Assembly (NCBI RefSeq): GCF_964355755.1
Contig: NC_092670.1
Location: 41,032,388 to 41,096,387 of the forward strand
Source of the DNA: Antedon mediterranea
Taxonomy: Eukaryota; Animalia; Echinodermata
Direction of reading: 5' to 3'
DNA length: 64,000 bases
Below, in pieces: positions 1 to 64,000 of the stretch; positions within the stretch are counted from its first letter, which is position 1; the number at the start of each line of letters is the position of its first letter. The notes beneath the pieces were generated by a model that was given only the letters and a program-made list of their open reading frames with translations, was not told where the DNA came from and did not search any database. Made by a program: the position numbers and the translations under genes.

Positions 1-3000
1 CAGATCAAGAGTATCATGGCAATTGAATGTTGAGATAAAACGACATACATGATAATGGTTAAGAGTTAATCATTTGGAATATTATACTTTTTCTTTTGTC
101 ATATGTGCTAGTTTCTTGTTTTTGATTATGTTTTTATAAATTTATTTTATATAGGCTTTACTTACAGTAATATAAAATGTATTATTACACGACCATGAAT
201 ATTAGGATCCATTAAATTAGGTTCCTGCTCGGAAAACTGTTTCATTACATGATTTGAATTTCTAATAAAGATCAGAATTTAACAGTGTAGCGTGTTGACC
301 GCGAATGACTAACAATACTATCTTCCCAATTACACCTGCATAAACTCATTTGCATAAAAACGCACGGCATATTAACATGTTTAAAATAGAGTCTTCAGTA
401 GCCCCACGATGCTTGGGGCTGAGCAAAGACAATTTTGAAAAATAGAGCTGCAAGGTTCCCGCTCGAAAGATGGCCCTTTACATGATTCGAAATTATATGA
501 AACAAATTATATAAGACTTACCAAGACAATTTTTAAAAATAGAGCTCGTAGGTCCCCTTAAAGTCCAGCTATTTATTGAAAGTCTCCAGTACTAGCCCAT
601 TTTTTAGTACTTTTGGCTTCTTTTCAACGGATAGTCTTCTTTTCCACATGGGGCTCTTTTCGAGATTACTTTTGCAAACTAAAGGAGGGGAGCTGCTAGG
701 TTCCCGCCCGGAAAATTGTTTCTTTACATAATTTAAATTTCTAATAAAAATATGTCTATTTATGAAGTAATGATGAATTACTAATACACGTATAAACAGA
801 CTATTATCATGGTTATTCATGGGTTCTTTTCGAGATTACTAAAAATCTAAGGGGTTAGATCTTCAGTTATATAACCAAATGACAATGGTGAAGTGATCAT
901 GGCGGGAGTTCAAAAGAGCGATAGTTGCTAATGTAAATCGGCAATAATTATGTTTACTCATTAATCTACAAAAAAGATTAGAAAGAGACTTTGTACTAGG
1001 GCAAAACATGCAAACACATTGATGATTAGCAATAACCCCAAATCAGCGACGAAACGAATACTAGGCCTATTGTTTAATGAATATCATTTCATATTTTTCA
1101 CCCTTCACGAAACTCTAAAAGAAATTGAAGAAAACAGGTGAATTTACTGAAAAATAGTAAGTTTATATTTATTTTTAGAATGTATAAATTGTAAAATATA
1201 TTACGTGGTTAGTACATGGTCGTTCATATTTGTTTGTATATGAAAAAGGTCATATACATGGCTGCAGTCGCGTGCGCAAATTTAAGTTAGTGTTTACCGA
1301 CAGACCGACCGACATAGTGAGCTTTAGAGAGTAAAAATGTTGTAATTCTATAGTGTATATTGTCCATATATCCGGTAATTTAATAAACTTAATGCAGTTT
1401 CTTTGTAAAATTTAAGAAGAGTGTTAATGTTGTTTCGTAACCATCCCTTTAAAATTACATTAGTGCCAAAAGGAGCGTCATATATGTAATATTGATTTTC
1501 TAAAGTTTGTTGGTCACCAGCAACTCGTAAAAAGCAATGACAAATTGTATGCCCATTTTAAGAGTCACACTTTCTTAGTCTGTAATCTGATATTTATAAA
1601 TCTCTAAGGTCTAATGCATTGATAAACACAGTGAGCAAGCACTATTGAAAAAGTGCTAATTTCAGCAATCCAGCAGCACCATTATTTGGAAACTTTACTC
1701 ACATTTAGCTTCACCAGAGATATTATATTACTATTATTATTATAAATATTATTATTATTATTATTTAATAGTTGTCCCAGGCTTCATAATATACCAAAAA
1801 AAAACCAATTACATGATTTTGAAAGATTACGATGTTGATGGTTGGTTGGTAGAATATTATTATCTGTTCGTCTTTTCTGACTTGCTGTATTTAAATTAAT
1901 AGAATGGATCCAGCAATAATTATTGATCAAGCAATAAAAGCAGCCATCGCAGTAGCATATAAGATTCTTGATGACATAACGGATTACCATCACGAAGATG
2001 AAAACATGATTGCGTGGTGGAACGACTGGGAAGCAAGAGATCAGAGAGCAATTTTCGAGAAGACGTACAACAATGGAAGGTTCTCTAGAGTAAGGCGAAC
2101 CTTAGGCATTCCCAATGGAAAATGGTATTGCTGCTTCAAACAAAACTTTCTGCTCTCAAAGAATCAGGCTTTGGATAAATGATTCCCATTTGCAGTAGGC
2201 CTAGAAGATTAAAAAAAAAATCTATTAACAGTTAACTTTTTTCAACGAGTGCTGATAGTGGCTTCTCCAATATAAAGTCAGGTTTAGTTTAGCAAATATA
2301 ATGATCTGTAATTATAAATAATAGTGAATGATAATGCATATTAATTGCTTATTGATAATAAGTGGCAAGAGTTATAATGAAAAAGAAAAAATAAAAATAT
2401 TTGTTTGTTTGGAAATTTTTATTTCAGTATTATTGTGAAAGTTTTTCAGGGAAGCGGTTAAATGACAATACTGTTTCTTTGTTGATTTGTTAAAATAAAA
2501 TTGATTATTACACAACCATGATTAGGATCAATTAAGTTGTTTGTTGTTCCGTCACAAATCAATGCAACATATTTATGAAATAAAAGATATTGATTGTAAT
2601 GAATCATTATTGATGTTAATATATTGATTGTGATAGATAATCTCTCTTTTCAAAGTTGGTATAATTAAATTGATTTTTATTGGATAATAAAAGATAAGCG
2701 GATTGTCTATTAAGGTTAATATTCATGAGTTGATATCCACTATGTAAAATTACCTACTAAAACAAAAAGCCTAGGCCCAAACAGAATATGAAAAACTAGA
2801 CGTAAAAAAGTTACTTTGTAAATAAAATAGTTTATTTATGTCTGTATAATATACATCTGTAGATAATAATCTGATTGTCTACCAACCAATCAACTTAAGT
2901 AGAAAAATACATTTTAAGTATAAAACATGATTTTAAGAACAACATCTCTGGTATCTCTGGTTAAGACACTGGTCTGCGCGTTTAAAGTACACAATTGTGT

Positions 3001-3314
3001 TTTTACAATCATCGTTGAAATATTAAAATAAATATTAAGTACAGTATATAAACCATAATAGTTTCATAGGTATTATTATCAAGCGAACTTTGACCCTTGT
3101 GCTTCTAAGCATACCACAAACAATAAAAAAATACTAAAGAATGGTGTTTATACTAAAGCTTGGTTCCTATTAAATTGCGATGTAAGGCTTATCTGTATCA
3201 AAAGTGTATTGACCAATCATGAGGGAGCAACGGCCATTCATAAAATGTAACCAACTAGACAATAATACATAACATAATACACCAAATATTCCATTCTAAC
3301 CAAACACTATTCTA

Positions 3315-3563
3315 CTGACATTTACCCCAATCATACCCTATTCAACTGACAATTACCCCAATCATACCCTATTCAACTGACAATTACCTTAATCATACCC
3401 TATTCAACTGACAATTACCCCAATCATACCCTATTCAACTGACAATTACCCCAATCATACCCTATTCAACTGACAATTACCCCAATCATACCCTATTCAA
3501 CTGACAATTACCCCAATCATACCCTATTCCACTGACAATTACCCCAATCATACCCTATTCAAC
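3315..3563. repeat. 31-bp minisatellite x~8
   Basis: Unit ctgacaattaccccaatcataccctattcaa. Confidence 0.9.
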
Positions 3564-4574
3564 CGAATTGGCATCACTTACTATTCAACCCATTATAAAC
3601 TCTAACCAATTCTACCATGGAGGAATTATATATATTTCCTCCATGATTCTACCAACCTCTTTTTTCCAATCAACCCATATCATATCATTTTAGTAAGCAA
3701 AACAAAGTTAAACTAGAAAGAGCAGCAGTTTGTTTAAAGTAAAGCTCATCTTTTTTTTTCTATTCACTATAAAAAAACAAACATAAAATATCTAAAAAAA
3801 TATGGTATAATTCTAAAAAAAAATACTATAAAAATGTTAAAATATGATATGTAAATTGCAATACAAAAATTGTATTACAGATAGGTAGGTACTGTACCTT
3901 AATCTTTAGTATGTACTTAACCTTTGGATAAAATAGTTAATATGGTGTTTGCATATGAAACCATTTGACATGCTGGTGGGTAAGTCAGCTTTAAATAAGT
4001 TAAAAGGAATATCAAATTTTAAGTGAAAATTTGTTTTTTTAACCCTTAAAAATAGTAGGGCTACAAAACAATTTTATCTTTTTTTAAAAATTTGGTAATA
4101 AATTGATGGATATAATATTTATTATAAAATTGCATCCATATATAAACCTGCATATTGAGTAATTTTTTCTGCAATATCAGCAATAACGTACCTCACACTT
4201 AAGTTCTATCTACAGTTTTTAACTTAAAATTGATAATTCAATTGAAACTGTCAAAATGGTTATAATTTGGCATTATATTTTCCCTGATATTTTTTACCAT
4301 TTACCTTGGTAAAGTTTTGCTAAATTATTTGTAAAACATAGAATTCTGCTACTTCTTTGCGAAACAACGTTTTTAATTTAAAAATGTCTCTTTAAATTTT
4401 GTTGCTTCTTCATAAATGAAAACAAACTTTATTTATAAATTGTATATACATAATATACATTTAAACACACTGTATTATTAATTGAATATTTACATTTTGA
4501 TATATACAAGCCACAATGAATTCATAAATTATAAAATATCCCATACCCTTACATCAGTACACACCGACATGTCC

Positions 4575-4812
4575 AAGAACCTTGTTTGTCACAACCCATA
4601 AGTGACCAGGCAAACAAACATAAGTATAAGGTCTTAAGATCCTAGTTTGTCACATGTGTTAACCAATAAGAGACTAGGAAAACAAACTTAAGTAGTGTAA
4701 GGTCTTAAGATCCTAGTTTGTCACATGTGTTAACCAATAAGAGACTAGGAAAACAAACTTAAGTAGTGTAAGGTCTTAAGACCCTAGTTTGTCACATATT
4801 TTACCCAATAAG
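4575..4812. repeat. ~71-bp tandem repeat x~3.5
   Basis: aaggtcttaagatcctagtttgtcaca recurs at 4628, 4699 and 4770. Confidence 0.85.
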
Positions 4813-5084
4813 TGGCAGTTAAATTTATATTTAGGCAAGAAATTAATATTGATCTTTTTTTCTATTTTTGCTGCTTTTTGAATAACTTGGATCTAAGGTG
4901 TGAAGACCCTAGCCTGGCTGACATATTTTCTAGCAAGCAAATTACAAAATAGCTTAAAACACACTAATGTACTAAACTTGTGATATAAATGTTTATAACC
5001 CTAATACCTTTGTTACTGTCTTAAAACAAAACCAGTTAGAATACTAATTTAATTCTAAAATCCATCTTAAAGGATATTTATATT

Positions 5085-5237
5085 TTAAGCATCTTCACAC
5101 CCAGGCACTTCCATTTCGACCTCCTCTTTAATATCTAACGTTGAGGGCGACACCCAATGATCGTTGCTAGCGTTGAATATGCACTTGTATATAAAAGCGG
5201 CAAGGACACTACCACATACTGGTGCGACAATATACAC
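5085..5237 (-). CDS. Aquaporin (MIP family), coding exon 5 of 5 (TM6 and C-terminus, stop)
   Basis: ttgtag|GTG TAT ATT GTC GCA CCA... reads VYIVAPVCGSVLAAFIYKCIF...CEDA*. Matches the MIP TM6 pattern W(V/I)YxxxPxxGxxxAxxxY; 153 nt, phase 0. Confidence 0.88.
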   Translation of the reverse strand: MYIVAPVCGSVLAAFIYKCIFNASNDHWVSPSTLDIKEEVEMEVPGCEDA

Positions 5238-5468
5238 CTACAATATAAAGACAGTGTGTTATGTAGAGAATCTGAATGTAAGACACTATAATACTACAGA
5301 ATATTACCAGTATGAAAGCTTAGATTCCATAAGATATTTTCCAGTGATCAAGACTGTGATGGTTGTGTGGGAACCTTGCTTCAATGCACAAGTAAATTAA
5401 ATCATGAAGCTATCAAACAGTTTGTTGATATTTTATCTAGATATTTCAAAATTTCCTCTCATACTTAC

Positions 5469-5549
5469 CCAAATGTTCTTGAAATCACCAAGGAATACCA
5501 ATGGTCCCAAAATCCTAATTGGATTCATACTTGCTCCAGTAAATTTAAA
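5469..5549 (-). CDS. Aquaporin, coding exon 4 (loop E, second NPA-type motif = NPI)
   Basis: ttttag|TTT AAA TTT ACT GGA GCA AGT ATG AAT CCA ATT AGG...TGG|gtaagt reads FKFTGASMNPIRILGPLVFLGDFKNIW. 81 nt, the exon size typical of classical aquaporins here. Confidence 0.88.
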
Positions 5550-5666
5550 CTAAAATTTAAAAAAATCTTGTTTAGACAAAGGTACTTTAGAGTCTAAGGA
5601 GACTATAGCAGCTTGATTAAAGGTTAAAGTTCAACTGTATTTAACCATGGAAACTCAAACATTTTA

Positions 5667-5791
5667 AGCCATGTCTACACGGACAAAAAAAGTGTGATAT
5701 GGCAAATAGTGATATGCTTAAATATCACCATATCCATATATGGGCACATCACATTTTTTGTCACATAATGTTTAGTAGCGTAGACAATGCT
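5667..5791. mobile_element. MITE, probably PIF/Harbinger-like
   Basis: Imperfect TIRs agccatgtctacac / gcgtagacaatgct with tta on both sides. The core gtgatgtgcccatat/atatgggcacatcac is shared with copies at 12232, ~14301, 58836 and ~60237. Confidence 0.65.
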
Positions 5792-5923
5792 TTAATGGCT
5801 TTACTTTTACAATTTAGATAATGTTTAAGATGTACTATATTTATATTGATGTTTTTTTTATTCTTAAAAATGAAATGAAAGAGAATAGGTAGTTAATTTG
5901 ACAAGCCGGAATAGACTACTTAC

Positions 5924-6137
5924 GCCCCATAACGTGTTGAGAAGGAAGGCAAGACCGACAGACACAGCTGCTGATGGCCGATGACCCAACAGATTAGAAT
6001 CCTCCGTTGCCGCAACAAATGTAAACATTAAAATGAACGTCATTATTAATTCTAACGCAAACCCTTGAAAATTGTTGATAATACCGAGTTGAAGATCATT
6101 CATTGCCACGTTTGATTGTACCAAGTCAGGAAGACAC
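5924..6137 (-). CDS. Aquaporin, coding exon 3 (TM4-TM5)
   Basis: ttacag|G TGT CTT...TGG GGC|gtaagt. Contains QGFALELIMTFILMF (MIP TM4 ExxxTF motif); lies inside ORF 5864..6211; 214 nt, phases 2/0 fit the neighbours. Confidence 0.9.
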
Positions 6138-6708
6138 CTGTAAGAAATACCAACACATAGAATAACATTGAAGAGGAACGTAATTGAAGAGTTTTTAAAA
6201 AGGAGGGTCACAGTTGATCAAGATTTTGTAGTATTAGTTTAAGTTGGGAAGACACCTGCAAAGAAATATCTTTGTTATAAAGAATAATATTGACAACAAA
6301 GGTAATTGATGAGTTTTCAAAAATGAGGGTCTCATTTTGCAAATCTCATATATTATTTACCTGACACTTCAAACATTCCATGGTAATTTTCATATTTTTG
6401 AATTGAAATAGAATCAAAAGTTTTCTTTAAATTGGTTTTTAAGAACATTAGGAAGTCACCCTTGTCACCACCAATGTCATTGGTTACAGGTAGTGCTATT
6501 GTACTTATGGTTCAATGAACTAAATGATTCACTATGGACCTATTATCTGTTAAGATAGGTCCATGGATGCACTATGGTTTAGACTCTATTTAAGCAAAGA
6601 TGCTTGATGATGCATCTTGTGTATATGAATTCGCTTATGGTTATCATTGGCAATTTGCTATATAAAACACAAAAACAAAGCAGAGATAATATATTGATTG
6701 AAGCTTAC

Positions 6709-6871
6709 CCCTTTAGAAGAGCTGTTCCAGTAAGCGCTCCCACACCCTGTGCTACAATGTACACAATACCAGTTAACAGACTTATCCTCCTAGCTGTTAC
6801 CATGCCGATACTTACAGCAGGATTCATATGTGCTCCGCTTATCCTCTCAAAACAATGCATTAATGTTACAA
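6709..6871 (-). CDS. Aquaporin, coding exon 2 (first NPA motif, TM3)
   Basis: ttttag|TT GTA ACA... reads VVTLMHCFERISGAHMNPAVSIGMVTARRISLLTGIVYIVAQGVGALTGTALLKG|gtaagc. Carries the MIP signature SGxHxNPAV; 163 nt, phases 1/2. Confidence 0.92.
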
Positions 6872-8149
6872 CTAAAAAAAATATTAAAAAATTATTATTT
6901 AAATATACATTTTTGAAACATTAATTAAAGAAAAGGAAAGCCCTAAGCATTTTTGTATTTTTATACTGCTATATTGCCCCAAATTTGGATCAAAAGGAAA
7001 GTTACACTGAATTTAACTAAAAAAAAACAACTGTAAAAGAGAAAAATCAACTGAAAGCCCATTGTCTATAAGACAACAGGTTTTGGTTTTATGTATTTAT
7101 TATTAATTTAATTTAACAATATTTTGTCTTTTTATAAGTAAAATCATTATTCCCACACCCCCCAGTTTTTTTTTACAGAATGACCTATTTAAAATTTTAC
7201 TTATATTCACTTTCCATTTTTTGAATTTTTGTTTTCACTTTATTCAGTGGCAAATATTTACTACAAGAAAACTAACAATACAGCTTTCTTGAAAAATATG
7301 TTTACCAAAATACTGTAAACTGTTCATTCCTCTAAGCTTCCTTTTGGTTAATCTATAGCTTGTCTGATGGCATGATAACATGCACTTTTAAACATGAAGC
7401 AGACAATGGCTAACCCCCTAATCTATTCAACATTGAATTATTCAATACACACAGCCTTTTCCGGCGAATTGTTTGTTATACCTGTATTGTTAAAGCTACC
7501 GTACATTATGTACTCAATAATGGTTCTGATGACAAAGTTTTTTGTCTAATTTTGTTGTATGGAACTTCCTTTCTATTACAAAACAGCTAAAATTAACTAT
7601 AACGAATTACCTATCGCCTTATTTGGCATTATTTTATCGTTTAAAATCACCTAAATAGTACAATAACAATTGATTTATAATTTTATCTTTAAGATATCCT
7701 TCTAAAAATCTAACTGACAATGGATAATATTTTAATATCAAATCTAAAACTACTGGAGAAGAAACAGATTTCCAAACATTTAATGACAATGAAAATATTA
7801 AATCAAGTGTTAAAATTTAAACAATAGATTCTATAAGAGACAAAAGGAGCGGAAAGACGTGAAAGCTCTGACGACTGGTATACCATTCAGCGGTTTGACA
7901 ATAAGGAAACTATGAACGCACAATATAACTTGAATTCATTATTATTATTAACCAATTAAAGTTTATTTTTTCTGTTTGCAGCAATGAAAAACATTCCCAA
8001 ATCAAAAACAATCAAACAAGTGTAGTCTATTAGATCAACTGCTATAGTGTTCAGTATTAGACAGTAATATTTTTGTACTATCACAAAATTTGAAGTGATT
8101 TTGGTTTTTGACTATAAAAAGGACTTTAAAACTTGATTCAATTTTGTAT

Positions 8150-9603
8150 ACTAGATGGTACGGTCGCTTCGCTCGCGTACCATCTAGGTCGTGCCCACAG
8201 ATGGTTCTCGAATACATAATAATTTCAGCGTTAAAAAACTGGCGATTTCAAATGTACGTACCGCAGGACAATAATACATGTCGTTTACAGGAACGAATAA
8301 ATAGACACTGTGATTTATGTACTGAACTAAAATTAGCACCCTGGGAATTACTTCCGGAAAAAGAAACTTGTCACAAAATGAGACCAATTGTTTAAGTCAA
8401 ATTTAAACAAACTTAATTTGTGTTTTGTATGTAACATTAGGGTTGAGGGATGGGAAAGAGGATGGGTGCAAAGAGGAACAATTTTTAAATATATTTTTTA
8501 TCCATGTAGTAACGAAATATTAATTGTTTTCATGTTTTACAAATAATATACCACTAAACACAGTAAAACATTGCGATGTAATACTTTGTTGAAACTATCA
8601 CCGTCCTAGTCGATTGAAATAGTATAGTACATGTAACGATACATCACTACGACGTGTATAATATGTTTATATAATGTAAAACAATTTGTGAAAACCACCC
8701 CTATTCGTGGCAAATCATAAATTCGATTTAATCGTCAATAAATATTAAATCATCTAACTCAACTTAATTAGTAGGCCTAATGGTTTTCAATTGTTTCTTA
8801 GAGCCAATTCATACTTAAGTTGGTTCCTAACCCTACCCACCAAAGTTGTTCTGCGTTTAGGGCATGTGATGCACCGTAGGCCTATTCTCTACTGGCTTTA
8901 CAACGCTACTCATGCCAGTGAGGGAAGGGTGATGATGTCACGTGGGTGGTTTAACTGCAATAATAAAGATTTGTACATAATATACGACGACTGAAAACGC
9001 TAGCTCATTATCCGTTAAAAAAAATCTATATCCAACCTCTGCAGCACAGATTTAAAAAAAATGGATCGAATTTCTGTTATGAGTATACAGTACTTGCCTT
9101 TACGACGCCTGAGGGAATAGCCACTTGTGGAACAGAGATTGGAATGTTCCATTCATTTCAAATCAATACATTTGCATAAACATATATTAAATCTATCAAA
9201 ATAGTATTTTTTAAAGAAAATCGGCCTGTCTTCAACATTATGATACTGTACTCGAGCTGTTCAACCGGTTTTCAGCTATTAAAAACAATTATCGTAGGAG
9301 GAGATAGGAAAATGCGAAGCCTCCTCGCATTTTTGTGGCGGGTATTTTTCAAGATGGACATCCATTAGACAGTGTATACCACGATCGGAAAACACCCCTA
9401 TTTGGGGCAAATCGTTGAACCTTAATTCGTTTTAATCGTCAATAACTAATTATCTAACTTAATTTAATTAGTAAACAGGGTTACATCAGGTGGTTAAAAT
9501 CAGTACCGAAAGTACGAACCAACTTTATATACCATCGAGTAAAAATTCTAAAAGTAAGGCGCGATTTACCGAATTTTGCCCTTACGTAAATTTATATATA
9601 GAT
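8150..9603 (+). mobile_element. Putative non-autonomous rolling-circle (Helitron/Helentron-associated) element
   Basis: Begins ACTAG with hairpin ctagatggtacg...cgcttcgctcg...cgtaccatctag and ends tatatatagat. CpG-richer than the flanks, and interrupts a local tandem repeat (8085-8149 is similar to 9740-9801) at a T|T site with no evident TSD. Confidence 0.45.
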
Positions 9604-11860
9604 TAAAGGGTAAAGGATAAATATATATCCATTAAAGGGTAAAGGATAAATATATACCCATTAAAGGGTGATGGATATATATTTCAGTATTAGGCAATAA
9701 TCTTTTTATACAAGTACGTTCTGATGTTGAATTAAATTAACATTTTTAGTGATTTTGTTTTTTATTATAAAAAGGACTCTAAAACTTGATTCAATTTTGT
9801 ACAAAGTGTAATGTATAAATAAATATATATCCATTATATCAGTATTAGGCAGTAATCCTTTTGTACAAGTACGTTCTGATGTTGAATTAAATTTAAATTT
9901 TGAGTGATTCTAAAACTTGATTCATTTTTGTATTAAATAAATGGTATACAGTATGGATAAATATTTAAATGGTAAGCTTCAATGACATGGGTTAAAACCA
10001 AATAAAACTCTAAGATTTACAATTTTGTAATTCTGAGTCGAGAGATCTCTAAGAGAGTTTGAACATTGCAATAAATGTATCAAATTTAGCTGCATCCTGT
10101 TTTTATACAAGTTTCCTATTAATTAATATGATCTGCCTGGACGTGATACATTTATAATTTGATTTGTTGTTTTTTTTGTTTCATGCCTCAAAATGGCTTA
10201 AAGTCTGAAAATAAAAAGAATGGCGGGATTGAAAAATATAAAAGTGTACTATTATTTTAAATGGTTTTACAGTATCAGAAATGTATGGTTTGAATTAATA
10301 TAAGGAGTATTGTCTTAAGTTTTTAATTAACATGTTGTGAAGTTTGTGATGGCAAAAACATGCTAAAGATAAGTCACCTTAAGTAACCTTGGTTAAGCAC
10401 TTACTTATAATTAACAAAAGAAGGTGGAATTAATGAAAGTGCTTGTTTGAAAATAAAGCAGGCACTTTGAAACCACAAACTCAATTATATTATCAATTGA
10501 ACTTTTATCTCCCTACTCAATCAATTAAACAGATCATTTTCATATTTTTATGCATCAAAATTTATTTAATGAAATCAAAAAGTTAAGATAACCAATAAGA
10601 TAAGGTTTATAAAGCGTAGTTCAAGACACGGGCAACCCAATTAACACCGAATTAAAAATATCAAGAATCTTATTTTTATTGTTCAAACTTTTCATCTAAT
10701 TACTCAGCATATTTATTAAACAGATAAATAAATTCCATAACTTTTATGCTTTTAAATTGAATCCAATGATGAAATAAAAACAGTAAAAAAACCGACACAT
10801 TCAACCCAATTAACACCTTATTAAATATTGATATCAAATTTCTTTTTTTTCTTAGCAAAATTTCAAGAGCGGCAGCAACATGGTACAAATAGTGCAGTGT
10901 TTAACACCTATCAAGCTTAAACCAAAAACAATAAACTATTGTAATTGTTTAAAAAGCTTTCATTTTCAAACAGTATTGGTCATACAGTATCAGAGTAAAT
11001 TTACACAATTAAACTTGCCCCAGAATTTAGGAAATCTGAAGAAAAAGACATTTCTTGATATCTTATCCCGTATTTTATTGATTTTATTTAAGTCTCACAC
11101 TTAATTTGAAATATTAGAAGCAGCTGCAAGTTTATTTGATTTTAGGATTTCTCCAAGGGAACAATAAACATACAAAACCCACAATTCATTTCAATGCATT
11201 CTATTTGAGTAAGTTAAGAAACTCAATAGAGTTTTCATACAATACAAGTCATTTTCTATCAAACACACCTTGAACCTTTATTTTTAATGGCTCAAAATTA
11301 CCCCAACATTTTGGATGTGTTGAAAAAGTTGAATATACTGTATTCTATAATAAAAAAATTGTAAAAAAAACTGAAAGTCTTTTTAATAAATAAAGGTAGT
11401 TAATTAAAGCAAAAAGTGTATTAATTAATAGGACGTGTTACTGTAGGCTAAGAAACATTCTTTAAAGATTAAAGGTTATGGATTCTATTTTGGTTGGCTC
11501 TCTCTTTTAAATCTTTACTACATACAGTATCGGCAACACACAAAGTCTGACCAAATCTTTACTACATATCGGCAACACACAAAGTCTGACCATAATTTGA
11601 TTGAATTGCTAAACACTATTTTATACAAAATTGGCTCTATTCTATATACTGTACTTACTATAAATAAAATGCAGAGATGGCCATATAGTCTGAATTAGTA
11701 AATTTGCTTGTTTTTTAGTATTTTAATACAGAAAATCCTATTATCTTTGTAACCAGGGTGAAAATGATGTTGGACCAGGGGGGGGGGGACAAGTAAAAGA
11801 TACGGTGTCTTAGGGGTAGTAACTACATTTACCAAGTAGGCCTCATATTTACTATACAAA

Positions 11861-12031
11861 AGGACACAGGGGTATAGTGTACCAACTGGGCTAATTGTAG
11901 CATAGGACACAGGGGTATAGTGTACCAACTGGGCTGATTGTAGCATAGGACACAGGGGTATAGTGTACCAACTTGGCTGATTGTAGCATAGGACACAGGG
12001 GTATAGTGTACCAAGTGGGCTGATTGTAGCA
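11861..12031. repeat. 43-bp minisatellite x4
   Basis: Unit aggacacaggggtatagtgtaccaactgggctgattgtagcat. Confidence 0.9.
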
Positions 12032-12231
12032 GTAGAGCAAACAGTAATTGAATGGGTCAAGTCTACTGATCTTTGTAATTTAAATATAATGGAATCTCTA
12101 CAGTAGGAGTGGTGTACAGTAGCTGGATACTACAGTAATACCATGGAGTAAATTCTATACTCCATGGTAATACACTACTGTAAACTATAAATATTACTTG
12201 AACACTCTAACTTTGGAAATTTAATTTCTTA

Positions 12232-13045
12232 AGCTCTGTCTACACTATCAAACAAAATGACAACAAAATGAGATGTGCCCATATATGGACATGATGATGC
12301 CATATCACTACCATATTTGGGCATACCACTACCATACAGTATATGGGCACATCACACTTTTTTTGTTTGATAGTATCATATCATATCATATCATTTATTT
12401 CGCCAATATACAGAACAGAACAAAAAAACAATACAAAAGTAAGTCAATGAGGCCGGATAACCTAAAAGTTACAAATAAAAATAACCGTTGAGAGGCTCTC
12501 CACATCGAAATACTTACATAAAATGAATAATACATGGATTCTATTAAAATTTAGATAAAACTATAAAATTCAGCAATGTGTTTTTATAAAAAATTGTAAA
12601 TTTATAAAGATAGAATTAAGAAAATATCTTTAAAATATACATATGTTCAGATTAAAACAGATTGTTAAAATATTTCTTAAGGCTATGCTTAAAACAGTTT
12701 ATATTAATTAAAAGTTGGTCGCAGAGATCCGCAGGCAGATCTCTAAAATGTCTAACAAAAAAATTAAAGACAGAGTTATGAAATAAATCAGTCCGGGCTA
12801 TAAAATTATTGCGCAACTTAAGGTTATTAACATGTCTGCAATTAATAGATAAATATTTAAAAACATTAACATCATATAATTTGTACATACATTTGGTAAC
12901 AAAATTAATACATAAATACCTAATGCGATTGTTAATGGACATCAGATTAAGGAGTTTCAAACGTTCAGGGTAAGGGGGACTGGCTGATCTTGGGAAGCAT
13001 GTGCGGGTGACCCTCCTTTGGACAGCTTCAAGTGTAGACAGAGCT
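12232..13045. mobile_element. Same MITE family, split by a nested LINE fragment
   Basis: Left TIR agctctgtctacactatcaaac at 12232. The right TIR is broken into gtttgatagt (12365-12374) and agtgtagacagagct (13031-13045). Confidence 0.75.
12375..13030 (-). mobile_element. 5'-truncated non-LTR retrotransposon (CR1/L2-group) 3' end
   Basis: The minus strand reads EAVQRRVTRTCFPRSASPPYPERLKLLNLMSINNR...FRDLPADL...FKHSLKKYF*, resembling the post-RT C-terminus of CR1/L2 ORF2 (LExVQRRxTR...YxERLxxLxL...NxLP...FKxxL). It ends in an (ATGAT)n tail. Confidence 0.75.
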
Positions 13046-13509
13046 TAACAATAATGATGTAGAATAGGTACTGTAGGTGTAGTAGTAATAAAATCAGTTA
13101 AGTGAGCAACAATCCATTTGTACAGTATAATCCATTTGTACAGTATACAGTAAGTTTGTGTAGAATCTTACGTTACAAATTCTAATAAGGCCGATTTGAA
13201 GAATTTAAGAATAAGTTTATTTTTTAGGAATGATGATAGTGAAAGTGGCTTATGGTGTTCCGGTGGTACAGAGTGGTTTACAATTGTCGTATTCGATTGG
13301 GAACTTTCGTTGTCAACGTAAAGATTCGTTGAATACTTTTTGTATTCGAATTGTAAATTTGTGTTCAACAGATGGTCATTCGAATATAAAACGTTGACAA
13401 CGAAAGCTTTTTCGTTAAGAACAATCTCAACGCTCAAAATACTCCGTTAAAGAAGTACTCAACGAAAAACTACTCAACGGTCCACTCGAATACGACAATT
13501 GATTGTATG

Positions 13510-14100
13510 TTGTACTGTACATGGATGGTATATTTTACATGACACACAATGTTTTTACATGGTAACTGTACTGTATGCTTTTCTCATGGTATTTTTTACA
13601 TGACACACAATGTTTTTACATGGTAACTGTACTGTATGCTTTTCTCATGGTATTTTTTACATGACACACAATGTTTTTACATGTTAACTGTACTGTATGC
13701 TTTTCTCATGGTATTTTTTACATGACACACAATGTTTTTACATGGTAACTGTACTGTATGCTTTTCTCATGGTATTTTTTACATGACACACAATGTTTTT
13801 ACATGGTAACTGTACTGTATGCTTTTCTCATGGTATTTTTTACATGACACACAATGTTTTTACATGCTAACTGTACTGTATGCGCTTTTCTCATGGTATA
13901 TTTTACATGACACACAATGTTTTTACATGGTAACTGTACTGTATGCTTTTCTCATGGTATATTTTACATGACACACAATGTTTTTACATGCTAACTGTAC
14001 TGTATGCTTTTCTCATGGTATTTTTACATGACACACAATGTTTTTACATGGTAACTGTACTGTATGCTTTTCTCATGGTATATTTTACATACTACTGTAT
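13510..14100. repeat. ~61-bp minisatellite x~9.5
   Basis: Unit tttacatgacacacaatgtttttacatggtaactgtactgtatgcttttctcatggtattt. Confidence 0.9.
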
Positions 14101-14300
14101 GTTTTAATATTAAAGTCAACAGGTGAAGTTCCAGCATGTCTCAACAAGTTTTATATCACAGGAAATTAGGGATTTATAAGTATTTTCTGGTTATTGTTCT
14201 GAATCTGGAATAACAATAAGTAGGTTATTAACCTTCAATGTATTCTTTATTAATATCAGGCAGCCATCTCCAATGTTTGTCTACAGTGCTACTGTTGTAC

Positions 14301-14445
14301 AGCTATCTCTACACTATTAAACTACTTAATTTGATACAAAGTGTGATGTGCCCAAATATGGTAGTGATATGCCTAAATATGGTAGTGATATGCCCAAATA
14401 TGGTACGTAGTGATATGCCCAAATATGGTAGTGATATGACATATG
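14301..14445. mobile_element. Partial copy of the MITE family with internally amplified 22-bp units
   Basis: agctatctctacactattaaac left end, followed by gatatgcccaaatatggtagt repeats. Confidence 0.55.
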
Positions 14446-14540
14446 ATATTAAAATCTGTCAAATTGCTGTACAGTCAATTAATGCCGTTTCCACTACAGA
14501 CAGGGGATGTTGTCGCAAAGCTAAAAAATCGTCAGCATGT

Positions 14541-14698
14541 ATGCGTATTCATGTAAATGCGTATTCATGTAAATGCGTATTCATGTAAATGCGTATTCAT
14601 GTAAATGCGTATTCATGTAAATGCGTATTCATGTAAATGCGTATTCATGTAAATGCGTATTCATGTAAATGCGTATTCATGTAAATGCGTATTCATGT
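14541..14698. repeat. 16-bp minisatellite x~10
   Basis: Unit atgcgtattcatgtaa. Confidence 0.9.
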
Positions 14699-15522
14699 TT
14701 CCATCTTCCAAATTATACCATTCTGCGATGAATTCTATATTCTTATTTTTTTGCTTTCTGTGAACAGTTTCTACTTTTTAAAAATTCGCAACCAATCGGA
14801 GCTCAGGAAATGATTCGCAATCATGTGAATCAAAAAGCTCAGAAAACACATGATGAAAATTAAAATCGCAGCTACTGTATTAGCAATTTTTTTCTCTGTG
14901 GAAACATTGGATTCATGCGTGACAAACCTCCGAAAAACCATGAGCCAATACTCACACAGTTAAGTGTATTGTAAAATATAATTATAGGCTACATTAATGC
15001 ATGTTGTTTTTAATGAATGATGTGTTTTGGCCAAACATGTACTCACAAATTCTCCTTTTACATATCATACATTTAAGTTGCATGCAGGTAAAAAATAATT
15101 GTTATTAAATACTGTAGCGTTCCCAATTCAAAATGTTGCTTCATAAAGTTTGAAAAGTTTATCATTAATCAATATAAGATTTAAAGTTTTATCGCCAAAG
15201 AGAAAGAATTAGACAATCGTATATAGACCACCATTATGTTAAAATCACCAAACCCAACCTCCAATATAATATAGCCCAGAAAAAGTAGGCATACTGTACA
15301 GGATACAAAATTAAAATTATTTTATTATTAATATTAAAGCAATTGCAAAACAATAAAATCAAGAACGAGTAAAATAAGTAGTACTAGCTCTAGAAGTTTA
15401 CTTAACGGCAGATGGCCTCCTACAAACATCTAGGCCTAATGTCCCATTTATTATGGTAGTACCAAACGGTGCTAAACGCTAGCCGCTCAGGCCTAGAATA
15501 AACAAATACAAGGGCTGTTTAC

Positions 15523-15736
15523 CTGCCATCCCGAGCGTTAGGCTTGTTTTCATGATATCGGTGTCCGATTGATCACCACTAGGCGTGGCGACTCCGACGA
15601 TTAAAATGAACAGAAACGTACATAAAAACTCAGCAATTAAACGTCTAAATAAATCTACAGTAAAAACGCAGGATTTTGCGGATTTAACACTCGAATTTGA
15701 CTCTGCATCATGGGTACTTCGCCTCCTACCCGCCAT
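15523..15736 (-). CDS. Aquaporin, coding exon 1 (N-terminus, TM1-TM2), followed by an 8.65-kb intron
   Basis: ATG at 15736; ...FRRLIAEFLCTFLFILIVG (MIP TM1 AEFxxT motif)...KTSLTLGMA G|gtaaac. The phase-1 donor matches the acceptor at 6871; the spliced product is 274 aa. Confidence 0.85.
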
Positions 15737-15839
15737 AGTCACTACCGACGACAAAACTTCGCTTTCCTTTTTGATTGAGTTGTTGTTGAGTAAGTAACTT
15801 ACTTTCAGCTTTCAGTAGTTGTACGAAACTGGTGTTTGT

Positions 15840-15930
15840 TTTCAAAAGTATAGAGGGCGGGCAGCAATTTGTTACTGTCCACAGAGATAAAAGTTTTATG
15901 ATTGATTGAAGTCGAACTATTCACGTCACA
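15840..15930 (-). promoter_or_regulatory. Candidate aquaporin proximal promoter elements (GC box GGGCGG at ~15855; CRE/ATF-like TGACGTGA at 15921-15928)
   Basis: Motif matches 100-200 bp upstream of the ATG, in the only ~320 bp of unique sequence before the tRNA array. Motif match only. Confidence 0.3.
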
Positions 15931-16736
15931 AACATCAAACAATTTTTTTTAAATATTTAAAAGTATAAAAAATTATAAATAATTGAAAAAAAAACTAAAT
16001 ATATAAAATGAATAAAAAAATAATAGTAATCAAAAGGATATTAGAAGCTAAATGCAATGATGTCACATCTCTATGATTCCTGGTTAAACATACTGTATGA
16101 ATAAAAAGACGAAAAAAAAAACAGTACTGGCCGATATGGGGCTCGAACCCATGACATTCGCGTTATTAGCACGACGCTCTGCAAACTGAGATAACCGGCC
16201 GGTTGGATACATAGATGTCACATTTCTATGATTTCTGGTTAAACATACTGTATGACTAAAAAGACGACAAAAATACAGTACTGGCCAATATGGGGTTCGA
16301 ACCCATGACATTCGCGTTATTAGCACGACGTTTTGCCGACTGAGCTAACCGGTCGGTTGGATGTCACATTTCTATGATTCCTGGTTAAACATACTGTATG
16401 ACTAAAAAGACGACAAAGGTACAGTACTGGCCGATATGGGGCTCGAACCCATGACATTCGCGTTATTAGCACGACGCTCCGCCGACTGAGCTAACCGGCC
16501 GGTTGGATACATAGATGTCACATTTCTATGATTCCTGGTTAAACATACTGTATGACTAAAAAGACGACAAAAGTACAGTACTGGCCGATATGGGGCTCGA
16601 ACCCATGAGATTCGCGTTATTAGCACGACGCTCTGCCGACTGAGCTAACCGGCCGGTTGGATACATAGATGTCACATTTCTATGATTACTGGTTAAACAT
16701 ACTGTATGACTAAAAAGACGAAAAAAAGTACAGTAC

Positions 16737-16809
16737 TGGCCGATATGGGGCTCGAACCCATGACATTCGCGTTATTAGCACGACGCTCTGCCGACTGAGC
16801 TAACCGGCC
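16737..16809 (-). tRNA. tRNA-Ile(AAT), representative consensus copy
   Basis: Intact 73-nt cloverleaf, anticodon AAT, discriminator A, no intron, oligo-T terminator downstream. Confidence 0.95.
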
Positions 16810-17659
16810 GGTTGGATACATAGATGTCACATTTCTATGATTCCTGGTTAAACATACTGTATGACTAAAAAGATGACAAAAATACTGGCCAAAATGGGTT
16901 TCGAACCCATGATATACGCGTTATTAGAACGACATTTTGCCGACTGAGCTAACCGGTCGGTTGGATACATAGATGTCACATTTCTATGATTCCTGGTTAA
17001 ACATACTGTATGACTAAAAAGACGAAAAAAAATACAGTATTGGCCGATACGGGGCTCGAACCCATGACATTCGCATTATTAGCACGACGCTCTGCCGACT
17101 GAGCTAACCGGCCGGTTGGATACATAGATGTCACATTTCTATGATTCATGGTTAAACATACTGTATGACTAAAAAGACGAAAAAAATACAGTACTGGCCG
17201 ATATGGGGCTCGAACCCATGACATTCGCGTTATTAGCACGACGCTCTGCCGACTGAAATAACCGGCCGGTTGGATACATAGATGTCACATTTCTATGAGT
17301 CCTGGTTACACATACTGTAGGCCTATGACTAAAAAGAAATTACAGTACTGGCCGATATGGGGCTTGAACCCATGACATTCGCGTTATTAGCACGACGCTC
17401 TGCCGACTGAAATAACCGGCCGGTTGGATACTAGATGTCACATTTCTATGATTTCTGGTTAAACGTAGTGTATGACTAAAAAGACGAAAAAAAGTACAGT
17501 ACTGGCCGATATGGGGCTCGAACCCATGACATTCGCGTTATTAGCACAACGATCTGCCGCCTGAGAGGGCTAACCGGCCGGTTGGATATATAGGTTTCAC
17601 ATTTCTATGATTCCTAGTCAAACATACTGTATGACTAAAGACGAAAAAAAATACAGTAC

Positions 17660-17732
17660 TGGCCGATATGGGGCTCGAACCCATGACATTCGCGTAATAA
17701 GCATGACGATCTGCCGACTGAACTGACCGGCC
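17660..17732 (-). pseudogene. Variant tRNA-Ile copy with anticodon loop CT-TAT-TA and D-arm changes
   Basis: The plus strand reads taataag instead of ttattag, with further substitutions in the D arm and anticodon stem. Confidence 0.7.
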
Positions 17733-20700
17733 GGTTGGATACATAGATATCACGTTTCTATGATTCCTGGTTAAACATACTGTATGACTAAAAAGACGAC
17801 AAAAGTATAATACTGGCCGATATGGGGCTCGAACCCATGACATTCGCGTTATTAGCACGACGCTCTGCCGACTGAGCTAACCGGCCGGTTGGATACATAG
17901 ATGTCACATTTCTATGATTCCTGGTTAAACATACTGTATGACTAAAAAGACGACAAAAGTACAGCACTGGCCGATATGGGGCTCGAACCCATGACATTCG
18001 CGTTATTAGCACGACGCTCTGCCGACTGAGCAAACCGGCCGGTTGGATACATAGATGTCACATTTCTATGATTCCTGGTTAAACATACTGTATGACTAAA
18101 AAGACGACAAAAATACAGTACTGGCCAATATGGGGTTCGAACCCATGACATTCGCGTTATTAGCACGACGTTTTGCCGACTGAGCTAACCGGTCGGTTGG
18201 ATACATAGATGTCACATTTCTATGATTCCTGGTTAAACATACTGTATGACTAAAAAGACGAAAAAAAATACAGTACTGGCCGATACGGGGCTCGAACCCA
18301 TGACATTCGCATTATTAGCACGACGCTCTGCCGACTGAGCTAACCGGCCGGTTGGATACATAGATGTCACATTTCTATGATTCATGGTTAAACATACTGT
18401 ATGACTAAAAAGACGACAAAAGTATAGTACTAGCCGATATGGGGCTCGAACCCATGACATTCGCGTTATTAGCACGACGCTCTGCCGACTGAGCTAACAG
18501 GCCGGTTGGATACATAGATGTCACATTTCTATGATTCCTTGTTAAACATACTGTATGACTAAAAAGACGAAACACAATACAGTACTGGCCGATATGGGGC
18601 TCGAACCCATGACATTCGCGTTATTAGCACGACGCTCTGGCGACTGAAATAACCGGTCGGTTTGATACATATGTCACATTTCTATGATTACTGGTTAAAA
18701 ATACTGTATGACTAAAAAGACGACAAAAATACAGTACTGGCCGATATGGGGCTCGAACCCATGACATTCGCGTTATTAGCACGACGCTCTGCCGACTGAG
18801 CTAACCAGCCGGTTGGATACATATATGTCACATTTATATGATTCCTGGTTAAACATACTGTATGACTAAAAAGACGAAAAAAAATACAGTACTGGCCGAT
18901 ATGGGGCTCGAACCCATGACATTCGCGTTATTAGCACGACGCTCTGCCGACTGAAATAACCTGCCGGTTGGATACATAGATGTCACATTTCTATGATTCC
19001 TGGTTAAACATACTGTATGACTAAAAAGACGACAAAAATACAGTATTGGCCGATATGGGGCTCGAACCCATGACATTCGCGTTATTAGCACGACGCTCTG
19101 GCGACTGAAATAACCGGTCGGTTGGATACATAGATGTCACGTTTCTATGATTCCTGGTTAAACATACTGTATGACTAAAAAGACGACAAAAGTACAGTAC
19201 TGGCCGATATGGGGCTCGAACCCATGACATTCGCGTTATTAGCACGACGCTCTGCCGACTGAGCTAACCGGCCGATTGGATACATAGATGTCACGTTTCT
19301 ATGATTCCTGGTTAAACATACTGTATGACTAAAAAGACGACAAAAGTACAGTACTAGCCGATATGGGGGCTCGAACCCATGACTTCGCGTTATTAGCACG
19401 ACGCTCTGCCGACTGAGCTAACCGGCCGGTTGGATACATAGATGTCACATTTCTATGATTCCTGGTTAAACATACTGTATGACTAAAAAGACGACAAAAA
19501 TACATTACTGGCCGATATGGGGCTCGAACCCATGACATTCGCGTTATTAGCACGACGATCTGCCGACTGAGCTAACCGGTCGGTTGGATACATATGTCAC
19601 ATTTCTGATTACTGGTTAAAAATACTGTATGACTAAAAAGACGACAAAAATACAGTACTGGCCGATATGGGGCTCGAACCCATGACATTCGCGTTATTAG
19701 CACGACGCTCTGCCGACTGAGATAACCCGCCGGTTGGATACTAGAAGTCACATTTCTATGATTTCTGGTTAAAGGTACTGTATGACTAAAAAGACGACAA
19801 AAATACAGTACTGGCCGATATGGGGCTCGAACCCATGACATTCGCGTTATTAGCACGACGCTCTGCCGACTGAAATAACCTGCCGGTTGGATACATAGAT
19901 GTCACATTTCTATGATTCCTGGTTAAACATACTGTATGACTAAAAAGACGACAAAAATACAGTATTGGCCGATATGGGGCTCGAACCCATGACATTCGCG
20001 TTATTAGCACGACGCTCTGCCGACTGAGCTAACCGGCCGGTTGGATACATAGATGTCACATTTCTATGATTCCTGGTTAAACATACTGTATGACTAAAAA
20101 ATACAGTATAGGCCGATATGGGGCTCGAACCCATGACATTCGCGTTATTAGCACGACGCTCTGCCGACTGAGCTAACCGGCCGATTGGATACATAGATGT
20201 CACGTTTCTATGATTCCTCGTTAAACATACTGTATGACTAAAAAGACGACAAAAGTACAGTACTAGCCGATATGGGGGCTCGAACCCATGACTTCGCGTT
20301 ATTAGCACGACGCTCTGCCGACTGAGCTAACCGGCCGGTTGGATACATAGATGTCACATTTCTATGATTCCTGGTTAAACATACTGTATGACTAAAAAGA
20401 CGACAAAAGTACAGCACTGGCCGATATGGGGCTCGAACCCATGACATTCGCGTTATTAGCACGACGATCTGCCGACTGAGCTAACCGGCCGGTTGGATAC
20501 ATAGATGTCACATTTCTATGATTCCTGGTTAAACATACTGTATGACTAAAAAGACGACAAAAGTACAGCACTGGCCGATATGGGGCTCGAACCCATGACA
20601 TTCGCGTTATTAGCACGACGCTCTGCCGACTGAGCAAACCGGCCGGTTGGATACATAGATGTCACATTTCTATGATTCCTGGTTAAACATACTGTATGAC

Positions 20701-23700
20701 TAAAAAGACGACAAAAATACAGTACTGGCCAATATGGGGTTCGAACCCATGACATTCGCGTTATTAGCACGACGTTTTGCCGACTGAGCTAACCGGTCGG
20801 TTGGATACATAGATGTCACATTTCTATGATTCCTGGTTAAACATACTGTATGACTAAAAAGACGAAAAAAAATACAGTACTGGCCGATACGGGGCTCGAA
20901 CCCATGACATTCGCATTATTAGCACGACGCTCTGCCGACTGAGCTAACCGGCCGGTTGGATACATAGATGTCACATTTCTATGATTCATGGTTAAACATA
21001 CTGTATGACTAAAAAGACGACAAAAGTATAGTACTAGCCGATATGGGGCTCGAACCCATGACATTCGCGTTATTAGCACGACGCTCTGCCGACTGAGCTA
21101 ACAGGCCGGTTGGATACATAGATGTCACATTTCTATGATTCCTTGTTAAACATACTGTATGACTAAAAAGACGAAACACAATACAGTACTGGCCGATATG
21201 GGGCTCGAACCCATGACATTCGCGTTATTAGCACGACGCTCTGGCGACTGAAATAACCGGTCGGTTTGATACATATGTCACATTTCTATGATTACTGGTT
21301 AAAAATACTGTATGACTAAAAAGACGACAAAAATACAGTACTGGCCGATATGGGGCTCGAACCCATGACATTCGCGTTATTAGCACGACGCTCTGCCGAC
21401 TGAGCTAACCAGCCGGTTGGATACATATATGTCACATTTATATGATTCCTGGTTAAACATACTGTATGACTAAAAAGACGAAAAAAAATACAGTACTGGC
21501 CGATATGGGGCTCGAACCCATGACATTCGCGTTATTAGCACGACGCTCTGCCGACTGAAATAACCTGCCGGTTGGATACATAGATGTCACATTTCTATGA
21601 TTCCTGGTTAAACATACTGTATGACTAAAAAGACGACAAAAATACAGTATTGGCCGATATGGGGCTCGAACCCATGACATTCGCGTTATTAGCACGACGC
21701 TCTGGCGACTGAAATAACCGGTCGGTTGGATACATAGATGTCACGTTTCTATGATTCCTGGTTAAACATACTGTATGACTAAAAAGACGACAAAAGTACA
21801 GTACTGGCCGATATGGGGCTCGAACCCATGACATTCGCGTTATTAGCACGACGCTCTGCCGACTGAGCTAACCGGCCGATTGGATACATAGATGTCACGT
21901 TTCTATGATTCCTGGTTAAACATACTGTATGACTAAAAAGACGACAAAAGTACAGTACTAGCCGATATGGGGGCTCGAACCCATGACTTCGCGTTATTAG
22001 CACGACGCTCTGCCGACTGAGCTAACCGGCCGGTTGGATACATAGATGTCACATTTCTATGATTCCTGGTTAAACATACTGTATGACTAAAAAGACGACA
22101 AAAATACATTACTGGCCGATATGGGGCTCGAACCCATGACATTCGCGTTATTAGCACGACGATCTGCCGACTGAGCTAACCGGTCGGTTGGATACATATG
22201 TCACATTTCTGATTACTGGTTAAAAATACTGTATGACTAAAAAGACGACAAAAATACAGTACTGGCCGATATGGGGCTCGAACCCATGACATTCGCGTTA
22301 TTAGCACGACGCTCTGCCGACTGAGATAACCCGCCGGTTGGATACTAGAAGTCACATTTCTATGATTTCTGGTTAAAGGTACTGTATGACTAAAAAGACG
22401 ACAAAAATACAGTACTGGCCGATATGGGGCTCGAACCCATGACATTCGCGTTATTAGCACGACGCTCTGCCGACTGAAATAACCTGCCGGTTGGATACAT
22501 AGATGTCACATTTCTATGATTCCTGGTTAAACATACTGTATGACTAAAAAGACGACAAAAATACAGTATTGGCCGATATGGGGCTCGAACCCATGACATT
22601 CGCGTTATTAGCACGACGCTCTGCCGACTGAGCTAACCGGCCGGTTGGATACATAGATGTCACATTTCTATGATTCCTGGTTAAACATACTGTATGACTA
22701 AAAAATACAGTATAGGCCGATATGGGGCTCGAACCCATGACATTCGCGTTATTAGCACGACGCTCTGCCGACTGAGCTAACCGGCCGATTGGATACATAG
22801 ATGTCACGTTTCTATGATTCCTCGTTAAACATACTGTATGACTAAAAAGACGACAAAAGTACAGTACTAGCCGATATGGGGGCTCGAACCCATGACTTCG
22901 CGTTATTAGCACGACGCTCTGCCGACTGAGCTAACCGGCCGGTTGGATACATAGATGTCACATTTCTATGATTCCTGGTTAAACATACTGTATGACTAAA
23001 AAGACGACAAAAATACATTACTGGCCGATATGGGGCTCGAACCCATGACATTCGCGTTATTAGCACGACGATCTGCCGACTGAGCTAACCGGTCGGTTGG
23101 ATACATAAGTCACATTTCTGATTACTGGTTAAAAATACTGTATGACTAAAAAGACGACAAAAATACAGTACTGGCCGATATGGGGCTCGAACCCATGACA
23201 TTCGCGTTATTAGCACGACGCTCTGCCGACTGAGATAACCCGCCGGTTGGATACTAGAAGTCACATTTCTATGATTTCTGGTTAAAGGTACTGTATGACT
23301 AAAAAGACGACAAAAATACAGTACTGGCCGATATGGGGCTCGAACCCATGACATTCGCGTTATTAGCACGACGCTCTGCCGACTGAAATAACCTGCCGGT
23401 TGGATACATAGATGTCACATTTCTATGATTCCTGGTTAAACATACTGTATGACTAAAAAGACGACAAAAATACAGTATTGGCCGATATGGGGCTCGAACC
23501 CATGACATTCGCGTTATTAGCACGACGCTCTGCCGACTGAGCTAACCGGCCGGTTGGATACATAGATGTCACATTTCTATGATTCCTGGTTAAACATACT
23601 GTATGAATAAAAAGACGAAAAAAAATACAGTACTGGCCGATATGGGGCTCGAACCCATGACATTCGCGTTATTAGCACGACGCTCTGCCGACTGAGCTAA

Positions 23701-26700
23701 CCGACCGGCCGGTTGGATACTAGATGTCACATTTCTATGATTCCTGGTTAAACATACTGTATGACTAAAAAGACGAAAAAAAATACAGTACTGGCCGATA
23801 CGGGGCTCGAACCCATGACATTCGCATTATTAGCACGACGCTCTGCCGACTGAGCTAACCGGCCGGTTGGATACATAGATGTCACATTTCTATGATTCAT
23901 GGTTAAACATACTGTATGACTAAAAAGACGACAAAAGTATAGTACTAGCCGATATGGGGCTCGAACCCATGACATTCGCGTTATTAGCACGACGCTCTGC
24001 CGACTGAGCTAACCGGCCGGTTGGATACATAGATGTCACATTTCTATTATTCCAGGTTAAACATACTGTATGACTAAAAAGACGACAAAAATACAGTACT
24101 GGCCGATATGGGGCTCGAACCCATGACATTCGCGTTATTAGCACGACGCTCTGCCGACTGAGCTAACAGGCCGGTTGGATACATAGATGTCACATTTCTA
24201 TGATTCTTGGTTAAACATACTGTATGACTAAAAAGACGAAACAAAATACAGTACTGGCCGATATGGGGCTCGAACCCATGACATTCGCGTTATTAGCACG
24301 ACGCTCTGGCGACTGAAATAACCGGTCGGTTTGATACATATGTCACATTTCTATGATTACTGGTTAAAAATACTGTATGACTAAAAAGACGACAAAAATA
24401 CAGTACTGGCCGATATGGGGCTCGAACCCATGACATTCGCGTTATTAGCACGACGCTCTGCCGACTGAGCTAACCGGCCGGTTGTATACATATATGTCAC
24501 ATTTATATGATTCCTGGTTAAACATACTGTATGACTAAAAAGACGAAAAAAAATACAGTACTGGCCGATATGGGGCTCAAACCCATGACATTCGCGTTAT
24601 TAGCACGACGCTCTGCCGACTGAAATAACCTGCCGGTTGGATACATAGATGTCACATTTCTATGATTCCTGGTTAAACATACTGTATGACTAAAAAGGCG
24701 ACAAAAGTATAGTACTGGCCGATATGGGGCTCGAACCCATGACATTCGCGTTATTAGCACGACGCTCTGCCGACTGAGCTAACCGGCCGATTGGATACAT
24801 AGATGTCACGTTTCTATGATTCCTGGTTAAACATACTGTATGACTAAAAAGACGACAAAAGTACAGTACTAGCCGATATGGGGGCTCGAACCCATGACTT
24901 CGCGTTATTAGCACGACGCTCTGCCGACTGAGCTAACCGGCCGGTTGGATACATAGATGTCACATTTCTATGATTCCTGGTTAAACATACTGTATGACTA
25001 AAAAGACGACAAAAATACATTACTGGCCGATATGGGGCTCGAACCCATGACATTCGCGTTATTAGCACGACGATCTGCCGACTGAGCTAACCGGTCGGTT
25101 GGATACATATGTCACATTTCTGATTACTGGTTAAAAATACTGTATGACTAAAAAGACGACAAAAATACAGTACTGGCCGATATGGGGCTCGAACCCATGA
25201 CATTCGCGTTATTAGCACGACGCTCTGCCGACTGAAATAACCTGCCGGTTGGATACTAGAAGTCACATTTCTATGATTTCTGGTTAAAGGTACTGTATGA
25301 CTAAAAAGACGACAAAAATACAGTATTGGCCGATATGGGGCTCGAACCCATGACATTCGCGTTATTAGCACGACGCTCTGCCGACTGAGCTAACCGGCCG
25401 GTTGGATACATAGATGTCACATTTCTATGATTCCTGGTTAAACATACTGTATGAATAAAAAGACGAAAAAAAATACAGTACTGGCCGATATGGGGCTCGA
25501 ACCCATGACATTCGCGTTATTAGCACGACGCTCTGCCGACTGAGCTAACCGGCCGGTTGGATACTAGATGTCACATTTCTATGATTCCTGGTTAAACATA
25601 CTGTATGACTAAAAAGACGACAAAAATACAGTACTGGCCGATATGGGGCTCGAACCCATGACATTCGCGTTATTAGCACGACGCTCTGCCGACTGAGCTA
25701 ACCGGCCGGTTGGATACATAGATGTCACATTTCTATTATTCCTGGTTAAACATACTGTATGACTAAAAAGACGACAAAAATACATTACTGGCCGATATGG
25801 GGCTCGAACCCATGACATTCGCGTTATTAGCACGACGCTCTGCCGACTGAGCTGACCGGCCTGACCGGCCGGTGGATACTAGAGGTCACATGTCTATGAT
25901 TTCTGGTTAAACGTACTATGACTAAAAAGACAGTACTGGCCGATATGGGCCTCGAACCCATGACATTCGCGTTATTAGCACGACGATCTGCCGACTGAGC
26001 TAACCGGTCGGTTGGATACATATGTCACATTTCTATGATTACTGGTTAAAAATACTGTATGACTAAAAAGACGACAAAAATACAGTACTGGCCGATATGG
26101 GGCTCGAACCCATGACATTCGCGTTATTAGCACGACGCTCTGCCGACTGAGCTAACCGGCCGGTTGGATACAGATATGTCACATTTCTATGATTCCTGGT
26201 TAAACATACTGTATGACTAAAAAGACGACAAAAATACAGTACTGGCCGATATGGGGCTCGAACCCATAACATTCGCGTTATTAGCACGACGCTCTGCCGA
26301 CTGAGCTAACCGGCCGGTTGGATACATAGATGTCACATTTCTATGATTCCTGGTTAAACATACTGTATGACTAAAAAGACGAAAAAAATACAGTACTGGC
26401 CGATATGGCGCTCGAACCCATGACATTCGCGTTATTAGCACGACGCTCTGGCGACTGAAATAACCTGCCGGTTGGATACATAGATGTCACATTTCTATGA
26501 TTCCTGGTTAAACATACTGTATGACTAAAAAGACGACAAAAGTACAGTACTGGCCGATATGGGGCTCGAACCCATGACATTCGCGTTATTAGCACGACGC
26601 TCTGCCGACTGAGCTAACCGGCCGGATAGATGTCACATTTCTATTATTCCTGGTTAAACACACTGTATGACTAAAAAGACGACAAAAATACAGTACTGGC

Positions 26701-27005
26701 CGATATGGGGCTCGAACCCATGACATTCGCGTTATTAGCACGACGCTCTGCCGACTGAGCTAACAGGCCGGTTGGATACATAGATTTCACATTTCTATTA
26801 TTCTTGGTTAAACATACTGTATGACTAAAAAGACGAAAAAAAATAAAGTACTGGCCGATATGGGGCTCGAACCCATGACATTCGCGTTATTAGCACGACG
26901 CTCTGCCGACTGAAATAACCGGCCGGTTGGATACTAGATGTCACATTTCTATGATTTCTGGTTAAACATACTGTATGACCAAAAAGACGAAAAAAAGTAC
27001 AGTTC

Positions 27006-27060
27006 TGGCCGATATGGGGCTCGAACCCATGACATTCGCGTTATTAGCACGACGCTCTCC
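27006..27060 (-). pseudogene. tRNA-Ile copy with an 18-nt deletion near the 5' end (same class at ~29733, ~32312, ~35945, ~37763)
   Basis: gacgctct|ccggttgg: gccgactgagctaaccgg is missing, which removes most of the 5' acceptor strand and the A box; the B box is intact. Confidence 0.85.
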
Positions 27061-30000
27061 GGTTGGATATATAGGTTTCATATTTCTATGATTCCTAGTA
27101 AAACATACTGTATGACTAAAGACAAAAAAAAATACAGTACTGGCCGATATGGGGCTCGAACCCATGACATTCGCGTTATTGGCACGACGCTCTGCCGACT
27201 GAAATAACCGGCCGGTTGGATACTAGATGTCAGATTTCTATGATTTCTGGTTAAACATACTGTATGACTAAAAAGACGACAAAAATACAGTACTGGCCGA
27301 TATGGGGCTCGAACCCATGACATTCGCGTTATTAGCACGACGCTCTGCCGACTGAGCTAACCGGCCGGTTGGATACATAGATGTCACATTTCTATGATTC
27401 CTGGTTAAACATACTGTATGACTAAAAAATACAGTATAGGCCATAATGGGGCTCGAACCCATGACATTCGCGTTATTAGCACGACGCTCTGTCGACTGAG
27501 CTAACCGGCCGGCTGGATACATAGATGTCACATTTCTATGATTCATGGTTAAACATACTGTATGACTAAAAAGACGAAAAAAAATACAGCACTGGCCGAT
27601 ATGGGGGCTCGAACCCATGACATTCGCTTTATTAGCACAACGCTCTGCCGACTGAGCTAACCGGACGGTTGGATACATAGATGTCACATTTCTATGATTC
27701 CTAGTTAAACATACTGTATGACTAAAAAGACGAAAAAAAATACAGCACTGGCCGATATGGGGCTCGAACCCATGACATTCGCGTTATTAGCACGACGCTC
27801 TGCCGACTGAGCTAACCGGCCGGTTGGATACATACATGTCACATTTCTATGATTCCTAGTTAAACATACTGTATGACTAAAAAGACGAAAAAAGTATAGT
27901 ACTGGCCGATATGGGGCTCGAACCCATGACATTCGCGTTATTAGCACGACGCTCTGCCGACTGAGCTAACCGGCCGGTTGGATACATAGATGTCACATTT
28001 CTATGATTCATGATTAAAAATACTGTATGACTAAAAAGACGACAAAAATACAGTACTGGCCGATATGGGGCTCGAACCCATGACATTCGCGTTATTAGCA
28101 CGACGCTCTGCCGACTGAGCTAACCGGCCGGTTGGATACATAGATGTCACATTTCTATGATTCCTGGTTAAACATACTGTATGACTAAAAAGACGACAAA
28201 AATACAGTACTGGCCGATATGGGGCTCGAACCCATGACATTCGCGTTATTAGCACGACGCTCTGCCGACTGAGCTAACCGGCCGATTGGATACATAGATG
28301 TCACATTTCTATTATTCCTGGTTAAACATACTGTATGACTAAAAAGACGACAGAAATACATTACTGGCCGATATGGGGCTCGAACCCATGACATTCGCGT
28401 TATTAGCACGACCCTCTGCCGACTGAGCTGACCGGCCGGTTGGATACTAAAGGTCACATGTCTATGATTTCTGGTTAAACGTACTATGACTAAAAATACA
28501 GTACTGGCCGCTGTGGGGCTCGAACCCATGACATTCGCGTTATTAGCACGACGCTCTGCCGACTGAGCTAACCGGCCGGTTGGTTACATAGATGTCACAT
28601 TTCTATGATTCCTGGTTAAACATACTGTATGACTAAAAAGACGACAAAAATACAGTACTTGCCATTATGGGGCTCGAACCCATGACATTCGCGTTATTAG
28701 CACGACGCTCTGCCGACTGAGCTAACCGGCCGGTTGGATACATAGATGTCACATTTCTATTATTCCTGGTTAAACATACTGTATGACTAAAAAGACGACA
28801 GAAATACATTACTGGCCGATATGGGGCTCGAACCCATGACATTCGCGTTATTAGCACGACGCTCTGCCGACTGAGCTGACCGGCCGGTTGGATACTAAAG
28901 GTCACATGTCTATGATTTCTGGTTAAACGTACTATGACTAAAAATACAGTACTGGCCGCTGTGGGGCTCGAACCCATGACATTCGCGTTATTAGCACGAC
29001 GCTCTGCCGACTGAGCTAACCGGCCGGTTGGTTACATAGATGTCACATTTCTATGATTCCTGGTTAAACATATACTGTATGACTAAAAAGACGACAAAAA
29101 TACAGTACTGGCCGATATGGGGCTCGAACCCATGACATTCGCGTTATTAGCACGACGCTCTGCCGACTGAGCTAACCGGCCGGTTGGATACATAGATGTC
29201 ACATTTCTATGATTCCTGGTTAAACATACTGTATGACTAAAAAGACGAAAAAAAATACAGTACTGGCCGATATGGGGCTCGAACCCATGACATTCGCGTT
29301 ATTAGCACGACGCTCTGCCGACTGAAATAACCTGCCGGTTGGATACATAGATGTCACATTTCTATGATTCCTGGTTAAACATACTGTATGACTAAAAAGA
29401 CGACAAATGTATAGTACTGGCCGATATGGGACTCGAACCCATGACATTCGCGTTATTAGCACGACGCTCTGCCGACTGAGCTAACCGGCCGGTTGGATAC
29501 ATAGATTTCACATTTCTATTATTCCTGGTTATACATACTGTATGACTAAAAAGACGAAAAAAAATACAGTACTGGCCGATATGGGGCTCGAACCGATGAC
29601 ATTCGCGTTATTAGCACGACGCTCTGCCGACTGAAACAACCGGCCGGTTGGATACTAGATGTCACATTTCTATGATTTCTGGTTAAACGTAGGCCTACTG
29701 TATGACTAAAAAGACGAAAAAAAGTACAGTTCAGGCCGATATGGGGCTCGAACCCATGACATTCGCGTTATTAGCACGACGCTCTCCGGTTGGATATATA
29801 GGTTTCACATTTCTATGATTCCTAGTAAAACATACTGTATGACTAAAGACGAAAAAAAATACAGTACTGGCCGATATGGGGCTCGAACCCATGACATTCG
29901 CGTTATTAGCACGACGCTCTGCCGACTGAGCTAACCGGCCGGTTGGATACATAGATGTCACATTTCTATGATTCCTGGTTAAACATACTGTATGAATAAA

Positions 30001-33000
30001 AAGACGACAGAAATACAGCACTGGCCGATATGGGGCTCGAACCCATGACATTCGCGTTATTAGCACGACGCTCTGCCGACTGAGCTAACCGGCCGATTGG
30101 ATACATAGATGTCACGTTTCTATGATTCCTGGTTAAACATACTGTATGACTAAAAAGACGACAAAAGTACAGTACTAGCCGATATGGGGGCTCGAACCCA
30201 TGACTTCGCGTTATTAGCACGACGCTCTGCCGACTGAGCTAACCGGCCGGTTGGATACATAGATGTCACATTTCTATGATTCCTGGTTAAACATACTGTA
30301 TGACTAAAAAGACGACAAAAATACATTACTGGCCGATATGGGGCTCGAACCCATGACATTCGCGTTATTAGCACGACGATCTGCCGACTGAGCTAACCGG
30401 TCGGTTGGATACATATGTCACATTTCTGATTACTGGTTAAAAATACTGTATGACTAAAAAGACGACAAAAATACAGTACTGGCCGATATGGGGCTCGAAC
30501 CCATGACATTCGCGTTATTAGCACGACGCTCTGCCGACTGAAATAACCTGCCGGTTGGATACTAGAAGTCACATTTCTATGATTTCTGGTTAAAGGTACT
30601 GTATGACTAAAAAGACGACAAAAATACAGTATTGGCCGATATGGGGCTCGAACCCATGACATTCGCGTTATTAGCACGACGCTCTGCCGACTGAGCTAAC
30701 CGGCCGGTTGGATACATAGATGTCACATTTCTATGATTCCTGGTTAAACATACTGTATGAATAAAAAGACGAAAAAAAATACAGTACTGGCCGATATGGG
30801 GCTCGAACCCATGACATTCGCGTTATTAGCACGACGCTCTGCCGACTGAGCTAACCGGCCGGTTGGATACTAGATGTCACATTTCTATGATTCCTGGTTA
30901 AACATACTGTATGACTAAAAAGACGACAAAAATACAGTACTGGCCGATATGGGGCTCGAACCCATGACATTCGCGTTATTAGCACGACGCTCTGCCGACT
31001 GAGCTAACCGGCCGGTTGGATACATAGATGTCACATTTCTATTATTCCTGGTTAAACATACTGTATGACTAAAAAGACGACAAAAATACATTACTGGCCG
31101 ATATGGGGCTCGAACCCATGACATTCGCGTTATTAGCACGACGCTCTGCCGACTGAGCTGACCGGCCTGACCGGCCGGTGGATACTAGAGGTCACATGTC
31201 TATGATTTCTGGTTAAACGTACTATGACTAAAAAGACAGTACTGGCCGATATGGGCCTCGAACCCATGACATTCGCGTTATTAGCACGACGATCTGCCGA
31301 CTGAGCTAACCGGTCGGTTGGATACATATGTCACATTTCTATGATTACTGGTTAAAAATACTGTATGACTAAAAAGACGACAAAAATACAGTACTGGCCG
31401 ATATGGGGCTCGAACCCATGACATTCGCGTTATTAGCACGACGCTCTGCCGACTGAGCTAACCGGCCGGTTGGATACAGATATGTCACATTTCTATGATT
31501 CCTGGTTAAACATACTGTATGACTAAAAAGACGACAAAAATACAGTACTGGCCGATATGGGGCTCGAACCCATAACATTCGCGTTATTAGCACGACGCTC
31601 TGCCGACTGAGCTAACCGGCCGGTTGGATACATAGATGTCACATTTCTATGATTCCTGGTTAAACATACTGTATGACTAAAAAGACGAAAAAAATACAGT
31701 ACTGGCCGATATGGCGCTCGAACCCATGACATTCGCGTTATTAGCACGACGCTCTGGCGACTGAAATAACCTGCCGGTTGGATACATAGATGTCACATTT
31801 CTATGATTCCTGGTTAAACATACTGTATGACTAAAAAGACGACAAAAGTACAGTACTGGCCGATATGGGGCTCGAACCCATGACATTCGCGTTATTAGCA
31901 CGACGCTCTGCCGACTGAGCTAACCGGCCGGATAGATGTCACATTTCTATTATTCCTGGTTAAACATACTGTATGACTAAAAAGACGACAAAAATACAGT
32001 ACTGGCCGATATGGGGCTCGAACCCATGACATTCGCGTTATTAGCACGACGCTCTGCCGACTGAGCTAACAGGCCGGTTGGATACATAGATTTCACATTT
32101 CTATTATTCTTGGTTAAACATACTGTATGACTAAAAAGACGAAAAAAAATAAAGTACTGGCCGATATGGGGCTCGAACCCATGACATTCGCGTTATTAGC
32201 ACGACGCTCTGCCGACTGAAATAACCGGCCGGTTGGATACTAGATGTCACATTTCTATGATTTCTGGTTAAACATACTGTATGACCAAAAAGACGAAAAA
32301 AAGTACAGTTCTGGCCGATATGGGGCTCGAACCCATGACATTCGCGTTATTAGCACGACGCTCTCCGGTTGGATATATAGGTTTCATATTTCTATGATTC
32401 CTAGTAAAACATACTGTATGACTAAAGACAAAAAAAAATACAGTACTGGCCGATATGGGGCTCGAACCCATGACATTCGCGTTATTGGCACGACGCTCTG
32501 CCGACTGAAATAACCGGCCGGTTGGATACTAGATGTCAGATTTCTATGATTTCTGGTTAAACATACTGTATGACTAAAAAGACGACAAAAATACAGTACT
32601 GGCCGATATGGGGCTCGAACCCATGACATTCGCGTTATTAGCACGACGCTCTGCCGACTGAGCTAACCGGCCGGTTGGATACATAGATGTCACATTTCTA
32701 TGATTCCTGGTTAAACATACTGTATGACTAAAAAATACAGTATAGGCCATAATGGGGCTCGAACCCATGACATTCGCGTTATTAGCACGACGCTCTGTCG
32801 ACTGAGCTAACCGGCCGGCTGGATACATAGATGTCACATTTCTATGATTCATGGTTAAACATACTGTATGACTAAAAAGACGAAAAAAAATACAGCACTG
32901 GCCGATATGGGGGCTCGAACCCATGACATTCGCTTTATTAGCACAACGCTCTGCCGACTGAGCTAACCGGACGGTTGGATACATAGATGTCACATTTCTA

Positions 33001-36000
33001 TGATTCCTAGTTAAACATACTGTATGACTAAAAAGACGAAAAAAAATACAGCACTGGCCGATATGGGGCTCGAACCCATGACATTCGCGTTATTAGCACG
33101 ACGCTCTGCCGACTGAGCTAACCGGCCGGTTGGATACATACATGTCACATTTCTATGATTCCTAGTTAAACATACTGTATGACTAAAAAGACGAAAAAAG
33201 TATAGTACTGGCCGATATGGGGCTCGAACCCATGACATTCGCGTTATTAGCACGACGCTCTGCCGACTGAGCTAACCGGCCGGTTGGATACATAGATGTC
33301 ACATTTCTATGATTCATGATTAAAAATACTGTATGACTAAAAAGACGACAAAAATACAGTACTGGCCGATATGGGGCTCGAACCCATGACATTCGCGTTA
33401 TTAGCACGACGCTCTGCCGACTGAGCTAACCGGCCGGTTGGATACATAGATGTCACATTTCTATGATTCCTGGTTAAACATACTGTATGACTAAAAAGAC
33501 GACAAAAATACAGTACTGGCCGATATGGGGCTCGAACCCATGACATTCGCGTTATTAGCACGACGCTCTGCCGACTGAGCTAACCGGCCGATTGGATACA
33601 TAGATGTCACATTTCTATTATTCCTGGTTAAACATACTGTATGACTAAAAAGACGACAGAAATACATTACTGGCCGATATGGGGCTCGAACCCATGACAT
33701 TCGCGTTATTAGCACGACCCTCTGCCGACTGAGCTGACCGGCCGGTTGGATACTAAAGGTCACATGTCTATGATTTCTGGTTAAACGTACTATGACTAAA
33801 AATACAGTACTGGCCGCTGTGGGGCTCGAACCCATGACATTCGCGTTATTAGCACGACGCTCTGCCGACTGAGCTAACCGGCCGGTTGGTTACATAGATG
33901 TCACATTTCTATGATTCCTGGTTAAACATACTGTATGACTAAAAAGACGACAAAAATACAGTACTTGCCATTATGGGGCTCGAACCCATGACATTCGCGT
34001 TATTAGCACGACGCTCTGCCGACTGAGCTAACCGGCCGGTTGGATACATAGATGTCACATTTCTATTATTCCTGGTTAAACATACTGTATGACTAAAAAG
34101 ACGACAGAAATACATTACTGGCCGATATGGGGCTCGAACCCATGACATTCGCGTTATTAGCACGACGCTCTGCCGACTGAGCTGACCGGCCGGTTGGATA
34201 CTAAAGGTCACATGTCTATGATTTCTGGTTAAACGTACTATGACTAAAAATACAGTACTGGCCGCTGTGGGGCTCGAACCCATGACATTCGCGTTATTAG
34301 CACGACGCTCTGCCGACTGAGCTAACCGGCCGGTTGGTTACATAGATGTCACATTTCTATGATTCCTGGTTAAACATATACTGTATGACTAAAAAGACGA
34401 CAAAAATACAGTACTGGCCGATATGGGGCTCGAACCCATGACATTCGCGTTATTAGCACGACGCTCTGCCGACTGAGCTAACCGGCCGGTTGGATACATA
34501 GATGTCACATTTCTATGATTCCTGGTTAAACATACTGTATGACTAAAAAGACGAAAAAAAATACAGTACTGGCCGATATGGGGCTCGAACCCATGACATT
34601 CGCGTTATTAGCACGACGCTCTGCCGACTGAAATAACCTGCCGGTTGGATACATAGATGTCACATTTCTATGATTCCTGGTTAAACATACTGTATGACTA
34701 AAAAGACGACAAATGTATAGTACTGGCCGATATGGGACTCGAACCCATGACATTCGCGTTATTAGCACGACGCTCTGCCGACTGAGCTAACCGGCCGGTT
34801 GGATACATAGATTTCACATTTCTATTATTCCTGGTTATACATACTGTATGACTAAAAAGACGAAAAAAAATACAGTACTGGCCGATATGGGGCTCGAACC
34901 GATGACATTCGCGTTATTAGCACGACGCTCTGCCGACTGAGCTGACCGGCCGGTTGGATACTAAAGGTCACATGTCTATGATTTCTGGTTAAACGTACTA
35001 TGACTAAAAATACAGTACTGGCCGCTGTGGGGCTCGAACCCATGACATTCGCGTTATTAGCACGACGCTCTGCCGACTGAGCTAACCGGCCGGTTGGTTA
35101 CATAGATGTCACATTTCTATGATTCCTGGTTAAACATATACTGTATGACTAAAAAGACGACAAAAATACAGTACTGGCCGATATGGGGCTCGAACCCATG
35201 ACATTCGCGTTATTAGCACGACGCTCTGCCGACTGAGCTAACCGGCCGGTTGGATACATAGATGTCACATTTCTATGATTCCTGGTTAAACATACTGTAT
35301 GACTAAAAAGACGAAAAAAAATACAGTACTGGCCGATATGGGGCTCGAACCCATGACATTCGCGTTATTAGCACGACGCTCTGCCGACTGAAATAACCTG
35401 CCGGTTGGATACATAGATGTCACATTTCTATGATTCCTGGTTAAACATACTGTATGACTAAAAAGACGACAAATGTATAGTACTGGCCGATATGGGACTC
35501 GAACCCATGACATTCGCGTTATTAGCACGACGCTCTGCCGACTGAGCTAACTGGCCGGATAGATGTCACATTTCTATTATTCCTGCTTAAACATACTGTA
35601 TGACTAAAAAGACGACAAAAATACAGTACCGGCCGATATGGGGCTCGAACCCATGACATTCGCGTTATTAGCACGACGCTCTGCCGACTGAGCTAACCGG
35701 CCGGTTGGATACATAGATTTCACATTTCTATTATTCCTGGTTATACATACTGTATGACTAAAAAGACGAAAAAAAATACAGTACTGGCCGATATGGGGCT
35801 CGAACCGATGACATTCGCGTTATTCGCACGACGCTCTGCCGACTGAAACAACCGGCCGGTTGGATACTAGATGTCACATTTCTATGATTTCTGGTTAAAC
35901 GTAGGCCTACTGTATGACTAAAAAGACGAAAAAAAGTACAGTTCTGGCCGATATGGGGCTCGAACCCATGACATTCGCGTTATTAGCACGACGCTCTCCG

Positions 36001-39000
36001 GTTGGATATATAGGTTTCACATTTCTATGATTCCTAGTAAAACATACTGTATGACTAAAGACGAAAAAAAATACAGTACTGGCCGATATGGGGCTCGAAC
36101 CCATGACATTCGCGTTATTAGCACGACGCTCTGCCGACTGAAATAACCGGCCGGTTGGATACTAGATGTCACATTTCTATGATTTCTGGTTAAACATACT
36201 GTATGACTAAAAAGACGACAAAAATACAGTACTGGCCGATATGGGGCTCGAACCCATGACATTCGCGTTATTAGCACGACGCTCTGCCGACTGAGCTAAC
36301 CGGCCGGTTGGATACATAGATGTCACATTTCTATGATTCCTGGTTAAACATACTGTATGACTAAAAAATACAGTATTGGCCGATATGGGGCTCGAACCCA
36401 TGACATTCGCGTTATTAGCACGACGCTCTGCCGACTGAGCTAACCGGCCGGTTGGTTACATAGATGTCACATTTCTATGATTCCTGGTTAAACATACTGT
36501 ATGACTAAAAAGACGACAAAAATACAGCACTGGCCAATATGGGGCTCGAACCCATGACATTCGTGTTATTAGCACGACGCTCTGCCGACTGAGCTAACCG
36601 GCCGGTTGGATACATAGATGTCACATTTCTATGATTCCTGGTTAAACATACTGTATGACTAAAAAGACGAAAAAAAAATACAGTACTGGCCGATATGGGG
36701 CTCGAACCCATGACATTCGCGTTATTAGCACGACGCTCTGCCGACTGAAATAACCTGCTGGTTGGATACATAGATGTCACATTTCTATGATTCCTGGTTA
36801 AACATACTGTATGACTAAAAAAACGACAAAAATACAGTACTGGCCGATATGGGGCTCGAACCCATGACATTCGCGTTATTAGCACGACGCTCTGCCGACT
36901 GAGCTAACCGGCCGGTTGGATACATAGATGTCACATTTCTATGATTCCTGGTTAAACATACTGTATGACTAAAAAGACGAAAAAAATACAGTACTGGCCA
37001 ATATGGGGTTCGAACCCATGACATTCGCGTTATTAACACGACGTTTTGCCGACTGAGCTAACCGGTCGGTTGGATACATAGATGTCACATTTCTATGATT
37101 CCTGGTTAAACATACTGTATGACTAAAAAGACGACAAAGGTACAGTACTGGCCGATATGGGGCTCGAACCCATGACATTCGCGTTATTAGCACGACGCTC
37201 TGCCGACTGAGCTAACCGGCCGGTTGGATACATAGATGTCACATTTCTATGATTCCTGGTAAACATACTGTATGACTAAAAAGACGACAAATGTACAGTA
37301 CTGGCCGATATGGGGCTCAAACCCATGACATTCGCGTTATTAGCACGACGCTCTGCCGACTGAGCTAACCGGCCGGATAGATGTCACATTTCTATTATTC
37401 CTTGTTAAACATACTGTATGACTAAAAAGACGACAAAAATACAGTACCGGCCGATATGGGGCTCGAACCCATGACATTCGCGTTATTAGCACGACGCTCT
37501 GCCGACTGAGCTAACCGGCCGGTTGGATACATAGATTTCACATTTCTATTATTCCTGGTTATACATACTGTATGACTAAAAAGACGAAAAAAAATACAGT
37601 ACTGGCCGATATGGGGCTCGAACCGATGACATTCGCGTTATTAGCACGACGCTCTGCCGACTTAAACAACCGGCCGGTTGGATACTAGATTTCACATTTC
37701 TATGATTTCTGGTTAAACGTAGGCCTACTGTATGACTAAAAAGACGAAAAAAAGTACAGTTCTGGCCGATATGGGGCTCGAACCCATGACATTCGCGTTA
37801 TTAGCACGACGCTCTCCGGTTGGATATATAGGTTTCACATTTCTATGATTCCTAGTAAAACATACTGTATGACTAAAGACGAAAAAAAATACAGTACTGG
37901 CCGATATGGGGCTCGAACCCATGACATTCGCGTTATTAGCACGACGCTCTGCCGACTGAAATAACCGGCCGGTTGGATACTAGATGTCACATTTCTATGA
38001 TTTCTGGTTAAACATACTGTATGACTAAAAAGACGACAAAAATACAGTACTGGCCGATATGGGGCTCGAACCCATGACATTCGCGTTATTAGCACGACGC
38101 TCTGCCGACTGAGCTAACCGGCCGGTTGGATACATAGATGTCACATTTCTATGATTCCTGGTTAAACATACTGTATGACTAAAAAATACAGTATTGGCCG
38201 ATATGGGGCTCGAACCCATGACATTCTCGTTATTAGCACGACGCTCTGCCGACTGAGCTAACCTGCCGGTTGGATACATAGATGTCACATTTCTATTATT
38301 CCAGGTTAAACATACTGTATGACTAAAAAGACGACAAAAATACAGTATTGGCCGATATGGGGCTCGAACCCATGACATTCGCGTTATTAGCACGACGCTC
38401 TGCCGACTGAGCTAACCGGTCGGTTGGATACATAGATGTCACATTTCTATGATTCCTGGTTAAAAATACTGTATGACTAAAAAGACGACAAAAATACAGT
38501 ATTGGCCGATATGGGGCTCGAACCCATGACATTCGCGTTATTAGCACGACGCTCTGGCGACTGAAATAACCGGTCGGTTGGATACATAGATGTCACGTTT
38601 CTATGATTCCTGGTTAAACATACTGTATGACTAAAAAGACGACAAAAGTACAGTACTGGCCGATATGGGGCTCGAACCCATGACATTCGCGTTATTAGCA
38701 CGACGCTCTGCCGACTGAGCTAACCGGCCGGTTGGATACATAGATGTCACGTTTCTATGATTCCTGGTTAAACATACTGTATGACTAAAAAAGACGACAA
38801 AAGTATAGTACTGGCCGATATGGGGCTCGAACCCATGACATTCGCGTTATTAGCACGACGCTCTGCCGACTGATCTAACCGGCCGGTTGGATACTAGATG
38901 TCACATTTCTATGATTCCTAGTTAAACATACTGTATGACTAAAAAAACGAAAAAAAAATACAGTATTGGCCGATATGGGGCTCGAACCCATGACATTCGC

Positions 39001-39274
39001 GTTATTAGCACGACGCTCTGCCGACTGAGCTAACCGGCCGGTTGGATACATAGATGTCACATTTCTATGATTTCTGGTTAAACGTACTGTATGACTAAAA
39101 AGACGACAAAAGTACAGTACTGGCCGATATGGGGCTCGAACCCATGACATTCGCGTTATTAGCACGACGCTCTGCCGACTGAGCTAACCGGCCGGTTGGA
39201 TACATAGATGTCACATTTCTATGATTACTGGTTAAACATACTGTATGACTAAAAAGACGACAAAAATACAGTAT

Positions 39275-39347
39275 TGGCCGATATGGGGCTCGAACCCATG
39301 ACATTCGCGTTATTAGCACGACGCTCTGCCGACTGAGCTAACCGGCC
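39275..39347 (-). tRNA. tRNA-Ile(AAT), most upstream intact copy of the array
   Basis: Consensus 73-nt sequence; a degenerate 3' fragment follows at ~39429-39447. Confidence 0.93.
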
Positions 39348-40338
39348 GGTTGGATACGTTGATGTCACGTTTCTATGATTCCTGGTTAAACATACTGAAT
39401 GACTAAAAAGACGACAAAAACACATTTCTGGTCGATATGTGGCGAACTTCTATCAGTAAATCTATTTCACAACCATGTAATATAAAGATAGTAATAATAT
39501 ATTTGTAGCGTGACTAACAGACAGATAGATAGACAGCCAACAGTATAATTGTTTTCTTTTATTATGGGTCACTTTTGCAAACATTAAGAAATATCAAGTA
39601 ACCAATCAAACAAGTAGAAAAAAGAATGTAAATTTGAGCGAACTGGCTTTTTATATTATTTATCCAAATGGATAAATTGAAAAACATGATTGAAACATTT
39701 CATAAAATATAAAATATAGAAAACTAAATCTATACAAAGTTTGGAAATCAGCAGAAAAAAGATAAGATAAGATTACTACTATTAAAAGCCAAGAAACACT
39801 GGTCCCACATTGAATGCGTTGCAATGCGGGGATTATTTGTGGCAATTTGCGGAAAGCTGCAGAGTAGGTAACAATGTTAGTCGTGTGTTCACATAAAATG
39901 TAAACAGTTAGTTACATGTATGCGTGGTGATCATACCAATGTAACACATAGCAAGTGGAGCAATGAGGAAGAAAATAAATGTGGTAACAATATGAATTTG
40001 GTTATTTCTGAATAAAATTCTGATGGTACAAGTTACCATGACAGTTTTTTTATACAGCTTTTTGAAAAGAATGACAAGCTAAAATTAAACAAACTGACCT
40101 CTAGAGGGCCAAATACATGGTCAAGAGTCCGGTTTGAGAATAGTTACATGTAATGATAAATTTCTACAGTTATTTTCAGATGCTTCTTATAATTTCAGAT
40201 TATTGTTTCCATGACAACATTAATATGTTTTATAAACACTCTAATCATAGCTTAATCTATGGTGGTTGTCGTGGTATCTATTCCAGAGGGTTGCTTAATA
40301 TTTCAATCGTTGGTTTAAATAATTCAGCACCATTTGAT

Positions 40339-40548
40339 TTAAATATACTTAAAACACTTTTGTTTATCGTGAGGTATTCTTGTTTTAAAAAGCACGGAGT
40401 CAACACGAAATTGCGTGTTTAGCAGAGGCGTGTATCCAAACACTTTTGTAAAAAACTTGATGCATGTGTGTCTCTCATTAAAATGAGACTCGTCCAATGA
40501 GAGGGCATCTGGACATCCTGGACAACGGAACGTCCACCTTGAAGTGAC
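40339..40548 (-). CDS. EXTL3: Exostosin-like 3, last coding exon
   Basis: cacag|GTC ACT TCA AGG TGG... reads [69 protein letters not shown], the diagnostic EXTL3/botv C-terminus; 210 nt. Confidence 0.95.
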
Positions 40549-40735
40549 CTGTGAAAAACAAATGGAAACAAATATTATGATAAAAACGTTTTACTTATAG
40601 CAACTCAGTTGCAAGCTCTTCTCAGTGATAAAAAATTGCAAAAGATGAACTTGGTTAATGAAAAAAAGATGGATGATAATTACGGAAATACTTGACAAAG
40701 ATCATAACGCTGTGCATGGAAAATTCTATACACCA

Positions 40736-40985
40736 TCATCAGCGCAATATAATTCATTCTAATACAACACTTGCCAATTATACATAAATTTCAGTTTTGC
40801 TTGATAAATTCTATAAACCTTTGATCAGCGCAATATAATTCATCCTAACATAAAACTTGTCATTTACATATCAAATTAAAGTCTTGCTTGATAAATTCTA
40901 TAAACCTTTGATCAGCGCAATATAATTCATCCTAACATAACACTTGTCATTTACATATCAAATTAAAGTCTTGCTTGATAAATTT
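40736..40985. repeat. ~87-bp tandem repeat x~3 in the EXTL3 last intron
   Basis: atcagcgcaatataattcat recurs at ~40738, 40824 and 40911. Confidence 0.8.
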
Positions 40986-41121
40986 CATGGATCTACTATA
41001 ATATTAGCTCTATGCAATAACCAGGCAATATAAATCATCCTAATTATAACATTTGTTAATTAATGTACATGAAAAAAAACACTTTCAGGAGTTTAATACA
41101 ATATGGAAACAGGAGTGGAAT

Positions 41122-41385
41122 GCAGAGCTGTAGCTTGGTGGTTAACATGCTTGCCTTCCAATCCTAAGGTCCAGGGCTTCCAATCCTAAGGTCCAGGGTT
41201 TAATCCTGACCTACTGTAGTATCAGGGTTCAATCCTGACCTAGTGCCAGGGTTGTAGCTCACGATTCTTTCAACTCCACTCCCTAAGCCTCAAATGAGAC
41301 TTTATAAGCACGATAATTATAAAATAGTTTATCCATCCTGCAATTGGAGAGATTGTGTTCACTGTTGGGTGTGTATAAAAAAAAG
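41122..41385 (+). mobile_element. tRNA-derived SINE
   Basis: Head with A box tagcttggtgg and B box ggttcaatcc (locally duplicated), body ...caactccactccctaagcctcaaat..., A-rich tail. A second copy lies on the minus strand at ~45440-45605. Confidence 0.7.
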
Positions 41386-41605
41386 AAAGAAGGTGAGGAA
41401 GAGAACAGGAAGGCAAGAGGAAGGAAAGTAGAGGAGGAAAAGAATGAAAAGGAGGGAGAGAAGAGGAGGAAGGGGAGAAGAAAAGAGAAAAGTAGGTATT
41501 AATGTATACCTTTTATTCTATTTATTATGTGATTATTAACATACATATTCTGATTGCATTGTTTAAGACTCTGTGACTAAATAATAAATACTATCTTGTA
41601 CAAAC

Positions 41606-41734
41606 CTTAATTGGAGGTTTACGAGTGATATGGGAGACTAGAAAGTTCATAGCAATGTCTTCACAGTTAATGTACTCATCAACCTTGTCTCTGATAACCT
41701 TAGGCATTATGTAGCTGTACACGTACGAATAATA
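41606..41734 (-). CDS. EXTL3: Exostosin-like 3, coding exon 5
   Basis: ttcag|[43 protein letters not shown]|gtttgt; GT64 NCEDIAMNF motif; 129 nt. Confidence 0.95.
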
Positions 41735-42298
41735 CTGAAAAGAGAATGAAACATTTACCAACACTAAATGTATGAATAATACTGAAAAAAAGAAAAAAAA
41801 AGTTGTAAAAGATTAACAGATAATTTATTTAAAATGTTATGTGATATTATGTGTAAGGTTAAAATGAAATTTGGTTAGCCTTCATAAAGAGAGTAGTCAA
41901 ATTATACCAGTATCAACATTATGCCTCAAGTAAGTCACAAATGAGATTTGGTATAATGAAATGCAGTCTAAACAATGACTAACAAAAGACGATAACTGGA
42001 TTTTCCATTGCCCTACTAAATACAAACTGATAGCATTGCCTTCCTTTATGCTCAGTATCCACCCATCCATGATTCCTATTGGGAAACAATAGGTTGTTTT
42101 TAAATGATTTGCAAGACATCTTCATGCTATTATTAGTGTCAATGAAAACACCAAATTGTGTATTTTAACCAGGAATTAAGTATGCTTAGATTGAATAGGG
42201 GGAATATGGTACCGATCACGCCCAAATTGTTGAAATGTGGGTATAGGCCAGCCTACTACATTTCGACACTTAAGTCGCTCCCACTTCCAGTTTAACTT

Positions 42299-42845
42299 AA
42301 GAAAGTATGAAATAAGACTTGAGTACTGTACTTTACCTTATGAAAGAAAGTATGAGATAAGACTTGAGTACTGTACTTTACCTTATGAAAGAAAGTATGA
42401 GATAAGACTTGAGTACTGTACTTTACCTTATGAAAGAAAGTATGAGATAAGACTTGAGTACTGTACTTTACCTTATGAAAGAAAGTATGAGATAAGACTT
42501 GAGTACTGTACTTTACCTTATGAAAGAAAGTATGAGATAAGACTTGAGTACTGTACTTTACCTTATGAAAGAAAGTATGAGAAAAGACTTTAAGTACTGT
42601 ACTTTACCTTATGAAAGAAAGTATGAGATAAGACTTGAGTACTGTACTTTACCTTATGAAAGAAAGTATGAGATAAGACTTGAGTACTGTACTTTACCTT
42701 ATAAAAGAAAGTATGAGATAAGACTTGAGTACTGTACTTTACCTTATGAAAGAAAGTATGAGATAAGACTTGAGTACTGTACTTTACCTTATGAAAGAAA
42801 GTATGAGATAAGACTTGAGTACTGTACTTTACCTTATGAAAGAAG
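42299..42845. repeat. 45-bp tandem repeat x12 spanning the EXTL3 exon-4 splice donor
   Basis: Unit ccttatgaaagaaagtatgagataagacttgagtactgtacttta; one 46-bp variant at ~42562-42607. Confidence 0.95.
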
Positions 42846-42980
42846 GCAGCTCCTGTCAGGACCATAGACAGTTCACACGAATAGTTTGAGTTGTATAAGA
42901 AGCCATCTTTGTTTGACAAATCCCAAGCATGAAACCGGCCAGGAAATCCAACAATACGATCTCTAGCTTCTCGCCACACC
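42833..42980 (-). CDS. EXTL3: Exostosin-like 3, coding exon 4
   Basis: ttttag|[21 protein letters not shown]...[21 protein letters not shown]|gtaaag; 148 nt, phases 2/0. Confidence 0.95.
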
Positions 42981-43069
42981 CTAAAAAATGACAATACACA
43001 ATTGTCAACACCTTTCTAATTGTTTACCTATGTTCTCAATTTTTACTTTAGGCACAAATTTTGAATCCT

Positions 43070-43175
43070 GTTGCATGTACTGGTTGCATGTACTGGTTGC
43101 ATGTACTGGTTGCATGTACTGGTTGCATGTACTGGTTGCATGTACTGTTGTATGTACTGTTATATGTACTGTACT
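43070..43175. repeat. 13-bp minisatellite x~6-8
   Basis: Unit gttgcatgtactg. Confidence 0.85.
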
Positions 43176-45133
43176 GTTGCACCTTCATAGTCAACTCTCC
43201 CAATACCAGGCTTTTAGAAAACCAGAAACTCTTCCAAAACCTGTCCCAAATTGATACCATTAGAAAACATTCTGAATACCAGACTTCCCAGAAAACCAGA
43301 CATGTTATTTAGGCCAGCCCAAAGGTGTCCAGTATTATGAGAATTGACTGATAGTGATACTTGGAATGAAGAAGTAAAAATTTATTATTATTTACTACAT
43401 AAAACGTAAGATATAATAATGCCTTTTCATCTCCTCTTCATATACTACTCTAAAATGATTAAATTGTACATAGAGATGACAACTAATGGTCTTCTTGGAG
43501 ATTATTATTTTTGCTATTTATGATTTTTGATGTAGTTGTTCAAGGCCATATAACCACTTGGGTATACAACTAGCATAGTTTATAACTTTTCAAGGCAAAA
43601 ACAACTATTTCTGCAACATTTTGTGCTTTCACTTCCTTCCTATCAGCTTCAGAGGACGAGTACCGGGTGTGTTTGCAATGAACGTTTGAAATTAATAATT
43701 CTAATAGGGGTGATTGACCCAATTGATCATTATTGTCCGGAAAAAGTGTAATACAACAGGGTCAACAAGATAGAGCGTGCATCACATTGGTACTATCGCA
43801 CTCTTTATATCTTTATAAATTGAGATTAAAAAAAATATATATATAATTAGCCCTGCTATCATACAAATCAAATTTGTTGTGTAATAAAGTACTATGAAAT
43901 AGCTAAGTTTTATGTTTTTTTCAGTCTTTGTCTGTTTGTCCTTTTCTAGTGCATTAATATATATATTTTTTATTTTTAGCCAAACTATTTGAATCAATAT
44001 GTGTTACAACATAGCATTAGTCATGCTAGCTTGTTTCCAGTACAGTTTACTAAGAACTCAATGATGCTTCATAATTCAACCTAAACTATAAGTCTAGTGT
44101 TGACTAGGAACAGAATGAATCCAGCGTATTGACCATTGAGCAACTTTATAAATTAATTATTATTATATCACTGTGACAATCTAGCGTACAATGTATTATT
44201 CAAAGGTATAGAAATTAAACATTTAAAACATCTGCTCACAAATTGATCAAAACAGTACTGAAATGTCATCAGCTGCCAAAAAACAGAGAGAAGAAAACAT
44301 AAATATTCATTTGTTCATTTGATTGAAAGCATATAATATAACATTTGTTTTTTCCCATAAAACATTATATGGAGATATACTATACATGAATAATGTATTA
44401 ACATTTGTTTCAAACATTACTTTACATTGTAAACAATATATGTTGTCCCTCTTTCTATTTCATTATTTATGACCGCTTTAAAGTAATATAATTAATTTGT
44501 TTATAGCTGTAATTATCGATTGAAAAAAAAAGCATTTGTTTTGCAATGCCACACAAAAAGTGTTTGAATAAATAAATCATTGTAAATTATCCTAAGGGTA
44601 TTGCCACTTAATTTAACTTTAAATCTGATGTTGAATATTCTTTCTCTGCCGATGACGTACAAATCAATAATTCTGAATACATAACTGAATTGTGTACATA
44701 ATAACAAGCTTATATATTGTAACAGAATAGGCTGTAAATAATTTATGTAGTACCTAAATGACTCACTATTACATGTGCTACAACAAAGTGTCATTTGTAC
44801 CATTCTACAAAATCTAGCTTTTTCTAGTGTACTCATCAGGAGGGCAAATGGGAATATGGCAGGTTCAATTTAGACCACCAACAGACACTGTTTAATACCA
44901 TATGTTTAAAACAAATGATGATAATAAAATGAAAAAAGTTATAAAGTAAACATCTTTGTAGGAGTAGCGCTTAGGGTGGAATAATCTATATTAAGGATCT
45001 TCTAATGTTAAACTTAGGCTGAGAAGTCCTCAGACAAGGTGGAGAGGATTGAAAGGGCTAGTAGCACTAGCAAGATCTCTACAAACACTATAAGTACTGT
45101 CATGAAGACAAATATAATCATCATATTTCTTAC

Positions 45134-45261
45134 CGAAAGCCAAATAGAATCTCATCATGTCTCAGATGAGCATCGTCGTCAATAGACAAAAGCGCGTCCG
45201 TTTCTATCTCATCATATGGAAGAAACCGGTTATTCAAACTGTTTTTTTTTGTCTTGATAAC
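45134..45261 (-). CDS. EXTL3: Exostosin-like 3, coding exon 3 (DxD motif)
   Basis: ttcag|[44 protein letters not shown]|gtaaga; 128 nt; GT64 NSLNNRF and SIDDD motifs. Confidence 0.95.
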
Positions 45262-45439
45262 CTGAAATTTATAAATACATTTCTTTAAATTATTCTGGTG
45301 AAACGAAAAAGTAATGTATGTTTTTGTATTAATAACTGCGGTCTCACTGGCCACTTCTTTTGAGTTGAGATAATACTGAAAGAACACATGCCATAGTAAA
45401 GATTTTATACTATAACTTCTTTTAAATCTCCTATGCATC

Positions 45440-45605
45440 CAACAAACTATTTTATAATTTATTATGCTTTTAAAATAATTCTTATTTGAGGCTTAGGGAG
45501 TGGAGTTGAAACGTTTGTGATTTACAATCCTGGCACTAGGTCAGGATTGAACCCCGGCACTAGGTCAGGATTGAACCCTGGACCTTGGGTTTGGAAGGCA
45601 AGCAC
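45440..45605 (-). mobile_element. Second, partial copy of the tRNA-derived SINE
   Basis: atttgaggcttagggagtggagttgaa...ggcactaggtcaggattgaaccctggacctt is the reverse complement of the 41150-41295 sequence. Confidence 0.7.
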
Positions 45606-46617
45606 ATTTTGTACCAAATACATTTATTCATCAAATCACAAATTACAGTAAAAATAATAATATGTACAATGTTTCAAGAAACCTCCACTGCAGTCTGTAG
45701 TCAAATGTAACGACGTCTCTATCACAATGTACAATATAAAGACTTATACGCTGGCATCGTCTCAATCACACTAGCTAGTAAATTCAAAACGTACGTCAGC
45801 ATCACATACAGTAACATTTTATGCAAATTATTAAGCATTCTACAATCGTAAAGAAAGTATTTAAGCTCGCTTCTTCTGATTATAATTCAAGACACAAATT
45901 AATTTAATGTTTCTGTGTCATCCTTTTCTTAAACAATTTATATTTACAATCATCAGCATCTGACAATCATTTTGTATGTTGCTATACTACAACAAATGGC
46001 TATATGCATCAGCATCTGACAATCATTTTGTATGTTGCTATACTACAACAAATGGCTATGCATCATTAAACTCAAGAAGACATGCAGCAAGGACAAACAA
46101 ATTGTGTTACTACTTTATGACAAATAAAAGCAAAGGATATTAAAAAACTGTAAAAAATTTAATTACCTTTATCGTAAATTCTAATATATGCTCTTATTCT
46201 ATATCGCAAAGCACTTACCTTCTAACCTACCGGTAAGCACTACTCTATAAAAACACGCTAATTCCAATTATCGATTAAACGTTGCTTTTTGATTAGTAAG
46301 TATGTTCTTAAATTCATTTATGTAAAACATGGCACAGTATTCAATAGGTCTACTGTATCCCAATAAATTATTAACTTTTTACTGATTCTTAATTAGCTAA
46401 TCACAAAGTCATTTAAAAAATTCATTTTGTATTATAACGAATATTTTAAATGTATTGTATATAGTATTTTAAATGCATTGTATATAGTGCTTTAAATGTA
46501 TTGTAATATCCTATCCTGCCAAGGACGATATCTTAGCATTTTGACAAATAAAGTATTATCTGTGTCTAATTCTAAAAAAGCTGGTATACAAACATAGATA
46601 GAGTATTGTTACTGTAC

Positions 46618-46692
46618 CTTGATGGGCACATGGATACGGGGCCAAAGCAGGTCATCTTTGGGAGGCTCTGGTGAATTCCATACAACAATTAC
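46618..46692 (-). CDS. EXTL3: Exostosin-like 3, coding exon 2
   Basis: ttgcag|[25 protein letters not shown]|gtacag; 75 nt, phase 0/0; bridges ...LPYLNK and VIKT... Confidence 0.93.
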
Positions 46693-46816
46693 CTGCAAGA
46701 ACAATTCATATTAATAGTGTTGTATTAAGTAAACTCTGTAGTAACTAAATTTATTTTAGGTAGATGGGTAAAAAGTGATTTAGAGTGCTTCAATTTGTTT
46801 CTTACTTTGTTAAGAG

Positions 46817-47026
46817 ATACAGGTACTGTATACCTACCTGTCTTACAGGTACTGTATACCTGTCTTACAGGTACTGTATACCTGTCTTACAGGTACGGTA
46901 CTGTATACCTGTCTTACAGGTACTGTATACCTGTCTTACAGGTACTGTATACCTGTCTTACAGGTACTGTATACCTGTCTTACAGGTACTGTATACCTGT
47001 CTTACAGGTACTGTATACCTGTCTTA
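46817..47026. repeat. 22-bp internally palindromic minisatellite x~9
   Basis: Unit acaggtactgtatacctgtctt. Confidence 0.9.
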
Positions 47027-50000
47027 TTTAATTTACTTTTTTCTCATTTCATTTAATTTAATCATTACTTTTTAAAATAAATGAATGAATTGGCTGCTTT
47101 TATAGTATTTATCGTCCAATATAATTTAAATCAAGAAGTTGTTTTTTGTACATTACCTAAAAAAACTAGTACAGTACTACAACAAACTATGTACAAATAT
47201 ATAGCATGTATAAAAGACATAATTCAGGTGGTTTGTATGACAAACTTTCTCTAGAGGATGACCTTGTTTGAACTCTCAGCAAGACTGCTGAGGGTGGCAG
47301 AGGTCAAATGAGAACTAATTGCCAGGATCTTGCATACATCTAGGTGTAGGTCAAGCATGTGCAATGCATGTCAATTAATAATAATAATCTAAACATTTTA
47401 TGAAAAATAATGAACTTATGAAGGCGTTTTGGAGGAAATGTGATGTAGATTTTATGTTCTATACCTGTTGATCAAGTTAGGTTTGCTATGAAAAATATGT
47501 TAATAATATAACTTAAATGTTTCACAAGTAACTTGAGAATTGAGTATCTCATTACAAAAGTCTCAGATATCAACATCAAGGGACAGAGCTGAATTTAATT
47601 GCAGTATTTATAAATTAATCAATAGTATTTAATATTATTTGGATGAATGACTGCGGCTTCATTGATGCAATTTCAAATAAATACAAAATAAATATTTATT
47701 AAAATAAATGGATTTTACTTTACTCTATAAGATTTTCAATTTGATGTAATATCATTTATCATCAATCTTAGTGACGAAGAAAACTTTAAAAAGGTTTTAA
47801 TAATATTTAAAATGCCCCAGGCACAGTCTGCAAGGATCTAGGCCGCAGTTCGGCTGCTAATTCATGTGTTTTCTTTGATTTTAACATTTAAGACTGTAGT
47901 GAATGAAATTTAAAATTAATTTTAAATTCTGAGATTTTTATCCACATATTGCATTTCAATTTGATACTGTGAGTACATTTACGACATTATAGCGGATTAG
48001 AATATTCAAGAAATCTAAAATGGAGAAATGGAAAGGTACTGTAACATATGTGAAATTGTAACTTCATAAAACTATATTCAATTAAATAGTATAATTTCGT
48101 TATCAAAAAGATTCATCAATCCACAATGACAGGCAGTAATAGTAGGCAGTAGTAGGTGTGTGTACAATTAGGTGTGTCAAGACAAATGAGATGTATATAC
48201 AGTAGTAATCTCTGCTTGCTAATCATAGGTGTGTACAGTACTGTAGGTGTGCCAGGACAAATGGCCCTGGAGTAAATCCTACAAAGGTAGTTGGTAGATT
48301 AAAATATGGAGATAACATTTTCACTAATTTATATTTAAGCACTGGTAGATTATGCTTAAATTTAAATCAGTGTTTTAATAATGAATTTTAGAAAACATTG
48401 TAAAGATTGAATTTTAGCGAGTATTTAGCTATTTTGGTCCTTTAAACTAATTTAATTGATGACAAACTGAATGAAGAAGACTGGCCAAACATTACACACT
48501 TTTTATTTTCAGCAAACACTTGAAAATAAACAAGACTCTCACGAACATAATTCATGTGTCAGATAATCCAAACAGCAAACAACTTGAATTATTGCATGAC
48601 ACAAATTTAAAAGCATCATGCTACTGAATTAACATTGACATCGTGGACATTAGTAATATAGAAGGGGCTAAGAATAGACAGACTTGGTTAACAATCATGA
48701 TGAATACAAACGACAAGGACACAATATCGCAAACATCATGTTTATCAGACTAAAGAACAGGTTAATATTATGACTAATAATCCTAATCAATGTTACAGAA
48801 TGACAGAACATTAGTTATTTAAGCACTAAGAATAGACAAACTTGGTTAATGAATATGACAAGGCCCAAGCATCACAAACAACATTCATGTTTATCAAACC
48901 AAGGAACATCTAGTAATAGTCCAGTGGTTATTAATGATGAATTTTGCTAATTCTAATCAATCAGAATGAACATCAGTTATTCAAGGCACTAAGAATAGAC
49001 AGACTCTGACTTTGTTCAATAACATGATGAATAGTCTACAAGGCCCAGCATCATTCTTGTAAAGAGCTAAATTGTGTTGTATTGGATTTGTCCATAATAC
49101 TGTATGTCTGAAGAACAATTGATATTTAGATGTACTGTAGTCATCATTTTTTTATATTTTTGCATGTATTTAAAGCCTGTGAAACATCCTGTTGATAGCT
49201 AATACAGCACACGTTACAAACTGATACAAGTGGATGTCTGTGTGTGTCTACCAAGCACATACAGTACTGAATATCCTGTATTTACACACTTATATTTATA
49301 TAAGAAATAAGTAATCTATCTTGCTCCATTACTAGATGATATTCTTGTAATATAAATTCATATATCATTATTCTTTAAATATCAAAGTTGATAATTTCAT
49401 ACTCTAAAAACACAAGACTGTACACTTTAATCATACACTACAGTAGCTCCGTGCTTAAATTGTACAAAATCAATAATTTGATGCAAATCCAGATTCATTA
49501 GATGAGATATTCATTAAGATAATGAAATGTACAGACATTATGCATTAAGAATACAATGCTCTCACTTATAACAGCACACATACATTGAAAGAGTTGCACT
49601 TACAATGCAGCTATTAAAACCAAAGATTGTAAGACTCACAAACCCTAAATTCACCCATTCAGTTCGCTTTGTTTTCTTCAATCAAACTCTCTATACTAAT
49701 AACTTTCCTATCGAATTTATTTATTTTTAATTGAATGCTAAGACTAAAAGATGCAAATGTATGTGTCAAAATATCAATATTTTGTAGTTTACTGGTCCAT
49801 GGCCTGCTTTCTTTAATTACATATTAAACTTAATGATGAATGATATGTACTGTATATGTTAAATTTCTAAAATTAGATCATGTGTATATTATGTGTGTGT
49901 CCTGTCCTGTTAACATGAATGGTTATAAACATTATTAATCAGAAGAGAATCTTACAAAATCATGATGCCTTCTACACAGTATTTCTGCCTTTTAGCATTT

Positions 50001-50526
50001 CCTAATATCTGAAAACACTACACTCAATCAAAAAAATAATATAGCTAGTGGATAAAGCAGAATGGTTATCAGCTTTTACACAGATGCCCCGAAGATTCTG
50101 TCTGTTCCAACAAGGTTACAATACAATACAATCAATAGAATATCTCACAAGATGAAATATGTATTCAATTGTAGTGTTATACTCATCAATCAGTTGTGTG
50201 GTTGATAACAGTATTTTAACTTCTGTACAGAATTATTTTCAAGCTATAATAAGGGAAGTGATGACACATGGTACAGACTTTAATGTCAGATTTAAAGATA
50301 CCCATATTCAATTAAATATTTGAACAAGTACAAGTAAGCCAATGGAATAGTAATATCCGGTATAAGCTGAATGTTATTTGATTGTACACTGTACACACAG
50401 TATGTTTGCAGTTGATACACAATAAACTGGGTAATGTGTTCAAATTAGGCTGCTGCCTTCAAAAGCCAATGCAAGATTCAACCTCATCCTACTGTAATAT
50501 TGCAATGTAAAATACTGTTTATTTAC

Positions 50527-52665
50527 CTTGTTTAAATATGGCAGTCCAACAAGTCTTTCCAAAGCTGACATCAGAACTTTTTCTCTTTCGTACGTAAGCA
50601 TCACAATCGTAAACTGCTCCCGAGGAACGTTCCCACCAATTGCTTCCTGGAATTCCTTCCCAGCACCACCCACACCGCCCCCAATCGGTCGGAATCCGTG
50701 CTGCGAACCAATAAACCTTGCATCAGTTGGAAGCAGAGGATCGTTTGGCAATGATGGAAATAAGTATTGAGGTCCAGGTGGATTGTTCCAAATGTATTCT
50801 TGATCCACGATAGTTGTGGTGAAGTTACGCAGATACTTTGGTGAAGCAAACGGAGGATCAATTGGGCCTAACAATTCCTCTGGGTCTACGGCTACTTTTA
50901 TTTTCTCCTCTTTTTTTGGGTGACCAGACGGGAAAATATTGGGAGATGGTTCACTGGGTAAAATACTAGCTGGAATAGAGAGTCTAGTCCTTATTGTGGC
51001 TAACAGTGTGTTTGTTACGGCTTCTGTTGATGATAGGTACGTCGACCAGACAAACCAACCCTGTCGCCGCATAGATAATATATCTTTATCAGAAATTGTT
51101 TTAAGAAAAAAATAAAGCTCTGTTATCCGAGATTTAGGTAAAATAATCGCGCACTTTTTCCAAGAAATAAATTCGTTAAAAGGTAGTTGTATTTGTTCAC
51201 CTAATATAACAGGTATTGCACCGTATCGTAACGCTTCATAAAGTCGAATATAAAGATGAGTTGAAAAAGCTATAGAGTTGTTGGTGGCAAGAATCAATGC
51301 AAACGTAGATTGTTGCAATGTACTAACACGTTCTGTATGTTCCCCACATAAACCCCATTCAACATTCTGTGTTTCCTGTACTTCAAAATTTGATTTTGTA
51401 CACATAAAATCTATAAAAAACCTATCTTCTTTTATCTTTTTTAACTTTTCAAGCTCTTCTGTCATAAATAAAATCTCTTCTGCTTCTTCTTTTGTTAAAG
51501 TTAAATCTGCTTTAACTTGTTTACCATTCACATTATTTTGTTCTACATTAATGAATGCAACATTATCTTCTGAAGGTGCCATGTTGTTTGAAAAACTTTT
51601 GCCTTGGAATGTTAAAAAGTAAGTCCTTAAAGCAGGCACTTGGATGGGCGTGTCTTTCCAGTCAAATTTGGAGTCTAAATTCAAGAGCATCGGCGCTACG
51701 ATATCAAATCCAGCTCGAAACTGATTTGTTTCAAAATTTGTTTGAACAACAATTGCACGACCTGTGTCTGTATTTTTTAAATTATTCGATAGCGTTTCAT
51801 ATCTTTGGAGATTTAGAAGAACATGATTACGACCATCACCGTTCCAATTTGGCAATTTATTTAAATTTGTTTCTAATTTTGCTACAGCACCTTTAGCAGT
51901 ACTATCTCCGACACACACTAAATAAATGCATGCCATGTGGGCGTCATAAGCAATGTACGGGCTCGTGGCAAGTATATGCAATAAAGACGTCCTTATACTT
52001 GATTCTACCGTTTCAGAAATTGGATGACTATTAGGTTTGTAAAAATAAACTGGAAAATGAGACGTGACAGAACAACGTGAATAATCAAAACAATTGTACT
52101 GTCGGCAGCGTTTACTCGACCCTGGTGGCGCTATTTCGACATTATCATCTAAGCTAGGAAGAATTCGTTTTGGTGCAACTATATGCGAGATGGCTTGTAA
52201 CGCCACTTCCTCTTTCTCCTTTCTCATATTACTCACCTGCATATGCAAATGATCAAGTTCCTTCTGCGAATGAACAAGTACAGATTGCATTGATTCCTTC
52301 TCTTCATACAACGCATGTATGTCGTTATTCATTGACTGACGACGACTTTCCATTTCACGTAACTCATTTGACACGGAAATACGTATACGACATAACTCTT
52401 CTAAATGCGTTTTTAGATCACTCGGTTCCATCGATGTTATACCATCGCAACTTGTCAATGAAAATGGCCCGTAACTAATGGCATCAGAGTTTGTAAGATA
52501 ATAATGCGTTAGCAACGGTAACACTATTAATATCACTAAAAGAATTGTTATCAGCCGCGATAAAAACTTGTTTCGACTCAGCCACCGAGCAAACGATATC
52601 TGAGCCGACGGACGCATTGCGGGTTGTTCTTTGCGTGCGGCAAACTCCATCCTATTTATAAGCAT
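50527..52665 (-). CDS. EXTL3: Exostosin-like 3, large first coding exon (TM anchor, coiled coil, GT47 exostosin domain, start of GT64)
   Basis: ORF 50440..52665: type II TM (ITILLVILIVLPLLTHYYL), RISVSNELREME coiled coil, CFDYSRC, WNGDGRNHVL, RLYEALRYGAIPV, GFRPIGGGVGGAGKEFQEAIGGNVPREQFTIVMLTYERE. Donor AAG|gtaaat at 50527/50526. Alternative start ATG at 52650. Spliced total ~942 aa. Confidence 0.96.
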
Positions 52666-52812
52666 CCTTTAAGAATTTAACAAACATTTTAATGTCAAAG
52701 GTCAAATGCTTTTCCATTGGGAATTTATTGACAGTATGCGAACACAATCCAGTTTCTGTGGACGTGTACAGAGTTCATACAGATTCATTGTGAAATTGTT
52801 AGGTTACACCAT
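52666..52812 (-). promoter_or_regulatory. EXTL3 5' UTR portion with five upstream ATGs
   Basis: Strong acceptor ttttattttgtatttcag| at 52813; five ATGs counted between it and the main ATG. Confidence 0.55.
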
Positions 52813-55035
52813 CTGAAATACAAAATAAAAATGGATTGGATCAAACAAGAATTTATAATGAAAATTACTTTGCAATACAGTATGTTATTTAATTAAAAAA
52901 TGTAAAGTATAGTAACATTGATTTTGAATCTTTTGCTATGATATTATCATAACTTTTATTTTGTTTTCTTGATATTGTTTATTCTATTAATTTGTATACA
53001 CAGTAATAACTTATAATCAGTATATTTATGCAGGCAGTCGTAGATGTAATAATAAACATTTATTATATTTTTGCCTTTGAAAAAATTGCTTTAATATTTC
53101 TATTGTCCACCAGGGTAATGTTCAGAGCTTACACAAAGAGTAAAATATACCATGAAGTACTGTAAAGTATTAGGAACAATATTTACAATATTGATAATAA
53201 TTGATTGCTTATATTGTTAATTTTCTGGTGAAAATGTTTCTCTTTTTGTTTTTTGTATAATTTGTATGTGGATGTACATCCATAAATAATGTACTGTACT
53301 ATCCGAAATAAAGAAAATGAATGAATGAATAATCATACAAAATGTCCAAAGCAAGCTCTATGAAAGGTCTGAAGTCAGAGTATTTAATGTGTTTATCATC
53401 ATAAGTTATGAATGTAAGCCATATTGTCGATTTAATATTGCATGCTTTCTATCTGTCTTTGTCTTTTAAGTTTAAGCATTTTATGGTATAACTATAATTA
53501 AATATTCTGCTTCAAGACAAATTGTATATTATACTGTACACTGAAATACAGTAATACTATGCTTTACACTTTTCCCAGAATGATTAATGATAAAATATAG
53601 TATGGCTGAGTACAAATCTACTAATAAAGAATTAGATTACAGATAATAATCTACTGTATCAATACAATAGATTGGAAATGTATTTGTACTGTAGTTTTTT
53701 AAATAAAATTTTTTGCCAATTATCCCACGGGCACTGCTGTAGCAATCGCTGTTCATAGAATCCCTAGGTATTTCTCAAAGCTTGATGACTATACAATTCA
53801 TAAAGTGAAACATTAAATGTGTTCACATAGTGTATTATGTAGTGTGAAAAATGATGGATTTAATGTTTTGTGTAAATATTAAATCTTTCTTTTATAGATA
53901 ATAATTAATATTCAACCTTGACACTTGCAGGGATTGACTTTCAGTATTTAACATCAATATTGTGAAATGTTACCTGATTGTTATTGAACATTACTGTTTG
54001 TTGAGATCCTTTGCTGTTAAGCTTTTCTAATTTTAGACCTGTTAATGTTATTGTAACTGTTTGCATTGTAATATATAGGCCTAGTTACACTGATGTATTT
54101 AATTTAAGGCATATTTCTTTGTTAGTGTTACAATAATAAAAATTTAATTGATGGTCATGGGAATTGTACTACAAACAAAAATCAAGATTATCAACATACA
54201 CTATCAAACAAAAGATACAGAAAATACCTGTAAACAGTAATTAAATTGTACTGTAAACTTAATCTATTTGGAGAATAGTGATGCCATATTACTTAAATAA
54301 ATTACATTAACAAAAACACACTTACCTGTACATGAGGTATAAATATTTAGACAATAATCATGATTGTTTTAGAGTTAATCTCTTCTAACACAATGTAGTA
54401 AGGTCAGGAATGAGTAAAAACGCTGTAAATATCATACTAACTGCACTGCCTCGCCTCCTGCGATTGGATAGCTGCACCCGTTGGACCTGACAGGAAGATA
54501 TTAATTCAGCTAAGAAGTCTAAACATCCTGTTGTATAGGAAAATACATTACAATATGATAATTACAATGTTGATGAAATTACTGGCACAATGTAAATGTT
54601 TTTAGAATATCAATCCAAAAACGAGAACATTAAGATCCTGTGTGTATGTCCTGGTGTAAACATAACATAATATTTCACATGACCTTTGAACAGTTTTATA
54701 TGTTTATAAAGTAAATTTATAGTACAGTACATACCAAAACTAAATAGTGGATTATGTTTGGCAAAGGAATTCTTGGTAGGATTTGAGATAAAAATGTTAA
54801 GTAATGTCAAATGTGATGCAAATACTTTGATATGTTCACAATGTCAAGGCTGGGGTCCACTTACAACACTCCAGCAGCAATGCTCCACTTCAGCAATGGT
54901 GGTTGTAGAATTGACAAAAATAAAGTTTTTTAAATTGCAAAGGTATTGATTGAATGTTATTACTGTACAGTAATTCAAATATCTAAATATCTTATTAAAT
55001 TTCATGAATACAGTACTACTGTAATGGATTCGAAA

Positions 55036-55172
55036 CTATACAGTGACCTTACAGGTCACCTGACCTTACAGGTTATCTTACTTGAGCTTTGAGACTATAA
55101 AGTGACCTTACAGGTTATCTTACTTGAGCTTTGAGACTATACAGTGACCTTACAGGTTATCTTTGAGCTTTG
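55036..55172. repeat. ~42-bp tandem repeat x3
   Basis: gtgaccttacaggttatcttacttgagctttgagactata repeated. Confidence 0.8.
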
Positions 55173-56000
55173 AGGTCCACATAATAAAGACTGGATTCTT
55201 ACTTTTAGTTAGTTATCATAGCAGAATATTTCTATTAATCCATTCTTTGGAGGAAGTACAGTATTTATGTACTGTCGCAATACATTTCTAATTTATAGTT
55301 CAATGGGATTACCAAGGAAATTAAACTATTTTTGATAATTATAATGAAATTTGCCATGAATTATTTCTATTTGAGAAATTTGTAATTGTAATGAAACAAC
55401 GATTTAATGAATGAAAATGCATGACTTGGTGAGGCTTGCTCTGTCATCAACATCTGGAATGAGGAAGCCATAGTGTCAACAATGTTTTATATACTAGGAT
55501 TTGATTGAAGGCTATGGATAATAAACATTCCTATGACTACAGGATTACATATTTATGCATTTCCTAGAACATTACCGCAACAATTAAAATAAATGTAAGG
55601 AAGAAATTAAAATTATTAGGTATTGGTACCAACATTTTTTTTTTTTCAATAATAATAATGTTGTAACTCAATTCAATGTTGTGTTAACTGTTATGTTATG
55701 ATGATATCATCACAGTTTACTGTAGGTACTGTATAAAAGGTTTAGATTTGTATCCATTATATCTTATTAATGGTATATAAGTATGTATCTCAAATCAAAT
55801 AGTTATGTTATGATAGTATCATCACAATTTACTGTAGGTATTCATTACACTATACCTTATTATAATGGTACAGGTATAAGTGCAGTATGCAACTCCAATC
55901 AAATGGTTGTTGTGGTATGATAATATCCCCACAGACAAGAATCTAGCAACGATGAAATAAAAATATGCACCCTGCAAAAATCAGATACTGTGCAGATAAC

Positions 56001-56564
56001 CCTGTACAGTAGTATACAGAGGATAAACCTAGGTTAATCTATGCCTGTACAGTAGTATACAGAGGATAAACCTAGGTTAATCTATGCCTGTACAGTAGTA
56101 TACAGAGGATAAACCTAGGTTAATCTATGCCTGTACAGTAGTATACAGAGGATAAACCTAGGTTAATCTATGCCTGTACAGTAGTATACAGAGGATAAAC
56201 CTAGGTTAATCTATGCCTGTACAGTAGTATACAGAGGATAAACCTAGGTTAATCTATGCCTGTACAGTAGTATACAGAGGATAAACCTAGGTTAATCTAT
56301 GCCTGTACAGTAGTATACAGAGGATAAACCTAGGTTAATCTATGCCTGTACAGTAGTATACAGAGGATAAACCTAGGTTAATCTATGCCTGTAGTATACA
56401 GAGGATAAACCTAGGTTAATCTATGCCTGTACAGTAGTATACAGAGGATAAACCTAGGTTAATCTATGCCTGTACAGTAGTATACAGAGGATAAACCTAG
56501 GTTAATCTATGCCTGTAGTATACAGAGGATAAACCTAGGTTAATCTATGCCTGTAGTATACAGA
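56001..56564. repeat. 43-bp minisatellite x~13 (with 38-bp variants)
   Basis: Unit cctgtacagtagtatacagaggataaacctaggttaatctatg. Confidence 0.92.
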
Positions 56565-58078
56565 ATTTGATCAAACTACACAATGTGCATTTCAGACAAA
56601 AGCAATGAAATATGATGTAGAAAAGTAGATGATTACACACATGTAAATTTACATAATAAATTGTGGATTTATTTTTGGCAAATAATCAAGATCCTAGTCT
56701 GCTTCACCTGATTAGACACATTAATCAACAGCTACAACATTAATGTACAGTTACATTAATAACATGAGGAAGATGACATGATCATTTCAAACATTGTAAC
56801 AAAGAAGATCAGTAACATATAGTCACATGAATTATGTTAATAACGGTAACATGATATGTTTAGCTCAAAGAAGAAACAATAAAATCTACTTTTAGTATAT
56901 TAGAGTTAGACAATGGACTAGTGCATTGTGCATGCTATTATTCAATATACTAAATTCAGATTAATAAATCTTTCTCAATGGTTAAGTAATTAAGTGAGTT
57001 ACAGATTACAATAATAATCCCTTTTTAGAGTAATCAGAATTGCCATACATCTAAAAATTAAATGAAATTAAGAATTTATGTATAAATTGCTAATTTTGTA
57101 TCGATCCAGGATTAAGATATTAGAATAAATTATAATATATTAAAAAGTTTTATATTTAAATTAAATTAATTATTTTGCTTTTATTTTGATTCTTATTGAA
57201 ATTGAATTTATTAATTTGTATAATAAAAAGAGTGGAAATAATAGAGGTGGGTTGCTCCCACGAAAGACAAAAAAACCCTTTTTATTTCAGATAACTAAAT
57301 CAAAGCTCCTTTAGTTTAATCAGAGTATTCTTGTACGAATGTTTCTGATTAAAATATTTTCTTTCATATCAACCCAACCCTTCCAATATTATTTGCATTA
57401 ACTAGGACCTTACTGTGTTTGACATTTAAACAATTAATTAGCAGACTTAATTTATGATTGTTGAGACTGTCTTGACAAATTTTATTGGCAAATTTGCCAA
57501 CCTGTCAAAAAAAGTAAATAAAAGAAAGGCTTTTAAAATTAATATATATGCTGTGCTTCTAATGTAATCATTAAATATAAAGAAAGCTAGACCTAAAAAA
57601 CCTAATATAAATTTTGGTTTTCACAATTTGAACTCTCTTTCTTAGCTTCTTTCTGTTAAGTTGAGCAGAGTTTTGTGTGTGCAGCCCAACTCACTCAGTT
57701 AGTACACTCACGCACCTGCTGGATGGCACAGTCAGGCCTACTTACTTACTTACGGCTAGGCTAGCCGAACGGCGTGAAGTTGCAGACATATAAATACAAT
57801 TTAAATACACAAACAAATGCAATTTATAGGAGTAATGTGTAATCAACTATCCTATAATGATGTAAAATCTAAAGATGCCAAACTTACCGAATAATTATTT
57901 AAGATATTTCGAGACTAATCCTAGACAACACATTTGTCACATATTAAGAACATACTTGACACACACGTCTTTCTGTCCCTGTCTTGTTTTGTGTTTGCTG
58001 CCCTCTATGAGAGTCTCCAATAGCACTTTTCAAAAAACTAAAATCACTTTCTTCTTTCACTGCTTATCTTTCCTTTTA

Positions 58079-58260
58079 AATTGTAAACAAATTAATTGTC
58101 TTCATATCCCTCGTCACACCTTGTTAACAATATACACACACATATATATATATTGTAAACAAATTAATTGTCTTCATATCCCTCGTCACACCTTGTTAAC
58201 AATATATACACACATATATATATTGTAAACAAATTACTTGTCTTCATATCCCTCGTCACA
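58079..58260. repeat. ~71-bp tandem repeat x2.5
   Basis: attgtaaacaaattaattgtcttcatatccctcgtcaca repeated. Confidence 0.85.
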
Positions 58261-58563
58261 ATCAATATTACCGCTTTATATTATTTTCTAATTAAATAAG
58301 AACATGTCAATAACAATAATAACCAAAACACCCTTTTCTATTGCTTTTATTCTTTTCAATTATTACTTATAGTATTACAGTTCCATGAAGATGCAGATTA
58401 AGAGAGGGACCAAGTGGATTTAGCAAGGAAACCAATTCAGCTTCAATTTTTGAAAGGTTATACTGATTTCAAATTGAAGTTCTTAATTATAATGAACCTG
58501 TTCCAGTATAATAAAACCATTGGACACAATGTTCACGATTGTAATTACTATAGCAATACAATT

Positions 58564-58713
58564 TCAGTCGTCTAACAATGATTGTAATTTTAATTCTGCT
58601 AACTGATTGGCTCGTCGATCTCGTTGTATACTTTCACGTAATTCTTGGAGTTTGTCCTCTATTGTGCATCCAATGTATTCAAAAGGTTGTGTTACCTTGC
58701 TCTCTTGTGGTAG
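58564..58713 (-). CDS. Unidentified protein, terminal exon (C-terminal coiled-coil-like segment)
   Basis: tttatag|LPQESKVTQPFEYIGCTIEDKLQELRESIQRDRRANQLAELKLQSLLDD*; 150 nt, in phase with the exon at 59985-60063. Confidence 0.75.
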   Translation of the reverse strand, partial: LPQESKVTQPFEYIGCTIEDKLQELRESIQRDRRANQLAELKLQSLLDD

Positions 58714-58835
58714 CTATAAAAAAATAAAATAAATTGTGGTTTAAAACAAAAAGCCTTGTTTCTTATTTAAAATATTGTATTGCTGTGTATAGTAAGATTC
58801 AATAATGTATTAAAATATATAGTGTACAAGTGTTA

Positions 58836-59121
58836 AGGTCTGGCTACACTATCAAACTGACAACAAATGTGATGTGCCATGGACATAATGGCATGTTTGT
58901 ATGTATGTATTTTTGTTATTGCTATGTATATTTTAAGGGGGAATGTGGATAGAGGTGCTTGTCACCTGTCCATCCCTTTCTTTTCGCTGCTTGTTTTGTT
59001 TTGTGTTTTTGTATGCAGTGATAAAGTTTAATAAATAAAAAAAAAAAATTGTCATATAACTACCATATTTGGGCACATCACACTTTGTTTGTCAAACTAG
59101 TTTGATAGTGTAGACAGAGCT
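58836..59121. mobile_element. MITE family copy carrying an internal A-tailed insert (~58893-59048)
   Basis: TIRs aggtctggctacactatcaaact / agtttgatagtgtagacagagct, tta flanks; the insert ends in aataaataaaaaaaaaaaa. Confidence 0.7.
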
Positions 59122-59125
59122 TTAT

Positions 59126-59940
59126 TGCAAGATGTGTGTCTTAAGTACATGCAAGATGTGTCTTAAGTACATGCAAGATGTGTCTTAAGTACATGCAAGA
59201 TGTGTCTTAAGTACATGCAAAATGTGTCTTAAGTACATGCAAAATGTGTCTTAAGTACATGCAAGATGTGTCTTAAGTACATGCAAGATGTGTCTTAAGT
59301 ACATGCAAGATGTGTCTTAAGTACATGCAAGATGTGTCTTAAGTACATGCAAGATGCGTCTTAAGTACATGCAAGATGTGTCTTAAGTACATGCAAGATG
59401 TGTCTTAAGTACATGCAAAATGTGTCTTAAGTACATGCAAGATGTGTCTTAAGTACATGCAAGATGTGTCTTAAGTACATGCAAGATGTGTCTTAAGTAC
59501 ATGCAAGATGTGTCTTAAGTTCATGCAAGATGTGTCTTAAGTTCATGCAAGATGTGTCTTAAGTACATGCAAGATGTGTCTTAAGTACATGCAAGATGTG
59601 TCTTAAGTACATGCAAGATGTGTCTTAAGTACATGCAAGATGTGTCTTAAGTACATGCAAGATGTGTCTTAAGTACATGCAAAATGTGTCTTAAGTACAT
59701 GCAAGATGTGTCTTAAGTACATGCAAGATGTTTCTTAAGTACATGCAAGATGTGTCTTAAGTACATGCAAGATGTGTCTTAAGTACATGCAAGATGCGTC
59801 TTAAGTACATGCAAAATGTGTCTTAAGTACATGCAAAATGTGTCTTAAGTACATGCAAGATGTGTCTTAAGTACATGCAAAATGTGTCTTAAGTACATGC
59901 AAGATGTGTCTTAAGTACATGCAAGATGTGTCTTAAGTAC
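59126..59940. repeat. 22-bp minisatellite x~37
   Basis: Unit gcaagatgtgtcttaagtacat; fills most of the last intron of the unidentified gene. Confidence 0.93.
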
Positions 59941-59984
59941 AGTACCAACGTATCCATTAAATACAATGCAACTTAGAAATAAAC

Positions 59985-60063
59985 CTTTAATTGAAATGTT
60001 GGAGTAAAGTGTGCTAAGGGGTCTTCACCAGGTTCACTGCATGCTGACAACAGCTTGTCCAGT
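59985..60063 (-). CDS. Unidentified protein, internal exon
   Basis: tttatag|A LDKLLSACSEPGEDPLAHFTPTFQLK|gtttat; 79 nt, phases 2/0; the donor is weak. Confidence 0.7.
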
Positions 60064-60470
60064 CTATAAAAAGAAAATAGTATTTTGACAATATACATTT
60101 AAAGTGTAGATTTATTATATAGTTATGTAGAAGCAACCATTTTATTTAGTGTGACATTAGACACCCTCACATTCAAAGAAAAGAAAATTATATTAAAATT
60201 AAACTTTTCTTATTTAAAGAGTGAGCTGTAGTTTAAAGCATATGCCCATATATGGACATGATGATGTCATACCACTACCATATTTGAGAACATCATATTT
60301 TTTTTTTTAAATTATGTTGACAGTGTAAACAGAACCTTAGGACCTTGTACTAAATGAGAGTGTATTTCTTTTACAACCAATCAATGTATTACTGTGAGTT
60401 ACCACTCACTACAACATTCAGACACAATACAAAATCCTCAATATGATCTCTGCAATAACTTCTCAATTAC

Positions 60471-60656
60471 CTTTTCATTTCTTCTTTTTCTTTGGTAAGT
60501 TGATGTTTAAAATCTTCAACCGTCTCACTTGTTTCTTTCACAATAGCAATTGGTTTTGAAATCACTTTAATTAGTGTTAGCATGTCCGCACCATCAGTTT
60601 GCTCATTACTCTCGTCCCTCTTTTTGTTTGCACTTTCATAGAATGACTTGACAATT
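60471..60656 (-). CDS. Unidentified protein, internal exon
   Basis: tttacag|A IVKSFYESANKKRDES...KEKEEMK AG|gtaatt; inside ORF 60467..60682; 186 nt, phases 2/2. Confidence 0.8.
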
Positions 60657-60905
60657 CTGTAAAAAACATAATCAAAATTCACAATTAATAATATTCCTGC
60701 AAAAACATAATAACTAATATGACATAATGACTATATTTCCTAATCTATGATGATAAGACTTTAAACACTCATATAGGATTATGACAGTGAAAACATTTTT
60801 GTTTGGTTTCTATTATTAAATCATTGATTGTAAACCAAAATTAATACTGGTTTACAATCAATGATTATGTTGTCACTGACAAGATGAGATTGAATGGTTT
60901 CTTAC

Positions 60906-61035
60906 TTTTCAGGGTGAAAACGCCTATCATCAGCAGTCTGCTTAGTTGCAAGTTTCCAGGAATGTGGTGGTTTGTAAGTACTTAAGTCAGATTCTAGATA
61001 ATATACTAAAAACAAGCGTGGGTCTCCATCCAATT
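60906..61035 (-). CDS. Unidentified protein, internal exon
   Basis: tttgtag|AA LDGDPRLFLVYYLESDLSTYKPPHSWKLATKQTADDRRFHPE AA|gtaaga; 130 nt, phases 1/2, open in the frame set by both neighbours. Confidence 0.8.
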
Positions 61036-61247
61036 CTACAAAAGAAACAAATTAATTTCCACCTCATTTTTTTTGTACAATGTTTACTTTGTTGCAATAA
61101 AATAATTTGAACCGTTCATGAAATTATTTGTACTATTGCACTCATAAACATTAATTATTCTGTATAATATGTGAGCTTAGTGATGAATATACAACTATAA
61201 CACTGGCTAGAAATATCAATTGTCAATTCAGAAAACAAGATGCTAAA

Positions 61248-63782
61248 ATAACTAAGTGGAGTTGATAGGGCCTTACCTTCTTGGTACTGCATGGCATCTT
61301 GCAGCATTGCCAACTTATAGCTAATACATGTCTCTACTATCTTAATCCATGGAATATGAGCTACAGTAGGTACACGGCCACTTTGATCAAAACTTAATAA
61401 CTAAGTGCAGTTGATAGGGCCTTACCTTCTTGGTATTGCATGGCATCTTGCAGCATTGCCAACTTATAGCTAATACATGTCTCTACTATCTTAATCCATG
61501 GAATATGAGCTACAGTCGGCACACAGCCACTTTGATCAAAACTTAATAACTAAGTGCAGTTGATAGGGCCTTACCTTCTTGGTATTGCATGGCATCTTGC
61601 AGCATTGCCAACTTATAGCTAATACATGTCTCTACTATCTTAATCCATGGAATATGAGCTACAGTCGGCACACAGCCACTTTGATCAAAACTTAATAACT
61701 AAGTGCAGTTGATAGGGCCTTACCTTCTTGGTATTGCATGGCATCTTGCAGCATTGCCAACTTATAGCTAATACATGTCTCTACTATCGTAATCCATGGA
61801 ATATGAGCTACAGTCGGCACACAGCCACTTTGATCAAAACTTAATAACTAAGTGGAGTTGATAGGGCCTTACCTTCTTGGTATTGCATGGCATCTTGCAG
61901 CATTGCCAACTTATAGCTAATACATGTCTCTACTATCGTAATCCATGGAATATGAGCTACAGTCGGCACACAGCCACTTTGATCAAAACTTAATAACTAA
62001 GTGGAGTTGATAGGGCCTTACCTTCTTGGTATTGCATGGCATCTTGCAGCATTGCCAACTTATAGCTAATACATGTCTCTACTATCTTAATCCATGGAAT
62101 ATGAGCTACAGTCGGCACACAGCCACTTTGATCAAAACTTAATAACTAAGTGGAGTTGATAGGGCCTTACCTTCTTGGTATTGCATGGCATCTTGCAGCA
62201 TTGCCAACTTATAGCTAATACATGTCTCTACTATCGTAATCCATGGAATATGAGCTACAGTCGGCACACAGCCACTTTGATCAAAACTTAATAACTAAGT
62301 GGAGTTGATAGGGCCTTACCTTCTTGGTATTGCATGGCATCTTGCAGCATTGCCAACTTATAGCTAATACATGTCTCTACTATCTTAATCCATGGAATAT
62401 GAGCTACAGTAGGTACACAGCCACTTTGATCAAAACTTAATAACTAAGTGCAGTTGATAGGGCCTTACCTTCTTGGTATTGCATGGCATCTTGCAGCATT
62501 GCCAACTTATAGCTAATACATGTCTCTACTATCTTAATCCATGGAATATGAGCTACAGTAGGTACACAGCCACTTTGATCAAAACTTAATAACTAAGTGC
62601 AGTTGATAGGGCCTTACCTTCTTGGTATTGCATGGCATCTTGCAGCATTGCCAACTTATAGCTAATACATGTCTCTACTATCTTAATCCATGGAATATGC
62701 GCTACAGTAGGTACACAGCCACTTTGATCAAAACTTAATAACTAAGTGCAGTTGATAGGGCCTTACCTTCTTGGTATTGCATGGCATCTTGCAGCATTGC
62801 CAACTTACAGCTAATACATGTCTCTACTATCTTAATCCATGGAATATGCGCTACAGTAGGTACACAGCCACTTTGATCAAAACTTAATAACTAAGTGCAG
62901 TTGATAGGGCCTTACCTTCTTGGTATTGCATGGCATCTTGCAGCATTGCCAACTTATAGCTAATACATGTCTCTACTATCTTAATCCATGGAATATGAGC
63001 TACAGTAGGTACACAGCCACTTTGATCAAAACTTAATAACTAAGTGCAGTTGATAGGGCCTTACCTTCTTGGTATTGCATGGCATCTTGCAGCATTGCCA
63101 ACTTATAGCTAATACATGTCTCTACTATCTTAATCCATGGAATATGAGCTACAGTCGGCACACAGCCACTTTGATCAAAACTTAATAACTAAGTGGAGTT
63201 GATATGGCCTTACCTTCTTGGTATTGCATGGCATCTTGCAGCATTGCCAACTTATAGCTAATACATGTCTCTACTATCTTAATCCATGGAATATGCGCTA
63301 CAGTAGGTACACAGCCACTTTGATCAAAACTTAATAACTAAGTGCAGTTGATAGGGCCTTACCTTCTTGGTATTGCATGGCATCTTGCAGCATTGCCAAC
63401 TTACAGCTAATACATGTCTCTACTATCTTAATCCATGGAATATGCGCTACAGTAGGTACACAGCCACTTTGATCAAAACTTAATAACTAAGTGCAGTTGA
63501 TAGGGCCTTACCTTCTTGGTATTGCATGGCATCTTGCAGCATTGCCAACTTATAGCTAATACATGTCTCTACTATCTTAATCCATGGAATATGAGCTACA
63601 GTAGGTACACAGCCACTTTGATCAAAACTTAATAACTAAGTGCAGTTGATAGGGCCTTACCTTCTTGGTATTGCATGGCATCTTGCAGCATTGCCAACTT
63701 ATAGCTAATACATGTCTCTACTATCTTAATCCATGGAATATGCGCTACAGTCGGTACACAGCCACTTTGATCAAAACTTAAG
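61248..63782. repeat. 149-bp tandem repeat x17 made of an exon 3' part plus its splice donor
   Basis: ccttacc recurs every 149 bp from 61271 to 63655; the rightmost copy is part of exon 63661-63833. Confidence 0.95.
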
Positions 63783-63833
63783 TAGCATGTATTCTCAAAC
63801 TCACGTTGTCTTCTCTCCAAGATCCTCTTTACT
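63661..63833 (-). CDS. Unidentified protein, most 5' exon in the window (gene continues beyond 64000)
   Basis: tttacag|A VKRILERRQREFENTCYLSFDQSGCVPTVAHIPWIKIVETCISYKLAMLQDAMQYQE G|gtaagg; 173 nt, phases 2/1. Confidence 0.78.
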
Positions 63834-64000
63834 CTGTAAAAATATAATTACAATGTTACAATTGTTAGTTACATAGATAGATAGATAGATAAAATTTTAT
63901 TCGTCATAAAATAAATAAAATTACATTATGAAAATTGTCATTGGATTTCAAAGATAGTATTCTTGAATCTTTTATTTATGAAGATGTAACATCTTATTCT

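What the first reader, a model, noticed from the sequence alone, without database searches (positions are those of the whole stretch)
16059..39447. 23-kb satellite-like array of ~150 tRNA-Ile(AAT) genes, each a self-contained Pol III unit
Seen: one isoacceptor is repeated head-to-tail at ~154 bp. Most copies keep a perfect cloverleaf, A/B boxes, a CAA just upstream of +1 and two oligo-T terminators, and many CpGs per unit persist in an otherwise CpG-poor window. Known: tandem tRNA arrays exist (Entamoeba, Arabidopsis Ser-Tyr-Tyr and Pro clusters, Xenopus oocyte-type cluster), but animal Ile-AAT genes usually number in the tens. Inference: this is a dosage-amplified, possibly stage-specific (e.g. 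oocyte) tRNA locus, a structural chromatin element, or a tRNA gene becoming a satellite DNA.
Basis: partly seen in the sequence, partly recalled or inferred. Interest (0 to 1): 0.85.

Follow-up and report, generated by a model that had tools for sequence, protein, structure and literature searches.

The report
Feather-star isoleucine tRNA gene array
A feather star carries 153 head-to-tail copies of one isoleucine tRNA gene, only about 40% of them still intact, squeezed between two ordinary genes and shared with a close relative; it is likely a working bulk source of that tRNA that recombination keeps renewing, a layout already described in hydroids and zebrafish.

Summary
The array is real: 153 units of about 154 bp on the minus strand, 152 with anticodon AAT. 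It lies between EXTL3 (100% identical to the Antedon mediterranea protein) and an aquaporin. 'Most copies perfect' is wrong: 69 of 153 keep all stem pairs, 57 are strictly intact, and 53 have a damaged A box. Contig depth is about 99 times the flank against 103 expected, so this is no gross assembly expansion, though two near-perfect blocks (49 units) remain unverified. A related organism with flanks 8% diverged has the same right edge and an identical tRNA at about 54-66 times flank depth. CpG transitions are not enriched. Variants in the anticodon-to-T-arm core stay rare (post hoc). Best reading: an expressed multicopy tRNA locus turned over by unequal exchange and selected collectively. Transcription was not shown. 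Such arrays are described in Hydractinia, zebrafish and Arabidopsis, and this scan noted three in other genomes. New member of a known kind; interest 0.3.

The parts
16059..39447 (-). Tandem array of 153 tRNA-Ile units (73-nt gene + about 81-nt spacer), plus a degenerate terminal part-unit
39275..39347 (-). First complete unit's gene; identical to the array's majority tRNA-Ile(AAT) (43 identical copies; Rfam RF00005 63.4 bits); an identical 73-nt contig exists in organism A and organism B
39348..39447 (-). Right edge: leader, spacer, oligo-T trailer and a decayed remnant of a tRNA 3' end; the same edge is joined to unique flank in organism B
   Evidence: X7 contig 39393-40698; X6 contig 39393-39927
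16128..16200 (-). Last (left-edge) tRNA copy, with a broken D-stem pair
17864..23012 (.). Near-perfect higher-order duplication, offset 2604 bp (17 units): 2545 bp exact match, 17864-20408 vs 20468-23012
24714..34940 (.). Near-perfect higher-order duplication, offset 5306 bp (35 units): exact runs of 1947 and 2973 bp split by one mismatch, 24714-29634 vs 30020-34940
15523..15754 (-). First coding exon of the downstream aquaporin (MIP) gene, start codon near 15736; spliced to exon 2 (near 6871) in run X5; array edge is about 305 bp upstream of the contig's 5' end
   Evidence: exons 2 and 3 hit PF00230; exon 1 alone has no Pfam hit
40339..40590 (-). Last coding exon of EXTL3 (GT64 domain); stop codon about 890 bp from the array; a contig of run X5 that may be its 3' UTR ends at 39645

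Best explanation
This is a tandem array of 153 isoleucine (AAT) tRNA genes in a feather star that likely serves as a bulk source of this tRNA, likely grown and reshuffled by unequal exchange and likely selected as a whole rather than copy by copy. Shown: each unit is a 73-nt gene, an oligo-T trailer and a short leader; 57 units are strictly intact; blocks of 5 to 35 units recur; the same lesions occur on different unit backgrounds; a related organism has the same edge and the same tRNA. Inferred: intact units bind TFIIIC at their A and B boxes, place TFIIIB and Pol III on the roughly 55 bp between the previous terminator and +1, and are transcribed one gene at a time; ADAT would convert A34 to inosine so that the tRNA reads AUU and AUC (established tRNA biology, recalled). 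Inferred: with so many copies a single null costs little, so A-box and D-stem lesions drift to high frequency, while selection on total output keeps the majority sequence fixed.
For: Copy number is real to first order: tRNA contig depth 2676.7 vs flank 27.0-27.4 in X1 = 98-99x, against 102.7 expected from the window; haplotype bubbles at depth 18.4 and 14.1 show that 27 is two-haplotype depth. This array would thus hold about 70-100% of exact copies of this sequence. Organism B: 0 differences in 73 nt at 54-66x flank depth, while the right flank differs at 104 of 1306 sites (0.92^73 = 0.002) and at least one spacer site differs in all laid B contigs. Variants at tRNA positions 26-65 stay rare: 0.009 per site per copy vs 0.029 in the spacer; none of 26 alleles exceeds 5 copies; in neutral array simulations 0-2 of 300 runs per setting were as low for that window. 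No CpG hypermutability: 12 of 20 CpG sites vs 23 of 50 other C/G sites carry a transition allele. Higher-order duplications with offsets of 760, 909, 1818, 2604 and 5306 bp.
Against: No transcript from the array was shown. Over the whole tRNA the number of independent changes is not significantly below the spacer (ratio 0.91, p = 0.41 by alleles; 0.78, p = 0.18 by parsimony). The 26-65 window was chosen after seeing the data; allowing any 40-nt window, 1 to 51 of 300 neutral runs per setting reach it. 96 of 153 copies fail the strict test, spread evenly along the array. Spacer contig depths (43x, 38x) fit the array with its two near-perfect blocks collapsed (37, 40 expected) better than the full array (55, 62). 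Contig depth is a rough measure by the tool's own warning, and X1 may be the assembly's own sample. Arabidopsis clusters with good-looking promoter elements are silent (PMC7544208, abstract).
Confidence: 0.6

Rival explanations
1. A maternal-type array: transcribed mainly in oocytes to stock the yolky egg and non-feeding larva, and quiet in somatic cells, where dispersed genes supply the tRNA.
For: In zebrafish, maternal-type tRNA genes appear to sit in large clusters and somatic-type genes singly (bioRxiv 10.1101/869651, passages); Xenopus oocyte tRNA genes are clustered (PMC1635290, passages). No CpG-transition excess suggests an unmethylated germline state. Dispersed related genes at single-copy depth exist.
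Against: No stage data at all. The dispersed relatives seen differ at 6-9 of about 60 sites and have different acceptor ends, so they may not be Ile-AAT genes; if the array holds most copies of the gene, somatic cells would need it.
Confidence: 0.2
2. A silent tRNA-derived satellite that fluctuates neutrally, like the Arabidopsis Ser-Tyr-Tyr cluster in most tissues.
For: 63% of copies fail the strict test; an A-box lesion at position 10 is in 34 copies; whole-tRNA change counts do not differ significantly from the spacer; the 154-bp period is close to one nucleosome (recalled). Arabidopsis arrays are described as drifting and silenced (PMC2886086, PMC7544208, abstracts).
Against: The majority tRNA is identical across an 8% flank divergence while the spacer differs; core variants stay rare; no methylation-type decay of CpG.
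Confidence: 0.12
3. A TFIIIC-binding boundary that shields the aquaporin promoter from the EXTL3 gene body, so the B box matters more than the tRNA.
For: The array fills an interval that is otherwise about 500 bp between the two genes' transcript contigs; the B box is kept in 146 of 153 copies and the A box in 100; the edge is conserved in organism B. Boundary roles are proposed for a human tRNA repeat and for TFIIIC-only sites (PMC4041453, PMC3395662; search listings only).
Against: The anticodon arm is as conserved as the B box, which a pure TFIIIC role does not need; a boundary does not need 150 copies.
Confidence: 0.05
4. The array is largely an assembly expansion of a few copies.
For: Two blocks are almost exact copies (2545 bp exact; one mismatch in 4921 bp), and spacer depth fits their collapse to about 104 units.
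Against: 94 distinct unit types among 152; depth 38-99x flank in X1 and 54-66x in organism B. At most about a third of the units could be false or haplotype-specific.
Confidence: 0.03

Closest known systems
Hydractinia tRNA tandem arrays (PMC11067881, passages read)
   Same: Animal, evenly spaced arrays of tens to hundreds of near-identical tRNA genes with similar spacers; function unclear there too.
   Different: [quoted passage not shown]
Arabidopsis chromosome 1 Ser-Tyr-Tyr array (PMC2886086 and PMC7544208, abstracts; PMC12308677, listing)
   Same: Head-to-tail tRNA units, unequal crossing-over, orthologous array in a sister species with concerted evolution.
   Different: Three genes per unit and 27 units; methylated and silent in most tissues. 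Here one gene per unit, 153 units, and no CpG-decay signature.
Zebrafish large tRNA clusters, maternal-type (bioRxiv 10.1101/869651, passages) and Nematostella clusters (PMC2888827, passages)
   Same: Large clusters (fifty or more members) and hundreds of copies per anticodon in an animal genome.
   Different: Those clusters are mostly of mixed isoacceptors; stage-specific expression is reported for zebrafish and untested here.
Human 1q23.3 tRNA variable-number tandem repeat (PMC4041453, search listing only)
   Same: Tandem tRNA-bearing units, proposed boundary role.
   Different: 7.3-kb unit, 9-43 copies, CTCF site; far less compact.

Membership tests
Eukaryotic tRNA-Ile(AAT) gene (Rfam RF00005, type 2 Pol III promoter) | Cloverleaf with 7/4/5/5 stems, AAT anticodon and invariant bases | tested here: met
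   Majority sequence pairs fully, 63.4 bits; met strictly by 57 of 153 copies
Eukaryotic tRNA-Ile(AAT) gene (Rfam RF00005, type 2 Pol III promoter) | Internal A and B boxes and a downstream oligo-T terminator | tested here: met
   Both boxes in 96 of 153; T>=4 run in 153 of 153
Eukaryotic tRNA-Ile(AAT) gene (Rfam RF00005, type 2 Pol III promoter) | Transcribed by Pol III and matured | not testable with these tools
   Only contigs of one spliced long-RNA-type run were available
Tandem tRNA gene array (Hydractinia / Arabidopsis type) | Evenly spaced, same-strand, near-identical genes with similar spacers, tens to hundreds of copies | tested here: met
   153 units, modal period 154, mean divergence from majority 2.7%
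Tandem tRNA gene array (Hydractinia / Arabidopsis type) | Turnover by unequal exchange (higher-order blocks) | tested here: met
   Nested block duplications at offsets 760 to 5306 bp; the mechanism itself is inferred
Tandem tRNA gene array (Hydractinia / Arabidopsis type) | Orthologous array in a relative with species-specific spacer (concerted evolution) | tested here: inconclusive
   Same right edge, identical tRNA, head-to-tail joint and one fixed spacer difference in organism B; its full spacer and array length were not seen
Maternal (oocyte-type) tRNA cluster | Expression restricted to oocytes or early embryos | not testable with these tools
   No staged small-RNA data
Methylation-silenced tRNA cluster (Arabidopsis type) | Heavy CpG methylation | tested here: inconclusive
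   Indirect only: no excess of CpG transitions (12 of 20 vs 23 of 50 sites); somatic methylation would leave no such trace
tRNA-derived SINE or satellite without coding capacity | Majority sequence no longer a functional tRNA, or tRNA head joined to an unrelated body and tail | tested here: not met
   Majority unit is a full canonical tRNA followed directly by terminators

The most novel reading that the evidence does not exclude
This feather star keeps most of its supply of one essential tRNA in a single nucleosome-sized satellite in which selection sorts lesions by type: copies silenced or destabilised at the 5' end (A box, D stem) are harmless and spread, while variants in the anticodon-to-T-arm core, which could still be made and disturb decoding, are held rare. 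The array would then be a natural readout of which tRNA mutations are toxic rather than merely null.
Probability: 0.2. Interest if true: 0.6.

Novelty: new member of a known kind. Interest (0 to 1): 0.3.

Why it matters
Tandem tRNA arrays in animals are described but their function is stated to be unclear (PMC11067881). This one is unusually compact (154-bp unit), resolved copy by copy, bounded by two single-copy genes and shared with a relative. That makes three questions testable at one locus: whether arrayed tRNA genes are transcribed, whether they are maternal, and how selection acts on redundant copies. I found no description of such an array in an echinoderm in three literature searches (listings only), but the arrangement itself is a known kind.

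Tried and rejected
No whole genome is held for this window, so arrays of other isoacceptors and other Ile-AAT loci could not be counted. Expression: no listed run is on record as RNA. X5 is spliced at the aquaporin exon 1/2 joint and holds tRNA and spacer contigs (depth 146 and 60-88), but the ratio resembles DNA and about 1.5x DNA carry-over would explain it: no verdict on transcription. Gaps in X5 cover at 39454-39644 and 15770-16019 prove nothing. Selection on the whole tRNA versus spacer by allele and parsimony counts: not significant. Strand asymmetry expected from transcription-associated mutation: none (C>T 18 vs G>A 17, G>T 11 vs C>A 14 alleles). My independent-sites estimate of the intact fraction (0.04 expected vs 0.28 seen) is inflated by a few high-frequency spacer alleles and was not used. 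A gradient of decay along the array: none (5-10 intact per 19 units). Look-alike windows in this scan: 0; no other tRNA array among the notes listed for this genome (8 of 44 and 3 of 3 matching notes shown, 77 windows noted in all). Hydractinia supplements: 0 hits for four terms in 8 held files, so array periods there could not be compared; tRNA counts for Anneissia are in supplements I did not open; bioRxiv supplements are closed. The left junction in organism B was not bridged by any listed contig. SINE origin rejected: the unit has no body or tail beyond the terminators.
Full report
Observation. Tandem Repeats Finder reports one array at 16059-39443 with period 154 and 153.5 copies. ARAGORN tRNA-Ile(aat) genes there and Rfam 145 tRNA matches, all on the minus strand. 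An anchor search finds 153 units, with 69 of 152 spacings at 154 bp and the rest at 135-160 bp. 152 read AAT and one TAT. The window has no N. This is far beyond chance.

Anatomy. Each unit is a 73-nt gene, a trailer with oligo-T runs starting about 9 and 20 nt after the gene, and a leader with CAA just upstream of +1. The majority gene, found unchanged at 39275-39347, forms all 21 stem pairs and scores 63.4 bits. The A box matches in 100, the B box in 146, CAA is present in 138, and two terminator runs in 120 (box and invariant definitions recalled). A lesion at position 10 is in 34 copies, mostly with one at position 11, and five units have lost much of the 5' end. Intact and broken copies are interleaved without a gradient.

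Context. The upstream gene's large exon is 100% identical to EXTL3 labelled Antedon mediterranea and 81% to Anneissia japonica, so the window is from a feather star. Downstream exons hit the aquaporin family PF00230. Both genes and all tRNAs are on the minus strand. In run X5 a contig joins aquaporin exon 1 (15523-15754) to letters that match the window at 6842-6871, so X5 holds spliced RNA. A contig that may be the EXTL3 3' UTR ends at 39645 (one study, weak hint). The array therefore fills a gap of otherwise about 500 bp.

Is the copy number real? In X1 (organism A) the exact tRNA contig has depth 2676.7 and the flanks 27.0 and 27.4; a heterozygous bubble has arms at 18.4 and 14.1. The ratio of 98-99 compares with 102.7 expected from 31-mer counts in the window. 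Two blocks are nearly exact duplicates (offset 2604: 2545 bp exact; offset 5306: one mismatch in 4921 bp). Removing their second copies leaves 104 units and lowers the expectation to 69. Spacer contigs at 43x and 38x fit that collapsed form (37, 40) better than the full one (55, 62). So the locus holds about 100-150 units per haploid genome. The two blocks may be very recent, haplotype-specific or false. The tool warns that contig depth is a rough figure, and X1 may be the assembly's own sample. I laid 4 of the 7 listed runs.

A relative has it. In organism B (X6, X7) contigs run from unique flank into the array's right edge at 39393. The flank differs at 104 of 1306 sites, yet the 73-nt tRNA contig has no difference and stands at 54-66 times flank depth. 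If the gene diverged like the flank, identity would have probability about 0.002. A head-to-tail joint appears in X6 (table 5c), and at 39360 none of the X6 depth carries organism A's majority base. The array, or at least its edge and a high-copy identical gene, predates the split. That B's high-copy genes are attached to this edge is inferred.

How it evolves. Nested block duplications (offsets 760, 909, 1818, 2604, 5306 bp) and the same lesions on different backgrounds point to unequal exchange and conversion (inference). Units differ from the majority by 2.7% on average; 94 of 152 are distinct. Counting independent changes, the tRNA is not significantly more constrained than the spacer (ratio 0.91, p = 0.41; 0.78, p = 0.18). 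But alleles at positions 26-65 never exceed 5 copies, whereas 25 of 57 spacer alleles and 10 of 25 alleles at positions 1-25 reach 5 or more. In neutral simulations with crossover and conversion, 0-2 of 300 runs per setting were as low in that window, and 1-51 of 300 when any 40-nt window was allowed (six settings). This is suggestive, not proven, because the window was chosen after seeing the data. CpG sites show no transition excess (12 of 20 vs 23 of 50 sites), which argues against long-term germline methylation; the high CpG ratio (1.31) mostly reflects the tRNA's own sequence.

Mechanism. Most likely (0.6) intact units are transcribed singly by Pol III from internal A and B boxes and supply tRNA-Ile(IAU), and redundancy lets nulls drift while collective selection fixes the majority sequence. 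Depth suggests the array holds 70-100% of exact copies of this gene. Related dispersed genes seen at single-copy depth differ at 6-9 of about 60 sites, and loose ends show at least one other locus with the same 5' end but another leader. In the one long exon counted, 29 of 50 Ile codons are ATT or ATC. Transcription is not shown: X5 holds array contigs, but DNA carry-over would explain them. Rivals are a maternal-only array (0.2), a silent satellite (0.12), a TFIIIC boundary (0.05) and a gross assembly artefact (0.03).

What is known. Hydractinia has tandem arrays of tens to hundreds of tRNA genes for all 20 amino acids, with spacers of hundreds to thousands of nt, and the authors also found tRNA arrays in Nematostella (PMC11067881, passages; its held supplements gave no hits). 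Clusters of fifty or more occur in Nematostella and teleosts (PMC2888827, passages). Zebrafish has up to 825 copies of one anticodon, with maternal-type genes apparently in large clusters (bioRxiv 10.1101/869651, passages; supplements closed). The Arabidopsis Ser-Tyr-Tyr array grew by unequal crossing-over, is shared with A. lyrata, and is silenced by methylation (PMC2886086, PMC7544208; abstracts). Three searches (listings only) showed no paper on an echinoderm tRNA array. Unreviewed notes from this scan record similar arrays in three other genomes (Thr, Lys, Ala) and a U1 snRNA array in this genome; I did not check them.

Verdict. A real, compact, partly decayed tandem tRNA-Ile(AAT) array conserved at its locus in two related organisms: a new member of a known kind. 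Its distinctive points are the 154-bp unit, the position hard against two single-copy genes, and a possible sorting of lesions by tRNA region. Interest 0.3.

Noticed in passing
contigs laid on window 39283-39345 and 16136-16178: Organisms A and B hold a dispersed family of related tRNA-like genes at about single-copy depth, with different acceptor ends and with 5' and 3' flanks shared among themselves; could be another isoacceptor family or a tRNA-headed repeat.
   Followed up: no
window 61247-63781: A second satellite: 17 copies of a 149-bp unit at 98% identity, with no tRNA or Rfam match.
   Followed up: no
window 17660-17732: The only unit with anticodon TAT; it also has two broken stem pairs and is probably a decayed copy.
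   Followed up: partly
window 15400-15950: CpG-rich stretch (observed/expected 1.13) over aquaporin exon 1 and its likely promoter, directly beside the array's left edge.
   Followed up: partly
window 12652-13044: 130-aa reading frame in an aquaporin intron that looks like the C-terminal end of a LINE reverse transcriptase (by eye; not searched).
   Followed up: no
window 1-16000 and 40700-60000: Many intronic minisatellites, for example 61 bp x 9 at 13525, 45 bp x 12 at 42299, 43 bp x 13 at 56001 and 22 bp x 37 at 59126; this genome forms tandem repeats readily.
   Followed up: no
window 14762-14918 and 40030-40125: Short dispersed repeats in the flanks, seen as local depth peaks with many loose ends in all or some runs.
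   Followed up: no
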